Program-made: the position numbers and the translations under genes | Source: Bispira polyomma | Taxonomy: Eukaryota | Direction: 5' to 3' | DNA: 64,000 bases | Assembly: GCA_965649765.1 (NCBI GenBank) | Contig: OZ287750.1 | Coordinates: forward strand, 55,180,001-55,244,000 | In this document: positions 1-64,000 of the stretch, one piece after another | How the letters are laid out: each line of letters opens with the position of its first letter | Position numbering within the stretch: the stretch's first letter is position 1 | Notes under the pieces: model-generated | What the model saw: the letters and a program-made list of their open reading frames with translations, nothing else | Databases searched by the model: none | What the model was told of the DNA's origin: nothing

Positions 1-793
1 GACTGGTGGCGATTTTCAATGTTTTGTTTATTAAGGTGGTCAGAAATTTGTTTAGCTACAGCTTTTTCGATGACTTTTGAGACGAAGCTAAGGTTTTGGT
101 CAAATGTGTTTTGGTCAAATGATTAGCATTTAACTAATCTATCAATGTTGATAATGTTAATAGAAATTTACATAGTGTATAATGTATCAACCGAGTTATG
201 TTTCCTTGAATAGCACGGTTAAACACTATTAGGGTGTGTAATGGTAATGTTGAAGAAACATGCCAGTGGAAATACTGTTATGTGGTATTTTAAAGTAAAT
301 ATGCTATTTTACCTATTAGATGTAATAACTATCTGTTTATTGACAGGCTAGCTAGATTTGGTGCTGGACTTCAAATTATGAGTCTGTATTTTTAATGATT
401 AAGAGTGGGTCGAGCACCATTTTATGTAGCTTTCAAATTAACTTTCATCATCTATACATATGAACCAATGAAATGTAATTAGCAGTTGCCATCTTTTAAT
501 GACGGGGGGGGGGGGGTGGGGGGGGGACCTGTAAATACATGCATAGGCTGTAGTTCTATGAACAATTCATCCAGCATATTAAAAGCGATTGTTTTCCTAT
601 TTAAAACGACTTGATCACCAGACGTTTTAGCCACGTATCTCCTTAGGTCGGTTGAGAGACTACTTAGATTGGTTCATAATTGGAAATAACACTATTCTGG
701 CCTGGTATAATCTTATGTGCCATGTCTTCTGAGATAAAGATCTTGTGGTCATTTTTTAGGTTATCTCGTTGTACCATCCCTTTTTTTTACACC

Positions 794-1390
794 CTGGGCT
801 CGTATTCACGAAAGATTTTTATCTCAGCTAAGTTTTGGGCCTAAATGTTATTCACAAAAGGAGGCTTAACTAAGTCTTAACTTTATATAATTTTATTTAC
901 AATATTACGCAACATTTCTTACATTTTTACATACACTAATACATTTTATAAATAGTAATGCCTATATGAACATCCCAAAGTAAAAACAAAATGAATATCA
1001 ATTAAAAAAGTTTTAATTCATTAGTCTTAAGACTGGCTAAGCCGCTTCGGATAGTTTAGTATTCAAAATGTCAGAAATTATATAACTTTTTGTTTGATTA
1101 ATGACAAGTGACAGTTCGGATTGTTTGATATTTGATATCATACTATCAAAGTTAAATGTTTATAGTTTGGTATACACTGCAAATTTAAAATGCTTTATAT
1201 GTAAAAGTTAAGTAGAAAAGTCTAAGACTTTTTACTGTAAAGTTAAGCCCAGTACCTACCTAGCTGTCTTAAAGTTAAGCCCTTGGCTAAGCTAAAACTT
1301 AGGCTTGGCTGCTTTCTAGCCATTTTTCACCCAAATGTCTTAACTTTAAGCCCAAGTCCAGGCTAAGCCTTTTCGTAAATACAGGCCCTG
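794..1390. mobile_element. MITE / non-autonomous DNA transposon (related ends at ~33954-34170 and ~56312-56527)
   Basis: Terminal inverted repeats CTGGGCTCGTATTCACGAAA ... TTTCGTAAATACAGGCCCTG. Confidence 0.7.
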
Positions 1391-1588
1391 GGTAGTTTGT
1401 TTGACAATAACTTGTTGGGATTTAACGCAGGCATACAGACGATATGCTTCAAGGACAATAAAATATCATTTACACTAATACTACAGTCATAGCTCTGAAA
1501 CAGTTGTATTATAACCTGTTTACGATTTTCCCATGCCGTTACTGGACTCCAATAAATGATAAAATTTGGTTGTTTACGAAAAAGTATA

Positions 1589-1837
1589 TTTACATTTGGA
1601 TATTTAACGTCCACTCTAGTACCTGTTTAGGTTATATTGGGATGGGTAGTTGGAAACGCTGGAGGAAACACTACATACAGTTAATCAAGGTTCTGCACTG
1701 AAACCAGTGGCCCACAGTAAGGAACTACCACCTTTCCCACATAGGCATCAACAGGATTCGAACTCACACCGCCCAAAGGTGAGAGACCAGTGATTGTGAA
1801 GCGCAATGCTTGCTAACCACTAGGCCACCGCAGCCGC
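1589..1837 (-). mobile_element. tRNA-derived SINE family 1
   Basis: A box TGGCCTAGTGG, B box GTTCGAATC, tail GTGGACGTTAAA. TSD TACGAAAAAGTATA (1575-1588 / 1838-1851). Confidence 0.9.
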
Positions 1838-2086
1838 TACGAAAAAGTATAAGGGCCACATTTAATTTTTTTTTGTTGACTTAGTATCTCGATAAATCGA
1901 GTATGTAAGTCGAATTATCAATATACTATCTCAGTAAATCGAAAAAAAAAATAATAATAACAATAATTTTTGTTTGATTTGTGGAGATTTTATCTTGATA
2001 AATCGACTTATGTAACTCGATTTAACAAGATACTAAGTCGACAAATCAAAAAAAAAAAAAAAAATGTTGTTCTTATACTCTTCTGT
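1838..2086. mobile_element. Palindromic MITE
   Basis: TACGAAAAAGTATAAGGGCCACATTT..GACTTAGTATCTCGATAAATCGAG is inverted relative to CTCGATTTAACAAGATACTAAGTC..AAATGTTGTTCTTATACTCTTCTGTA. Confidence 0.72.
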
Positions 2087-2279
2087 ACTTGGTTTCCCCG
2101 ATGTTTTTGTCATTTAAGCCCAACTTAGACCTAATCCAATGTACACAGTTACACACTATAGAGTGCTTGAATTGTCAAGAGATTTCAAATAAGCTGGTGG
2201 AAATAAGCAAACATATTAGTCAACGTCGGTGGGTTTATATACTATATCATTTACTCTTGGGCACTCACCAGTATCAGAG

Positions 2280-2410
2280 TCTCTCTGGTTATGACCACCA
2301 TCCGTCCCCCATTTCTGATTTTTTTTTATTAATGCTTAGGTTAGTTGCGCCTTAGAATTTGTTGTACAAAGATTAAGCGCTATAAAAGTACGATTAGATT
2401 AGATTAGATT
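2280..2410 (+). mobile_element. 3'-terminal fragment of the same L2 family
   Basis: gttgcgccttagaatttgttgtacaaagattaagcgctataaaagtacga plus (TAGAT)n is shared with 8148-8216. Confidence 0.85.
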
Positions 2411-3149
2411 ATCAAGTACTGATCCTCAAATAGACTACTGCAAAATATGGGGGTCTGTCATTGGTGAAGGTTTGTTCTATGTAATGATGATACATATACA
2501 GTAGTATTCTTCTGTTGATATTACAATGAGTATTTGAAAGACGCCTTATACTGCATTCGTTTGAGTTGGATATTATTTACCTTTGGGATTGGACAAGGCA
2601 GCATAAACAGTGCAGGATATAATACAAATAGAAAAAAAATCAGATATAGCCGGTAAAATCATATATTATTTCTGTGTACAAGGTTAAATAACAGAGTATT
2701 TACAGGTGTTTCGGCCATATATTTGATAGAGGGATTTTGATAGAGCATTTGATATAATGTGTCTGTTTTGACATATATTATGTGGTGTAATTTCAATAAT
2801 AAAGTAGCAATAAATATACAGATATAAGTAATACACCTATGTGTGCACACAAAACTACATGATTTTATTTGTGAACGATTTCTTATACACCTGTAAAAAT
2901 ACATAAACACTGTATACATGATATGGTCTTTCTATTTCCATTGACAATTACTGAAATGTGTGTGCCATATAAAATAGAATTACAATTTGTATGGTTGACA
3001 TTGCATCCAGGCAAGTGAAAAAATTGATTGACAATATGAGTTGTACACCGTTCACAGACACGTACTGTGCAATATGCCATAGACGTATTCCAAACCATAC
3101 AGAGTGGAGGAATTCTAGCTAGTTTTGTTTGCTCACTTCATAGTCCAAA

Positions 3150-4219
3150 ATGCTCTTAGACTGGACTGGTCAGCAGCTAAATGACAATGAGCTGTTGGGG
3201 AAACTACATCGCCTTGGTCGAGATGTGAACTATATTCATATACATCTGAATCAAAACAACCTGAGCCAAGTGCCCAATTTCTTGTCGTTTCGGAGCCTTG
3301 AAACATTACACCTGGGTCTGAATCAAATCAATGTCGCAAAGCCAGGGTATGTACCTGAATCTCTGATGGTGCTTGATCTGTCTTACAATTACCTCGCCAA
3401 AGTACCGGACCTACACAATCACTGGAATCTTCGTAGACTGGATGTAAGAAATAACAAAATCACAGCAGTAGACCCGAGCCATCTCCCTCTGAGCGTGACA
3501 GATGTCAACCTGTCTGCAAATCAATTGTCCGCATTACCAAACTTCAGTCAGCATAAGCAACTTCTACAGCTGAATGTGGGGAACAACAAAAACCTAGGCA
3601 TTGTGGACCTCAGGTATATACCTAAGGGTGTGACAGATCTCAACCTAGGTGGCACCCGTATGAGGGAGGTACCAAACTTCAGCCAATATCATAATGACTT
3701 GAAGACCTTGGGCTTAGCAAACAATAACATCAGTGTCATTCCGCACAGCTATATACCGTACAGTGTAATGGATCTGAACTTATCACACAACCAGTTGTCT
3801 GAGGTCCCTTACTTTAGTGAGCACCAGAATCTCACCATGCTGAACTTGGCCAATAACAATATCGGAGCATTCAATCCAAGCCATATCCCTTGTACGGTCA
3901 CAGACTTAAATATGTCCAGTACCCAACTTTCTGATTTACCTGACATTAGTCCATTAAGTGGTCTGCATAAACTGAACCTGACCTATAATCCTAACTTGCA
4001 TAGGATACAAGGATTGCCGCACAGCTGTTTGGATCTACAGATCAATTCCAATATAGAAGTGTTAGGGATGAAGTGCTTTCACCAGGAGAATTTTTCAGTG
4101 TTAAAAAAAGCACTGAATTTAATGGTTTTGAGGAAGCCGCCAGTGGCCATGCTTAGTCAGGGTGTGGATGCAGTGCTTGAGTATTACACAGAAAAATCAG
4201 CCAGAAGTACACAAAACAG
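3150..4219 (+). CDS. Roco gene (LRR-Roc-COR-FN3-CARD), coding exon 1: leucine-rich repeat solenoid
   Basis: ORF with ~11-12 LxxLxLxxNxI/L repeats in an alternating ~45-aa pair pattern, followed by the pre-Roc 'PPVAMLSQGVDAVLEYY' motif. Donor AG|gtgagt at 4219/4220 (phase 2). An acceptor-like ttcatag just 5' of the ATG suggests an upstream non-coding exon. Confidence 0.93.
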
Positions 4220-4444
4220 GTGAGTTTTTACCTGCATTTATCTCTTCTTTATATCAGGCCCTGTATTTCCCAAATATGTCAAGCTAAACTCAGACTCAGT
4301 CTGAGACTTCCATTTGAGGTCACCCTGCCTTGTGTGGGAGTGGAGATACATCTGACCTCATACTTGAATTAAGTGCTGAAAACTCTATTTAAGTGCTTCA
4401 ATGCAACATACAATAGTTATGTGTTGCCCTCACTTGAGTTAAGT

Positions 4445-5345
4445 CTAATTTTGATTTCGCCTAGGCGGAATTAAAATCTGCCTAGGCGAAATTAAAATAG
4501 GGGAAATTAAAATTTTAGATTGAGGTAAATTTTAATTATTTCATTTATGTATGCAGTAAAAATATGGATAACAGCCTTGAAGTTGAACTTATTTCTTTTT
4601 AGAGCACTTTTCATTCATGTTTCAAAACATCAATTCATACACGGTAATTGCATTAATTGAAGTGCTGTATGCCTGGGTAAAATTTAAACATGACAACACC
4701 AATAATTTTTTTGTTTTGTTTAACCTACACTACATTAAAATCCAATGTTTTTACTAGCTTAATATGCATTGTTAGTGTATTATCAGTGTAATATTTCCTT
4801 ATTAGGGGGTGTACATGGGTGTCAAAAGGTTTGGAATTGTATTTATTGGTAAAGTACTGAAGTATACAACACATAAGGATGATTGAAATAATTAAAATAA
4901 TAACATTTATAGTGTGTCTATTGTTTGTCTGTATTATTTGTCTTACCTACTTGACCACCTACTGTTTATTGTCATAAATTGGTTTAGCAATTGCCTTGTC
5001 TCAGTACTGGTTTGCTTCACTGATGGAATGCAAAACACTGTAATTGCAATTATTGTTTGCAGTGAAAAATCACATGCCTCACAAAGGGTTAAGTATATAA
5101 TCATTCATGCCTTTTCACAAACTACATAGTGGTAATCCCCAAAGACTTTCTTGGTGCACTACTCTCAAAATTTCAATTTGGTCTAGGCGAGATTAATATT
5201 CTATTAGACAAACTTGGAAATTTTAATTCTGCCTGGGCGAAATCAAAATTTTAATTTGGTCTAGGCGGATTAAAATTTTGATTTCGCCCAGGCGAGATTA
5301 GAATTTTAATTTTGCCTAGGCGGATTTAAAATCCGCCTGGATTTT
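4445..5345. mobile_element. Foldback-like element with repetitive inverted ends
   Basis: Clusters of (T/C)GCCTAGGCG(G/A) units with AT spacers at 4457-4490 and 5178-5340, around a unique AT-rich core. Confidence 0.55.
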
Positions 5346-5371
5346 AGTTTAGCATGTGACATATGTCTATA

Positions 5372-5885
5372 TACCGGTTCCGCTCTCCATCTCGCCCATG
5401 TTCATGTAAACGCCCATCCCCAACTTTTCAAATATTACGGAAAACGGACAATTAATTTTGCAAAAAACGTATCATATAACAAGAAATAATATAAAGAAAC
5501 TATCAACAATCGATGTTTTTATATGCAAACCTTTGTAAAACATACTAGTTTAAGGTAACTTGGTCATATAAACAGCCATCATTTGCGCTTCCTGTGTACA
5601 CTAACAATGGTGACGTTTTCTCACCTGGGAGCACCTGTAATTTCCGGTACACAGTTGAAGATAAAAACAACAAAATGGAGCTGTTTTTCGCAAGAAACTG
5701 TATGGATTTGTTGATTATTCTATTTAACAGATGAAATAGGCGATTTTGATGTACTTTATGTCATTTTATGCGGATCGAAACGAAAAACGAGTTCACGTAA
5801 GGGCACATTCTCGCAAACGCCCACCCCAACTTCTTTGAATTTTCGTCGCTTTCGCCCCTGGGCGCTTCCGAGAGCAGAACCGGTA
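5372..5885. mobile_element. MITE with TA target site
   Basis: TIRs TACCGGTTCCGCTCT ... AGAGCAGAACCGGTA, flanked by TA. Confidence 0.75.
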
Positions 5886-5966
5886 TATTTAATATATGTG
5901 AAACTAAAATCTGTTTTATTCACAATAAGCCTACGCATCCTTTCAGCATGTTTTTCTCAGCCGAAG

Positions 5967-6148
5967 TTGGCAGACCTTGACCGATTTTTTCGCTCATTAC
6001 ACAATACTACCAAGTGCTTACTTTTAGCATATTTGCCACAGATCAGATCAGACATTGGCAGACCTTGACCGATTTTTTCGCTCATTACACAATACTACCA
6101 AGTGCTTACTTTTAGCATATTTGCCACAGATCAGATCAGACATTGGCC
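5967..6148. repeat. Perfect 88-bp tandem duplication
   Basis: ttggcagaccttgaccgatttttt...gatcagatcagaca at 5967 and 6055. Confidence 0.9.
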
Positions 6149-6236
6149 GACGTCTGTTGGGCCATCATATTTCATCTGTCAGGGAACAAAAACACTGTCA
6201 TAGGTATAGATTTCATCCCATATATACTCAATATTC

Positions 6237-8216
6237 GTCTTGATATCACAAAGCGAGGGTGACCCGAAGAAACTTTGGCAAAAACTAAATAGCACCCTCC
6301 ACCGTAAAAAACAGACTGTACTACCAGAAAATTCCAATAGCAAATCACTGGCAAACATTTTTAGTACTTTTTTCACTGATAAAATTACCAGAATCCGTGA
6401 CGGTTTTACATTAGCTGCCCCAAATGCCCCTTTACCAACATCTCCACCAACCGTCTTCAACTGTTTCTCCACAGTAACTGTTGATGAAGTCAGGAAAATT
6501 ATACTGGCATCACCCGTAAAATCTTGCTTGCTAGATCTGTGGCCCACATTCCTTGTTAAAGAATATATTGACATTTTATTGCCCTCAATCACAAAACTTA
6601 TCAACCTCTCGTTGATAAATGACGTCTTTCCAGATGACTTTAAAAAGGCTATTGTCACTCCTCTAATAAAAAAACCTTCTCTTCCAAAGGCTGACTTGAA
6701 AAATTACCGTCCTGTCTCAGGCCTTTGCTACATCTCTAAGTTGGTAGAACGCGCGGTTGCCTTACAGATCAAACAACATGTTGACGTCAGCAATCTGTCC
6801 AATAAGTATCAGTCAGCGTACAAAAGTGGTCATTCTACTGAGACTGCACTTCTCTGCATCAAAAATGATGTTCATACATCTTTATCCAAAGGTATGCCTA
6901 CTGCCTTAGTACTGCTGGATCTGTCAGCAGCCTTTGATACTATTGATCACAAAGTTCTTCTTGAATGCCTATCGTCCTGGTTCGGTATCAGCGGTATGGC
7001 GCTTAAGTGGTTCACGGCATATTTATCTGATAGATTCCAATCAGTCAAAATTGGCAATATCTTATCCGACCCAACATGGTTAAAATTTGGTGTTCCCCAA
7101 GGTTCCGTCCTGGGTCCCATTTTGTTTTCCATGTACACCACCCCACTCAGCAAGATTATTGCTGCATACAAAAACATAAACTTTCACTTCTATGCTGATG
7201 ATACCCAACTGTACATCCACCTTACACCTGACTCTGCCCAGGTAGCTTTCACTTCCTTACAGAACTGCCTTGTCGATGTACAACACTGGATGGCAGCAAA
7301 TAAACTCAAGCTGAACCCTGAGAAGACTGAGTTTATTTTGTTTGGCTCCAAGTCGCAACGGGAAAAATTGTCCATGTGTTTTCCACTTGACATTCTTGGC
7401 AGCAGGTTTTTTCCAGCTGAAAAAGTACGAAACCTGGGCGTGGTGTTCGACTCTGAATTTTCCTTCTCGAACCATGTCGCATCGGTGTGTAGATCATGTT
7501 TTGTTGGCCTCCGTGATTTCAGGCGGATTCGACGCTATCTTTCCAAATCCACTGCAGTCACTGTTGCCAATGCTTTGGTCAGCAGCAGGCTTGATTACTG
7601 CAACTCTCTGTTCCGTTCCTTATCTCGTAGTGATCTCAGACGCCTTCAGAATATCCAACACTCATTGGCACGTATTGTGACCAAAACATCTAAATTTTCC
7701 CACATTACTCCTGTACTCAAGTCACTGCACTGGCTCCCAATAAAATATCGTGTTGCTTTCAAAACAGCAACAATAATATATAAATTTCTAAATTCTGGAT
7801 TACCCACTTATTTTAGCCCCCATCTATCCAAATATACATGCTCAGTCAGGACTAGGCGCAGTAACCCTGATAAATTATACCTTAACATTCCCACCTTCGA
7901 CCCTCGCATCCACAAATCCAAAGTTCAGTTCAATCACTGCCTAGCTCATGATGGCCCCCTCATTTGGAACAGCCTACCTGATCATGTTCGCCTGGCTCAA
8001 ACTTTCTCCTCTTTCAGGAGTAAGCTGAAGGCCTATCTTTTTGAACAGGCTTTTCCACCTTAGCCGTCGCAACCATCTACGGTAGTCTCCCTGGTTACGA
8101 CTTCCATCCGCCCACTATTTTTGATTTGCGATTAACGTTTTGGGTTTGTTGCGCCTTAGAATTTGTTGTACAAAGATTAAGCGCTATAAAAGTACGACTA
8201 GATTAGATTAGATTAG
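6237..8216 (+). mobile_element. 5'-truncated L2/CR1-group LINE with an open RT ORF fragment (6240-8063), in Roco intron 1
   Basis: RT motifs NYRPVS, LLDLSAAFDTIDH, GVPQGSVLGP, YADDTQLY, and C-terminal LHWLP. (TAGAT)n 3' tail. TSD AATATTC at 6230-6236 and 8217-8223. Endonuclease domain absent. Confidence 0.95.
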
Positions 8217-8800
8217 AATATTCAGCGGATATTAAAGTTGAAAATGGCACGAGAAAGCCTATCTTATTGTGTTTACTGTGCTTTTTTCCACCACAATCCA
8301 TTAGAAAAACGGTTCAGATATTTAAGTTTATATATGGGTACTCTTCTCTTCTACTGTGAATGGCACGTCACAGCAACGTCATTATGGCGTCAATTTTGCA
8401 GCTACCTTACAACTTACACATAAGGAAGTAAAAAATTAGCACTCTTATTTAATTGTACATATATCAGCCGTTTCTCAACGAATATTGGTGGGAAAAAACA
8501 CAGTAATCACATTAAAACAAGCTTTCTTGTGTCATTTTCAAAGTCAACATCCGACAAATTTTGAATATATATCGGATGAAAGACAGCACAACGTTGTCCG
8601 ATGTTGGATTGGACAAACACAAATCGACGGACGTCGGAATGTGTTTAAAGGTGGGGTAGGCTTAGTGATTGGCAAAATATAGACTGGAGAAAAATACATA
8701 TTGTACATCACATTTTCCAGATTTAGGTACTATATAGTACATTTAAAATTAATTCCTAGATTACCATTAGATATCTGTATTACCTGCCTTGGTTTCCTAG

Positions 8801-10455
8801 GATGGTGTTATTAGGAAGCACTACAGCAGGGAAATCAAGTCTGATGGAAACCCTAATTGCACAGAGGTCAGTATTGGCAAACATCAGTGCCAGAACCCAG
8901 GTGGCCGATATCAAAGGCTGGGATATTTCTGATGTAGATACCATACAGATATATGATCAGGGAGGCCAGGAAATCTACAATATTACCACACCTATATTTG
9001 TCACGGCCAATAGCATCGTTTTACTGCTGCATGATTTAGCTCAAGTGTCCGATGAAAACCTTAATGAAACCTCATCTATTCTCCATCAAGCTTTACAGCA
9101 ATATCCTGATAATCAAATCCATGTTGTTCTCACCCATTCTGATCTGGTGGATGATGCGGCGGCGCTAGAGAGCAATGAAAAAGTTATACGAGCTGCCTTG
9201 GAAGGTACAATGGTAAAGGAAATGCAAGGCATAGACAAGGATGCAAAATCTAAGGAAGACAGGGAAAGTTCTAAATCCCTTTCAAGTCAACTGGAAAAGC
9301 AGAAAGACAACATGAAATATTTCCTTATATCAAGTAAGACCTACAAAGGTATAGATGATTTGAGGCATTTTCTGGCGCAGATGGCTATAGATAAAAGGCA
9401 AGATGTTCCTGAGAAGTGGATAGCATTCTATAAGATGGTAATGGCACAGAACAAGAAGTTTTGGAGAGTAGAAGAACTACAAAACATGTTTGTAAGCCTC
9501 TACAGCAAAATTGAGAAAACATTCCAGAAATCTAAAATCCTGTCAAGATTCAAAATTGCACTGTGGTACTTTAACAATGCCGGACAAATACTGTTTTACG
9601 AAAATGTGCCACTTTTGAATGAATATGCTTTTCATAAGCCTCAGTTCATCATAGATCTCCTGAAATCGTGCTTTCATCATGACTTAAAAAGTTTCCTAAA
9701 CTATGAAATTGACCTAGCATTGCAACACAGTTTCCCGAGGGTCCAGTTTGAACTTATGATCAACCAATATCAACAAGAAGGCTTGCTTCATAAGAAACTG
9801 TTGCAGTTTTTGTGGCAGAAGCATAATCTAGATGATGGAGAACAAGATGCACTCCTGGAATTTATGAAGCTATTTTACTTCTGCTACCCCATTGACGAAG
9901 ACTCAGAATTACTCTTCTTCCCTTGGTTTGTGGCCAACAAAGATGGTCCCAAGGATATAGATCCTCATCGCATGACTAAAATTGGAAAGCTATACATTTC
10001 AGTACAACTAGATTGCATATTTAACAGCCGAATTCCAGTAAATGCATTCGAGAAGATTCTGGTTCAGGTGCAAAAGACGGCAGTTGAGGAAGAGTACGGA
10101 GGCAACCGATACACCTGGAAGGATGGCCTTTTGGTAGAGATTGGCTCCATAGAATGTGTGGCTATTCGGAGGCCAGAAGAATCAACTATAAGCATTTGTG
10201 TCCGAGGACGCACGCAGGATCTCAGAGCCATCTGGCAAGTGATGTTCGAAGTACACAAGAATATGAAATCTTCTCTAGAGACATTGAGAGGCATTCAGAA
10301 AACCTTAAGCTTTTTGTGCTCCCATTGTCTACTAAAATGCATCAATCCTGTTCGCAAGTGGTCCTCAGAGGAGGTGCTAAGTCCCAAAGGTCCATCTGTC
10401 TCCTATGTAAAGTGCAATGGAGAGGAAATCCCCAGAGCTTTGGTGGCCTTTTCAG
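8801..10455 (+). CDS. Roco gene exon 2: Roc GTPase + COR domain
   Basis: Acceptor tttcctag|G completes AG+G=Arg in phase with exon 1. Motifs: G1 GSTTAGKSS, G2 RTQ, G3 YDQGGQEIY, G4 THSD, G5 ISS. COR-like region with FPW and a C-terminal CxxC (LCSHC). Donor TCAG|gtaaa, phase 1. Confidence 0.93.
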
Positions 10456-10527
10456 GTAAAAAATTTTAGGTCATATGTACTAGGTAGTATATTTTTTTGC
10501 ATTTTGTGAACGAAAGTGTTTGAACCC

Positions 10528-10558
<31 letters not shown>

Positions 10559-10835
10559 AAAAAAAAAAAGAGTTGGTCTAATATAACTGAAAAAGTTGAA
10601 TAGAAGTTGAAATATGTATTTTGAAACATGCATGTTTTATGAAGTAACAATAAATGTTATAGAAAACATATTGAAACATTACAAACCATGATCAGATTTA
10701 GTAGTTATGGTACAGTGCAATTGACCGATACAATTATCAGTTGATATGTTCCTCTTCATATGTATATCAAGACTTTCCTTCTGAAGAGTGACGTATAGCC
10801 AAGATGTTATTCGTTCTATAAATCTATTATTTCAG

Positions 10836-10892
10836 AGATGACTGATGGAGATATTGAAAATGTTAAAACATATCTGAAAGACACATGTACAG
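10836..10892 (+). CDS. Roco gene exon 3 (linker, EMTDGDIENVKTYLKDTCT)
   Basis: ttatttcag acceptor, CAG|gtaatt donor, 57 nt, phase 1-1, open in the required frame. Confidence 0.7.
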
Positions 10893-11334
10893 GTAATTAT
10901 TTACATCTCTCTTGAAAATAACATCACATTTTAAAACATTTAGCCTACATACAGTATATTATCGTTTGGGTTTACAATCATATTGTGTCATGTTCAGCAA
11001 GATATATATCCTTTTGACAATGCACCCTTATATGTTTGGCTTATTGCTCACAACATATTAAAAAGAATATGGTCCTTTGAACATATTTATAATTTGACCC
11101 TTCTGTCAGGGAGACTGGATGAGAATCAATGGTTTCTTTAAAACTAATGGTCCGAGCCAAAACATTTTTATTTCGAAGACCTTCTAACGTGAGCACTCGC
11201 TGCAGGCCACTGTGTTGTATGACGGCTCCAAGATAAGCCATTTAGGGGATGTAGATTTATTGATAATGTTCATGAAAAGATATATTTCGTTTTTTCGTGG
11301 TTAATGTTATAGTTGTGCCATATTTATGTTTGAT

Positions 11335-12095
11335 ATTATTATTATGTATTTTTAACGCGCTTTGTTGATGATAAACATCTTCTAAAGAGCAACAGCAAAA
11401 TCATTAATCTAAATGTAAAATCCATCGGCATGGCAGATTCGTAAAGAAAGAAGTGGGAGCTAAGGTGGGTAGGCAAGGTTAAAAAGATGGTTTTAAGTTT
11501 TTTCCTAAAACAGAGGAGTGTATCAACTGATCTGAGATCAACTGGGAGACTGTTCCATAACAAAGGAGCTGTAAAGTAGAACACTCTGGATTCTGCCTTC
11601 CTGATGGGTCTGACCGAAGAAACAGAGAGTCTGTTGCCTCTCTTACAGTTACTGAAGGAGAGAAGGGAAGCCAGGTAGGAGGGCTTTTGAGTGACTACAG
11701 CCCCAAAAGTGGTAACATGTATTTTGAAAAAAATACTAGAGTGAATGGGCAGCCAGTGTAATTTTTTGAGCTAAAGATTGAAATCTGTACGACTACTCAG
11801 TCAAAAAATAACGCTGCATAGGTTGTTTTGAATGGACTGGTGCTTTTTGATCTGTGACTTGTTAACTCCATACAAGAGAGAGTTGCAGTAGTCAAGGTGG
11901 CTGCTCACAAGGGCGTTAGCCACAGTTGTTGCAGTGTCCATTAACAGGTGGTTTCGGTTTCTTTTGATGTCACGTATATGGTAATAGCAGGAACGACAGA
12001 TGTTGGCAATATGAGTATCAAACGAAAAGGCCGAGTCAAAATTAACCCAGGTTTTTAGCATTTTTAGAAGGTAGTATGTCTTTTCCCAGAAGGGA
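11335..12095 (-). mobile_element. Degenerate L2/CR1-type LINE 3' fragment
   Basis: Frameshifted ORF pieces ANALVSSHLDYCNSLLYG and APLLWNSLP...FRKKLK, homologous to the C-terminus of 6240-8063. Confidence 0.88.
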
Positions 12096-12404
12096 GTAGG
12101 TAAATATATTTCTCCTTTATAGGTGGACAGAGATAAGTTTATTTCATAAGAAAAATGAAAGAATTAATTCATGTAGAAATACCATGCTTCATGTTAAAAA
12201 AATGAACACACCTTTTCTTTAGTTCCAGGACTCTCCTGTCTGGTAATGTTTCATAGCTGAACCACAAAAAATCTCGCAAATGTGTTTTTTTAAAGCTATT
12301 CTTGTTCGGGGGGTTGCGTGACAACAACACACCTATTACATTGATGTCCAGTAGTCATCTACATCTGCTTGTATAGTGTCCATAGCATATTAAGTAGATG
12401 TAGC

Positions 12405-12685
12405 TGACTACCCAATAACTTGTGGACACACAACCCAATAAGTTAGGGACACTACCCAAGGGTGTAAGGATGAACACCCAATAAGTTAGGGACACTACCC
12501 AATAAGTTATGGACACTACCCGAGGGTGTATTGATGATTACCCAATAAATTATGGACACTACCCAATAGGTTATGGACCTACAAGAGAGAGCTACCCAAC
12601 AAGTTATGGACACTGCCTAATAAATTGTCGACTCTACACAAAATGATATAGATGACTACCCAATAAGTTATAGACACTAACCAAG
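12405..12685. repeat. ~22-bp minisatellite (GGACACTACCCAATAAGTTAT)
   Basis: About 12 diverged tandem units. Confidence 0.85.
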
Positions 12686-13257
12686 GTTTGGTTTTGGTTT
12701 CCGGACATTTAAAGGAAAACTATTTGAGGTATCATCACCAAATTTGTTGTGGAGGTGTATCATGTCAATAGCGTGGTTTGGGATTGTATTTGGGTCCATT
12801 CTGAAAAACGAAATGGCCGCCATCTTGGAAATGGTTTCCAGACATTTAAATGAAACATCTTGCAGCTATCATTATCAAATTTGTTGCTCGGTTGGGATTG
12901 TATTTGAACAACAAGATGGACGCCATGATCTGAAAAGTGTTCTTTTTTTTCTAAATGACTGGCCAATAGTTTTGCGGTCTATAGAATCATTTATGGTAAA
13001 ATAACTATAAATCTGTACAAACAAAGAAAAAATTTGTTGCTGGACCCTATCCCGGTTACGCCTTTTAGGGGTCTATAACCCCACTTGTTTATTTTCAAAC
13101 CATTGTTTAAAGTACATCTTGCAAATTTACAAATAAACATATTAACCTACTAAAACAAAGTTTGAAGTACTTTGTGTGTTACCAGAAACCGTTGATTATC
13201 AGAGGATGTTGTTTCTGAAAGTTACTTAAAACTATTAATTATGTAATTATGTGAGTC

Positions 13258-13460
13258 CTGGGTGGTCTCGGTGCTGTTGTAGTAGCAAACTTGCCTCTGA
13301 CCAATGCAGTCATTGTGAGTTCGAATCTCAGCCCGGTGTGGAAGTCGGAAAGTTGGCAGTAGACTTGCTGAGGGTTGGTGATTTGCAGAACTGAAGTATT
13401 GAAATGAACTTTTTTGATGTTGTCCACCAACTAACTGTCCTTCATCATATGTAACATGAA
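13258..13460 (+). mobile_element. Degenerate tRNA-derived SINE
   Basis: B box GAGTTCGAATCT followed by a GAAAGTTGGCAGT core-like segment. Confidence 0.55.
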
Positions 13461-13756
13461 CATTTTAAAAATGATATATATTAATCTAGTGTTATAGAGT
13501 TATATACTTCTCATTTCTAGATTAGTGCATATTTAACATCGTTTTCAAAAGTTGTTCCATATCACAATGGGAAATTCCCTGGCGATGGAATAGACTAGTT
13601 CATAAAGGTGTTATGCTCTGCCACTCACCGGCCTTCAGCAAGTCTGCTGCCAACTTTTCCACATATATATTCCATGCTGAGCTTTGAACCAATGACGGCA
13701 GATGTATGCAGCAAGTGTCTTATGACTATACACCACTGAGTTCTTGTTATATCTAG

Positions 13757-13975
13757 AGGTGGCCCTCCCTGACAAGCTGCTGTATCTGGACTGCAGGGAG
13801 ATTGCTGAAAATCAGACAGAGCTCTCCTGGGGTTGGCCTTCGTCAAAGGGCGGCAGTTCGTTCTCCGAGGTGGTTGATACCTCCATAATGCACGCCAAGG
13901 TTGAGTACAAGGATGATGACGAATGCTGGATTGAAGCCACACACCGTGTGCAGAAGCCACACTACATATTTCAAG
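13757..13975 (+). CDS. Roco gene exon 4: fibronectin type III domain, N-terminal part
   Basis: atctag acceptor, CAAG|gtaatt donor, phase 1-1. Encodes ...TELSWGWPSSKGGS...VEYK...W..., matching the FN3 B-strand 'LSW..P..dGGS' pattern. Confidence 0.8.
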
Positions 13976-14921
13976 GTAATTTATAACATCAATTAACATA
14001 GAACCATAATTTATACATTGGTTGTCTGACGAAGAAGCAAAATTTTTAATTTTGCTTTTTAAAATTTTCTTGTCTACAAGTGAAGTAAACTCTCATGAAG
14101 TGAACCCTCTTTGATTGACTTTAGATTACGTCATTTAATAGTTGTACCACTTCAAACTTTAAATGTTATCTATTCTGGATTTCTCAGTGAGTAAATGTGC
14201 TGTCTGGCAACCAAGATATGGTCTACACTAGGTCCATATGTCTCAACAAATGTCGCTTAATAAAGTTTTTAACAGAAACATTGGAATCTCAATGTGATAG
14301 ATGGAAACTGACACACTTGTGATATGATATGTTATGATAGATTTTTAACATGCCTAATTGATGCTAGTGATCATCTAAAGCGCAACTTCCTTGACAAATT
14401 TGCAAAAATCATAGTCCGTTTTCAAGCAAATTCGCGATCTGGGTAAAGCAGATAAAGTTATTTCAACACAAGCAAGTACAGTGATACATTTACAACATCA
14501 AACAGACATCAATACATGATTGCTCAATACATGGTCACATGCTTGGGGATAGGAACTAACCAGCCAAAATGCCAGCGGAACACATAATTAAGCTGTATCC
14601 AGACTGGCCAAACTGTTTGGCATATGAGTATCATATTTTGTATGGTGCTAGTATGGTCCAAGTTTTCCCACAAATCTTCAAGACAAGATGGCTTCCAATA
14701 TGACTTTTTCAAAACGGAAACCTATTGTGACTTTCAGTTAAAACGACTGAGGACATGTTGAGGACATATGTAACCCAATTTGGGGTATTTTCATGAAATT
14801 CTAAATTTACAAGAAATCGATATTTTGAACCAATGTTTGACTGGCAAGGGTGGAAAGGGGTGTAATACGGGCCAATATTGATATTTGCACTTGCCTGACC
14901 ATAATTTTGTAATTTTTGCAG

Positions 14922-15008
14922 GGCAAGCCAGAGAGTTCAGAGTAGCAGCTGTGAACAAAAATGGGCAAGGAGAATACCTCTACATCAACCCTACTACTGT
15001 TAGATATT
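14922..15008 (+). CDS. Roco gene exon 5: fibronectin type III domain, C-terminal part
   Basis: tttttgcag acceptor, T|gtaaga donor, phase 1-1. Encodes REFRVAAVNKNGQGE, the canonical FN3 F-G strand motif. Confidence 0.82.
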
Positions 15009-15568
15009 GTAAGACCACTGATACTATGTTATCTCCGTCAAGGAGGTTGTATGTGTTTTGGCACATGCCCATTGCTTGATTTGTGTTTGTCATTTATAAC
15101 ATATGTAAGGATTACCCCAACAAACAATTCAATCTGTTCAGTGGATTTAGTCTTTATCACAACACGCAGTTCACTGATAGAGGAAATCACTGATTTGCAA
15201 ACCAGTAGTCTTATACTGACAATTTTTCCACATCCACGCCCAAGCTATAAGGTGTGAGACGATAATAATTAACTAGTGTATCTTTTTGATATTTCCAACC
15301 CCCACCTTTTGTTTCTTGGAAGAATGCCTAGTTTTGTCTTGGAATTATACTCCTTAGAATCTGGTAGCATGAAGATTAGGTGGCGGTTAATCAGTGACTG
15401 ACTGGTTGATTAACCAATTGACTTTTAATTCATTGTGACTAATTGCTGCCGATCTACGAATCCTGGAATTGGCTGTGATTCTCTTTATAGAATAAGCAAT
15501 GTTTAGTAAAGGCCTGGTCTCATTCAGACATGCATCTGTGACCCTTTATAGTGGACGACTATGCCACA

Positions 15569-15960
15569 GATCTAGTGTTACACGACAAATGCATAACCAC
15601 ATCGCCTAACCTCATCTCCCAAAAATTCCCTCCTAAAACGAAGCTGGGGTGATTTCAAAACGAAAATATGACATCAGTGCAGCCGAAATGAAACGCACCT
15701 TCATTAACACCTACTAATAAGAAACGATGACATAATGGACAATGATGAACACCCACTACTACATCACTAAATCGAACGAAAGTTCACTAACTGCTACCAA
15801 TTGCAACCAACTCGACACGAGCCAGAATGAGCCACAACGAGCCACAACGAGCCAACACAACCTGCTACTGATGAGAAACGTTCCAAAACTAACAAAGACG
15901 TATCCCCTCCACCTCCCTTTCCCCGACAAAACCCCTCACAAATGTGCATTCATCCCTGAC
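15569..15960. mobile_element. Unclassified dispersed repeat (inverted copies at ~49190-49485 and ~57880-57980)
   Basis: gaacacccactactacatcactaaat..aagttcactaac..gagccacaacgagcc is reverse-complementary to 49195-49310. GATCTAGTGTTAC end is shared with ~57967-57980. Confidence 0.65.
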
Positions 15961-16186
15961 ACTTTCGAACATTTCAAAACATTTGTGACAATGCTAACAA
16001 TGCTCACAGATATCAACGAAGGTTTTATCAATCGCTCCAAATGTAGACAAACTTGAAACAAAGGTAAAACCTACTGTTAGCATTGGATCCATATGAAGGA
16101 CGTCCATGGTGAATTTGTGTAAATGAGACTTAGGTATAATTGACTGACTGATTCATTAACTGATTAACTGTATGCTGTCATTCTAG

Positions 16187-16372
16187 CTGATGAGCGTCCT
16201 GTAGATTACCCTGAAGATCTAGAAGCTCTGCAAATCAACCATGATTCTTTCTGCAGAATGAGCAATGTGAGGGATGTGGTCTTCAGGCTCTACCGTCGTG
16301 GCGTCATCAATAATGACATCAAAGAGACTGCTATGACCTTAATACGTGATGGGAAACCTCAACTTGCTGCCG
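16187..16372 (+). CDS. Roco gene exon 6: CARD (death-fold) domain, N-terminal part
   Basis: cattctag acceptor, G|gtgaaa donor, phase 1-1. Encodes DERPVDYPEDLEALQINHDSFCRMSNVRDVVFRLYRRGVINNDIKETAMTLIRDGKPQLAA. Not in the ORF track; translated by hand. Confidence 0.8.
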
Positions 16373-17287
16373 GTGAAAAGCTAGGGATTAAATAGATCTT
16401 ATGATACACTGTAAAAGTGACAAATTGTCATAAAAAAATTTCATTCATTGGCGGAAAGTGGTCAACATTTTTCCTATTAGAAAGTTCAATTTTATAAAGT
16501 ACCATGAGCCTCATATTTGTCGTCCAATAAGGGAATCATAATTTGATTTATTTTACTCAGTGGTAACATGTATACTCTTTAGTAGCATGCATTTAAACAA
16601 TATATATTTATACATGCTCATAGAGCAGCTAATATAGCATATTATGGCATTGATTAAAGACAAGTGTACCTAAAAAGCAACTTAGGCAATTAAAATATCT
16701 TGACTATCCCTATGTTAATGTACATGTTGGTGTGAAGTATGTACAAGCAACCTCTACATCAAATGAAAACAAAGTTATGATATCATACAAGCCTGAATAT
16801 GTATTGCTATTCGTTTGTAGTATTTTTTTGCTGTCCAGCTTCTCCCACCTCTGGTGGGTTCTAATCTCAGCCCTGGGGGATGCTGGCCGCATACTTTTTG
16901 AAGGCCTGTGGTTTGCCTGGCAGAATACCTTGACCAACTGTTCTGATTTCTGCTTCCCGTCATGATGTGATGCAAACACGTTGAAACAATGTTATTTTGC
17001 CAAGTTTAGATTATCCAAACAGATCACAATACATTCAGACATAGTAACGGTTTTATTAAATTTACTAAAAAAAATGGACAAATAGTTTTACAAACTCGAA
17101 TGACTATCAGTAGAGTGCATATCTACACCAATGATTCTCCCTTATATGCTGCAATTAATGGATTATCCCTTAGTTGACATTGCATCCATTTATACAATTT
17201 CATGAAACAGACAAAACAAACCAGTGAACATTGGTAAACACATAACCTCCTATAAAAAGGTAATAAAGAATGTCCTATCTATTTCAG

Positions 17288-17418
17288 ATAAACTTATGGA
17301 ATTTCTCCGCAGGCTGACCTACCAGGCATTGTACCTGTTCAAGAAAACACTGTTTGAGACTGGACAGATCATTCTGGCAGAAAATGTCCCTGTAAGGCGG
17401 AAGGATGCTGGTGTGTAG
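17288..17418 (+). CDS. Roco gene exon 7 (terminal): CARD C-terminal part and stop
   Basis: atttcag acceptor. Encodes DKLMEFLRRLTYQALYLFKKTLFETGQIILAENVPVRRKDAGV*, matching the CARD helix 4-6 pattern. Summed CDS is 3405 nt = 1134 aa + stop. Confidence 0.82.
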
Positions 17419-18011
17419 CCAGATGATGTGGGATGCACAGTCACAAACCTGTTTAAGTGTTTGTATGCACCAGGTTTTCAACGACAACTTCACAGTTAAA
17501 AAAAGCCATCACTGGCTTCCAATTCGACCAGTCATAATAACCTATAAATGTAATGGTGGTATCATCTATAAAACAGTACATTTTTTATATTATATTATTA
17601 TTATATTATATTTTAATATTATAACATCTTTCTACTAGACACACTGGTTACCCAGACCAAATATTATAAACATAATAAAAAATGAATATGTTATCGCCGA
17701 TTGAACCCCCCCCACCCCCCCCCCCCCCCCGAATATATGGTAGCACTAACGCAAATTGAATGAAAAAAATACACTCGATGTTCTATAATGTCATTGATAT
17801 TTTTTAACTTAAGCCTGTTTATGTGATAATAATGTATGTGGTCTTGTATTGAAATTGTATGATGGACTGTGTGGTTTTCAGATATAACTTAATTTTCAAC
17901 AAAAATTAATATAGCAATTCATCATTGGTTATCCCAATACGGTAGATCCTCCATAATCCAAACTTCTGTTATCCAAATATTTAATTTTTTATGAAGACAC
18001 TTTGACTCACA

Positions 18012-18263
18012 GGCCTAGTGGTTAGCAAGCAATGCGCTTCAAAATCACTGGTCTCTTACCTCTGGCCGGTCTGAGTTCGAATCCCGTCAATGCCTATGTG
18101 GGAAAGGTGGTAGTTCCTTACTGTGGGCCGCTGGTTTCAGTGCACAACCTTGATCAACTGTATGCAGTGTCCCCTCCAGCATTTCCAACTACCCGTCCCA
18201 ATATAACCTAAACAGGTACTAGAGTGGATGTTAAGTACCCAAATTTAAAAAAAAAAAAAAAAA
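18012..18263 (+). mobile_element. tRNA-derived SINE family 1
   Basis: Same ~240-bp consensus, A-rich tail, flanked by TTGACTCA. Confidence 0.9.
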
Positions 18264-20689
18264 ATTGACTCAGAAATTTACATTTTTCTATTGTTTTTAT
18301 TGTTTGTTACTAAAATGTCCCTGCAATTTTATGAACCTTCCATTATTTAAACAAAATCTTGCTCTCACAACATGCTTGTATAATAGAGGTCCTATTGGGT
18401 CCACATGTCTCCAAATTCATTTAATGAGAACTGCAAATTCATTTAATGAGATCTTAATTGTTTTTGTCATAAATGTTCAGACTTTTTACTCTTCAATGAC
18501 AGTGTATTTTATTTCAATACATATTGGTTTGATATTATAATGTTACACTCTAAAACATTGATTTAGAATTTTTATCAAGATTTGTTGTTGTCTTGATTAT
18601 GGGATCTTTCCGGAAAAATTTGCATAGACAGCACTATCTACCGTCTCCTCAGATCATTTTTACTTCATTTTCTGTAGTTATAACTATTTGGTACTCGGGA
18701 CGAGTATCGTATTATTAAATATTTATTTTATATTTTATTTGTTTGTCAAATATGTTTAGTACTTTAACCTACTAATAACTGCATTTTTCCTTATGTTTTT
18801 CTTTAGTAGAAAGCACGTGTGTCGAAAGATATATATACATGTACGGAATATAAATTTCTTCACTATCTAAAATTCGCCACCAAGAGAATGTTTTGTTTTG
18901 GGTATAATTGTGGTTAATAACTGCTGAAATTATGATTTTTATGAGTATTTTGCCTTTTTTACTAGTTATGTTTTACCATTTATTTTTACCATTTATTTTA
19001 ATTTTAAGGGTGGCGAATTTTAGATCCATGTGCAAATTTTAGATTCCTTACTGCACTGTTATGATGTTGACAAGAGTTCACACACAAACAGTGACATATG
19101 TAATTGATCTAGCTTCAGTGAGAATGTAGAACATTAGCTAGGTGTAATTTTAAGCTAGGAGGTATTTTTAATTTCTGTCTGTTGGTTCGTTCTCTTGACC
19201 AATTCTTGATTTATGACCACTGGCAGTCAGTGTTTTCTTGTTTTTTAAATTCCCCTCAAAATTAAAACGGATATTTACTAAAATGTGACATTTGATGGTA
19301 CTATTTTCACATATGTCAGTATTTTTGATGGCACTATCTTCACATATGTCAGTATTTTTTGTCGTTTTAACTGTACCTGAAAACAAAAACAGTGCATATA
19401 ATATTTTGTCCAGATTAAGATTTTAGTTTTCTGTGTATAGGTGTAATTTTATTGCTGCTAAAATACATGTAAATTGATTTCATATCACAGTAAATCAACA
19501 GAACAACTATTGTCTATAAAAAAACTTACCCAATTTACTGTCAACATCAAATGTCGAAATAGTTTTCCCATTTATTTATCCATGCAATGAATTATTGTCT
19601 GCAAAACAGTAGCCACTTTGGATATCAAATAAACGTTTTCAAAATTTTCTTAAATTACCTTCGCCAATGAGGTTATGTATTTATTTTCATGTGACTCTTG
19701 CTTGACTATGTCTTCCCATTTCAATATCTATGCATTAAAATCATGTTTGCAAAACAGTAGCCACTTTGCATATCACATAAAACTTTTCAATATTTATTAA
19801 TCATTACGCTCGCCAATGAGGGTATTTATGCCTTTATTTTGTTTTTTTTACACAAAAACTACTAAAGTAATAGGTATTTTACAAAATGTATTGCAATGGT
19901 AAGACACAGGCCAAATGAGAAACTAATAAATTTTACAGCTAAGGCAGCTAGAATTGCAATTCCAACTTTTGTTTAAGTAATTTACACTTTGGCGCTCTGG
20001 CGGAGGTATGCACTCTACTAACTGCCCTTCTAGTTAGCAGTGTGATTTAACCACAATTGAACATCAATTTTATCAAATTGCACAACAATGCTTCCAGTAC
20101 AAATAGTACTGCCGTCACAATACGACTAATAATGTCGAGAATGACATAAAATGCAAATACATCAATTCCTTTGAATTCCAATAATGTCTTTGCACACTCC
20201 ACTGTTATCTTTCTGGCATGAATATGATACTATTTAGATGAGTCATTGTATATCATCATGCCATTTGCTTCCGTTAATTATCTGAAAGAATACTGATCAC
20301 ATTTAACACTTTTCATTATTGCTCTTGGAATAGTATAATCACATTGTGTAACATGCGGCTCAAAGAGGGTATTGTTTAGAAAATGAAAAAAATGATATCT
20401 GGAAACATCTGTTATACCATGTACACCTTGCTGGTAAGCCTAGTTTTTTTAACAATGTGGTAACCTGTCTCTGTGTGAACAAATGAGTTAAACTTTCTGG
20501 ACCTCTACATAGAACAGATCAAAAGTTCAAATCACTCACACACACATCTCAGCCAAGCTGAGTGAATATAAATTAAAGTTGTTAAAGTTCATACATAACT
20601 CTGGTCAGTGTCGATCTGAAGGTACTGGCCAGAATGTGGTGGAAATTTTTTTTTTTTTTTTTTTTTCTTCCGCAGTCAGTGTATTATTA

Positions 20690-21810
20690 TTTTTTTTTTT
20701 TAACAAGACATGAATATATTACGTCTGAACACAAAAATACATTACATATACACCACAATGGTTTACAAGCCATGAATACATTACATACATCTGAACATAA
20801 AAGCACAATTACATATACACTACAATGCTTTACAAGACCTGAATACATTATCAAGGTTAACGCCATGCAATAGAAAAAATACATTACATATATACTACAA
20901 TGGTACATCTGAACATAAAAATACATTACATATACACTACAATGGTACATCTCAATATAAAAAATACGTTACATATACACTACAATGGTACATTTCAACA
21001 TAAAAAATACATTACATATACACTACAATCACATTTCATAAAACACTCCTACAGAACATATATTATCCAAGATCATCCATGATATTTATTTTGTATAGCT
21101 ATAATGATAAAAAAGCCGGTCATAAAGAGTCATATATACTTCCATAAAGATTGCTAAATATCTCTTGTTTATTTTCTTGGTTGTACAGAGCCTTCAGTGT
21201 ACTCAATTTATCTTTAATTAGAATAACATACTCCTTGAAAGACACTGGAATATTTTGATATTTTTTAGAATTTAAAAACCATTTCCCAATTAAAATCAGA
21301 TAGTTCACACATTCATATGTAGGTTCACCATGCCACTTAAAGCCAAGTAAGATTTCACAAACTGTAAAGCAGATCTTGATATTAAATATGTCTTTGATCC
21401 AATTGCTTAAATTATTCCAAAAAGTTGTACTAATAGTACAGTAAAAAAAGTGATGTTCAAGAGTGTCCACAACTAAGCAGTATTTACAATTTGGATTGTC
21501 TACTATGTTCCACTTACAGAGATTTTCCCCACAGTTTGTAATTCGGTTTAAAATCTTGTATTGAAAGGTTTGGAAATATGGTTCTCTTATGGTCTTAAAA
21601 GGTAGTTGAAAGGTTGAATTCCATACATGGTTTTCTAAAAAGGGAAATAGGTCCACCCATGTATTGATACTGGTTGGTGGCTTTGATTTCCTTCTGGCCA
21701 TTTCTAAGTATAATTCTCCGGATTTTACTTTTTCTAGTGATTTCAAGCACTGATTTATATAAATCAGTGGTGGAGATTTCATCTATTATCAACATTGTCA
21801 ACCACTCATT
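20690..21810 (-). mobile_element. L1/Tx1-like LINE 3' fragment (ORF2 C-terminal zinc-binding region, 3' UTR and A tail)
   Basis: ORF 21120-21782 with FQYKILNRI...CKYC...DTLEHHFFYC....FW (CCHC, zf-RVT-like). T-run on the + strand at ~20690-20701. Confidence 0.8.
20722..21030. repeat. ~45-bp minisatellite inside the LINE 3' UTR
   Basis: Repeated aaaatacattacatatacactacaatggtacatctgaacata, about 6 copies. Confidence 0.85.
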
Positions 21811-22354
21811 TTGACATACACGATGTGTACTGTGGGTATACATATAAACCCAATGTTATGTAGTTATTCAAAGCATTTCTATAGCTCCCAATTGATGCAT
21901 CCCTCCTCCAACATGCTTGTTCTCTGAGAAGTAAAAGCCTAACAATGTAGCAGTGGTTGTTGTCGCAGTAGTCAATGATGGGTTTCTTTGATGAACCCAT
22001 TAGTATAGGATTCCTGTGAGTGAAACTGAGGACCATCTGTTTCAGGTTAGCAGATCAGCTCCCTTACCACTGTGTCACAGTGCTCAATTGACAAAGTCAA
22101 TTCTACAAGGTGGTCATTCTCCAAGGCACGATAGTCCAACAACAGTATTGTCATGGTCAGTAATTAACCTGTTGGTCAAGGGTGTTATCACCAAGGAATC
22201 ATTATGGTATTGTTAGGAGTCAAACCAGGAACTTTTTGATCACCAGACAAGCTCTTGTATCAGGAGTCGAACCAAGGATCTTTCAACCAGCAGATCAACT
22301 CCCTGCTCACTAGTTCCTGGAAGACCACCATCATGACAATATACCACTCTTTCA

Positions 22355-22630
22355 CTATGCCACAATGTTGATCCCTAAACTATGCAACACTATGGGATCA
22401 GGTCTCAACTGACAATTGAGATACTTTGAGAACATGTAGGCCAGGCTGTTAAGGTCCCCCTCGTGACTTAGGCAGGGCAGATAGGCAGCGAGGAATTCCT
22501 CTACGAACTGACAGAGGCACTGTCGTCGGCGTAGGTGGCGCCGCTCTAGCGAGTGAGGCACGCGGCGGTAAATGAGGTTAATGGCGTATGCAGAGCTCAT
22601 CATGACTAGAAGTCTGGAGGCTAAGGGTTT
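22355..22630 (-). CDS. TIR-TMEM268-like gene, terminal exon
   Basis: tattttttag acceptor, phase 0. Encodes KPLASRLLVMMSSAYAINLIYRRVPHSLERRHLRRRQCLCQFVEEF...*, resembling the TMEM268 C-terminus as I recall it (A..LL.....Y...L...LP....RH....CxCQ..E). Confidence 0.85.
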   Translation of the reverse strand, partial: KPLASRLLVMMSSAYAINLIYRRVPHSLERRHLRRRQCLCQFVEEFLAAYLPCLSHEGDLNSLAYMFSKYLNCQLRPDPIVLHSLGINIVA

Positions 22631-23269
22631 CTAAAAAATACAAAGACAATAAATTTATGGAATATCAGATAAAATCTACAAGCCATCTGAAACATATATA
22701 CAAAATTATATGCAGTATATCTCCTAAGTCCACAGGCTAGAGCTTTCTGAAAATATCTACAGTATAGACATCTCATTCAATTTGCAAGCCAGGGTTGCTG
22801 AAAATATATGCATAAACTATGTGTCAAAAAGTCTCAAAAGTAGGGGTTTAATGACAGGTTATAAGCTGTTTTGGAAGGCAATCTTTTTATAATCACCCCA
22901 AGGTCAGGACCATTAGCTTTGAGGCCCTCTGCAACAGTTTGAAGTATTTTAAACTATTTTACAGTATTTTTGTCTGTGGATGAGTGTGATTGGCAGACCT
23001 TTCTTTAAATTGCATTAAAAAAATATGTCCAGGTGAAGTTTCTCTCAATATCATTGACAATTAAAGCATTTTGTTGTCATACTATTTATTGTTGCATAAT
23101 TTCAGTAGAATTTACATATACTAATATTTTGAAAATGTGACACTTTTAAAGTTTCCATTTGAATATCAGTCCTAGGGTGTATGTGATAATATTGTTAATA
23201 GACTTTTCCTGCTTTAATTTCCTCCAACTGCTGCAAATATAATAATTATTCATTTGATATAGCACATTT

Positions 23270-23540
23270 TTAAATTCACTGTTATCAAATGTGCTTTGAC
23301 ATTACTACCCCAGCATGGGTTCTTCCACTTGTCAACCCATTATTCAGTTTCAGCTCCCTCAAGAAGCACACTAGCCATGCTGCCACATACTAACACCCAT
23401 TAAGGGCAACTTTGTGTATAGCACCTTGTCCAAGGGTATAATCTCCAGGCATGCAGCGAGGATCGAACCGGGATCTGAGATCTCTGAACTCTGAGATCAC
23501 TCAAATCCAAAGTCTGACACTCTAACTACTAGGCCACAGA
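23270..23540 (-). mobile_element. Degenerate tRNA-derived SINE
   Basis: On the - strand: GTGGCCTAGTAGTTAGAGTG head, GGTTCGATCC B box, CCCTTGGACAAGG core. Confidence 0.6.
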
Positions 23541-23633
23541 GACACTATTTCCTCCAACTGTTGTACATGATATTACAGAATATGACACTGTTGACAGTGA
23601 GGTAAAACCTGAACTAAACTTAATTACACATAC

Positions 23634-23735
23634 CTCCTGTAGATAGGTGTTGTTCAGTGTATACACATCCACCAGTCTCCCCAACTTTTCCATATCTTCC
23701 TCTGTACAGTGAGTGAGACAAAGCTTGACCTGCTC
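23634..23735 (-). CDS. TIR-TMEM268-like gene, internal exon (EQVKLCLTHCTEEDMEKLGRLVDVYTLNNTYLQE)
   Basis: tatttgtag acceptor, GAG|gtatgt donor, 102 nt, phase 0-0, open. Confidence 0.8.
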
Positions 23736-24643
23736 CTACAAATACACTTACTGTATTTATTGTATGTATATTATTGTATTTATCAAACTCCGCAAGTATA
23801 AAACCGTACATGGGCTTTCAATCCGGTGCAGAAATGTTATTGTACTATATTCAAATTTGTCCTCGGCACATTTATCTACTGTTATCTGGTATTCAGAGTA
23901 CTAAGTCATATTTTCAAGATAGAAACCAGCACCAGCAACTGTCATTCCCCTAACTAAAGCGACAGGTGATGACCACCGTGTCACCGCCCTCAAGGTTTTT
24001 TAGCCTCCCACTGGGGATAGGACTGTTTAGACGGTCGCCCATGGACGAAACCAGCTTGTTCCAAAGGGGAATTAACCACTAGGCCAAAGTGGCAGATATG
24101 ACAGATATTACTCTTATCAAAGTAATATTATACTTGCACGAAAATTGACAGAACTGCTTGTAACAGTAATTTTAAATTATTTTCTGTATAACAACATTAA
24201 ATTTGGGGAATTGGTGAACCGTGTCATCTTGCAAACAATATACTAATATAAGATAATATAAGATATAAACAAATGACTGTTATAAATGTTCAACATTTTC
24301 CTTTGTTATTTTAGAATACACAAACTATATCAGGATTGAGTAGCTTGGGGTTTTTAGATTATGGCACAGGAAAGCCCATATCAAGCTGTTATCAAGAGTT
24401 CTTATATTTATTTATAATAACGTATTAACAAAATGAGAACTAGATTTCACAAGTCTTTTTTTGTATTTTATCCTTATCCACCATGCATGAAGTCATTATT
24501 ATTCCTCTATCTGAATTACCCCATTGTCAGAGGAAACACAACACCAGCGCATATTTACAAAGTCATTCTGCTCCCATATAATGTTGAAGACAAACGTATA
24601 TAAAGAAAGTCTAAATGACAACAGGTTATAATCTTCAACTCAC

Positions 24644-24787
24644 AATGCACTCGTATCTGTTAAAGTAAAGGAAGTAGATATGAAATTGGTCATCACTGGT
24701 TTTTGCTGACGTCACAACAAGTGGCCTGCCCCAGGAGTATAACAATGCATTCATGTAGATACTGCGACTGAACATGCGCATGGAATA
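24644..24787 (-). CDS. TIR-TMEM268-like gene, internal exon (YSMRMFSRS...FHIYFLYFNRYECI)
   Basis: ttgtttacag acceptor, ATT|gtgagt donor, 144 nt, phase 0-0. IYFLYFNRYECI resembles TMEM268 LWFVYFDLENCV (recalled). Confidence 0.85.
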
Positions 24788-25091
24788 CTGTAAACAAGAG
24801 ATGTAAAGTTATACATTTAGATTAGACAATTTAAAAATGTATCATTTTTTTATCAAATTGAAATAATATATCGGCATATATATAGTCATATCAGAAGTTC
24901 ACCAATTTGTAGTTATATTCATGTATATGGATTCATTTTGAAGTTTTGATTAAATGCCGGCTGCCTGTACTGTAAATCAATGGATTTCAGCATGTGTTCT
25001 GCTAACTTTTATGCTGGAGCTGATATTAGAACCAACACATGCAGAGGTAGGAAGTAATTGTGTTACACAAACTTCATCAAGGCCCCTATAT

Positions 25092-25247
25092 AGGTCCTCA
25101 GTGGCCGAGTGGTCAGCAAGTTTGGCATCCAATCACAGGCTGTCACGTCTGTGTGGGTTCGCCTCCCACAAGTGACAAATACTGTGGGCCTGTCCCAATA
25201 TGACCCTGGCTGTTGAACGGGACGTAAAATCCCTAACTTTGACTTTG
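25092..25247 (+). mobile_element. Short tRNA-derived SINE (different family)
   Basis: A box TGGCCGAGTGG, B-box-like GGTTCGCCTCCC, tail GGGACGTAAAA. TSD TCAAGGCCCCTATAT. Confidence 0.82.
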
Positions 25248-25544
25248 TCAAGGCCCCTATATCACGGGTTACTGATGTATGCACATAATCATGTCAGATG
25301 TTGACCATTTTGTAACTGTAGTCATATTAGTTTGCATTTATAATTATACTCAATGCAATATCTTTTCTGAGATTCAAAGGCCTGAGTTGCTTGCATATGC
25401 AGTCAAGCACCGAGGCTTGAGGATGATCATTTATCATTGGCCAAAAGGGGTCATTAGCCTTTCACTGGGATAGGATCAAATAACAGAGCAATGTCATTTA
25501 AGTGGTAATCCAGGCCACTGTATATATCTGCCTATAGCCGGGAG

Positions 25545-25800
25545 TTTAAATTTTAATTTGGATATTTAATGTCCACCCTAGTACCTTTCAGTAGGTTATA
25601 TTGGGACGGGTACTTGGAAACGCTGGAGGAAACACTGCATACAGTTGGTCAAGGTTCTGCAGAGAAACCAGTGGTCCACAGTAAGGAACTACCACCTTTC
25701 CCACATAGGCATCGACGGGATTCGAACTCACGCCGCCCAGAGGTGAGAGACCAGTGATTGTGAAGCGCAATGCTTGCTAACCACTAGGCCACCGCGGCCC
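25545..25800 (-). mobile_element. tRNA-derived SINE family 1
   Basis: Full-length. TSD CTGCCTATA(G/T)CCGGGAG. Confidence 0.9.
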
Positions 25801-26131
25801 CTGCCTATATCCGGGAGACCTATATCTGGGATCAAACTCAGGTCCTCCGCATTTCTAAGCATGTGTTACATACTGGGTCACAGTGGTATATACCGCTTTT
25901 CTATAGGCCCTTCTAAAATTATCGTACTGACATGTCTTAAAGCATGGAATGTGGCATCGAAGTAGGACAGAACATAATACATTCATTTTTGAAGGGTCTA
26001 AAAATTGGTGATCATTGGAGCGACCATATTGAAAAGATCAACTAATCTTTCATCTCATTATATAGTAACTAGTGAATGACATGAAATTCTGACCAAAGAA
26101 CCATCAATTATGACTATCATTTTTGGGTTAC

Positions 26132-26232
26132 CTTGTCTTTGTGAGCTTTGAGCTTTTTCCACCTGAACAAACAGCCTAAAACAATGCATATAGCAGGAAT
26201 GGTGAACACACACAGTCTCACGGGGAGTGTGC
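26132..26232 (-). CDS. TIR-TMEM268-like gene, exon encoding TM helix 2
   Basis: atttctctag acceptor, AAG|gtaacc donor, phase 1-0. Encodes STLPVRLCVFTIPAICIVLGCLFRWKKLKAHKDK: hydrophobic helix followed by a basic stop-transfer segment. Confidence 0.83.
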
Positions 26233-27697
26233 CTAGAGAAATACACACAATAACCACTTCAATAGATGATACTGTTATATATGTATAAGTAACACACCAT
26301 CTGACTGACAGTGTACCTAGAAATAGACAAAATTACCACTTCAATATATTATAGAACTGTGTAGACATACCTAGAAATACATAAAATAACCACTTTGATG
26401 ACAATGATGGCAATGCAATATATTTCAGTGTATTTTTTATCTGTAAAAAAAGGAGTGCATTATAACAGTGAAACTGAAAACAAGAGCAGAGTGGTCTGGC
26501 GACCACGTCATAAAAATCCCACGACGAGTCCCGAAAATAGTGAACCATCAGCAAAAATCAAAGCATTATCATTATGGTCTGCAAAAAAAATAATTAACTA
26601 TTAAACAAATAAAGGGTACTTGCTTTTATTTGGTCGTATTGCATATTGTTCAACTTCATAGATATAAGCAATTGTTTGAAGTCCTTTATAAAATTCATGT
26701 TTTCACCCCCATCAAGTGGTGCTTAAATTACTTTGAAATCCCAAGATTTTCAGCCAATCCCGTCTCGCCTAAGATAAAATTAGGCTGGTCACCATCTTTG
26801 ATCATTTTTTACAACTATTTATACACAGAGATTGATCAATATAGAAATTGATGTGACAGAAAGTTGTTAATAAACTACAATTTCTAAGTGAGGCCGTGGG
26901 ACAATACTAATGTGATTGACAGCTTGACTGGACACGCCCAGAAACTGATAAAAACGCAAATATTGTCTATTCGTTATTAGAATCGATCTGTGAGCACAAG
27001 AGGTTCAAATCTAGATTCGATGCGAATTTTAGACCATAGCTCTCTACCAGTTTCGAGATTTTTCACACTTTCTCGATTCCATCTACCTCACGCTGAAGCA
27101 TACTAACACGTCACTTCTTGTCGGAAGTGAACGCACCCAAAAAAAGAGTTAAAACTAATGAATTCTTAGGAACAATTAGTCCAGCTTACAAAGGATGGTT
27201 TTAATTCATTACATACCCATATTCTTCCCCAGCGGAAAATACTATTTTATTAATGATGTAAATTAAATTTAATATATTATTTAACAGAGTACCACAGCTC
27301 ATACATGTTTTAAATTAGTATTTCTTTCTGTGGAATATAATAAATCATTAGAAATTAAATATTGTTATTATTTGTTTACTTTCACTGTCACAACTTACTG
27401 AGTCTGTCTTAGGTTAACATGGTAATTAACAGATGATAATATTAGACTGTTTACATGTCGTCTAGTACTGTTGATAGGGTAAAACACTATCACTATGATA
27501 ACTTACTTGTTTTATTAGTAGGTTACAACACTATCACTATGATAACTTTCTAGTACTGTTGACCAAAGGAATATGATTCTCCCAAGAACTTGAGCTAAGA
27601 ACGCTCCAAACAAAAGACAAACCTCCTAACTAGTAGGCCACATAAATCACAATGATCAAATAATGATTTATTAGTACTATGTTGTACAAACCAAGAT

Positions 27698-27934
27698 TGA
27701 ATTTGGATATTTAATGTCCACTCTAGTACCTGTTTAGGTTATATTGGGACATGTAGTTGGAAACGCTGGAGGAAACACTGCATACAGTTGATCAAGGTTC
27801 TGCACTGGAACCAGCGGCCCACAGTAGGGAACTACCACCTTTCACACATAGGCATCGACGGGATTCGAACTCATGCCGCCCAGAGGTGAGAGATCAGTGA
27901 TTTTGAAGCGCAATGCTTGCTAACCACTAGGCTT
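27698..27934 (-). mobile_element. tRNA-derived SINE family 1
   Basis: TSD TACAAACCAAGAT. Confidence 0.9.
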
Positions 27935-28539
27935 TACAAACCAAGATACAGTATTGACAACAAAAATGCACTTATTAGAATTTATACTAACCTTATATTA
28001 ACTTGCTACCACAATGACCACAAATAATACAGATACTAATTTGGATGCTGTATATTAAATTACTGGTACTAGTATTGGGCATAACTTATTAGTTAACTAG
28101 TATTCTAACATGACACGGCAGTGTCGACGATTCTAATTGGTTCCCCAGAATGTGTTATATTCTAATAACAAGGTAGGCGATTCCATCTCTTAAACATTGC
28201 GGTAACTCTGTTACTGTAACTCTGTATCACCCTCTGCAGTCAGTTGATGTAACAGCCATATAATTTATTGGATATTGTAACAAATTGGACTTATTTTTAC
28301 AAAATAAGGAATTGGTCATGTTAGAATAGAAATAATGCACTCCAATTGTGGTGTTGTGCTGCATTTTGCAACGAGTAGCGATATTAGGAGCACTAAGGCG
28401 AAGTGTGTTATTTCTGCACTAAGCACAAAAAATCACTTACTAGAACTTACTAATCTCATAATAATTTGCTAGTACTATAACCACAAATAATACAGATACT
28501 AATAGTCCAATACAGATGTCATTTTATAACTTACTGACC

Positions 28540-29990
28540 ACAACAAAATAGTTAGCTAGATACTGACCACAACTCATTAGTTAACTAGTACTGACCACAA
28601 CTCATTAGTTAGCTAGTACTGATCACAACTCATTAGTTAACTAGTACTGATCACAACTCATTAGTTAACTAGTACTGATCACAAGTAAGTAGCTAACTGG
28701 TACTGATCACAACTCATTAGTTAACTAGTACTGATCACAAGAAAGTAGCTAACTGGTACTGATCACAAGTAAGTAGCTAACTGGTACTGATCACAAGTAA
28801 GTAGTTAACTGGTACTGACCACAAATCATTAGTTAACTAGTACTGACCACAACTCATTAGTTACCAAGTACAGACCACAAGTAAGTAGTTAACTAGTACT
28901 GACCATAACAAATTAGTTAACTAGTCCTTTGTACTGACTCTGACTACAACTCATTAGTTAGCTAGTACTGACCACAAGTAAGTAGTTAACTAGTACTGAG
29001 CACAACAAAATTAGTCAGCTAGTATTGACCGCAACTCATTATTTAACTAGTACTTATCACAACAATTAGTTAACTACATACTGATCACAACTCATTAGTT
29101 AACTAGTACTGATCACAACTCATTAGTTAACATGTACTGACCACAACTCATTATTTAACTAGTACTGACCACAACTCATTAGTTAGCTAGTACTGATCAC
29201 AAGTAGGGGCCACGGTGGCCTAGTGGTTAGCAAGCATTGTGCTTCACAATCAGTGGTCTCTCACCTTTGGATGGCGTGAGTTCGACTTCTGTCGATGCCT
29301 ATGTGGGAAAGGTGGTAGTTCCTTACTGTAGTCCGCAGGTTTCAGTGCAGAACCTTGATCAACTGTATGCAGTGTTTCCTCCAGCGTTTCCAACTACCCG
29401 TCCCAATATAACCTAAACAGGTACTAGAGTGGACGTTAAATATCCTAATTCAAACTGATCACAAATGAGTAGTTAACTGGTACTGATCACAAGTAAGTAG
29501 CTAGCTGGTACTGATCACAACTAATTAGTAAACTAGTACTGACCACAACAAATTAGGTAACTAGTACTGATCACAACTCATTAGTTAACTAGTACTGACT
29601 ACAACTCATTAGTTAACTAGTAGTCACCAGAACTAATTAGTTACCTAGTACTGATCACAACTCATTAGTTAATTAGTACTGACTACAACTCATTAGTTAA
29701 CTAGTAGTCACCAGAACTAATTAGTTACCTAGTACTGATCACAACTCATTAGTTAACTAGTACTGACTACAACTCATTAGTTAACTAGTAGTCACCAGAA
29801 CTAATTAGTTACCTAGTACTGATGACAACTCATTAGTTAACTAGTACTGACCACAACTCATTAGTTAACTATACTGACCACAACTCATTAGCTAACTATA
29901 CTGACCACAACTCATTAGTTAACTAGCACTGACTACAACTCATTAGTTAACCAGTAACGACCACAACAAACCAGTACTGACCACAACTAA
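28540..29990. repeat. 28-bp minisatellite (ACTGACCACAACTCATTAGTTAACTAGT)n
   Basis: Roughly 40 units, interrupted by one SINE, abutting the donor of the TM1 exon. Confidence 0.95.
29206..29453 (+). mobile_element. tRNA-derived SINE family 1, inserted into the 28-bp minisatellite
   Basis: Full-length copy interrupting the array, with ACTGATCACAA on both sides. Confidence 0.9.
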
Positions 29991-29998
29991 TCACTTAC

Positions 29999-30170
29999 TA
30001 TTACTATTATCAGGGTAGAGCACTATGACCAGTATGAAGGCTGTACACCAGAAGACAAACACCAGACTGAGGACGAGGTTGGGTATTAAGGTGAAGAGCC
30101 AGGGCAGTCGCCACCCAACATCCTCTCTGCCAACAGCCCGCACGATATCGGTGTACTCCTGATGGGTCAG
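29999..30170 (-). CDS. TIR-TMEM268-like gene, exon encoding TM helix 1
   Basis: gtgttttag acceptor, A|gtaagt donor, phase 0-1. Encodes LTHQEYTDIVRAVGREDVGWRLPWLFTLIPNLVLSLVFVFWCTAFILVIVLYPDNSN. Confidence 0.85.
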
Positions 30171-31717
30171 CTAAAACACAACACTGACTATAGTACGAGT
30201 GTTATTATTGTGGAATAGCTGATGTACGTGGCACAAGCACGTATAGCTTTAAGTTCTTTATATATTCTACGATGTTAACTGTTACATCACTTTCAACAGC
30301 TTATTATATCGTATCATAATGGTCAGATGCAATGTTGGAAGGAACCAGTGCTGACGCCACTCCAGACCACTGACATATGTTTAAAACTTCCTAAATGAAG
30401 GGTTTTTCTAATTCCCCTTAGTGAGAGGCCAGTTAGTGTGAAGCAGGCACTTATGACCACTGGGCCACCTCTATTTTTTTTGTCAACCAATATTTACGTG
30501 TACATAAAGAGAAAGTTAATCGTTTTTGGAGCCCAATCTTTCCATCAACATATTGAGCTCTGGAAGCGATTCAATAACGAAATTTGACGTTATGTTTGCA
30601 AGTTGGCCTTCAAATTCACCAACACAAGCCATCTTTGATATTGGCTGGTGTGATACGTCACGACAAAGTTATACTGTAAGTGTTATTGACGTCAGCTGTT
30701 TCCCCTCAAACCTGTGGCGTTTGGAAATGCAACAGCTATATAATAGTATGCTACTTTATCATCGAAAAAGAAGGAGTACATGTTTTTTTGCTTATTTAAC
30801 ATAGGTAAAGCTAGTAGCACCTCCATTTTGGCAAAATTCAAAGTATTTCATTAAAGCTTAATCTTTCCCAGCCTCAGTATATCTTCTAAATATTTAAATA
30901 ATAAACATTTGCCTTTGGTTAGAACTCGGGTCCTGTACTCCACTAGATGACAGGGTTGTTAAGGTCCAGCATTTATGACGTGTAAATTATCTATTATGTA
31001 TTGTTTTATTCTATGTACGTGTTACTCAATGGGACAACAGTTAAGATATAATAAAGGAAATCTGATGATACAAGTACATGGCTGAAAGCCTGATAATTAA
31101 AATTATCTCACAATTGATGCACTGTCTGGTAATCAAATTGCAAAAACAAAATTCATTTGCTTGCACTTTTTCGACTATAAAAGTGTTTAGTTCTAGGCGC
31201 AGACACTCCAATGACGTCATATAACGAGCTCCAGGCGGGAAAAGTGTGACAAGTCGTCTGCTCATCAAAGAAGACTAGCCCCAGAAAGAGGACAATAGGT
31301 GTTTATGTTTGGTGGGGAACTGTTGACAACTGATAAAGAGGGGGGGGGATGGAATAAATCCCTTGGGACAGGGATGGGGGACGCCTTATCAGTCTCGTTT
31401 TCGTCCAGTGTACTATAGAATGTCTAAATGATTTGATATTTATGATTCGATTTCATGGTAAATCACCCAGGAAATTGAAAATTACAGAGAATAAATAGGC
31501 TGGAGACTTTGTTGGGTAAATGTTGTCAAATATCAAGGTTTTTATTATATAGTTTTCTTTTCTGCAGTTAATAGTCCCTTTATTTTGTCATACACCACAT
31601 ATATTTAAACTATTCTGTGTGTGTTACTTTTGAATATTTTTAAACTATTTGGGCATTCGTTGAGACCTTCAGTTTGAGGAAATCCAAGTAGAAGTGTTGA
31701 GACTTCCCCAAAGAAAA

Positions 31718-31980
31718 GGGGCCGCGGTAGCCTAGTGGTTAGCAAGCATTGCAGTTCACAATCACTGGTCTCTCACCTCTGCGATCGGCTGGCGTGGGTT
31801 CGGCTCCCGGCGATGCCTATGTGGGAAAGGTGGTAGTTCCTTACTGTGGGCCGCTGGTTTCAGTGCAGAACCTTGATCAACTGTAAGCACTGTTTCCTTC
31901 AGTGTTTCCAACTACCCATCCCAATATAACTTAAACAGGTACTAGAGTGGACGTTAAATACCCCAATTTCAAAAACAAAA
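31718..31980 (+). mobile_element. tRNA-derived SINE family 1
   Basis: TSD TTCCCCAAAGAAA. Confidence 0.9.
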
Positions 31981-32408
31981 TTCCCCAAAGAAAGATACAA
32001 AAATCTTCTCTTCTATAACCAGACATAAAGGTAATACATGCTTACATATCAACATTCACACAGAGGGCCTTTTGCATTACATAAAGTGCGAAAGGATAGA
32101 AGGCTTAGTGGGGAAAATTTTCACACTGACAATAATAAATGTATGATTGAGCACAAATATATCAGGGTTTTACGTTTCGATTCTACTATCAATTTCTAAC
32201 ATCTTTATGTTTTGTGATTTAGCAATATGAGTAAACATTGAAATTGTAAGGAATGTGCTGTCTCTGACAGGATGAAGTAATACAGATTTTAGCACAGGGC
32301 TCTATCTGTTTCAACTCTTTCTAATGAATAAAATAATATCAAGCACAACAGCCCAGCAGCTTGGAGGGCTCTACATAATGTTTGTAAGTAAAGAGCAAAT
32401 AGACATAC

Positions 32409-32527
32409 CCCGATGTCATACATCGAAAGAGTCTCGGGAACCTCTTCATGGTCAAATACCAGCCTTGTATTGAAATGACCTTGAACTGAAGTTGAGAGCT
32501 TAACGAGAACTTCACCATTTTGAAAAC
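32409..32527 (-). CDS. TIR-TMEM268-like gene, exon starting the TMEM268-like module
   Basis: ctatctttag acceptor, GGG|gtatgt donor, phase 1-0. GFQNGEVLVKL resembles TMEM268 'NGQVLTVL' (recalled). Confidence 0.83.
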
Positions 32528-33834
32528 CTAAAGATAGAGTATATGATACAAAGGTTAGCCAAATGGTTACAAAATTCAGTTGCCACAAAGTAATCTTTCC
32601 TAAGACTCATATTTTGTTATATAATAATAATGAAGCCTTAAAGGTTATTGCAAACCAGGTCCAGAGAAATATGATCCAATGATAACACAATAAGATCGGG
32701 ACTCGATGGGATCGAGCATTGACACTTTATACAATACTGCCTCTGATTATCTGACATCAAACTGCTAGAAAATAACGAATAAGTGAATACAAGCTAAAAT
32801 TGCAACTTCCATTCCTCCTTGTCATAGGATTGGACAAAAAAGTGGAGAAATTTTTGTTTTAGAGTGTATGCCACATATGTCATCGGGTTTGGATGTGATG
32901 GGACACGTAAATTATATGTTTTTTCCCAGTTGCTATAATTTTGGTTAGATCTTGAATATTCGAACAATACTGCATCGGGCATGGATTGCATGACCCTTTA
33001 AGAGCTTTTATAGTTTTCTGATTTTATCCCTAGATACCACAATGCACCCCTATCAATCTCTCCGTAGGCCACAAAATTCACTTTATGTGTACAACTTTTG
33101 CAATTTCTTTAAATCAAGGGGATTTTGTGACACACATAAGCCTAACTCAAGGCTAGCAATACATAATCAAAGTCTATAATATGAGCAGGGAAAAACAACA
33201 CAATACACAGAAAACTATGCTGAAATCTCCCGTGGAGAACATCTACTGTACACCTTGAATTACAATTGAGGACACACTATCTATAGCACAAGACAGTTAC
33301 AACCAATGCGTCCCTCCATAAGGACATTTACAGTACTTTTAATGGGAAAATCAACCATTTCATTGGTTCAATCAAGATCAAATGACATTGAGTCGCGGTT
33401 TCGACCTGGGCGTATATGTATTTCTTCTATCCAGTGGGTCATTGTTATTTCTACTTCATCTTTGAGAAAGTTGGAGAAAATCTATAGATATTTTGGTCTA
33501 ACTTCTTATGACCTCCATCAAGGATGCTATGTTTCCACTTGTATCTTGTAGTTGGTTGGTATGTTGTTCACCAGAATTACAGATAAGCTCCTGAACTGAT
33601 TAACATGTGAGATTCGGTAGAGTAAAACAAGAACTTTGGCTAAGGCAGAATCTATTAAACTTTGGAGTAAATCCAGGTAGAAGGGTGGATCCAAGATTAT
33701 AAATAATCCTTTTTGGTAATAGCGAAGGTGTCCCCTTTCATTTTTTTTAATACTCGCTTAAAAATTATAGGTCCTTTATTTTTATCAGTAAACGCATCAT
33801 TAAAGTTATTCCATTAAGTCATTAAGTCAATTGG

Positions 33835-34530
33835 ATTTATGTCTTATGGCAGATTTTCTGCCCTTTAATGTAAACTGAACCATGCTTTACTTAAGTGACA
33901 GTTTTTTCTATCTCTCCCCTACCGGTCTATCATAAAAAATTTAATAATACTCCAGGGGCAGTATATATTCATAAAAGGATTTAGTCTTAGGCTTAATATT
34001 TATGTCTTAATTACTTAAAACTGATTACTGTTAGTTTTAGTGTTTTGTGCAATCCTTTGTTACTGTCATTGGGACTAAATCCCAAATCTTAACCTTTTCA
34101 TCCAACATCAAAGGCCACAATTATGAGCTTAACATTAAGTTAAAACAAAGCATTTTGTGAACACGCCCCAGAACCTTGGGAATATGATTTATTTCTTAGT
34201 GGCAGATTTCCTGTGCTTTACTGTTAACTCTACTGGAACAAGCTTCACTTAAATGACAGTTTTCACTCTCGCTTTCCCTATAGGTTCGCCATGAAAAATT
34301 TACCAGAACTTTTGAAATATGATTTATTGCTTACTGTTAGTGACCGCTTTATCCCCCCTCCTCCCATTGCCATGAAATATTTACCAGTACTTTTCGTATA
34401 TGATATATGTCTTCGTGGCAGATTTTTTGTGCTTTACTGTAAACTCTACTGAAACAAGCCTCACTTAAGTGACACCTTTTTCTCTCTCCCCCCAACGGGC
34501 TTACCATGAAAATGTACCAATACTCCAGAG
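33835..34530. repeat. Diverged tandem repeat (three clear units plus a partial), interrupted by a MITE
   Basis: TGGCAGATTT...CTTAA(G/A)TGACA...CATGAAAA recurs at ~33847, 34200 and 34416. Confidence 0.7.
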
Positions 34531-35744
34531 CTGCTAATTAAATGGTCTCTGGTGGATTGGAAACAAGGAAATGTAAAGCAATTCATCTTAGGGCTAATAG
34601 TCTACAATACACTGGTAACATGATGAATAATGGATGGGAGTACTCTAAAATGTGGCTGACTCTAAACTTGTTTTTGTAAGAGTCTAAGCATGACGTAAGT
34701 GCTTGGCAAGGCTACTGGGTACTATATCTAGAGTGAGAGGTTTCAGGTGGTTTTTACATTAAAAGACAGTTTGTACAGAATTTTCACATGCCATCCCACT
34801 GATACTTCTTTGAAATTATAAATGTTAACAATTTCTAACCATTTTATTTTTAAATTCAAAAGGATTTCTATAAAATCTGGTGTAGCAATGGGCACGGGCA
34901 AAAGCCATTCTATTAAATTTGGGGCATAGGCTAAATCCAGGTATTTCTATTTTCAATATAGTGGTACATGCTGTCATATTGACATATTTAAACCAGATTC
35001 TCCTGAAAACCATTTGTAGTTTGTGAATTCAAACCATTTTGCTTTTTCGCCTTTTGTTTTCCTTCAGTAACCTTAAGAGAGGAAAGAGACTTTCTGTTTT
35101 ATATGTAAAAAACACCAAGATGGCCGAGTCTAGACCTTTGTCAATTGCCTGTATCTTATAGAATAGTATCCCAGTTGAGCTTAGATCATTAGAAACACTT
35201 TATGGATTTAGAAGAAAACTTTAGCTTTATCAGTCATGTTTACTCCCTCTAATTCCCACACTGTATATTCCTCAAATCCTTCATTGCAACCTTGCTATGT
35301 TTTTAGGACTTCTTGATTGGTTAATTGATTCTGTTTTAGATTCTGATTAGATGCCTCGCATCAATAAGGTGAGTTAAAATGATGTGTCCAGAAAAGAGAC
35401 ATATCACATCACCATTCGTTACTCGCACGCCCACCCCCACGCCCCAATCCCCCAAAAACTCATTATTAAGCAAGCTATATCATGACAACCCATGTAGTGG
35501 ATTAGATAAATATATCCGCCAATCTTTTTGTATAAATGAGCGGAAGCCATTTTTAGATTAACTGGTACCTTTTTATTAAATCAGCAGAAATCAAACTCAT
35601 GTACTAAAATGAAACTAGCATTGTAAAAGCTATCAACAGCTGAAAAAACCTGTAAAACAAAATATTTGTAAACTTTAAGCTTTTTCACATTTGTACACAG
35701 AATAGACTACTTCATTTACACTGAGAAGAAGCTATGAATAGAAT

Positions 35745-36075
35745 CTACCCAGGGGTATGCTCTTAAAAGTGTGGGTGGATTCAAGAAAGTCACCAGATTC
35801 TACCTCAGGCTGTGGTATACTCTGGGAGGTAGGGGTAGATTCTAGGAAGCAACCAGATTCTACCTCAGGCTAGAGTATACTCTGGGAGGTAGGGGTAGAT
35901 TCTAAGAAGCCACCAGATTATACTTAGAGTATACACTTGGAGGTGCGGGTAGATAATAGGAAGCCACAATATTGTACCTGAAGTATACTCTGGAAGGTGG
36001 GGGTAGCTTCTAAAAAGCCACCATGTTCTACCTAGGATATACTCTGGGAGGTAAGGGTCAGCCTGGGGTAGATTT
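35745..36075. repeat. ~57-60-bp minisatellite
   Basis: TATACTCTGGGAGGTAGGGGTAGATTCTAGGAAGCCACCAGATTCTACC, 5-6 copies. Explains ORF 35865-36185. Confidence 0.85.
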
Positions 36076-37116
36076 ACGTGGTTTCCTGTAATCTGGCCAG
36101 TATAAAATGAAGCGGGGGTGGTAGATAGGACTATATTTTCACATTTTACACCAATGTACGCAACCATGTTATCCAGGTATCTCATAGACAGTTACTCTAT
36201 ACAGAAATGGGATGGGGTATTAACTGATCAGTGGTCTGAACGGACAAGCCACGGGGTACGTTAACACTGAAATTGAATTTAAGGGATTCCGCTGTAATCT
36301 TGGTATTGCACACAAGAGTTGCTTTGAATACAATTTTTGCTTTTGTCCTTTTAGGTAAAGTGAACTCAGCCTTAAGACAAGCAGTAACATGCATAATATG
36401 AAGCTCAACGATTCTAATTACCAAAAACGAAAAGCACCTTTAATTGCTGAGCCTAAAAGCTTGCACAATTTAGAAAGATTGCTTCAGGAAAGAAAAAAAT
36501 CTATTTTTAGAAACCATTTGCTGGCCCAAACCGACAGTAGCCATAAAAAAGGCTCTTTTTTACTTCTTAGGTGGGCTACTTTGGTAACTTTTATCAGAGG
36601 GTTGGGTAGAGGACAGTGATGGATTATCCCTGTCAACAGCACACAGTGGTGTGTGTATTTAACGAGCAAGAAACGCTAAGAGTCTTTTAAATGAGATGAA
36701 AAAAAGGCTTAACTCAAGCCCCGAAAGTCCATTTGTCAAGGCAATGGTGTTCGGACAGATGTGTCTTTGACCAAGTGGTAGATATTGGCCTTTGCAACAG
36801 CCATAAATGCTTTGCATACATAGCCAGCGGATTTTTACTGAATTTAATATTTCTTACAGCAAATCATAGCTTGTTTAGTTTAGATGGTAATTACAGAGTT
36901 ACATAATGTCTACATGGGAATTTATAACAGTCTATGGTCAGGCTATATAGTTTTAGGACCTAATAAATACCACATCTGGATGACCTATGAAATGCTTTTC
37001 AATAATGTTTATGCAATATAAATATTCCTATTTAACAATCATATATCACAAGAAGCAACATTTTTTTAAATCTGCACCTTGAAGTGGCATGCTAAACTAG
37101 GGAATATTAACCTTAC

Positions 37117-37176
37117 CTGATGTGGGCGTGGTCAAAGATTTCAGAGTGTGCAGGGACTCGCTGATTGACAGGCCAT
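37117..37176 (-). CDS. TIR-TMEM268-like gene, Ser/Thr-rich linker exon (DGLSISESLHTLKSLTTPTS)
   Basis: ttttctcaccacag acceptor, CAG|gtaagg donor, 60 nt, phase 1-1. Confidence 0.78.
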
Positions 37177-38150
37177 CTGTGGTGAGAAAAGTATATCATA
37201 TAAGCCGGTAATGTATTCATGGTTATATATCACTGTGTTTAAGAAATTTTAATTCATTTGAGTTCTACATAACTTTCAACATATTCAGTCATATTATGAT
37301 TGCCACGTGCACATTTATTAGTAGAGGAACCCAGTACTATTTGCACTGTAAACTGCCGACCAACAACAAGTACCTGGCACTCTTTCCAGTGGGAGTTAAT
37401 AGGCGGATTCAGGTCAGTCAGGCAGAGTCAGGTTCGGGGACGGTCAGGCAAATTATTTTCTGGGGCTGAACCGCACATAAATCTGACAACCAAACTTTAA
37501 AATTTAAGTTTACCTAATGAACAGATTATTGCAAAATGTAAATCCTGGACTACTACAGATAGTTTACTAAATTTATAAGACAGATTAAAAAAAATTTAAT
37601 TTAAAATATTCCTCGCTGTTTATAACCTTTTGTCCATCCGTTTACACATATTGGTGTTGTTTTTCAAAAAATATATTGCCGGTATGAAACCGGCAACCTT
37701 TGCGATCACCAGGCCAACTACCTCAACTGGGAGTCCAGCCTTCTAACCACCACTAGGCCACACTAGACTCAATCTTTTACTTAGATCTGCTCCCAGATGT
37801 AATGATATTGTTGTCCAAAACGTTGTTATCATCTATGCATTATCTCATAAAAAGAAGTTTACTGGTGGACCAAGTTAGTCAGTCAAGATTTGTACATTGT
37901 AAATGACCAGCCTTCACCAAGTCTACTGCGAACCTCCGCACAAACATGCTAGGGACTGAGGTGGAAAGATAGAGCATTACCTGTACAACGCCAAATGCTT
38001 GATTTTAATTTGACATTGGTTTAACATATTACACAAAACATACATAATCACATCAAGTTATAATATACACAGCTGTTCAAAACTGCACAATGCTATTCAA
38101 CAGTCAATACCTGTTTTTATAGTTGTGCATGTATAATACAGTAAGCATAC

Positions 38151-38756
38151 CTAACTCCAGGTGCTGTAGTAAATTTTCCCAGAATTCTTCATCCATCCCA
38201 GCAGGCACATTCGTTACAGGACTCAAGCAACGCAAACTCTCGGGAAGATCACACGTCCGTAGTATCACAGGAACCAGTCGCTGCCGTCGCTGACTTAGCG
38301 AGGTCACGTGGGATATTGTATCCTCGTATTCACTCCAAGAATCCTGGAGAAACTCGGGACTTAGCACCAATATGACCCGCAAGCTGAGCATAACTGAGCA
38401 AAGGATATTCTGTATGGATGTTTGTTTGTCGTTAAAATCTCGGTCACCATAGCAACAGCGGTAGTTATATGGTGGAGCTTCAAGCACCTGCACCACATGC
38501 TCCACCCATGATCTGTCGTCATGGTGATATCCAAAGTACATGTGGTATCGATGTTTTGTATCCAGCGGACCGGCGCTATAACTGGACAGCGTGGAGATAG
38601 TTGTGCATTCCGATGGGCTGCGCAGATTGGTCAGGGCTAAGCCCCGCCCATAGAAGGCGGAGCCTGGGCATGTGTCACAACCTTGAAGGCGTAGATTTAT
38701 GTCATCTGAGTGGGTGATACTGCCAAGCACCTCATGATTGACAAGGACGCTTGTGT
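38151..38756 (-). CDS. TIR-TMEM268-like gene, TIR-domain exon (first constant exon)
   Basis: ttatttttag acceptor, G|gtatgc donor, 606 nt, phase 1-1. TIR motifs YHMYFGYHHDDRSWV, CYGDRDF, VILVLSPEFLQDSWSEYE, LVPVIL...LP..L, FW..L. Confidence 0.92.
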
Positions 38757-41700
38757 CTAAAAATAAACAAAACAGCATTTTTATATGGGAAAGTAATTTT
38801 GTCATATATAGATATGTACAATGTAAGTAATATATTAAGTTGATTAACATAATGACAAAGTTTGTATTAACATCAGTTCTAAATTGTATGTTTAGCAACA
38901 TAAGTAACAGTAATGTAATAATATAGCATGATATACCATAAATCAATGTTTTAAAAGCTCTTATAATGGCATTTTTATTATGTTAAATTACACCTGATTT
39001 TGAAGGGCAACTGGTCAATTGTATTGTATTGGAGTGTATATGTTTGATGTGCTTTTTTGATGCAAATCATCATTGAAAGCACTACTTACTGGATCAATCA
39101 TGTGTCCTACATAGCCTGGGTTGTCATCAGTAGGCAATGGGTGTATTAACATATTTTCTGAAAGGTTATCCCACCAATGAACCTAGCAGCATTAGCCGGT
39201 GTGAAACAGGCAACCTTTCTGATCACCAGACCAACTACATCAACCGGGAGTCCAACTTTCTCACCACAACTATGCAACAGTAGACTCAATCTTATACTTA
39301 GATCTGCTCCCAAATGTAATGAATTATTATGACCCATGCCACTGCCAAATTTCACGGCAATCGCCTTAGTAGTTTCTATAATTTTACAAATGTAATGTCT
39401 TGTGATCCTGGTGATAATAGAAACATATAAAGACAATGACACGCCATAATAACAATATTGTCATCTTAAAGGGTTGTCGCCCATGGAGCCGAGGCGTTTA
39501 CTGCAAAGATATACCAAAAGGAATAGAAGCACCATCAAGGAGACAGTTGGGAGAACATTTTGCAATTACACAACATTTAATCCGCCTTGGTGGGGGAATT
39601 TAACAGGAGACAGCATCTGTTTAGAGTAATATACACATACACATTTTACAAAAATACAGCATTTAGGAAATATGCAATCTCCAATTTAGCAGTATAATTT
39701 CTACCATCTCATCGTCTTGTTGCCAAGGTAACTCTTTCGAATACATCACTTTGTTGCACACCTGTCACCACTTAGTACAAACACACACACACGCCTGCTC
39801 TAAATGATTCCACTTTATCCTAAATGACTCTTCACACAATAACTATCACTTGCAGCAGGCAAAGCTAGCCTTTCTAAGTCGGTTTCGTTATTTCCTAATA
39901 AAGATTACACTTACATAATTAATAAATATACCACAAAGTATTACATATTTAATTCAACAATCTAAATATAACACACTGGAGTACAAGACCCAGATCTTTC
40001 TATTTCCAACTTTTGTAAGTTTATTCACTTGTGTAATTGTAGACATTGACATTATTAATGATTCCAAAATCCCTCCACAAAACCATTGTGGATTGATCAT
40101 TTTGATACAGTGCTCCTAAGTTATGGAAAAGTTTACAACTGACACCAGGATGATTGAAGAACTTCTAAGTTTTAAATGTGCAATTAAAACAGTTTTGTTC
40201 AATGAAGCTTACAAATGGGTAATCTAATCTATTGTAATGTTTTAATGTCGCTTTCAGTTACTGGGTCTTATATCATGCTGTAGAGTTTACTGTTGGAGAA
40301 AAAACAACAGTTCAGGGTAATTGGTCAAGATTTCTGAACTGTAAACCATCAGATTCCAACCAACCACCTGCCAAGCCAGAATGAGTTTTTAATCTAAATA
40401 TTCTGTTGTAGAGACTTCATTCGAATACTCTGTTGTTAAGAGTGCATTTTAATACCCCACTTAAATGTTCTGTAATGACCCTATTCATAGTATTAAATAT
40501 CCCTTTGAGACAGTAGAACCTAATAAATTAGTACAACCTCTATTATCCGAAAGAAACATTTTCATTTTTCACTTTATCCGAACATGTTGGGAGAGCAAGT
40601 GTTTGTCTGGACATCTGAAGGTTTGTGACGTAGGCATTTAAATACAACGGAAACATGTTAGCAGTGGATTTTTAAAATTAGAGCAGGTTTTACATCACTT
40701 TTAACAGCTTAGATCATATCGCAAAGGTCAGATTTATCAGTGGAGGAAACCGGTGTTTTTCAACACTGTAAACCACAGGCCCATAACAATTTGCCCAGCA
40801 AAGTTGCCCACATGAAAGAAAGGACGGGATTCAAACCAACATTGGTCCCTATGGAAGCAGTAGAGAGCAAAAGTGTTGATATTCAGATAATAGTGTTATT
40901 CTAAGTTGCTATCGTGTTATTTGCTCTGTCTATACAAACCACATTTGATAACCGGTGTATTTTGTACAGATTTTAGTCTTTAACCTAAAAACAACATCTG
41001 CCAGTGGGGCCCAGATGCCAACAAATTTACCTCAGAATGCGGAGTTCGATCCCAACTCTAGATTTTCTAGTACAGGTAGGACGACCATTTAAAATGTTGG
41101 TCCTATGTGGCTTTGGACATAATGACAGACTAAAGAGCCTAAAGAGACGTTGATAAAAGATCATGGTCAAACTAATCTTTGATATAATCTAATGTGTTCG
41201 TGTAATAATTGTTATAGGCCCTTGTTGGTTGTGTTTGTACAGTCATAAAAAGGGTAAATTATAGATCTACATCCAAGAAAAAACAAACAAAGATGTACCT
41301 TGTTGAGTATAAATATTATTCTTTCAAAACTATAATCTATTTGGTGTTTCATTTTATTTCTGCTGTAAAGGTTAAGAGACTATCACTTATATTCACAGAT
41401 ACAGCATTTTGGGAAAACATTGTACCTTAATAGAAAAAGTCGTCTGCTTGAAAGAGAATATTGGTAATTATGACGGCAAAATGGGTTTTTCTGTTTTCTT
41501 CCACAGGAAGAGGATTTGTGTGGAGGCTATTGATTAACGGATGTGCATTGTATTCTGATTGGTCAATTCTGCCCCTAAAGCCCCCCTTCACTTCAAAGGA
41601 CTTTCTGATGTAATTACAATGTGAAAAATTGGTCCCTGGAAGGAAAAGAATGGATTAATAAAGTTATAAGATGACACAAAAGTCAAAGAGAGAAAGAGAA

Positions 41701-42202
41701 GCACCTCTGAAAGGCTACAAAAGAAAATCAAAGAGAAAGCCTAGAAAAGAGTAACAGTCTATGAAAGGCCAGTTTTGTCAACTCTCAACAGACTGCTTTT
41801 TAAAACGGGTTAATATTAAATTCAACTCCATGTTTTATTTCTATTAATTGGTTGTCTTGTTTTTCCCTGTCTTTTGGTTTGTTTTGTTGGTCAACAGTAT
41901 TACACAAAAGCTACTGAACTTAGTTTACATGGACACATTTGTGGCACGATGCATATTGAAGCTCAATGAAGAATCTATTAAATTGTCAATTGAAAACAAG
42001 GATAGAAAGGCAAGAAATCTACTTTTCACCCTTTTTACACTGTGGCTCCTTGGTGGAGGTGTGTGCTCTACTGTGAACTCTATTCTGTGTAATCATCTGC
42101 AACATTTAAATGTTACTTACATGGTATTCACAGAACACTAAAAGTATTTACTTATCTTATCTGTTTTACAAATAACTTAGGTATTGCTTATTATTAGAAT
42201 TA

Positions 42203-42366
42203 TACAGTAAAAGCTGCTCGAGAAGTCACCTCTACAGACAGACCACCTCTGTATAAAGACCACACTTTCATATTCCAAGACTAATGTTAAACAATAAGAC
42301 CACCTGTCAATAAACACCACTTGTGAGGTTACCTTGTGCAGTCTTTATATACAAGTTTCACTGTAT
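42203..42366. mobile_element. Tc1/pogo-type MITE
   Basis: TA|CAGTAAAAGCTG ... CAAGTTTCACTG|TA termini with internal AGACCAC repeats. Confidence 0.65.
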
Positions 42367-44394
42367 CTGGTAAATGAGAATACCATTTTTACTAAGATAT
42401 ATACTTGCAAACAAAAGAATTATATGCAATTACTGCATGCAATAATTTTAGTAAATATTTTTTCCAGTTTTCTGGCAACCTAATTATACTGAGTCTGTCA
42501 TACAACAAGTCTAAAGAGGCTTTGATGAGGCCGTAGTAACAAATTTGCGACTCCCTTTCTGCAGGTGTGGGTTTTAATCTCAGTCCAAGTATGTTTCTGA
42601 GAAATTTGACAGTGGACTTGTTGAAGTTCGGTGGTATACAGAGGAGGCCACCTTGACCAACTATCTGTCGCATGACACAGGATACGTTGAAATTGAGGTT
42701 AAATCCAAAGTACATCTGTCACTCGGGTGAATAATCTTTATATAGGTTGTGTCACTCATAAAGTAACCCTACATACATAGAGAAAAGTTTGATCCAGAGA
42801 TCATCAGATATACTATTTAAAATATTTCTATCTTTTACCACATCGGAAACACTCATCATCAGCAAATAGCAAAATATTTCATGTTAATAGTTTTAATAGC
42901 ATGTTATGTAAACCGGGCGACAAACCAACACACACAAACAACATATCGAATACAGGATGAGAAGTGGTGGTAAAGTGATTATTTGTTTTAAAACCTATAG
43001 CAGTATATACAGTTCTACATGGGCGAAATGTTCAACAAAATGCCTAAATGGAAACAGTTCAAAGATGTTTACACTATGGGGAGAATTTCACAAACCATTG
43101 ATCATATCTATATGAAAAGGTTATCCTACACGAATGAAAATATCAGTCATAATTTATTACTGAATTTTTTTTCTCAGAGAAATTATTTGTAATTGTGATT
43201 CCAAGAAACTACACCAGTCGATCGATCAAAAGGACATTGTTTATCCATAAAACTGTGCACTAAATAATTCAACTACAGAAGATTTTTTCAGCTAAAGTGA
43301 CAGTCTCAGTCTCATATTGAACCTACTCCCTGGCTTTTACAGGCCTGAAAAATTGTAACTGTATCCCTAGGTTCAAAGATTTAAAGGCTAATACATGGTT
43401 TCACCCAGTATCATCTCTACTAGCAATTAACTATTGCAGTTTAAGAAAGGCATGTAATAAATGACACAAGTATTATTGATCTCCCTTGTCAAAGGACCCC
43501 TTTAACTTAATGACAATCTGATTACAGACTCCAATCTGGACATAGAATACATATTAAAATCATTAAACTTATCACAGAAACTAGTTGACAACAAAACCAG
43601 TATTCATGTTATGACTTTGGTCCCCAATGACTTAGATGCTACATAGTCTGCGAGGGCTTATATTTAGGGCAGTTTTTCATGGTAAAATAACATCCTGCTG
43701 CAAATAGGTAAATGGGTAAATACTTTTCTAAAATATAGAGTACTAATTGTTAACAAAAGGGATCAATTTGTTCATGTGGACATCTTAGTGCAATATCCTT
43801 AGTTTTTGTGGTCAATTCAGTGCTGTGACATTCTTCATTTGGGTACAAACGTAGAGTCTGTTTTCTCACAATTCAGTTTTCTACAAGAAGCTGAAGCCCA
43901 AGCTCAAAGTCAATTTGAATACATACCAATCGTTTGAGTCCTTGCGTAAGATTCCAATCCACAATTGTGTGAACAACCACTTATAAGCTCAGGTTATATT
44001 TAACTTCTAGTTCTGAGATAGGTTGACCTATCTTTACCAAGAGTTTATATTTATCCACAAGACCACAATTCAACAATTCTTATTATTATCCTTTGTCTGT
44101 GCACCTACGCAATTTGCTATATCTATTTTTAGTTCAATTACCTATGCAATAAAAGGATACTCCTACAAAATTGATAATTAACCTCCTTCGTATTTAAACG
44201 AAACATTTACTCCACTGTAGATCTTAAATAACGGTTTGCTGGACAACTCCTTAGTGTCAACCACTAAAAAATATATCAATCACTCATCCTACTTTTTAGA
44301 TAATAGTTTGGTTTTAGATAAATATAAATTTTGTAAACACTAATACCTAGGTCTTATTTACATGAATGACTGCTACAAATTTTCACTGATTTGT

Positions 44395-44647
44395 ATTTTT
44401 TTTCAATTGGGATATTTAACGTCCACTCTAGTACCTGTTTAGGTTATATTGGGACGGGTGGTTGGAAACGCTGGAGGTGACACTGCATACAGTTGATCAA
44501 GGTTCTGCACTGAAACCAGCGGCCTACAGTAAGGAACTACCACCTTTCCCATAGGCATTGACAGGATTCTAACTCACGCTGTCCAGAGGTGAGAGACCAG
44601 TGATTGTGAAGCGCAATGCTTGCTAACCACTAGGCCACCGCGGCCCC
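44395..44647 (-). mobile_element. tRNA-derived SINE family 1
   Basis: TSD ACTGATTTGT. Confidence 0.9.
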
Positions 44648-44856
44648 AACTGATTTGTCGTAAACATACACCATGTGATGTCAGGGGGAAATCTACAGAC
44701 ATATAATATGGCAGGTTTTCCTTCATTTTTTTCCTGTAACATTTCTTTATCATATATAACTATCAAACTGGGAGACTCCAAAGTTCCTGATCATATGGTT
44801 GCTCACAATATTTTCTCATCTTTAAACTTGGTTTTATGACTTATTGTTTACCTTAC

Positions 44857-44926
44857 CTTGTCTGGTGAATCCACTGTATCCATATTGCTTAGTACCCTTC
44901 CTCCAGGAACTAATTACAGATCCCAT
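44857..44926 (-). CDS. Alternative start exon A (MGSVISSWRKGTKQYGYSGFTRQ) of the TIR-TMEM268-like gene
   Basis: aaaATGG start, CAAG|gtaagg donor, 70 nt = phase 1, matching the TIR exon acceptor. Full CDS would be 1650 nt = 549 aa + stop. Confidence 0.75.
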
Positions 44927-46205
44927 TTTAGCCGGGGTTTTTTTTATATTTAAGAGCTGGTGTAATCACAATTTGAGATTATCCAGAACATGCTTTTGAA
45001 GTTGTTATGATTTTGACTATCTGTATCAAATGTAATATGCCAATTAGACTTTCGATAAATATATCTAGCACTTTAAATAAAATTTCAGTGGACAGTTCTT
45101 ATCCACTTTATCATCAACACAGTAATGATGTGTCCTCCAGCTAGGTAAAAGCTCCCAGACCCTCAGCTCACACAATATCCCCATCACTCTTTCCTGTCCC
45201 CAACTACTAATGGTCTAAGCACATAAAAAATATCTACACAGAAAACACATACACCAAACAACATCTTGCTGCAGGCAATTGTAAGATCTTTGCAACAAAA
45301 ACAATGATGATTTTTTGCCACTTCAATCGGTTTCGCTGTGAGTAAGAACCCCTACTATGACTCCAGCTAGAAGCAGTCCTGGCTTTGGGTGAGCATTTAA
45401 TGACAGTCACAACAGTAATCTTTAATGAAGACAAACTATTACTACCAGTGGAACAGTACACATCAGGGAAACCGATGACATTTCTTTATAACTCTACACA
45501 TAAATCACGTTTGGAAATTCACAAAGTTTTTTTTTCTGTTTATGAACATTTTGCTGTTTTACTTTGTAATGCTTTCTTCACAATTAATCTTTTGGAGTTT
45601 TGTTTTTTTTGTGAAGAATCTTCGTGAGCAGAACAATAAGATTTTATAACTGTTTTTTATTACTCCTATGAATTGTTTCATATTTGTTGATGTTTAGTAA
45701 TCTGTTGTCATATATTCCAAAAAACAACAACAGTGTAGTTTTATTTTAATCTACATTTCTTTGTATGTCATTTGATATATATATATATAAATCAATCCTT
45801 ATTATCACAAAAACCTTTTAGCACTACCCCCCACTATTATACTGATCAACTCTTAAGCCTTTTATATTCCATATGATCTATGCCAGCCTTTTATATCATC
45901 TCCCGTGGCCTAGGTGTGTGTGATAAGTGGTGACAGGTGTGAACCAAAGTGATGAATTCGAAAGAGTTACCTTGGAAACCAGACCGTTTATTGTAGCAAT
46001 TCAACTGCTAAATTGGTGATTGCAGCTTTCCCTATGCTGTATATTTTGTGAAATGTATATGTGCATATCAATCTAAACATATCTTGTCACCTGTTCGTCA
46101 CCAGAATTACAAGACAGTATATTTATAAAATTATAGAAACTTTTGGCAGTGGCATAAAAATTCATTAAATTTGGTAGGAGATCCAATTCAAAAATTGGAG
46201 ATTAC

Positions 46206-46400
46206 TGTGGCCTAGTGTTAATTAGAAGGTTGGATTCCCGGTTGGGGAGTTGGTCTGGTGACCGGAAGGCCCTCATTTTGACTCCTGCTAACATTGCAAG
46301 GTTCTTTGGTGGGATAACATCCTTGGGCAAGATATGAACACATTATTGCCTTCTGATGAGGACCCGGGCTGTGTTATAAGGCACATGATTGATTTGGGTT
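46206..46400 (+). mobile_element. Older SINE family 2 (other copies ~37680-37770 -, ~39100-39285 -, ~52420-52590 -, ~57655-57860 +, ~60575-60730 -)
   Basis: GTGGCCTAGTG head, GGAGTTGGTCTGGTGA and GGATAACATCCTTGGGCAAG blocks recur in diverged form. Confidence 0.7.
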
Positions 46401-46770
46401 TTGCTCTTTTGAAAGATACGAGAGCATCATTAAAGCACGATTAAAAGGTATAATATAATATAATATAGATGTGTCCCTGCCTTTCTATAGTTTACCACAG
46501 TAAACATCCTTTATGAGTAATATCCTTTATTTATAACAGGCCTGTGTATTTATAACATTATTTACAGCCCTGTTCACTACTACCTATTTTTCTAATTTTA
46601 TACATGTCTATTGTGTGTATTGAATCAATATATTGAACCGGTTTAACATAGCTCCGGTTTAATGCTTTCTGGTTTAATGTTTGTATATTTCTAACTTATT
46701 AGTATTGGTATAGTATTACAGGTATATATGTAACATTTCAATCTAAAGCATTGCTACCAATACCCTAACA

Positions 46771-46962
46771 GGGCCGCAGTGGCCTAGTGGTTAGCAAGCA
46801 TTGCGCTTCACAATCACTGGTGTCTCACGTCTGGGCAGCTTGAGTTTGAATTCAGTCGATGCCTATGTGGGAATCCAACTACCCATCCCAATATAACCTA
46901 AACAGGTACTAGAGTGGACGTTAAATAACCAAATTAAAATAAAAATTAAAAAAAACAAAAAA
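46771..46962 (+). mobile_element. tRNA-derived SINE family 1, internally deleted
   Basis: Head and tail are joined, with the central core missing. TSD ACCAATACCCTAAC. Confidence 0.88.
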
Positions 46963-48526
46963 ACCAATACCCTAACTGGGCTATAACTTAAAAAGGGCAT
47001 CATTAACTACATATGTATAAACTTTACTCTGATTAAACATCAGTTGTGTCTAGACTAGCTTGTTATGAAAGTTAGTCTGCTGCTGTGCGCTAAATTTTAT
47101 CATTGATGGTGTGTAATGTGTAAAAACCTAAAGGTTCTGTGTAAAAAAGTTATATACAAGGACTTCTCAATGATAATATCCTTGAAAACCCAGATATGTT
47201 TGTGTTTAAGGATGACCAATTGCACCCAGCACAGCTACCTTCATCTGGTATTTGGAACACTAATTTAGCTTTTCTTGATTGCAAATATATCAGTAACTGT
47301 GATTCGCAAAATTGAAGACAGAAGCTTGAGGTTGACCATTTGTCGACATGTATATAGCCTGCCAGTTGGGATTTGACCAAATGACAAAGAACTGCTATTT
47401 CAAGTATAATTCCCAGCCGCTGTGTATCTACATGTACTTGGTTGCCTCAAGCTGGGGGTGAACACATGCCCTATGTATTCAAATGCAAGTGTGTTGTCCA
47501 CTAGCTCCACACTCCTCGACCCCAAATACCCTTATCCAAAACCTCGGCCTTACATCATTACATTTTACTATCTTATTTAAATAAAATTGAGTTTATTAAT
47601 ATATGTTTTCCAAACAAACCTTATGTCTTTCAAATCTCACTCTCCAGCGACTGACTAAGTCATTAATGTTATAGAGAATCATGTGCCTTATGTATGCTGT
47701 TCCATTGGGCATTGTATTGTACCACTAGTTATTTAGCAATCTACGAACTAAGGAGACTTCAAGTAGAACTGTGTATCATGTGCTGTGTGACAAGTGATCA
47801 ACAATAACTGGTTGGACAAAAGGACAGGTCATTAATTAGACTGATCTGAGGCATATCAATGGGGGAAATAGCAAGACTTGGAATGGGAAACTGCTCAAGG
47901 TCATCTAATATTGATATTTTCAGTGTTGTAAATAACAGTTACATGTAGTGTAACTTACAAAGTCTAGTAATGACGTAAGAGTTAGTTACACCGTCACAAA
48001 AGGAAGCACAAATCCCCTAATTTGCTCATCTTAATGTACACAAATTGTGGGATTTCTACAATTTTGTGAATACACCATTTAACAAGTGGAAATAGAAACT
48101 GTAACCCTCTTTACTAAACTTACCCCCCAAAAAGATAGTAGTTGTTTAACTTGTTTGATGATATGAAATACAGATGTCAGTGATTCTGGATAAATAAACA
48201 GTTCACATGGTGTATGTCTCAGAAGATGTGTTTGTTTTTGATTATACACATTTGCCTATGTACAACCTCAAATAGGTTCCTGTCAACAATTAACAGTACA
48301 ACTTCACCAACAAGCAGTTTTGGTACCATAACAATTCCTAGAAGGAATCACCGGTTATACACCTTTCATTATTTGTCACCTACTGTCAAAAGTATTAGAC
48401 TTTAAGGTATAGCGGTTACTGGATGCTGGTTGGTTGTATGTTCACATTGAAAAATGAAAGCTTTGATCTCCAGGAAGCCCAAAGATACTGTTTGATAAAT
48501 AAACTGAAATTCATTCATTCAGGAAC

Positions 48527-48527
<1 letters not shown>

Positions 48528-48606
<79 letters not shown>
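48528..48606. repeat. (TA)n microsatellite
   Basis: Pure TA run of ~79 bp. Confidence 0.98.
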
Positions 48607-48608
<2 letters not shown>

Positions 48609-48759
48609 TGCTAATATCAGCTATTGACATGTTACACTGACATTTATAGTAGTTTCAAGTAAATAAAGCTAGAACCCCAACAATATATATTTAAGTACAT
48701 GCATGACAAGTAGAGAAAGAGGGTGAAGTGTATGCATTATGCCTAATTGGATCATTTAC

Positions 48760-48829
48760 CTTGGCTGGAACATCCATTATATTAATATTGCTTGTCACAC
48801 CTCTTCCGAGAACTAATTACAGATCCCAT
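48760..48829 (-). pseudogene. Alternative start exon B, disabled (MGSVISSRKRCDKQY*YNGCSSQ)
   Basis: Colinear 70-nt paralogue of exon A with CAAG|gtaaat donor. In-frame TAA at codon 16 (48782-48784). Confidence 0.7.
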
Positions 48830-51478
48830 GCTATCCGGATTTTACCATAAAGGGTTGTGGTTTACTAAATTTATGGTATTATGCATAATGTTATTTTTAG
48901 AATTTATTTGTCTGTCTGAACTGCAGTATGATTAAGAATTTTATAAACACATCATGCTCAGATACCAAATTCAGACACTTAGTTCACCCAATATCTTCAT
49001 CAATCCTTGCTGTGTTGCACCTACTGATGGTCTTGAAAGGCATCAACATATTTTTGCATTTTAAAATAATCTTGAGATGTATTATTGTCTTTAATTATCT
49101 GATATATGTTTGTTTGTACAGTTATAATTCACAAAGCAAAAAAAAAAAAAAAAAAATTATACCTGGTTATAGATATATCTACTTTTGAAATGTTTCTCGT
49201 AAGGAGCAGCTTGTGTTGACTTGTTCAGGCTCGTTTCGCGTTAGTTGCAATTAGTAAGCTGTTAGTGAACTTTTGTTGTATTTAGTGATGTATTAGTGGG
49301 TGTTCGGTATTGTTCATAATGTCTTCATTGCTCATTTGTGGGTTTTAGTGAAGGTATGTTTCATTTCTGCGGCACGGCTGGCTCAGTTTCATTTCAAACT
49401 CACTTCAGCTTTGTCTGGGGAGAATTTTTAAGAGATGAGGGGGGAAATATGGTAATGCTCGAACGCACGCAAGTTACAGAATAGATTGATAATGTCCACT
49501 CCCCTAAAGTGACATCAGTATATGAGTATGTATATGTGCAGCTTTTACCTGCCCTTTTGCTTTTATTATGCACGACTATCGTGCAAGAAATCAATAAATG
49601 GTTTCGGACACTTTCATAGAGTGCGCCCACATACAATAACTACCTGTAAATATACATATTATGGTATAGCTGTAAAATATAAACTGTAGATGTCGTCATT
49701 GCAAATACACCATTAGGACCGTACTTTAAATCCAGTATGGAAATAAAATCAATGATGAAATCAACAGTCCTTTAAGTTGCACCTAGTTGTTCCTAAATTA
49801 TTATCAGGCCACATTCCAATGACAGTAAAACATCGGATGACTTTAAATGGGGAAGTTCAAACTAATATATGACATTTGTATTTGAGTATGTATTTAAAAA
49901 TATTCAAACTTTACGTTGCACGTAAAACCTGAAGAGCTTTACAAGGCTTTTTGAAGTCCCATCGTATAGTAATAAAATAATTTGTTCTAAAATAATATAA
50001 AAATTACAAAAGGGCACCAGAAGAGGTAAATTTTTATATCTGTGAAAAAGTGTTCACATATTGAAAATATATCTGTAGCGTAAGCCAAAATATGGAGAAA
50101 GGGGGCAGTTAACAAAAAACTCACAAATCACTGATAGTCATAGCGATGTGCTGTTACAACAGCTTATGCTTGAAATTATCTGTGCTTAAATTATTGATTT
50201 ATTTTGTGACACATTTATCAAAAATAACTATTACATCAAAAGTGGTGATATTCACCAAGTTAAAGATTGGTGAAACTTCCAAGTATTAAGGTTTGTTTAA
50301 TATAAATATATATTTGTAAGATTGACTACAATTTAGTGTGACACATAGATGACTACAGTGTTTGTTATTCACATATTACCATCTGCTTTAAGAAGAGATG
50401 TACATTGTTACTTTACACTTTGTTATTTATAAAGCACCAAATTGATAAATGTTAATTCTTGGTGTAATAACTTGGTGTTAATTCTTCAAATGGCATAGTA
50501 CGTTACAAAGACAAAGTTATCAGCAAGAAAGTGCTGGAACACTATATACACATGTAAATAAATTAAAAGTAGGATGGACCATAAGGAACAGTGCAATTTA
50601 AAATGGTCACAGAGACTCAATATATAGCTGTAAATTTTCTTAATTGTCTCTCACCTATATGCACTTTCACAGATATTATCTGCCACATGTAGATATTTAT
50701 TGAACTTATACTACGTTCATCTGGAGTTCTGTCATTAGTGTCTTAATGAGAGGATAAAGCACAGCTTAGTTGTTAACTTTGTTATTCATTAAGCAATCTA
50801 CTCATTAATGAGGCTGTCAACGTTTCGTAATTGTATTTTGCATTTTTAAATTCACACTTATTATCTAGCTCTGTGTTAATATAATATTTTGCATTTTACC
50901 AATCTATAAGTCCAAAAACATAGCCAGGTCGTAAGGAAGAATGTGTGAGTGTGCAGGGGGGGGGGGGGGGGGGTAGTATAAAGAGATAGGGTTTCAGTTT
51001 TTCTCCTAGGTGGGTTTATAGAGGGAACAGAAAGTCTTTTTCCTCTCTCAAGGTTAATGAAGCAAAGACGAGTAGCAAGGTAGGAAGGCTGTTGTACTGC
51101 TGTTGGCTGAGCAGAGAAGACACCTTGTCATCTTGTGGCCAACAATGTCTGATCAGCAGTGCTTGGTTAGACAAGAGGGAAGGGTAATTAGTTAGACAGA
51201 TCTGAGGCATGTCACGGAGAAAAAAATCCTGTAATGAAGACATCAATTGATGTTTTATAGAACCTAAGCCTAATTTGTATGTAGAAAATGGTTCTAACCA
51301 CTGTATCTTACAAACTACATCTAAAAAACAGGAAAGTGGTACAGATAAAATAAACTAATTTTATTTATAGACTGTACTGAAGAAGGGTACATCTTCATAT
51401 AACCACTTCACACAGCTGATATATTTTATGTACGACAAATACATGAGCTGTTAATAATGAAGCCTTATTGTTGGTATT

Positions 51479-51733
51479 GGGACCGCAGTGGCCTAGTGGT
51501 TAGCAAGCATTGCGCTTCACAATCACTGGTCTCTCATCCTCTGAGTTTGAATCCCGTCGATGCCTATGTGGGAAAGGTGGTAGTTCCTTACTGTGGGTCG
51601 CTGGTTTCAGTGCAGAACCTTGACCGACTGTATGCAGTGTTTCCTCCAGCATTTCCAACTACCCGTCCCAATGTAACCTACTAAAGGGTATTAGAGTGGA
51701 CGTTAAATACCCAAATTCAAATCAAATTTCAAA
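51479..51733 (+). mobile_element. tRNA-derived SINE family 1 (present only in duplication copy 1)
   Basis: TSD-like TTATTGTTGGTATT / TTATCGTCGGTATT. Empty site at ~60027-60040. Confidence 0.9.
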
Positions 51734-52799
51734 TTATCGTCGGTATTAAATTGTACTAAAAATGGTATATGATTATAATGTGGTCTATAGTAATAGATAA
51801 AATTTTCACGAGTTGAACCCCTTGTTAGACCCCTAACCTTGTACTTGTGACCTCAACTATTTTTCTTGGTTTCCCACAAGGGTTCATTCTTGGTTAACAA
51901 CTATGAATAGTATATCTGTAATGAAATCATTGCTTTACAAAAATGTTTATTTATGTTGTTTGATATTATGTTACAGATTATTTGGCTAAATAGATAGATC
52001 ATGTGGTGTGCATTAGGAAATCTGTTTAAAGTTTATACAAATTACATGTACTTTGTATTAGGAAACTTCCTATTTAAGTATATGAAGAACATATAAAATA
52101 TGTTAGTGTGTTTTTTTTTTTTTTGTTAAATGAATAGCTCAAGTTGTGTATGTATCAGGAAATCTATTGAGATAAATTTCCCCAATAACCAGTCTAGATT
52201 GCATGGCAACTCTTTCAATGCGTCAGCTGTTGCAGACCTACCATCACTTATCACACACACCTGCAGCACAAAGTGCCAGGGCTGAATAGTTGTTATGGAT
52301 ACTGGTTGACTATTCTGTACGGTATTGTATATAATATTCCAACATGCTATATTGCTGCAAGCCTTCTTCTCAAGTGTAACAAACAAATCAATCAACCAAT
52401 TCATATGTCCTATATTATAGCATGGATCGTCATCAGTAGGCAATGGCATGTTCACATCGTGCCAAAGGATGTTATCCCACAAAAAAATGTTAGCAGGCCT
52501 TACGATCACCAGACCAACTCCCCCAACTAGGATTTGAAGCGGGGACCTTCTAATAACCGTATCAACTCCCTAACTATAGGAGACCACATGATATTACTAG
52601 TTTACTCTTTAAAATGGTAATTTTTGAATTTCCATGGCTATACCAAGAAAACACTACTCAGTGAATAAGTCAGTATAAATAGAAAGGGAATATGAATTCA
52701 GTAAATACCATCTATTGCCATGCAATTTTCACAATCAGTGTTGCTACAAATAGATGAAGGAGAGCCGTGGGATGTATTGTCCCTAATTGAGAGACTTAC

Positions 52800-52869
52800 C
52801 TTGCCTGGAGAATCCACTATATCCATATTGCTTGTCACACCTCCTCCTGGAACTAATTCCAGTTCCCAT
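52800..52869 (-). CDS. Alternative start exon C (MGTGISSRRRCDKQYGYSGFSRQ)
   Basis: agcATGG start with an upstream in-frame stop, consensus CAAG|gtaagt donor, 70 nt, phase 1. 59/70 nt identical to exon A. Confidence 0.72.
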
Positions 52870-55800
52870 GCTATCCAGTATTTACTCTGGTTTGCCTAAC
52901 TGTTTGTATTATGGACAATGTTTAGATTAATTTAGTTAATTTGTCTGGGTCTGCATAAATTTGAGTATGAATAAACCTTTTTGTAAAGACACTTTGCATG
53001 ATTTGTTTTAAAAAAAAAAGATTAATAAACTGGAGACATTTTTCTAATAATTGCAGTTTGTAAACCACACCAGAATTGATCGTCTTACTTTTTCCTTAAC
53101 CAATGTAAAACTCTGAGACCCTTAGATCACACAATATCTCTATCAATGATTATTGTCTCCAATTACTAACAGTCTGGGATTGCAAAATATGAGAAAACCC
53201 CAGATTAAAACAACCTGACTTAAGCACTTTTAAGATCTTTGTATTTTTTATTCTACTTCAATCTGTTCTCCTGGGAGTAACAACCTCTGTTCTAACTGTG
53301 CCTAACAATCCTGGGGGTAACTGGGGCTTAGTGGTAAAGTCACAGAAGTAATGTTTAATGAAGACATATTTTTATTATCAGTGGAACCTTGTGACAGAGG
53401 AAAGGCCAGCATTTCTTTCAAACCGACAAGCAGAATCCACTGTAGTAAATCACATTCTGTTTTTATACCCAATTGTTTTATTGTTACCAGTCATTTCTGT
53501 CTCTGTTCTATAATCTGAAATATGTCTCTTTGTCCACTTTCTCAGTAGAGACATTGATGAAAATGTTTCTTTGTTCCTAATATTTGTACAGATGTTTTGT
53601 TTTTGCAGCAGTCACTTGTCATGGGCCACAAACAATACTAGTGTAGTCTAGTGAATAAATCTCTGCAACACATATTCACAGCTGTGTATGTATACATAAA
53701 AATATCTTTCCTATATGGCCATGTGACTCTGTGATGTCAGAAGTGTTTCTCAGACCTTATCATTATGCCATTACATAAAATGCTCCAATTTGTCTTTATA
53801 TTTTTGTTTATACCATAACCCATTATCTGTTATATATATCTATCCAGTTTCCTTATTTTAGTGTTTTGAAAACAGTAAGCTTCCCCGCTTGTCCACAGAT
53901 ATATGTATATTTTTATATTTACCGTGTCCATTACCAGGCCTAAGTAACATCCTCTACCTAATGTTTTTGTCTGCCACCATGTAGAGTTGTTCTCTGTATC
54001 ATCAGTTATAACAGTATTTACAACCTTCACCTGCCCACCCCCGCCTCCTCATCCCCCTCCTTTTATTATGCATGTCTATCGTGTAGCATGGAATCAATAA
54101 ATTGATGCAGCCTCCTGTCTCTTGTACAGCTCTGTGTGAAAAATGGTTTTTGATGTTGTTTTTTTTTGTTTAATTAAATTCCAGACAAATAAACAAAGGC
54201 AGTAACACCTGTAAATATGTAGGCTATATACCAAGTAACCAGTAGACTCACAGAAACAAAATTTTCACTATCCATATTTTAATTGTGGTTGTAAACCCAA
54301 CAAGGGCTAAAGTAGACATAAACTTTAAAGACTTAACTTTATTTAAGTTTGAGTTGTATCTAATTGATACTAAATAATTTCACTATTGCAGATTCCCTTG
54401 TATTCTCTAAATCTGGTGCCACACACAAAAAATAGCATTTGTGTATTTGTCATAGTTATAACATGTAGCATTTCTTATTGTTAGGTGAATTGGGAACATT
54501 TACAGTAACTATCTCTCATTTGACCAGCTCACAGCTTTCATTGTTCCTGACCAAAACTATATAAGAACAAGGTAAAAATCAGTCTGTTTATATCGATTCA
54601 GGGGCAGTATTCATAAAAGGTCTTAGTCTCAAATCTTTACTTTGTCTTAAGTGTAACATTTTGCCTAAAATATTGAAGACGGTCTACTGTTAGTTGGAAT
54701 TTATAACAGAAAAGTTAACACAAACCAAAGCTCTTCTAAAAGCAAGGGTTTCAAGTGAAGTTTTTTCCACAGTCTGAATCGGATTTTAGGAGAGCATTGA
54801 CTGCTAACATTAAACGTTTGTGGAAAAATGTATATACATACATGCATAATATAGAACTCACTCTCGTCTTTATTTGTACGCCTTAACAAAAACGTCCTAT
54901 CAAGGAGAAGAAAATGCCCGACAGTCAAGCTACAATACCAGCTGTGTCCCCACCGATACATCTTTACTGCGGCATGAGCTTTAATTTAATCCCATGACGT
55001 AAATTTGCTGTTTTCTGTGTATAAACCAAAAAAACTGACAAAAAAAAAATGTCTGGTATTTGTATTGAAATTGATTTAAATTTAGTAAAAAGTATAGGCA
55101 GAGTATGTAATATACATTTAAATGCAATGTGCAGTTAAAGTGCCTGCATAAGCACAGCTGTCGTGATGGCTTGTAATAAAAATGATATCATTTGTATATC
55201 ATGTCATATTGTAATATGACAGGTGGCACGATAATAAACTATCTTTCTCTCTATCCCTCGGAGAATCAAACATTAAGGAAAATACTAAATGTTGTATGTT
55301 CTTTACCGCTGTCTTTTTGTTGTTGCATTGTTTGTTGCTACCAGGGTTACACAAAAACTGCTCAACTGATTTACGTAAAATTTGGTAGAGGGAGATGAGC
55401 CATTAGCCTAGGCAGAATCCATCACATTTTCAAACCAATATGATTGGATACATGAATATTTTTTTTATTTGTTTGGCATTGCAGCATTTCGGCAGAGGTA
55501 TGCATTCTACTATGTGATCTAGGTCCGTCTAGTCCAGATCTTAAGCAAGATAATAGCACTACAAGGTGTTGTTAAGCCATTAGCTGGATTGTATTGTGTG
55601 TCATTTACATATTTAACATTAAGGAAGGACGACATATGTGTTATTAACTGTAGTAAATCTCTCTAAGTAGAAAATAGGGCTGTACTGAAATGGGTAGTTG
55701 TTATAAGAAAGGATTAGATGTTCAGATTAGCTAATGAGCAATCAATGGTAAGAAATGGCAGTATATGACAGATTATAGCCAGAAGCAATAACAATATAGG

Positions 55801-58800
55801 CAACCTAACCTAAATATATATTGTATGTCTGTGCATACATATATATATATATGTCCATATACATATGTATGTATGTTTTAACTATAACAAATAAAATGTA
55901 TAGTGAATATGGACCTGGTGGTAAGGACTGCCTGCTTTGTAATGACATGTATTTATGTAAATATTGATACAGCAGGTGACATCTAAATAGATTTATGTAT
56001 CTATGTAAAGACAAGTATTGGTGAGAAATACAGCTGAACTAATATGACCTGTGTTTTACTTGCGATTTAACATTTAAATACGATTCAAACCCTGCAGATC
56101 ACAATTGCATCGGGGTAGATATGTTAATTATACCACACATAGAATTGTTCAAGGCAGGTATTAGCCATTAGGCTCAGAATATTTTACTTGATTTTGAAAC
56201 TAGTTTTAAATATGTCTACATTTATTCTTACATAAGTAACTTTCCTGGCTAAGAGTACATTATACCTCAATGAAATATATACATATTTTAAATTAGTTCC
56301 AAGTCAATCCTATGGCCTTATTCTCGAAAGATCTCGAATTTAACTCAGACACAAGGTCAAATTTGAAGTCCCCACACATTTGGCTACAGTAAGATTAATG
56401 AACGTTTGACTGCATATTTGAATTCAGCACTGAAATGGTCACATGTATAAGTTTATTCCATATACACAGATTTCCTCACCACCTTCATGTGGGTTGAGTT
56501 TGAGTTTGTTTGGAGAATAGGGACCTAGGTTTTCTGTTAAATGTGAGCCTTAAACCAAAACCACGTAAGGCTATTAGAAGTCAAGTTTGCAGCAACGATT
56601 TCTCCATATCCCAGGACGTATTATTTCCTGAACAGAAGTGCAGACTTTCTCCCTTTGGCTATTGATATAATAATAAGAAGATAATTTTTTCAGAGCATAT
56701 ATTATGTTACTGAGGTATAATATCTGGCATACTAGAATACTCAAAAAGATTGTGTCACCATAGAGGGAAAACTAGAAACACGGAAAGCTAGCATATTTGT
56801 GTTGATCTCAATGTATTGAGAAACTTTTAACAAATGGCAATACATATTCATCGTGCCAAATGTAAATAATTTAAGACCATCAAAATATTGTGTACAGTAT
56901 TCTGAAATGGCTGAATATTTGTGTAATAATGAAAATATGTCCTCGACATGTTACTATTCATGTTAATACTGCCAGCCAAGCCATTATCAACAGTGCAGGA
57001 TATTATTACCACAGGCTACATATTTTATACTTTCCTGACATGGCATCACATTCAACTTGATGTCAATTTCTTCTGCTTCATCTATTTCTTACAAACAGCT
57101 TGACAATGTTTAGTGTTGCTATTTATTACTATCTAAAGAAATATTAAACATTTAGGGGTGGTGAAAATACATGGGTAGCATTGTGGTAATACCTATAGTA
57201 CCCAGGGAGACAGCACACCTTTCAGTGACTAAGTCAAATCTGGAGTCAGACTTTGGCTATCTTTCTTGTACACACAAAGATACATGATGATATTATTTTG
57301 ATATTATTGTGATGATGTTTTGACATTGGGGCAGTTCCATTGAGTTAATGGAGTCAGTAGACTAGTCTACCCATCAAGGAGATACAGCTGCCCTCCATCC
57401 TGAGTAAATGTGAGACCACTGCTTTGAATGTGATAGGCAGTACTTAGTTTGGCAAAAATGGACAGTGATCTGGGGTATGACAATTAGATGGGTTTGGGGG
57501 AAATAAATGTGGTGAGGCCTTGTGCAAGGTCATTTACAAGTTGATACTTGTACACAGCGATTACTTTTTTTAATCATTTGTACATAACATAAACTTGTTT
57601 ATCTGGAGCTTTAAGAGGGTAAGCTTTAGATAAAGTAGAAGCACTTGTGGTACCCCGTGGCCTAGTGCTTATGGAGTTGGTCTGATGATAAGAAAGTCCT
57701 GGGTTCTATTCCCTGTACGGCCACTAGTTTCATTAGTCGGATAACATCTTTGGCAAGGATGTGTACACACGTTTGCCTAGTGGCTCAGATGACCAATTAA
57801 AATGGTGGTCCTCTGTCACGTGGTCTTATCCCCAGTAGCAGGTTAAAGATCTTTGGGGACGTTGATACATGGTCATCACAGTTTCATTTCGAACTTGTCC
57901 CAAGCTACGTCTGGAGAGAGAAGTTTTGAGATATGAGGGAGGGGCGATGGGGTGATGCTTTCGTCACGTAACACTAGATCCTAGTGTGCAAGACGAATAT
58001 CCGAATGAGACCAGGCATTTACAGAATAAATTTTCATTGTCCTACCCCCCTAAAGTAACATCATTTGACATAACCTTGCACTGTGTGGACTGTGTGTATA
58101 TGTGCAGCCTTTATCTGCCCTTTTGTTATGCAAGATTACCTTTAAATATAAATGGTATGGTATACCTGTAACATATAAACTGTAGATATCAGCACTGAAA
58201 ATACGTCATTTGGACTGTCCTTTAAATCCAGTATGGAAATAAACTCAATGATTTAATCAACATTTCCTCAAGTTTCATCTAGCTGTTCCTAAATTATTTC
58301 CCGGCCCCTATGGTGTTCAAAATCCCATACCCTTAAGGAGTCACATATCATGACAGTAATACAGCATATGCCTTTAATGTGGGTTATTGTTGGGGGACAG
58401 TTCCAACTAATATATGACATATGTATTTGTTGGTACATGTATCTGTGTAGTATGTTCACACTTTACTTTGTACCTTAAAACTCAAGAACATCATAATGCC
58501 ATTTAAAGTCCCATCGTATGGTTGAATATATATTTCTCTGAAATAATATAAAAATTATAAAAGAGGACAAGAAGAAGATAATTTAGTAGGACATCTGTAA
58601 AAAGGTGCAGTTTTATAATTGTTAATATATTTAAAAAATATATGTGGCCCAAGCTAAAGTAAAATGGATGACAGTTAACAAACTCACAACTCACTGGTAG
58701 TCATAGTGATGTACTGTTACAACAGCTTATGCTTGAAATTATCTGTGCTTAAATTATTTGTTTTCAAAAATAACTATTACTTTGAAAATTCATGAAAATG

Positions 58801-58823
58801 GATATATTCACAAAGTTGAAGAT

Positions 58824-59073
58824 TTTGAATTTGAATTGGGATATTTAACGTCCACTCTAGTATCTGTTTGGGTTATATTGGGACGGGTAGTTGGAAACAC
58901 AGAAGGAAACATACAGTTGATTAAGATTCTGCCCTGAAACCAGCGGCCCACAGTAAGGAACTACTACCTTTCCTACATAGGTATCAACAGGAGTCAAACT
59001 CACGCCGCCCAGAGGTAAGAGACAAGTGATTGTGAAGCGCAATGCTTGCTAACCACTAGGCCACCGCGGCTCC
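58824..59073 (-). mobile_element. tRNA-derived SINE family 1 (present only in duplication copy 2)
   Basis: TSD AAAGTTGAAGAT. Empty site at ~50257-50268. Confidence 0.9.
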
Positions 59074-60942
59074 ACATAAAGTTGAAGATACTAACATTTC
59101 TTTAATTTTTTATTTTTTTAGGATCAACAATAATTTAGTGTTACAAATAGATGAGTACAATGTGTATCATTCACATATATTACCATCTGCTTTAAAAAGA
59201 TATGAAGGCTGTCACTTTACACTTCAGAGTTTTCAAAAAGCAAAATTGATGAAACACACTCTGAGTTGTAGATTAAACTTATATTATGTTCATCTGGGGT
59301 TCTGTCATTAGTGTCATAATGAGAGGATGAGGCACCGCTTAGTGGTTAATTTTGTTATTTATTAGGCAATCTACTCATCGCTGAATTGTATTTCGCACTT
59401 TTACACACCTTATTGATGTGAGCCAGTTTCAAAAGTGCAGCAACAGAATCAATTACCCAATCGAGACGTCCAAAAACATAGCCAGGTCGTAAGGAAGAAT
59501 GTGTGAGTTTAAAGGGGGGTACGCAAGTATAAAGAAATAGGGTTTTAGTTTTCTCCTAGGTAGGTTTTACAGAGGAAGTCTTTTTCCTCTCTCAAGGTTA
59601 ATGAAGGAAAGACAAGTAGCAAGGTAGGAAGGCTGATGTAATGCTGTTGGCTGAATAGAGAAGACACCTTGTCATCCGGTTGTATGTGGCCAACAGTTTT
59701 TGATCAGCAGTGCTTGGTTAGACAAGAGGAAAGAGTGATTAGAAGGCAGATCTGAGTCAGATCTGAGGCATGTCAAGTAGAAAAAATCCTGTAATGAAGA
59801 CATCAATTAATGTTTTAAAGAACCTTAAGATTATTTTGTATGTAGGAAATAGTTCTAACCAATCTGTCTCTTACAAACTACATCTAAAAAACACGAAAGT
59901 GGTATACATAAAATAACCTAATTTTATTTATTGGACTGGTTGTACTAAAAAGGGATACACTTTTATATCATCACTTGACACAGTTAAGATATTTTATATA
60001 CACCACTGTTGAGTAATAATGAAGCCTTATCTTTGGTATTAAATTATACTGAGAGTGATATATGATTATAATATATGTAAAAATATATTAACCCGTTGTT
60101 AAACCCCTAACCTCGTATTTGTAGCCTTAAGCTATTTTTCTTGGTTTTCCCACAAGTGTGTAGAAATCACTGCTTTACGAAAATATATAGTTATGTTGTT
60201 TGATGTTATATTACAGATTCCTTAGGTAAAGAGATAGATCATGTGGTGTATATATTAAGAAATCTGTTTGAGGTTTATGCACATTATATGTATTTTGTTT
60301 TAGGAAATTACCTATTGAAGTAACATACTTTTATATATAAAATATGTTAGTGTTTTGGGGGGGTTAAACAAATAGCTTACATGGTGTATGTATCAGGAAA
60401 CCTATTTCCGATAAATTTCCCTAATAACCAGTCTTGTTTCCATGGCAACTTTTTGAAGGCATCAGCTGTTGACTATTCTATACTGTATTCTATATTATAT
60501 TTCAACATGCTATATTGATGCGAGACTTATTTTAAAGCGTAACAAACAAACCAATCACATATCCTAAATTATAGCCTGGCTCATCATCAGTAGGCAATGC
60601 ATGTTCACATTGTGCCAAAGGATGTTATCCCACTAAGAAACGTTAGCAGGGCCTTACGATCACCAGACCAACTACCCAAGGTGGGGACCTTTTGATCTCC
60701 GGATCGACTCCCTAACTACCAGGCCATGGGAGACCACATGCTATACTAGTTTAGCTTTAAAATGACAACTTGTGAATTACAAAGACCAGGGAAATACTAC
60801 TCAGTAAATAAGTTAGTCAAAATAGAAAGGGAATATGAATTCAGTAAATGCCATCTAGTGCTATGTAATTTATACAGTTATTGGATGTACAAATAGATGA
60901 AGGAGTGTGGTGGGATGTATTGTCCCTAATTGAGAGACTTAC

Positions 60943-61012
60943 CTTGCCTGGAAAATCCACTATATTCATATTGCTTGTTACACCTCCTCCTGGAACTAAT
61001 TCCAGTTCCCAT
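60943..61012 (-). CDS. Alternative start exon D (MGTGISSRRRCNKQYEYSGFSRQ)
   Basis: 67/70 nt identical to exon C, CAAG|gtaagt donor, phase 1. Confidence 0.72.
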
Positions 61013-62911
61013 GCTATCCAGTATTTACTCTGCTTCGCCAAACTCTTTGTATTATGGACAATGTTTATATTAATTCAGTTAATTTGCCTGGGTCTGCATA
61101 AATTTGAGTATGAATAAACCTTTTTATAAACACATCTTGCATGATTTGTTCAGAAAACCAGATCTATCAACTGGAGACATTTTTCTAATAATTCCAGATT
61201 GTAAACCACAAGACAATTGATCTTTTACATTTATCTTAACCAATGTAACACTTTGAGACCCTTAGATCACACAATATCTCTATCAATCCTTATTGTCTCC
61301 AATTACTAACAGTCTGGGATTGCAAAATATGAGAAAAAACCCAAATGAAAACAACCTGACTTAAGCCCATTTAAGATCTTTGTATTTTTTTATTCTACTG
61401 CAAGCTGTTCTCCTGTGAGTAACAAACTCTGTTCTAACTGTGCCTAACAATCTTGGGTGTGACTGGGGCTTAGTGGTAAAGTCACAGAAGTAATTTTTAA
61501 TGAAGACACATTTTTATTATCAGTGGAACCTTGTGACAGAGGAAAGACCAGCATTTCTTCAACACCGACAAGCAGAATCCACTGTAGTGAATCACATTCT
61601 GTTTTTATACCCAATTGTTTTATTGTTACCAGTCATTTCTGTCTCTGTTCTATAATCTGAAATATGTCTCCTATTTCTCAGGATGTTTTCTTTTTTTCTA
61701 TTTTTTGTATAGATGTTTTCTTGCTGCAGTCACTTGTAATGGGCGAAAAACAATATTAGTGTAGTCCAGTGTATAAATCTCCACAACACATATTCACAGC
61801 TGTGTATATTATATACATATAAACATATATCCTATATGGCCATGTAACTCTGTGATGTCGAAAACCTTTTCAGACCTTATCACTATGTTATTATGCAAAA
61901 AAGTCCAATTATCTTGCACATCTTCTATTAATACCATAACTCATTATTTGTTATATATATCCAGTTTCCTTATTTTAGTGTTTTAAAAACACTAAGCTTC
62001 CCCTCTTGTTTACAGAAGATATATATTTAATGTGTCCATTACCAGGCCTAAGTAACATCCTCTACCTAATGTTTTTGTCTCCCACCATGTAGAGTTGTTC
62101 TCTGTATCATCAGTTATAACAGTATTTACAACCTTCACCTGCCCACACCCACCTCCTCATCCCCCTCCTTTTATTATGCATGTCTATTGTGTAGCATGGA
62201 ATCAATAAATTGATGCAGCCTCCTGTCTCTACTACAGCTCTGTGTAAAAAATGGTTTTTGATGTTGTTGTTTTTTTGTTTAATTAAATTCCGGACAAATA
62301 AACAAAGGTAGTAACACCTGTAAATATGGAGGCTATATACCAAGTAATTAGTAGACTCATTGAAACATAATTTTCACTACCCATATTTTAATTGGCATTG
62401 TGGTTGTAAACCCCAACAAGGGCTAAAGTAGACATAAACTTTAAAGACTAAACTTTATTTTAGTTTCAGTTGTGTCTAATTGACACTGAATAACTTCACT
62501 ATTGCAGATTCCCTTGTATTCTCTAAATCTGGTGCCACACACAAAAAATAGCATCTGTGTATTTGTCATAGTTATAATATGTAGCATTTCTTATTGTTAA
62601 GTGAATTGGGGACATTTACAGTAACTATCTCTCATTTGACCAGCTCACAGCTTTCGTTGTACCTGACAAATCTAGCTAAGAACACAGATCCTTTCCCTGG
62701 CGTGTACGAAATATGACATGCTACAGATATTATAAAAATAACCTCTGGCTATGTGTGTCCAAAAATCTCAGGCTTAGCTCAAACTTAGGGGCAAAGTTAA
62801 GGTCCACACATATTTCTTACTAAAATGTAAAAATTAGATAGCTATATGAAATTCAGCACTAAAAATCTCACTGAAAAGACAGGTTACAAATAAAGATAAT
62901 TTAGCCTGAGG

Positions 62912-63185
62912 TTCCTTTTAGCATGTTTTTCTTGGCCGATGTCTGATGTTGGTCGACATTGGCGGATTTTATCAGTCACTATTTGATATTAGGAACACCT
63001 TCCTGATTTTATCAGTCAGGGAGCGAAAAAATCAGGAGGTCTGTCCTATTTTTTAACAAATATTGAGAAAAAAAAATTATCTTATTTTATTTTTTTTTTA
63101 CGAAGAACATATTAGATGAAAGGAAGCTAATCGGCTAATGTCGCATCGGCTTGGATGTTAATAAATCGGCCGATGCTGAAAGGAA
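62912..63185. mobile_element. MITE (present only in duplication copy 2; related end at ~5938-5965)
   Basis: TIRs TTCCTTTTAGCAT ... ATGCTGAAAGGAA. Confidence 0.65.
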
Positions 63186-64000
63186 GCCCATGCTTACACA
63201 GATAGAATTTTATTTTGAGGGACAATATTGGCCGCTGACAATAAACATATATGGAAATATATATTTAAATGATGTTTTTTGTTTTACAAACATGCATATT
63301 TTCAAACTCACTCTGTTTGTGTGCCTTAACAAAAACTTCCTATCAAGGAAGAGAAGAAAATGGCAGACAGTCATGCCACAATACCAGCTGTGTCCCCACC
63401 CGTACATTTTTACTGCAACTTAAGTTTAAATTTTTCTCCTGGCGTAAATTTGCTGTTTTCTGTCTCTAAACCAAAACACTGACAATAACAAAACAAATCT
63501 GGTATTTGTATTGGAATTGATTTAAATTTAGTAAAAAGGATAGGCCAAGTATGTAAATTGCATTTAAATGTAAGTTGTAGTTAAAGTGCTTACATAAGCA
63601 CAGCTGTCGTGATGGCTTGTAATAAAAATGATATCATTTGTATATCATGTCATATTGTAATATGACAGGTGGCACGATAATAAACTACCTTTCTCTCTCT
63701 CCCTCAGAGAATCAAACATTAAGGCAGAATGCAGATGTTGTATGTTGTTTTACCAGTGTCTATGTTTTTAGGGCTTTGTTTGTTGCTGCCAGGGTTACAC
63801 AAAAAAATCCTTAACTGATATACATAAAATTGGATAGAGTTAGGGGTCATCAGACTAGAAAGGATCCATCACAATCGATACAGTTAGATCAAGCAATTTT
63901 TGGCACTGTGGCATGTTGGCATACTGTGTGATCTCCTAGGTCAGTCTGCTAAGTCCAAATATTGAGCAAGATAATAGTCCTACAAGATGTTTTCAAACCA

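Follow-up and report, generated by a model that had tools for sequence, protein, structure and literature searches.

An expanded family of kinase-free LRR-Roc-COR-FN3-CARD genes in Bispira polyomma that likely encodes cytosolic immune receptors

A stretch of 64,000 nucleotides from the Bispira polyomma genome, referred to here as the window, contains an intact gene that belongs to an expanded LRR-Roc-COR-FN3-CARD family, and it is likely that this family encodes cytosolic immune receptors. The domains follow one another in that order, the GTPase motifs are intact, 36 of the 67 Roc-COR loci in the genome share the FN3 and CARD exons, and the number of leucine-rich repeats (LRRs) varies among members. 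Variable LRR arrays, selection on the concave LRR face and the presence of dozens of copies together point to a likely intracellular immune receptor, in which a GTP switch likely takes the place of the ATPase of NLRs.

Gene structure

Seven coding exons on the plus strand of the window join into an open frame of 3405 nt with a single, terminal stop, encoding 1134 amino acids in the order LRR-Roc-COR-linker-FN3-CARD. All seven are bounded by an AG acceptor and a GT donor, and the junction phases are 2 for the first and 1 for all later junctions, which upholds the seven-exon, phase-consistent model of the first-pass annotation. Coding exon 1 (3150..4219, aa 1-356) encodes an N-cap, 12 LRRs and a C-cap, as assigned from Pfam LRR_4/LRR_8 matches, motif count and unit register. 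A splice acceptor at 3142..3143 lies 6 nt before the ATG, and in five paralogues an AG also occurs 11-18 nt ahead of the conserved Met, suggesting that a further upstream exon, probably non-coding, precedes the ATG exon. Coding exon 2 (8801..10455, aa 357-908) encodes Roc, COR-A, COR-B and a conserved CxHC...C end, as indicated by Pfam, PDB profile matches and a structure model. Coding exon 3 (10836..10892, aa 909-927, phase 1-1) encodes a short, likely helical linker and was aligned with the homologous exon in 11 paralogues. A titin-type FN3 domain is split between exon 4 (13757..13975, aa 928-1000; family profile against PDB), which encodes its opening portion, and exon 5 (14922..15008, aa 1001-1029), which supplies its final two strands, EFRVAAVNKNGQG, based on family comparison and a match to a twitchin-like gene at locus L071. 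The CARD begins in exon 6 (16187..16372, aa 1030-1091; joined exon 6+7 profile and a four-helix model) and ends with its final helices and the stop codon in exon 7 (17288..17418, aa 1092-1134; sequence and the joined profile), after which an AATAAA occurs at 17674.

The splicing of this model is predicted from the conservation of the exons downstream of Roc-COR across the family (36/67 loci, dN/dS 0.26-0.55). The 1134-aa protein contained no signal peptide or membrane helix, its highest 19-residue hydropathy (1.56) being located in Roc. No protein kinase was found: the frame stops at the end of the CARD, and inspection by eye of the window frames of at least 90 aa showed none that was kinase-like.

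As the first-pass annotation had stated, read-through into intron 2 reaches a stop at 10467..10469 on the plus strand. An AATAAA at 10649 in the same intron could end a short LRR-Roc-COR isoform. AATAAA occurred within 300 nt past the Roc-COR exon end at 17 of 28 loci, which are related and not independent, compared with 25% of random windows, and this excess makes short isoforms without the CARD possible across the family. It could then be that the window copy is silent or yields the short LRR-Roc-COR product only, with the full form made by other paralogues. Besides the stop and the AATAAA, this would fit the many broken paralogues and a LINE-type reverse-transcriptase frame in intron 1 (6210..8060, plus strand, outside the protein; RVT_1 E 2.2e-35, with a (TTAGA)n tail behind it). 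We consider it improbable, however, as the seven exons are open with canonical splice sites, three DNA runs, which span the introns, contain no splice joints and are neutral as to expression, showed no variant in exons 2-7, and in each exon pN came to about half the value of pS when the gene was compared with its three nearest paralogues. In addition, the phase-1 GTRA donor was kept in 18 of 28 loci, whereas the read-through tails differed in length and sequence.

The Roc-COR switch

Pfam identified Roc (E 3.8e-10), COR-A (2.5e-7) and COR-B (0.003) in exon 2, with COR directly after Roc. The motifs that we take to be G1-G5 were present in the translation and conserved across 17 aligned family members, so the earlier description of them as intact holds. 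On the plus strand, the G1 P-loop GSTTAGKS lies at 8814..8837, G2 (RT) at 8892, G3 (DQGG) at 8955 and G4 (THSD) at 9132, all from the sequence and family alignment, and G5 (SSK) at 9330, a position counted by hand from the translation. LRRK2 aligned with this Roc at G1, G3 and G4. Exon 2 matched bacterial Rocos and LRRK1/2 in PDB profile searches, and the Roc-COR model (pLDDT 86) had LRRK1 as its best Foldseek match (E 2.8e-19), along with LRRK2 and bacterial Roc-COR structures. A COR-COR dimer prediction, with a score of 0.01, spoke neither for nor against a dimer.

The module had been called a nucleotide-dependent dimerisation switch. The switch module is present; its direction may be the reverse, as the bacterial (Chlorobium) Roco is reported to be dimeric when GDP is bound and monomeric when GTP is bound (PMC5714945). 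Because this best-studied Roco monomerises on GTP, release of the CARD would, by analogy, be likelier than assembly of a ring.

The FN3 and CARD domains

The family profile of the FN3 domain matched 11 PDB sequences (nine titin, myomesin and FN3con), which bears out the FN3 call and places the domain as titin-type; one paralogue received an Atlas fn3 score of 0.92. The titin/twitchin-type pattern PP..L...W..P...G...I..Y.VE...W and EFRV.A.N..G.G is present. The domain lacks the full E-F crossover and tyrosine corner, and is about four residues short at the exon 4/5 junction compared with the twitchin-like domains of L071. A hidden micro-exon filling this loop was considered and rejected, as none was conserved in 20 introns. 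Pfam gave no match to window exons 4, 5, 6 or 7 taken singly, an FN3-profile search for short proteins gave none, and searches for long homologues, which had crowded candidate lists and count as weak evidence, returned one protein, which carried neither FN3 nor CARD. An FN3 between COR and CARD was found in none of 151 relatives, and literature searches yielded no published description of one, in agreement with the first-pass remark that it is not recognised from any characterised Roco. The architecture search also surfaced PMC9573974, in which the FN3 belongs to an unrelated algal kinase.

For the CARD, the joined exon 6+7 profile was compared profile to profile with a reference set of 12 Pfam-confirmed CARDs from related Rocos. 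It matched them over 85 columns, covering the whole six-helix domain, at 95.8% (E 7.9e-9), against 0.5% for Death, so the CARD call stands. The window CARD scored 19.0 bits versus 11.4 for the best of 960 shuffles; only 14 of 24 family CARDs exceeded the best shuffle, and only 3 of 21 exon-6 pieces matched Pfam CARD (best E 0.0034). The exon-6 part modelled alone formed four helices (pLDDT 82). Fold searches with this 61-residue model, which covers part of the CARD only, gave no clear match, and PDB profile searches with each CARD half-exon gave nothing significant. In the genome as a whole, at least 53 CARD matches represent possible partners.

The family in the genome

Of the 67 Roc-COR loci counted in the genome, 36 are followed by FN3 and CARD exons in the same orientation. 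Conversely, 38 of 43 FN3-exon matches and 40 of 43 last-CARD-exon matches fell within 15 kb downstream of a same-strand Roc-COR exon, a space that makes up 0.05% of the genome. Exon order and phase were identical in the paralogues compared, and no retrocopy with joined exons was found among those loci. The copies are scattered across most chromosomes, on at least 14 contigs, and many are broken, like members of birth-and-death families.

Pooled dN/dS was 0.28 for Roc-COR, 0.55 for exon 4, 0.37 for exon 5, 0.51 for exon 6 and 0.26 for exon 7; the FN3 and CARD exons are thus under purifying selection, with exon 4 the least constrained part measured. This relative freedom, the variable length of the exon 4 loop and the missing E-F crossover would suit a guard or decoy receptor, in which the FN3 serves as integrated bait and the CARD is freed when a pathogen protease or effector modifies that bait, rather than by LRR binding alone. 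So would amphioxus proteins listed in part of the PMC8195603 supplement, in which FN3 stands beside CARD and Death domains, one of them with STAND and LRRs. Yet the dN/dS of the FN3 is below 1, its core (P, W, EFRV) is retained and the domain is fixed throughout the clade. Integrated decoys tend to be swapped, and we regard the decoy reading as unlikely.

Twelve orphan CARD-exon matches were considered as a CARD-only gene family; this was rejected, as the five that were inspected lie within a segmental duplication and have exon 6 interrupted by a stop, in most cases with a frameshift in exon 7 as well. At C13:746 kb an effector swap was not established, as the linker exon was not found there. 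The genome has at least 55 NACHT matches; the family therefore fills no NLR gap, and the idea that it replaces missing NLRs was rejected.

LRR arrays and selection

The 12 LRR motifs of exon 1 are built as two-repeat units of 44-45 residues. The LRR exons of paralogues are likewise single-exon arrays of a 44-residue (132-bp) unit, with frames of 274-1150 aa. Four tandem genes on C10 have 9, 9, 13 and 22 units, and the Roc-COR of a pair with 9 and 13 units differs by 1%.

Selection on these arrays was tested on paralogues of the window gene, with the exposed positions assigned by LRR consensus at a point when the sequences were already known. Concave-face codons were positive in two of four paralogue repeat sets, with omega 16.5 versus 0.55 elsewhere (2dlnL 28.6) in one and 7.5 versus 0.73 (p 0.027) in the other, values that gene conversion among repeats can inflate. 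The C14 set was uninformative, having zero synonymous change, and the old arrays of the C7/C2 set showed no excess at exposed sites (0.73 vs. 0.59). In C10, 38 non-synonymous alleles map to 25.7 exposed sites; the remaining 77.3 sites have 16, and there are 10 synonymous alleles on 29 sites. Young paralogues thus have an excess of amino-acid change on the concave LRR face.

The old arrays would instead suit an LRRK2/MFHAS1-like regulator of damage or trafficking that senses host membranes or tunes TLR signalling, its LRR variation a by-product of unequal crossing-over. The closest named relatives carry the annotation "MFHAS1 homolog", and MFHAS1 is reportedly a regulator of the TLR pathway (PMC4658032). 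Neutral turnover, however, would scatter changes over the unit, whereas those of C10 concentrate on exposed sites, and dozens of copies on most chromosomes, many of them broken, are a poor fit to housekeeping. Such a role is rather unlikely, although it is the most probable of the alternatives weighed. Repeat variation could also serve self/non-self recognition or developmental cell death, with intraspecific conflict rather than pathogens as the driving force; fungal allorecognition NLRs also have variable repeat numbers and hypervariable repeat faces. The dispersal of the copies, which do not form one haplotype block, speaks against this, and we consider it very improbable.

Proposed mechanism and significance

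If the family encodes immune receptors, the LRR face would bind a fast-changing foreign ligand, and binding would change the nucleotide state of Roc. If it works like the bacterial Roco, the protein would rest as a GDP-bound COR dimer, which GTP loading would open, freeing the C-terminal arm; we give this direction less than even odds. The short helix and compact FN3 may form a spacer that keeps the CARD off the switch, which we again put at less than even odds. The freed CARD would recruit a CARD-bearing caspase or adaptor, leading to cell death or inflammatory signalling. Foreign-ligand binding by the LRR face and CARD recruitment with signalling are the steps we regard as quite probable. 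Adding, losing and exchanging 132-bp units inside a single exon could create new specificities, with the switch and the effector kept under constraint. Taken as a whole, the family may give this animal dozens of cytosolic Roc-COR receptors as a second repertoire, independent of NLRs, in which a single-exon array of 132-bp units lengthens, shortens and varies its LRR binding face under positive selection and GTP loading frees an FN3-CARD arm for caspase signalling. The kinase-free Roco would then give a direct death-fold read-out of GTPase state. This full scheme is plausible, but we put it somewhat below even.

For LRRK2, the way in which Roc-COR transmits its signal is a matter of continuing debate. 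In a natural Roco that has no kinase and a single CARD output, nucleotide state could be read directly as CARD clustering or release. The C10 tandem genes offer a ready-made specificity-swap system, as their switches are closely similar and the LRR arrays of the four differ. The family also provides a testable case for a variable immune-receptor role of animal Rocos, a role argued to date for those of brown algae and bacteria.

Comparison with known systems

Among 37 relatives scanned, 11 had a CARD after COR and six a Death domain, with those named coming from Lingula, Branchiostoma, a bivalve and an anemone. A death-fold after Roc-COR, as described in the first-pass annotation, is therefore not new. 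CARD, Death, GT4, caspase, OTU and trypsin effectors interchange at the C-terminus of these relatives. LRR-Roc-COR-CARD is already known from Lingula and amphioxus, and Rocos with CARD have been published for Trichoplax (PMC4104024); the element that the searches found in no relative is the FN3 between COR and CARD. The invertebrate "MFHAS1 homolog" Rocos (Lingula anatina XP_013379138, XP_013417012, XP_013388586 and XP_023933626; Branchiostoma belcheri XP_019643705) resemble the window gene as kinase-less LRR-Roc-COR-CARD proteins with multiple paralogues per genome, and their CARDs align with those of the window family over 85 columns. Unlike the window gene, they have no FN3, and in a quick LG+G4 tree, built with no vertebrate MFHAS1 row, they fall outside its 23-row clade. 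The literature searched held no functional characterisation of them. In Trichoplax Rocos (PMC4104024), and likewise in Aplysia Roco-TIR/Death proteins (PMC9334734), animal Roc-COR is joined to a CARD, a Death or a TIR domain within sets that are expanded or annotated as immune. The available parts of these reports mention neither FN3 nor a selection analysis.

Human MFHAS1, LRRK1/2 and DAPK1 share the Roc-COR fold, MFHAS1 and the LRRKs also the N-terminal LRRs. The window gene does not end after COR in the manner of MFHAS1, as the FN3-CARD exons follow downstream in frame; it has no kinase, ankyrin or WD40 domains, and it is multi-copy where the human genes are single-copy. DAPK1 likewise has a C-terminal death-fold, which is Death where the window gene has CARD.

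NLR-like or immune roles have already been proposed for bacterial and brown-algal Rocos (PMC8195603, in the part available; PMC3341825; PMC11378527). In brown algae, the ROCO proteins put forward as candidate immune receptors (Zambounis 2012, PMC3341825; Teng 2024, PMC11378527) are alike in their expansion, birth and death, and in LRRs of variable length under diversifying selection. Each of their LRRs is its own, shuffled exon, whereas the window family keeps the whole array in one, and an FN3-CARD tail is not described there. Bacterial LRR-AP-GTPase-COR-effector conflict proteins, likened to NACHT and AP-ATPase receptors in the available part of Kaur et al. 2021 (PMC8195603), share fast-evolving LRRs, a Roc-COR switch, a variable C-terminal effector and several paralogues. 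They differ in being prokaryotic and in their effectors (TIR, caspase, trypsin, GT4 and others), and none of the supplement rows listed combined COR with FN3.

The window gene is not an NLR: a NACHT search gave no match inside the window, and Pfam on the gene returned Roc, COR and Ras-like matches and no NACHT. Animal NLRs (NOD1/2, NLRC4, NLRP) use a NACHT ATPase where the window gene has a small-GTPase Roc with COR; the gene's order is reversed, LRR first and CARD last, and gives no basis for a wheel-shaped oligomer. The two are alike in a cytosolic LRR sensor, a nucleotide switch, a CARD output and expansion, and diversifying selection on the concave LRR face, a feature of how NLRs work, was found in the two repeat sets described above. 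The NLR-like logic suggested by the first-pass annotation for LRR sensor, Roc-COR and death-fold thus gains from family expansion and LRR-face selection, although the parallel itself had already been drawn for bacteria (PMC8195603).

Gene structure and domain content

The gene model in the window is real and intact, and the gene belongs to a large family. The window (C3:55,180,001-55,244,000) comes from a 1.035 Gb genome in 75 contigs. Seven plus-strand exons with AG/GT ends throughout (3150-4219, 8801-10455, 10836-10892, 13757-13975, 14922-15008, 16187-16372, and 17288-17418) join into 3405 nt encoding 1134 aa with a single terminal stop, the first junction being phase 2 and the remaining five phase 1. 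Exon 1 contains 12 LRR motifs (Pfam and motif count), exon 2 contains all of Roc, COR-A, and COR-B (Pfam), exon 3 is a linker, and exons 4-5 and 6-7 encode FN3 and CARD, respectively. Alignment showed that G1 (GSTTAGKS), G2 (RT), G3 (DQGG), G4 (THSD), and G5 (SSK) were kept across 17 family members. The seven phase-consistent exons, LRR-Roc-COR-linker-FN3-CARD order, and intact G1-G5 motifs claimed in the first-pass annotation were thus borne out.

The predicted structure of exon 2 (pLDDT 86, pTM 0.84) resembled LRRK1, LRRK2, and bacterial Roc-COR structures in a fold search. A CxHC...C motif conserved at the end of COR-B in the family alignment is possibly a zinc site. Neither a signal peptide nor a membrane helix was present in the protein. 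A splice acceptor lies just 5' of the coding start (3142-3143), and paralogues contain similar acceptors before the conserved Met, which suggests an additional exon upstream. Intron 1 contains a LINE frame with a 617-aa reverse transcriptase (6210-8060, plus strand; Pfam), intron 3 a decayed LINE copy (11345-12163, minus strand), and the region downstream of the gene a zf-RVT frame, a piece of a LINE (21123-21782, minus strand). A TIR-domain exon (38107-38982, minus strand; Pfam TIR_2, E 3.8e-10) lies on the opposite strand, roughly 21 kb past the gene.

The FN3-CARD tail

Membership of the tail in the gene was judged by comparing the sequences of paralogous loci. Merging 93 Roc-COR matches with six further ones gave at least 67 Roc-COR loci, which answers the earlier question of paralogue number. 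On the same strand, in the 15 kb downstream (a space equal to 0.05% of the genome), an FN3 exon was present at 38 of these 67 loci and a CARD exon at 40; 36 loci had the pair. Counted in reverse, 38/43 FN3-exon matches, 40/43 exon-7 matches, and 20/32 exon-6 matches lay downstream of a Roc-COR exon. One of the 36 loci with both, C13:746 kb, falls in a distant clade and has no linker exon, so its FN3-CARD may be a mere neighbour of the Roc-COR exon. Exon order and phase were maintained in the fetched paralogues. Pooled dN/dS for 11 paralogue pairs, which are non-independent, include some broken loci, and exclude exons with poor scores, was 0.28 for Roc-COR; the FN3 exons gave 0.55 and 0.37, and the CARD exons 0.51 and 0.26.

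In 18 of 28 loci, a phase-1 GTRA donor sits no more than nine codons from the end of COR; read-through tails past the COR exon were not conserved among the 28. As a counterpoint, AATAAA was found within 300 nt after the Roc-COR exon in 17 of these loci vs. a background of 25%, and a short isoform ending after this exon may consequently be made as well.

The CARD call of the first-pass annotation was supported by profile comparison. Twelve Pfam-confirmed CARDs aligned with a joined exon 6+7 profile built from 24 members (85 columns, 95.8%, E 7.9e-9), whereas the same profile gave 0.5% and no alignment with six Death domains. The window CARD scored 19.0 bits vs. 11.4 for the best of 960 shuffles, a value exceeded by 14/24 members. 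Exon 6 alone was predicted to form four helices, and fold searches with this fragment were uninformative.

The FN3 call also stood: the exon-4 family profile matched 11 sequences in the PDB (nine from titin), Pfam fn3 matched 1/21 family members (E 0.0045), and Atlas assigned fn3 clusters to the exon of one paralogue (0.92). Outside the family, the Roco FN3 exon was matched most closely by the FN3 domains of a twitchin/titin-like gene (L071, G000:C7:31.67 Mb), which is a candidate source for it. The Roco FN3 is missing roughly four residues in the E-F crossover, precisely where exon 4 meets exon 5, and no conserved micro-exon that would restore them was found across 20 introns.

Twelve near-identical broken CARD-exon copies were also observed (L051-L054 and L066, e.g., G000:C6:46109, C8:271157, and C4:22437883), at least eight of them near contig ends. 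Five that were examined lie in a duplication of at least 10 kb with 92-99% identity, which also carries frames resembling a Harbinger-type transposase and a retrotransposon gag.

Relatives and family tree

A profile was searched against 1.84 billion representatives, and of the 150 best matches, 37 chosen for long tails were scanned with Pfam. After COR, these contained CARD (11, plus one fused model), Death (6), GT4 (5), OTU (2), trypsin (1), or caspase (1); none of the 37 had FN3. The family's own FN3 profile likewise found no FN3 in 151 related proteins, in keeping with the earlier claim that FN3 between COR and CARD is unrecognised in characterised Rocos. Of 20 relatives looked up, those with names came from Lingula, Branchiostoma, bivalves, a snail, and an anemone, and many bear the label "MFHAS1 homolog".

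In a quick, midpoint-rooted tree of 62 rows, the window gene fell in a 15-row clade (SH-aLRT 99) composed entirely of Bispira polyomma loci, 13 of them with FN3-CARD. A 23-row clade encloses this one; within it, the only rows from outside this genome are single-exon fragments, and the named CARD Rocos are placed elsewhere. A basal paralogue (L062) has a linker, a weak FN3-like exon, and a split CARD, and L049 (G000:C3:18.58 Mb) has a single 931-aa frame spanning LRR, Roc, and COR, with at least two tandem single-exon CARD-like frames after it. Distant Roc-COR clades end in Death or are followed by a kinase exon.

Four loci (L076, L078, L079, and L080) form a separate Roc-COR clade with a terminal Death domain, two with upstream ankyrin exons. 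In the distant clade of L081, L082, and L083 the P-loop is unusual, reading GQQRHGKT or GSQKHGKT. A kinase-like exon (5608-4634, minus strand) lies downstream in L083, L082 has an FN3-CARD cassette that lacks a linker exon, and L081 has an insertion inside the Roc-COR exon and a Pfam CARD 9.6 kb downstream. FN3-CARD cassettes occur at L067-L069, L072, and L070, where the upstream stretch fetched showed no Roc-COR exon; L070 contains decayed FN3 exon pieces in a tandem run. Six related proteins (P0030, P0065, P0083, P0091, P0096, and P0102) form one tight Roco clade, its named members from Branchiostoma, with C-terminal GT4, OTU, caspase, or Death, a pattern indicating rapid effector swapping in an animal. 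Genome-wide matches to NACHT (at least 55) and CARD (at least 53) indicate that a large NLR-like set accompanies the Roco family.

LRR array variation and selection

Fifteen paralogues were extended upstream, and an LRR exon was within range in 11: nine single open frames (274, 364, 534, 578, 583, 591, 754, 867, and 1150 aa) and two frameshift-split. The array is one exon made of 44-residue, two-LRR units. Four tandem genes on contig C10 (L033-L036, G000:C10:10.13-10.29 Mb) had 9, 9, 13, and 22 unit anchors, and two of their Roc-COR exons differed by 1%. Among the 49 C10 units (39 distinct), variation was concentrated on the concave strand, at the x residues of xLxx, with pN 0.34 there, 0.036 elsewhere, and pS 0.061 overall.

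Selection figures refer to paralogue arrays, the window gene's own units being too diverged for the test, and are subject to conversion among repeats, a tree built from the same data, and a choice of exposed positions by consensus with the sequences already in view. In C10, codon models gave omega 16.5 at 10 exposed codons vs. 0.55 at the other 34 (2dlnL 28.6 against omega 1); the corresponding values for the C5 gene were 7.5 and 0.73 (p 0.027). The C14 repeat set was uninformative for exposed-site omega, and the older C7/C2 arrays showed no exposed-site excess (0.73 vs. 0.59). L033 and L035 are 1% apart in Roc-COR, yet their CARD exon 6 shows pS 0.27 and pN 0.19, which points to mosaic exchange in the effector.

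Proposed mechanism and comparison with known systems

The window gene encodes a Roco, neither an NLR nor a kinase, whose product is likely, judged from sequence, to act as a variable cytosolic receptor with CARD output. The simplest reading of the protein is receptor, switch, spacer, and recruiter. Selection suggests that the LRR face would bind a changing foreign ligand, and the intact motifs suggest that the Roc-COR state would gate output. FN3 would most simply be a rigid spacer; a rival reading makes it a bait. CARDs recruit caspases or adaptors, and a freed CARD would do the same here. Release of a held CARD upon switching is likelier, by analogy, than an NLR-like ring, because Chlorobium Roco is reported to form dimers with GDP and monomers with GTP (PMC5714945); a dimer would join two CARDs at most. 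The NLR-like logic of the first-pass annotation holds in part: family expansion and selection on the LRR face favour it, but the protein is a Roco, and dimerisation may run in reverse (PMC5714945).

Neither an FN3-CARD tail nor a single-exon, positively selected LRR array was found described for an animal Roco family. Searches of the open-access literature, including the accessible portions of PMC2575513, PMC12373286, and PMC9573974, gave no description of COR-FN3-CARD. In supplement file 4 of PMC8195603, none of the 28 of 35 FN3 places and 11 of 11 "APGTPase" places covered joined an FN3-death-fold to COR. The same supplement, as far as available, lists amphioxus proteins with FN3 adjoining CARD or Death, so the pairing of a cytosolic FN3 with a death fold has precedents. 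The parts of the architecture and the analogy to immune receptors are already known. Bacterial LRR-AP-GTPase-COR proteins carry at least 24 effector types and have been compared to NACHT receptors (PMC8195603), brown-algal Rocos have diversifying LRRs (PMC3341825, PMC11378527), and Aplysia has Roco-TIR and Roco-Death proteins (PMC9334734). Trichoplax Rocos carry CARD and Death domains (PMC4104024).

Follow-up and report, generated by a model that had tools for sequence, protein, structure and literature searches.

This locus raises the question of whether a TIR exon and the exons of a TMEM268-like membrane module belong to one gene, and what such a protein would do. Within the window (the whole 64,000-nt stretch of DNA analysed here) we found one gene of eight minus-strand exons, joined by GT-AG introns into an open 525-aa frame without a stop (Table 1). 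The eight exons and their phases are those proposed by an earlier reading of the DNA, made from the letters alone (the sequence-only reading), and the 549 aa given there are matched exactly once a 70-nt ATG exon lying outside the eight-exon span is added. The Ser/Thr linker and the two transmembrane helices described there are also present: 9 of the 22 linker residues are Ser or Thr, and hydrophobic segments at about 306-340 and 343-368 (549-aa numbering) enclose a loop of some 10 residues, with a basic stretch after them. An Rfam scan of the window gave no match.

The exon chain is not a product of chance, because tblastn with the Lineus orthologue XP_064626799 recovers seven exons out of eight, in their order (E 6e-36 to 2e-5); exon 2, of 60 nt, has its Lineus match (35%) in global alignment only. 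Identity to this RefSeq protein ranges from 35 to 62% per exon, and the Lineus chain carries the TIR and the membrane module together. Three datasets that behave as DNA contigs match all eight exons without difference; they come from one study and may represent the source sample. No RNA dataset was listed for positions 29900-38800, which carries no information about expression. It is hardly credible that the TIR exon and the TMEM268-like exons belong to different genes or were joined by an error of the gene model: the introns between the parts reach 4.6 kb and the chain was assembled here from genomic sequence, but RefSeq holds single-chain proteins with both parts in Lineus (four isoforms), Tubulanus, molluscs, echinoderms and vertebrates, a 579-aa family member lies on a 1,892-nt Logan contig with no room for introns, and the linker exon is itself conserved. 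For the fifth exon, an alternative acceptor at 26316 (553-aa version) was rejected; the site lies in one of three copies of a splice-site repeat and would insert 28 residues that the Lineus orthologue lacks.

Table 1. Positions of the exons, motifs and candidate first exons in the window.
Feature	Position	Strand	Phase	Remarks
TIR exon	38151..38756	(-)	1-1	38% identity to Lineus orthologue; low-complexity N-terminal part
TIR domain	about 38547-38158	(-)		follows low-complexity part
BB loop	38442-38425	(-)		without Pro-Gly
alpha-C Trp..Glu	38343-38323	(-)		in TIR exon
Ser/Thr-rich linker exon	37117..37176	(-)	1-1	35% to Lineus
Start of DUF4481 module: NGEVL motif, first beta strand and hairpin	32409..32527	(-)	1-0	40% to Lineus
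Cytosolic helix and first transmembrane helix	29999..30170	(-)	0-1	44% to Lineus
Second transmembrane helix, juxtamembrane Cys, basic stretch	26132..26232	(-)	1-0	59% to Lineus
Long helix and two beta strands closing predicted Erf4/GOLGA7-like sheet	24644..24787	(-)	0-0	52% to Lineus; invariant Cys close to exon end
Helical region past core	23634..23735	(-)	0-0	47% to Lineus
Last exon: helix, subfamily-specific C-terminal helices, stop	22355..22630	(-)	0-stop	62% to Lineus; PF14800 E 0.0012
Invariant His and Cys-x-Cys	22540-22505	(-)		in last exon
Candidate first coding exon, nearest intact copy	44857..44926	(-)		ATG, 23 codons + 1 nt, phase-1 donor
Degenerate first-exon copy	48760..48829	(-)		in-frame stop, weaker donor
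Intact candidate first-exon copy	52800..52869	(-)		inside tandem duplication of about 8.2 kb
Intact candidate first-exon copy	60943..61012	(-)		second duplication unit

The candidate 70-nt start exon upstream of the TIR exon occurs in four copies, with intact copies at 44926, 52869 and 61012; joined to the eight exons, an intact copy yields 549 aa. The copies at 44926 and 52869 are 85% alike with diverged flanks, and changed codons outnumber silent ones in all three pairs, which gives no sign of coding selection. The candidate exon begins Met-Gly with Ser at position 6, which we take to be an N-myristoylation-like start. A first exon like that of Lineus isoform X2 was looked for in the window and not found, and another candidate exon at 52526-52261 was set aside, as it has no Pfam match and overlaps a dispersed repeat.

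The last exon alone scores 18.6 bits against PF14800 and the Lineus orthologue 23.5 bits, both under the cut-off of 25 bits; the cut-off was reached by 9 of 30 chosen relatives, including Saccostrea (26.5), a member of the same clade as the window protein. Against a profile of PF14800-positive relatives (10 rows: echinoderm, amphioxus and Capitella) the window module scores 48.3 bits, collinear over positions 4-192 and 248-288, as compared to 6.9 bits for the best shuffle (172 of 200 scored) and 1.5 bits for the reversed sequence. The profile match places the module in the DUF4481/TMEM268 family. This match and the single-chain Lineus orthologue bear out the proposal of a complete two-helix TMEM268-like module fused to a TIR domain in one gene. 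The motif match to vertebrate TMEM268 put forward there was assessed through PF14800 and the relatives' profile; protein searches aimed at vertebrate TMEM268 brought up nemertean, echinoderm and unnamed proteins only. The nearest Atlas clusters are DUF4481/TMEM268 (0.83-0.85), which we treat as a lead only; leaving out PF14800, the search returned unnamed clusters only (0.85).

Public proteins already show the fusion as a Pfam architecture, and a survey beyond this genome, as the sequence-only reading had suggested, found it in nemerteans, molluscs, an annelid, echinoderms, hemichordates, amphioxus, reedfish, lungfish and a frog. Members besides the Lineus protein are Tubulanus LOC141899026, Saccostrea XP_062590966, Asterias XP_033642929 ('TMEM268-like'), Capitella ELU08653, Protopterus XP_043914868 and Ascaphus XP_075422882; among the TIR+DUF4481 proteins we found none described by function. 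The window protein is 45.6% identical to the Lineus protein (529 columns), 46.6% to that of Tubulanus and 31% to two mollusc proteins, and falls in a clade of 12 rows (SH-aLRT 99, quick tree). Judged from these sequences, TIR+DUF4481 is an old family across bilaterians and not a peculiarity of this genome.

The TIR exon scores above the curated cut-offs of both Pfam TIR profiles (TIR_2, 41.8 bits against 28; second TIR profile test, 29.9 against 21.3), and its fold is closest to TLR1 (Foldseek E 3.7e-8), TLR10, TLR2 and TLR6, with SARM1 ranked far below. As proposed earlier, the protein is neither a TLR nor an IL-1R: the TIR domain precedes two transmembrane helices separated by a loop of about 10 residues, the model and the orthologue contain no LRR or Ig ectodomain, and LRR scans gave no match in 7 of the 8 exons (exon 2 being too short) or in the Lineus orthologue. 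The BB loop reads RDFNDK and has lost its Pro-Gly. The BB-loop Gly is absent from 11 of 11 rows of the window's subfamily but kept in 34 of 35 other family rows, 20 of which keep Pro-Gly; the catalytic-position Glu in helix alpha-C, present in the window, occurs in 5/11 and 33/35, respectively. Thus, of the earlier description as a membrane-embedded TIR adaptor or effector, the TIR and its membrane module stand, and the adaptor or effector role is a poor fit for this subfamily, because the Gly is lost throughout and the Glu is retained in fewer than half of the rows.

An unlikely reading for the window protein is that of a sorting adaptor like TRAM or TIRAP, whose membrane module and possible N-myristoyl group would place an active TIR and nucleate MyD88-type signalling. 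The TLR-like fold, the BB loops kept outside the subfamily and the Met-Gly start of the candidate first exons (TRAM is myristoylated according to the literature) are consistent with it, but the alpha-C Cys and the BB-loop Gly are both missing from the window TIR and from the 10 nearest relatives scored, and a Met-Gly start is found in none of the four Lineus isoforms nor in Tubulanus. This reading may hold for other subfamilies. More improbable still is an enzymatic effector, with the TIR acting as an NAD+ hydrolase as in SARM1 upon oligomerisation of the membrane module: the low rank of SARM1 and the patchy retention of Glu argue against it, and TLR TIRs carry the same Glu and are not known to be NADases.

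The module is predicted to be more than an anchor. In a predicted model, its first 190 residues have the fold and element order of the accessory subunits GCP16/GOLGA7 (partner of zDHHC9) and Erf4 (partner of Erf2 in yeast), with a three-stranded sheet and cytosolic helices around the membrane helix pair; both protein ends are predicted to be cytosolic. The model is that of an echinoderm-cluster relative, 18% identical in alignment to the Lineus orthologue, rather than of the window's protein. The Erf4 match (rmsd 4.7 A) ranks 45th, tied with helical-hairpin matches, at a Z that, as the comparison tool warns, helix-rich models can reach by a common arrangement alone. Erf4/GOLGA7 is not listed in Pfam scans or in phmmer against PDB, the identity of 11-12% being below the reach of both. 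When the module was compared with PDB by Foldseek, nothing matched at E 0.001, and a second comparison over the 550 top chains did not list GCP16. In a wide structure search with the Lineus model at full length, TIR and Rossmann-like rows took up the output and the module was hardly probed. GCP16 binds zDHHC9 through R16 and Y18; in the loop past the first strand, the sequence alignment, which is not a residue-level structural one, contains no Arg or Tyr column conserved at 60% or more. Four residues (Cys/His/Cys/Cys) are invariant across the family and form a predicted site, possibly for zinc.

A shared fold shows no function. The predicted palmitoyl-transferase helper-subunit fold suggests, as the likely role, control over how stable immune receptors are or how they are trafficked, and not the relay of their signal. 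We tentatively propose a membrane cofactor whose module would bind a zDHHC enzyme while its TIR would capture TIR-bearing receptors or adaptors through TIR-TIR contacts. Held at the palmitoyl-transferase, these clients would have their acylation, trafficking and lifetime set there, and Toll-type signalling would be dampened or sorted. Against this reading, the TMEM268-CD11b paper contains 0 occurrences of palmitoylation and reports a direct interaction, and a TIR that lacks the BB-loop motif might fail to bind any TIR client.

Perhaps there is no enzyme partner: a membrane-tethered decoy or chaperone could bind clients such as integrins directly through the module, with the degenerate TIR capping TLR/MyD88 assemblies and dampening signalling. 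The direct interactions of TMEM268 reported with ITGB4 as well as CD11b, the stronger LPS inflammation of TMEM268 knock-out mice, and the loss of the BB-loop Gly throughout the subfamily, given that BB-loop mutants are dominant-negative (literature), all agree with this. It leaves unexplained the predicted family-wide Erf4/GOLGA7-like core, the four invariant Cys/His and the retention of the Gly by nearly all other members, and we hold it rather unlikely. Very improbable is a ubiquitin-ligase membrane adaptor of the CHIC2-STUB1 type, which would remove TIR-bearing receptors. CHIC2 has an Erf4-type domain (a term with 0 occurrences in the CHIC2-CHIP paper). It is described as a palmitoylated membrane adaptor that binds CHIP/STUB1, but by a C-terminal EEVD-like Asp motif, and the window and Lineus proteins lack a terminal Asp; TMEM268 is also reported to stabilise its clients instead of removing them. 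Returning to the zDHHC cofactor, a broader and rather doubtful version would place DUF4481/TMEM268 among the Erf4/GOLGA7 zDHHC accessory subunits, as a transmembrane branch that has gone unrecognised. Its TIR-fused form would be a built-in substrate adaptor delivering TLRs or MyD88 to the palmitoyl-transferase, and human TMEM268 would stabilise integrins in the same way.

Knock-out of TMEM268 has phenotypes in models of sepsis and gastric cancer, but the protein lacks a molecular mechanism; the predicted fold makes its partnership with a zDHHC enzyme a direct question. The TIR-fused family would add a membrane-embedded TIR class to innate immunity from nemerteans to amphibians, and might account for the choice of TIR proteins as palmitoylation targets. 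Even if the zDHHC link fails, there is an old TIR family, apparently unstudied, whose spiralian branch is BB-loop-deficient.

Compared with the TIRs of TLR1/2/6/10, MyD88, TRAM and TIRAP, the window protein has the TIR fold in common, but it has no LRR, Ig or death domain, its TIR is N-terminal to a membrane hairpin, and the BB-loop Pro-Gly of canonical signalling TIRs is missing. Other TIR+DUF4481 proteins have the same architecture and keep the BB-loop Gly that this clade has lost. The ecTIR-DC families (Gerdol et al. 2017), as cited in PMC6321704, are widespread uncharacterised invertebrate TIR proteins proposed to be adaptors or regulators. PMC6321704 reports ecTIR-DC as absent from vertebrates, in contrast to the reedfish, lungfish and frog members found here. 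The scheme of Gerdol et al. may already number the TIR+DUF4481 family. GCP16 and Erf4 have no TIR, no Cys/His C-terminal part and no transmembrane helix, only two membrane-inserting helices, peripheral and palmitoylated, where the module is predicted to have a transmembrane hairpin of two long hydrophobic helices; we therefore describe the module as resembling the Erf4/GOLGA7 family and do not place it there. With TMEM268 (C9orf91; DUF4481, PF14800) it shares a pair of neighbouring transmembrane helices within a single DUF4481 domain (PMC6748091), to which the window protein, of a diverged subfamily, adds an N-terminal TIR and extra C-terminal helices.

The minus strand carries the animal gene under study, which is spliced from eight exons. 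These keep the phases proposed by the sequence-only reading, are separated by GT-AG introns and join into a stop-free frame of 525 residues. The TIR exon begins in phase 1 and scores above the Pfam TIR_2 and TIR thresholds. Hydropathy identifies two strong hydrophobic segments ~10 residues apart, with a basic stretch after them, and one further, weaker peak within the TIR core. The splice acceptor of the second transmembrane (TM) exon occurs in three repeat copies, the second of which would yield 28 additional in-frame hydrophobic residues. Downstream of the first TM exon, the intron holds ~50 copies of a 28-bp tandem repeat, broken by a ~250-bp high-copy dispersed repeat present many times in the window. 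Elsewhere in the window, an LRR ORF and a Roc-COR ORF probably belong to a single ROCO gene as two of its exons, and a 617-aa ORF between them resembles a LINE reverse transcriptase by eye.

Coordinates of the features in the window
Feature	Position	Strand	Remark
Exon 1	38756-38151	-	
Exon 2	37176-37117	-	
Exon 3	32527-32409	-	
Exon 4	30170-29999	-	
Exon 5	26232-26132	-	
Exon 6	24787-24644	-	
Exon 7	23735-23634	-	
Exon 8	22630-22355	-	
Repeated splice acceptor	26232-26380		
28-bp array	28532-29967		
Candidate start exon, four copies	44926, 48829, 52869, 61012	-	70 nt; ATG start, phase-1 donor
Range of start-exon copies	44857-61012	-	spacing roughly 4-8 kb
Tandem duplication (~8.2 kb)	about 49.6-55.6 kb vs 58.1-64 kb		70-87% alike
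LRR ORF	3144-4223	+	Pfam LRR_4
617-aa ORF	6210-8063		
Roc-COR ORF	8760-10469	+	Pfam Roc, COR-A

The TIR and TM exons reside in one gene, as had been claimed. As a query, the last exon by itself led to a 540-aa RefSeq protein of Lineus longissimus that contains a TIR domain (2 matches among 27 candidates), and this protein can be aligned to all eight window exons at 35-62%. Differences among the four Lineus isoforms are confined to the first exon, with the junction at the same place as the start of the window's TIR exon. The same protein is present in Tubulanus, and a 579-aa relative is encoded on a 1,892-nt Logan contig, probably a spliced transcript. In other genomes, fragments that cover one exon each end at the same boundaries as the window's last two exons; DNA contigs identical to the window in every exon may be the source sample itself. 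Given the single-chain Lineus and Tubulanus proteins and the eight-exon alignment, an assignment of the TIR and module exons to two genes is very improbable.

The proposed likeness of the membrane module to TMEM268 was supported by an independent profile of ten rows only (echinoderms, amphioxus and Capitella), which matched the window's module in order at 48.3 bits; the best of 172 scored shuffled controls (of 200) reached 6.9 bits. The Asterias protein covers positions 8-292 of the 293 in the DUF4481/TMEM268 profile PF14800, and the Lineus orthologue falls just below cut-off at 23.5 bits. Among 30 chosen proteins, PF14800 was found in 17 at E 0.01 or better, and 9 reached its cut-off. With the Asterias module as query, 7 of 7 matches had TIR plus PF14800 in precomputed annotation, several under the name 'TMEM268-like'.

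Searched with phmmer, a set of 1.84 billion representatives gave at least 150 matching proteins. Of 158 sequences (157 proteins and the model), 57 matched a profile of the module derived from 15 full-length members, a count that takes in four Lineus isoforms and three marginal matches, and 46 of these also have a TIR. In a survey of the kind that the sequence-only reading had suggested, the architecture recurs from nemerteans to tailed frog; 15 of 20 representatives carried a name, and these come from oyster, mussel, abalone, whelk, argonaut, Capitella, Saccoglossus, Ptychodera, Asterias, amphioxus, reedfish, lungfish and tailed frog. In a quick tree of 44 rows, the window, two nemerteans and a single Logan protein formed one group (SH-aLRT 98), nested in a 12-row clade with mollusc proteins (SH-aLRT 99). 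DUF4481 clusters without TIR (271-336 aa) occur in arthropods and chordates. Atlas also contains unnamed clusters (171-230 aa; Mucoromycota, ciliates, diatoms) that score 0.78-0.85 against the module and are possibly distant TIR-less relatives outside animals, a lead only. Two Branchiostoma lanceolatum proteins labelled 'TLR2' (P0038/P0158) are TIR+DUF4481 proteins without LRRs; such labels may therefore inflate TLR counts. In a 1,279-aa unnamed protein (P0018), several TIR domains are combined with a SAVED domain at the C-terminus.

The observation was confirmed and its interpretation partly supported. The TIR+DUF4481 architecture is already present in databases, and the fusion itself is a variation on known kinds. 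Among the matches listed, neither the literature on TMEM268/C9orf91/DUF4481 nor that on ecTIR-DC and TIR architectures contained a TIR-DUF4481 protein or an Erf4 fold for TMEM268. Of the listed papers that combine terms from the set TMEM268, GOLGA7, CHIC2, Erf4 and zDHHC, the two with TMEM268 resemble gene-list studies, judged by title. Gerdol et al. 2017, the source of the ecTIR-DC definition, may include the family. One supplement of PMC8662601 gave 0 matches.

An adaptor or effector had been proposed; one gene with TIR, DUF4481-type module and no ectodomain stands, and the role itself is weakened for this subfamily by its lack of the BB-loop glycine. The TIR fold comparison was run on the predicted Lineus model (pLDDT 80): Foldseek ranked TLR1, TLR10, TLR2 and TLR6 at the top, and VIA tied oyster TIR-STING with Hydra TRR-2. 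After four of 50 aligned rows were dropped for a missing region, the BB-loop glycine was found in 0/11 rows of the window's clade vs 34/35 elsewhere (20 with Pro-Gly), counts that are not independent because a few rows are near-duplicates. TLR2, TLR4, TIRAP and TRAM signalling reportedly requires the BB-loop proline, and mutants are dominant negative (PMC3594740). A TRAM-like adaptor, to which the TLR-like fold would be suited, is unlikely, and a decoy or chaperone with no enzyme involved has perhaps a modest chance. The alpha-C Glu is present in the window and in 5/11 rows of its clade vs 33/35 elsewhere, counts likewise affected by the near-duplicates; an NADase is improbable.

Both the TIR and the C-terminal part are inferred to be cytosolic, and with no ectodomain an outside ligand cannot be sensed as a TLR does. 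TMEM268 is reported at the ER and plasma membrane and protects ITGB4 and CD11b from degradation; its knock-out worsens LPS inflammation (PMC6748091; PMC11169502). A ligase adaptor resembling CHIC2 (bioRxiv 2023.07.17.549407; PMC9574515) is a slim prospect. We tentatively favor a module that would dock on a zDHHC enzyme while the TIR would deliver TIR-bearing clients, together setting client acylation, trafficking and lifetime; the outcome in the branch without the BB-loop glycine would be regulatory. GCP16 and Erf4 are accessory partners needed by their own zDHHC enzymes, and TLR2, TLR5, TLR10 and MyD88 are reported to be palmitoylated (PMC8453015). Counting against the zDHHC reading, the fold comparison covered just a distant relative, the residues by which GCP16 makes contact beyond its first strand show no evident conservation in the module, and the CD11b paper describes direct TMEM268 binding and never mentions palmitoylation (PMC11169502). 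Through the predicted Erf4/GOLGA7 fold, the function of both TMEM268 and the TIR-fused family can be tested directly.

Upstream of the TIR exon are four copies of a candidate start exon, three open and one with a stop. Every open copy yields exactly 549 residues, the model length reported earlier. The copies at 44926 and 52869 are 85% alike with diverged flanks, and codon changes between copies revealed no coding constraint. Two copies lie inside the tandem duplication. The Lineus gene likewise has four alternative first exons, whose sequences are unrelated to the start exons of the window.

Follow-up and report, generated by a model that had tools for sequence, protein, structure and literature searches.

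The TIR-TMEM268 gene and its start exons

The window, which is the whole 64,000-nt stretch of Bispira polyomma DNA analysed here, carries on its minus strand a single-copy gene of nine exons and 549 codons, and its product combines a TIR domain with a two-transmembrane DUF4481/TMEM268 module. Searches of the spliced model were run on its individual exons. The first constant exon of 606 nt matched Pfam TIR_2 (E 1.8e-10), and the last coding exon matched Pfam DUF4481 weakly (E 0.0012), under the curated cut-off; the Pfam scores of family members lie close to or under this cut-off. The TIR domain is followed by two transmembrane helices and a C-terminal module with the RH..CLCQ motif, which places the protein in the TIR plus DUF4481/TMEM268 family and agrees with the constant region proposed in an earlier note on this DNA. 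The protein is not a Toll-like receptor: its TIR domain is N-terminal, both transmembrane helices come after it, and it has no LRR. The BB-loop Pro-Gly is absent from the TIR domain. Matches to the TIR-TMEM268 protein were obtained from nemerteans, bivalves, gastropods, octopus, a hemichordate and amphioxus. The family is widespread in invertebrates, and we found no paper that describes it; our search gave none joining a TIR domain and TMEM268. DUF4481 was mentioned in one paper.

Upstream of the constant exons lie four 70-nt cassettes, A to D, each of which starts with ATG G and ends with CAAG/GTAA in phase 1 (Table 1). A direct check confirmed the four exons of the earlier note with their coordinates and translations, the stop at codon 16 of B, and the phase-1 TIR acceptor at 38756. 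This acceptor reads TTTTAG/AC, and the last G of a cassette joins the AC to encode Asp. An in-frame stop is located upstream of each ATG, at 5 codons in B, C and D and at 14 codons in A. In A, C and D the exon is intact, the donor is strong and a purine occupies -3. Cassette B is dead as a coding exon.

Table 1. Positions of the exons, duplicated units and conserved element in the window.
Feature	Position	Strand	Remarks
Last coding exon	22355-22630	minus	RH..CLCQ motif; single copy genome-wide
Constant exon	23634-23735	minus	102 nt
Constant exon	24644-24787	minus	144 nt
Constant exon	26132-26232	minus	101 nt; second transmembrane helix
Constant exon	29999-30170	minus	172 nt; first transmembrane helix
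Constant exon	32409-32527	minus	119 nt; TMEM268-like part starts here
Constant exon	37117-37176	minus	60 nt; 87% to relative
First constant exon	38151-38756	minus	606 nt, phase 1 at both ends; linker and TIR domain; common acceptor
Conserved non-coding element	41435-41703	minus	Single copy; within shared first intron; 67% identity to relative; CCAAT core
Cassette A	44857-44926	minus	Most proximal copy; frame open; retains Gly2 and Ser6, has lost Cys11; intron to TIR exon 6.1 kb
Cassette B	48760-48829	minus	Codon 16 is TAA; several replacement changes; retains ATG and donor
C-carrying duplicated unit	49641-57626		About 8 kb, including about 4.7 kb of upstream sequence
Cassette C	52800-52869	minus	Closest copy to the single exon of the relative; donor AAG/GTAAGT; intron 14.0 kb
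D-carrying duplicated unit	58137-64000, on to about 66625 outside the window		Identity to C unit 77-87%
Cassette D	60943-61012	minus	Intact, 23 codons and 1 nt; intron to TIR exon 22.2 kb

As the earlier note had reported, no paralogous TIR exon was found between the cassettes. The constant exons all occur in single copy, and a whole-gene duplication was rejected on this ground. Two further candidate exons were dismissed: one at about 37980, which is interrupted by an in-frame stop and for which the relative gave no match, and a 127-codon ORF downstream of C (52126-52509), which has no Pfam match and overlaps repeat-derived DNA. The conserved element in the first intron is a candidate for a shared enhancer or a further promoter; as a coding first exon it was rejected, with no conserved ATG or donor.

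Copy number and origin of the cassettes

The cassettes are paralogous and tandem, share one orientation and phase, and precede a single unrepeated constant region, which is the layout of the protocadherin and UGT1 type put forward in the earlier note. The likeness among them is beyond chance (blastn E 1e-15 to 1e-66). The genome-wide search gave only these four, and no further cassette was found in the 182 kb upstream of D; therefore, the array ends within 64000, and the suggestion that it extends farther is refuted. Past this position there is only non-coding sequence of the D unit, which extends to about 66600. Collinearity over about 8 kb marks the C and D units as duplicates, and each later received an independent SINE-like insertion (about 51478-51733 in C, about 58824-59074 in D). 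Because the two units are just 77-87% identical and have these private insertions, an assembly artefact was rejected. Other tandem duplications are present in the region.

In the close relative (ENA ERZ22147071), the 54.5 kb upstream of the acceptor contain a single orthologous exon of 70 nt. A single phase-1 exon, of the MGSV type, was likewise identified within 17 kb in the more distant species (ERZ25069296); a multi-copy array is absent from both. The cassette count that the earlier note had proposed to extend to other genomes is four in B. polyomma and one in each of these two relatives. Among control candidates, an MG[S/T] start occurred in 1 of 181. Since a single MG-type exon precedes this acceptor in both species, the cassette is, on this comparison, a true first coding exon.

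Judged from these sequences, the array is lineage-specific and originated by tandem segmental duplication. In the explanation that we favour, and hold with about even confidence, an ancestral exon was multiplied locally, leaving C as the working start, B as a dead copy, and A and D as spare or secondary starts. Three local tandem segmental duplications in this lineage, which included upstream DNA, would have produced the four cassettes from a single first coding exon that encoded a basic MGxxxS head of 23 residues. Cassette A is probably the oldest of the four copies.

Alternatively, a non-coding leader exon further upstream could be common to all cassettes, which would then be second exons used in a mutually exclusive manner. 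Approximately 87 kb above D, with no long ORF except those of mobile elements, could hide such an exon, and the DNA directly above the ATG shows no conservation with the relative. However, no conserved polypyrimidine-AG acceptor precedes the ATG in five aligned copies, and farther upstream the relative showed no conserved block in single copy; we regard this arrangement as very doubtful.

The head peptide and selection on the copies

The N-myristoylation consensus requires Gly2 after the start Met and a small residue, usually Ser or Thr, at position 6. Gly2 and Ser6 are present in all four copies and in the close relative, and the distant species has Gly2 and Gly6, so that the MGxxxS start is likely an N-myristoylation signal. 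Because A, C and D all retain this start, the predicted anchor class is unchanged, and the different N-terminal anchors supposed in the earlier note are so far not supported. The heads of C and D contain the putative myristoyl site, a basic patch and Cys11, the last being a possible second lipid site; the A head has no Cys. Relative to C, cassette D has the replacements D12N and G16E and one silent change, the leaders of the two copies differ as well, and the D head has an altered GYxxF context. With 23 codons the variable exon holds no specificity-determining folded domain, and the equivalent region of an orthologue is disordered in its model.

Between C and the closer relative, nine synonymous and five replacement changes were counted (pN/pS 0.15, P = 0.0005), and by this measure the lineage of C, or of C and D together, is the only one that shows purifying selection. 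The paralogue comparisons among the four copies gave pN/pS values of 0.52-1.05 (P 0.23-0.65), which fit neutrality; with only 3-16 differences in each pair, the comparison does not reject neutrality for A and D, which falls short of establishing it. Each of the three differences of D from C is also found in A or B, by homoplasy or gene conversion, and the assignment of changes to branches is blurred for this reason. The private changes of A are nearly all replacements and fall on residues invariant between C and the relative. A degree of constraint is hinted at by the retention in A of the ATG, Gly2, Ser6, an open frame and a strong donor while its flanks show 31-48% mismatches to C.

These data bear on a selected diversification of isoforms, in which A, C and D would each have its own promoter and heads with different targeting, a reading that we consider possible but rather unlikely. 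The three intact copies with their donors and purine at -3, the position of the private changes of A, the kilobases of own upstream DNA that C and D each bring, and the four different short heads on one acceptor in a Lineus orthologue (see below) speak for it. On the other side, both relatives examined are single-copy, B is dead, neither silent nor replacement changes are in excess among the copies, and the lipid class is constant with the same Gly2 and Ser6 throughout. The 5' cassettes of the earlier note stand as first-coding-exon copies in frame with the TIR exon, but a maintained system of isoform diversity is so far not supported, given the single copy in relatives, the dead B and the fit to neutrality.

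At the other extreme, one cassette, most likely C and possibly the proximal A, would be transcribed and spliced, and the rest would be silent relics of segmental duplication. B is such a relic, other duplications occur nearby, and the exon divergence of C and D (3/70) is within the expectation from their flank divergence of 5-15% if D drifts. However, the duplicated units include upstream DNA, so that the promoter should have been copied too, and all signals are retained in A and D. We judge this reading to be quite improbable.

In the favoured explanation of one working start with spare copies, C is the conserved start and the best candidate for the main one. From the phase-1 donor of any transcribed copy, splicing would lead to the common acceptor at 38756 and yield a 549-residue TIR and two-transmembrane TMEM268-like protein whose head would tip a disordered tail before the TIR domain. 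The intact A and D would evolve as if largely freed from constraint, and may contribute promoter variety rather than a selected set of different anchors.

Comparison with orthologues and known systems

The orthologues of Lineus longissimus (LOC135487228) and Tubulanus polymorphus (LOC141899026, XP_074641279) share the protein architecture, the exon layout, short phase-1 first exons and the acceptor with the B. polyomma gene. From the RefSeq annotation, Lineus has four isoforms (XP_064626798 to XP_064626801) with short first exons on the same acceptor, across introns of up to 43 kb, and in the model of its protein residues 1-70 are disordered, followed by TIR and then a helical hairpin. Unlike the four paralogous copies of one MG exon in B. 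polyomma, the four Lineus exons are mutually unrelated and none is of the MG type. One Lineus head has an acidic dileucine-like motif, also seen in Tubulanus; a search of the 104 kb upstream of the acceptor in the B. polyomma gene gave no such first exon. Because Lineus has four unrelated first exons on the same acceptor, head swapping appears to be a family trait. A more speculative view, which we think unlikely, is that the tiny first exon gives the TIR domain an exchangeable address label and that the two species built their label menus independently. The Lineus menu would consist of four unrelated exons, with dileucine-like and tyrosine-type heads, and that of B. polyomma of one myristoylation exon duplicated into diverging copies; promoter choice would then set the membrane where one TIR protein signals.

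Vertebrate clustered protocadherins, UGT1, GCNT2 (a variable-first-exon cluster; PMC1885805) and the 5' cassettes of the chelicerate sDscam cluster (PMC4835542) likewise have tandem paralogous 5' coding cassettes before one constant region, relics among live cassettes, and lineage-specific growth by 5' segmental duplication. In contrast to these systems, the B. polyomma cassette encodes a 23-residue head only, with no recognition or substrate-binding domain, and the array has four copies and is absent from two relatives. The likeness to these systems appears to be one of layout, and a selected diversification of anchors would go beyond what the data support.

The C-terminal two-transmembrane module with RH..CLCQ is shared with human and mouse TMEM268 (Pfam DUF4481; PMC6748091, PMC11169502), but the B. 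polyomma protein carries an N-terminal TIR domain in addition. In the mouse, TMEM268 is a binding partner of CD11b and restrains the endolysosomal degradation of CD11b (PMC11169502). The ecTIR-DC, which are cited in PMC6321704 as evolutionarily conserved invertebrate TIR-domain proteins, are, as far as that citation goes, similarly a non-TLR TIR family widespread in invertebrates. In TRAM/TICAM2 and MAL/TIRAP, a short N-terminal motif, myristoylated in TRAM and PIP2-binding in MAL, decides the membrane of the TIR domain (PMC11745336). The resemblance of the short targeting motif before TIR is by analogy only: TRAM and MAL are soluble adaptors from separate genes, whereas the B. polyomma protein is an integral membrane protein with a TIR domain lacking the BB-loop Pro-Gly. 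If most copies drift, the locus would be a clean snapshot of the birth of a cluster, with one conserved start exon, three duplications and one dead copy. If several cassettes are used, it would be a minimal variable-first-exon cluster whose variable part is a membrane-targeting tag only, and one could test directly whether a TIR domain is relocated by the choice of promoter, a task that in vertebrates falls to separate adaptors such as MAL and TRAM.

Anatomy and copy number of the start exons

On direct reading, the four cassettes (A, B, C and D) have the coordinates, minus-strand orientation and 70-nt length claimed for them in the earlier note. All four start with ATG G and end with CAAG/GTAA. 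The last nucleotide of a cassette joined to the acceptor of the TIR exon gives G+AC (Asp), and cassette B has TAA at codon 16, both as had been claimed. Each ATG has an in-frame stop 5 or 14 codons upstream, and therefore each frame begins at its ATG. A DNA search of the genome gave exactly four copies. Over the 182 kb above D, neither profile nor translated scans found further cassettes, so the array ends at D, contrary to the suggestion that it extends past 64000. No acceptor of their own was visible on the downstream cassettes. The quadruplication of this conserved start exon is real and lineage-specific, and its architecture is of a kind already known.

In a close relative (ENA ERZ22147071) the TIR exon is 74% identical, and its contig was followed upstream in five steps. 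A single orthologous 70-nt exon was found 32 kb upstream of the acceptor; it has a phase-1 CAAG/GTAA donor and shares 19 of its 23 residues with C. The 54.5 kb examined on this one contig, 22.6 kb of which lie above the exon, gave no second copy. In a more distant species (ERZ25069296; ~52% protein identity), a 52-nt phase-1 exon starting MGSVLG lies 8.8 kb above the acceptor, with no further copy within 17 kb on one contig. In control DNA, just 1 of 181 comparable candidate exons had an MG[S/T] start. The cassette is thus a real first coding exon. Because the Gly2 start is kept in all three species, N-myristoylation of the head, as predicted, is supported, short of proof. The first intron also contains a single-copy non-coding element with a CCAAT core, conserved with the close relative; it is a candidate for a shared enhancer or a further start/promoter.

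Locations of the features (window positions unless another sequence is named)
Feature	Location	Strand	Remark
Cassette A	44857-44926	-	
Cassette B	48760-48829	-	
Cassette C	52800-52869	-	
Cassette D	60943-61012	-	
Constant region	38756-22355	-	shared acceptor at 38756
Unit containing C	49641-57626		
Unit containing D	58137-66625		
Conserved non-coding element	41435-41703	-	counterpart at 4577-4897 of L017, a retrieved stretch
Degenerate acceptor copies	26232-26380	-	directly above 101-nt TM exon
Minisatellite-like repeats	28400-30000, 33830-34530, 35750-36060		constant-region introns
Lineus first exons	10001, 27551, 35507, 50919 in L030 (part of OU342995.1)		unrelated, short, phase-1, same acceptor
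Roco gene	3150-10469	+	reverse transcriptase ORF 6240-8063
Tandem TIR exons	G000:C3:46204846-46311222 (L006-L008)		source-genome contig numbering
18.3-kb duplication	G000:C3:55312211-55348775 (L025-L026, L035-L037)		source-genome contig numbering

The constant region and its protein

The spliced model was compared with databases one exon at a time. The 606-nt exon matches Pfam TIR_2, and nothing else in the genome resembles it closely, the next best being 34% identical. About 9 Mb away, three same-strand tandem TIR exons, 29-34% identical to the window TIR, form a separate small TIR gene cluster. Seven more exons below the TIR exon are bounded by canonical AG/GT sites and stay in a single frame, and any cassette with the constant region gives 549 codons. 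The 60-nt exon shares 87% identity with that of the close relative, and the six exons below it each match, in the same order, the 540-residue Lineus longissimus LOC135487228 protein. In its AlphaFold model (mean pLDDT 79), residues 1-70 are disordered, residues 85-212 fold as a TIR domain, and then comes a long helical hairpin, with which two hydrophobic segments encoded by the window's exons agree. The top structural matches were the TIR domains of TLR1/TLR10/TLR6 and Hydra TRR-2. Family members score weakly against Pfam DUF4481 (TMEM268 family), and related proteins are also present in molluscs, a hemichordate and amphioxus. A literature search found no paper coupling a TIR domain with TMEM268; the TIR-TMEM268 gene is undescribed. 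The TIR of the gene and of its orthologues lacks the BB-loop Pro-Gly, and therefore ordinary MyD88 recruitment is not to be assumed. An immune role is putative, suggested by the TIR domain and by the action of mouse TMEM268 in phagocyte integrin turnover (PMC11169502).

The constant region also contains minisatellite-like tandem repeats and a short tandem series of degenerate acceptor-region copies, and copies of a tRNA-like SINE family are numerous throughout the window. A LINE-type reverse transcriptase ORF lies between the LRR and Roc parts of an LRR-Roc-COR (Roco) gene, and near-identical copies (97-98%) of this element occur ~130 and ~150 kb upstream. Elsewhere on the contig, an 18.3-kb head-to-tail duplication (99.8-99.9% identity), both copies of which carry a 221-codon ORF without Pfam match, represents a very recent event or else an artefact of assembly.

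Origin of the copies and selection

C and D each lie within a collinear ~8-kb unit, and the two units arose by tandem segmental duplication. Assembly error as their source was ruled out by their 77-87% identity and by the separate, later SINE-like insertion in each. A and B have only short alignable flanks and are older. Silent divergence (pS) is 0.07-0.29 among the copies and 0.49-0.73 to the close relative, so the duplications are later than the split from it, unless conversion homogenised the copies.

Between C and the close relative there are 9 silent changes and 5 replacements (pN/pS 0.15; neutrality rejected at P = 0.0005), and purifying selection has acted on C's lineage. D gave a similar result, because most of C's history is common to D. 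Pairs among the four copies gave pN/pS of 0.52-1.05 and never departed from neutrality, the counts being small. The pattern would be expected, within these small counts, for one constrained copy and drifting others. A's private changes replace residues common to C and the close relative, including Cys11, and D has altered the Gly of a GY motif that A, C and the two other species retain. At each of the three positions where D differs from C, it agrees with B (two positions) or A (one), which makes branch assignment uncertain and points to homoplasy or to gene conversion over short tracts from one cassette to another. The earlier reading as an isoform array is supported in part: the cassettes are copies of the first coding exon and fit the TIR exon in phase 1. 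So far the extra copies show no sign of being a selected isoform menu.

Anatomy, copy number, orthology and the selection on C's lineage are established by the sequence comparisons; for transcription, splicing, lipidation and function, we infer the following working. Transcription would begin above one cassette, whose donor would splice past the downstream cassettes to the shared acceptor. The product would be a two-pass membrane protein with a cytosolic TIR domain; in front of that domain would be a flexible tail whose tip is basic and probably myristoylated. The main start is most likely C, with A and D as possible secondary starts, and B can give only a truncated peptide.

Alternative heads and known systems

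By RefSeq annotation, Lineus LOC135487228 has four isoforms, which differ solely in 6-13 residues ahead of the same junction. These heads map to four phase-1 exons that are unrelated to one another and lie between 2.6 and 43.5 kb upstream of a CAG/AC acceptor, and none of the four starts with MG. One has an acidic dileucine-like motif and serves as the annotated start in Tubulanus as well; since several more distant family members likewise begin with such motifs, they are suggested as candidate sorting signals. No exon of this type was found in the 104 kb above the acceptor in B. polyomma. Alternative heads appear to be a family trait, the Lineus case being per annotation.

The locus shares the variable-first-exon layout of protocadherins, UGT1 and GCNT2, clusters that also include relic exons (PMC1885805), and of chelicerate sDscam, whose 5' cassettes grew by lineage-specific segmental duplication (PMC4835542). 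Unlike in all of these, the variable part here is a 23-residue tag, not a folded specificity domain; the locus is known from genomic sequence, and use of multiple cassettes is putative. The closest functional analogy is TRAM versus MAL, in which N-terminal motifs put TIR domains on different membranes (PMC11745336).
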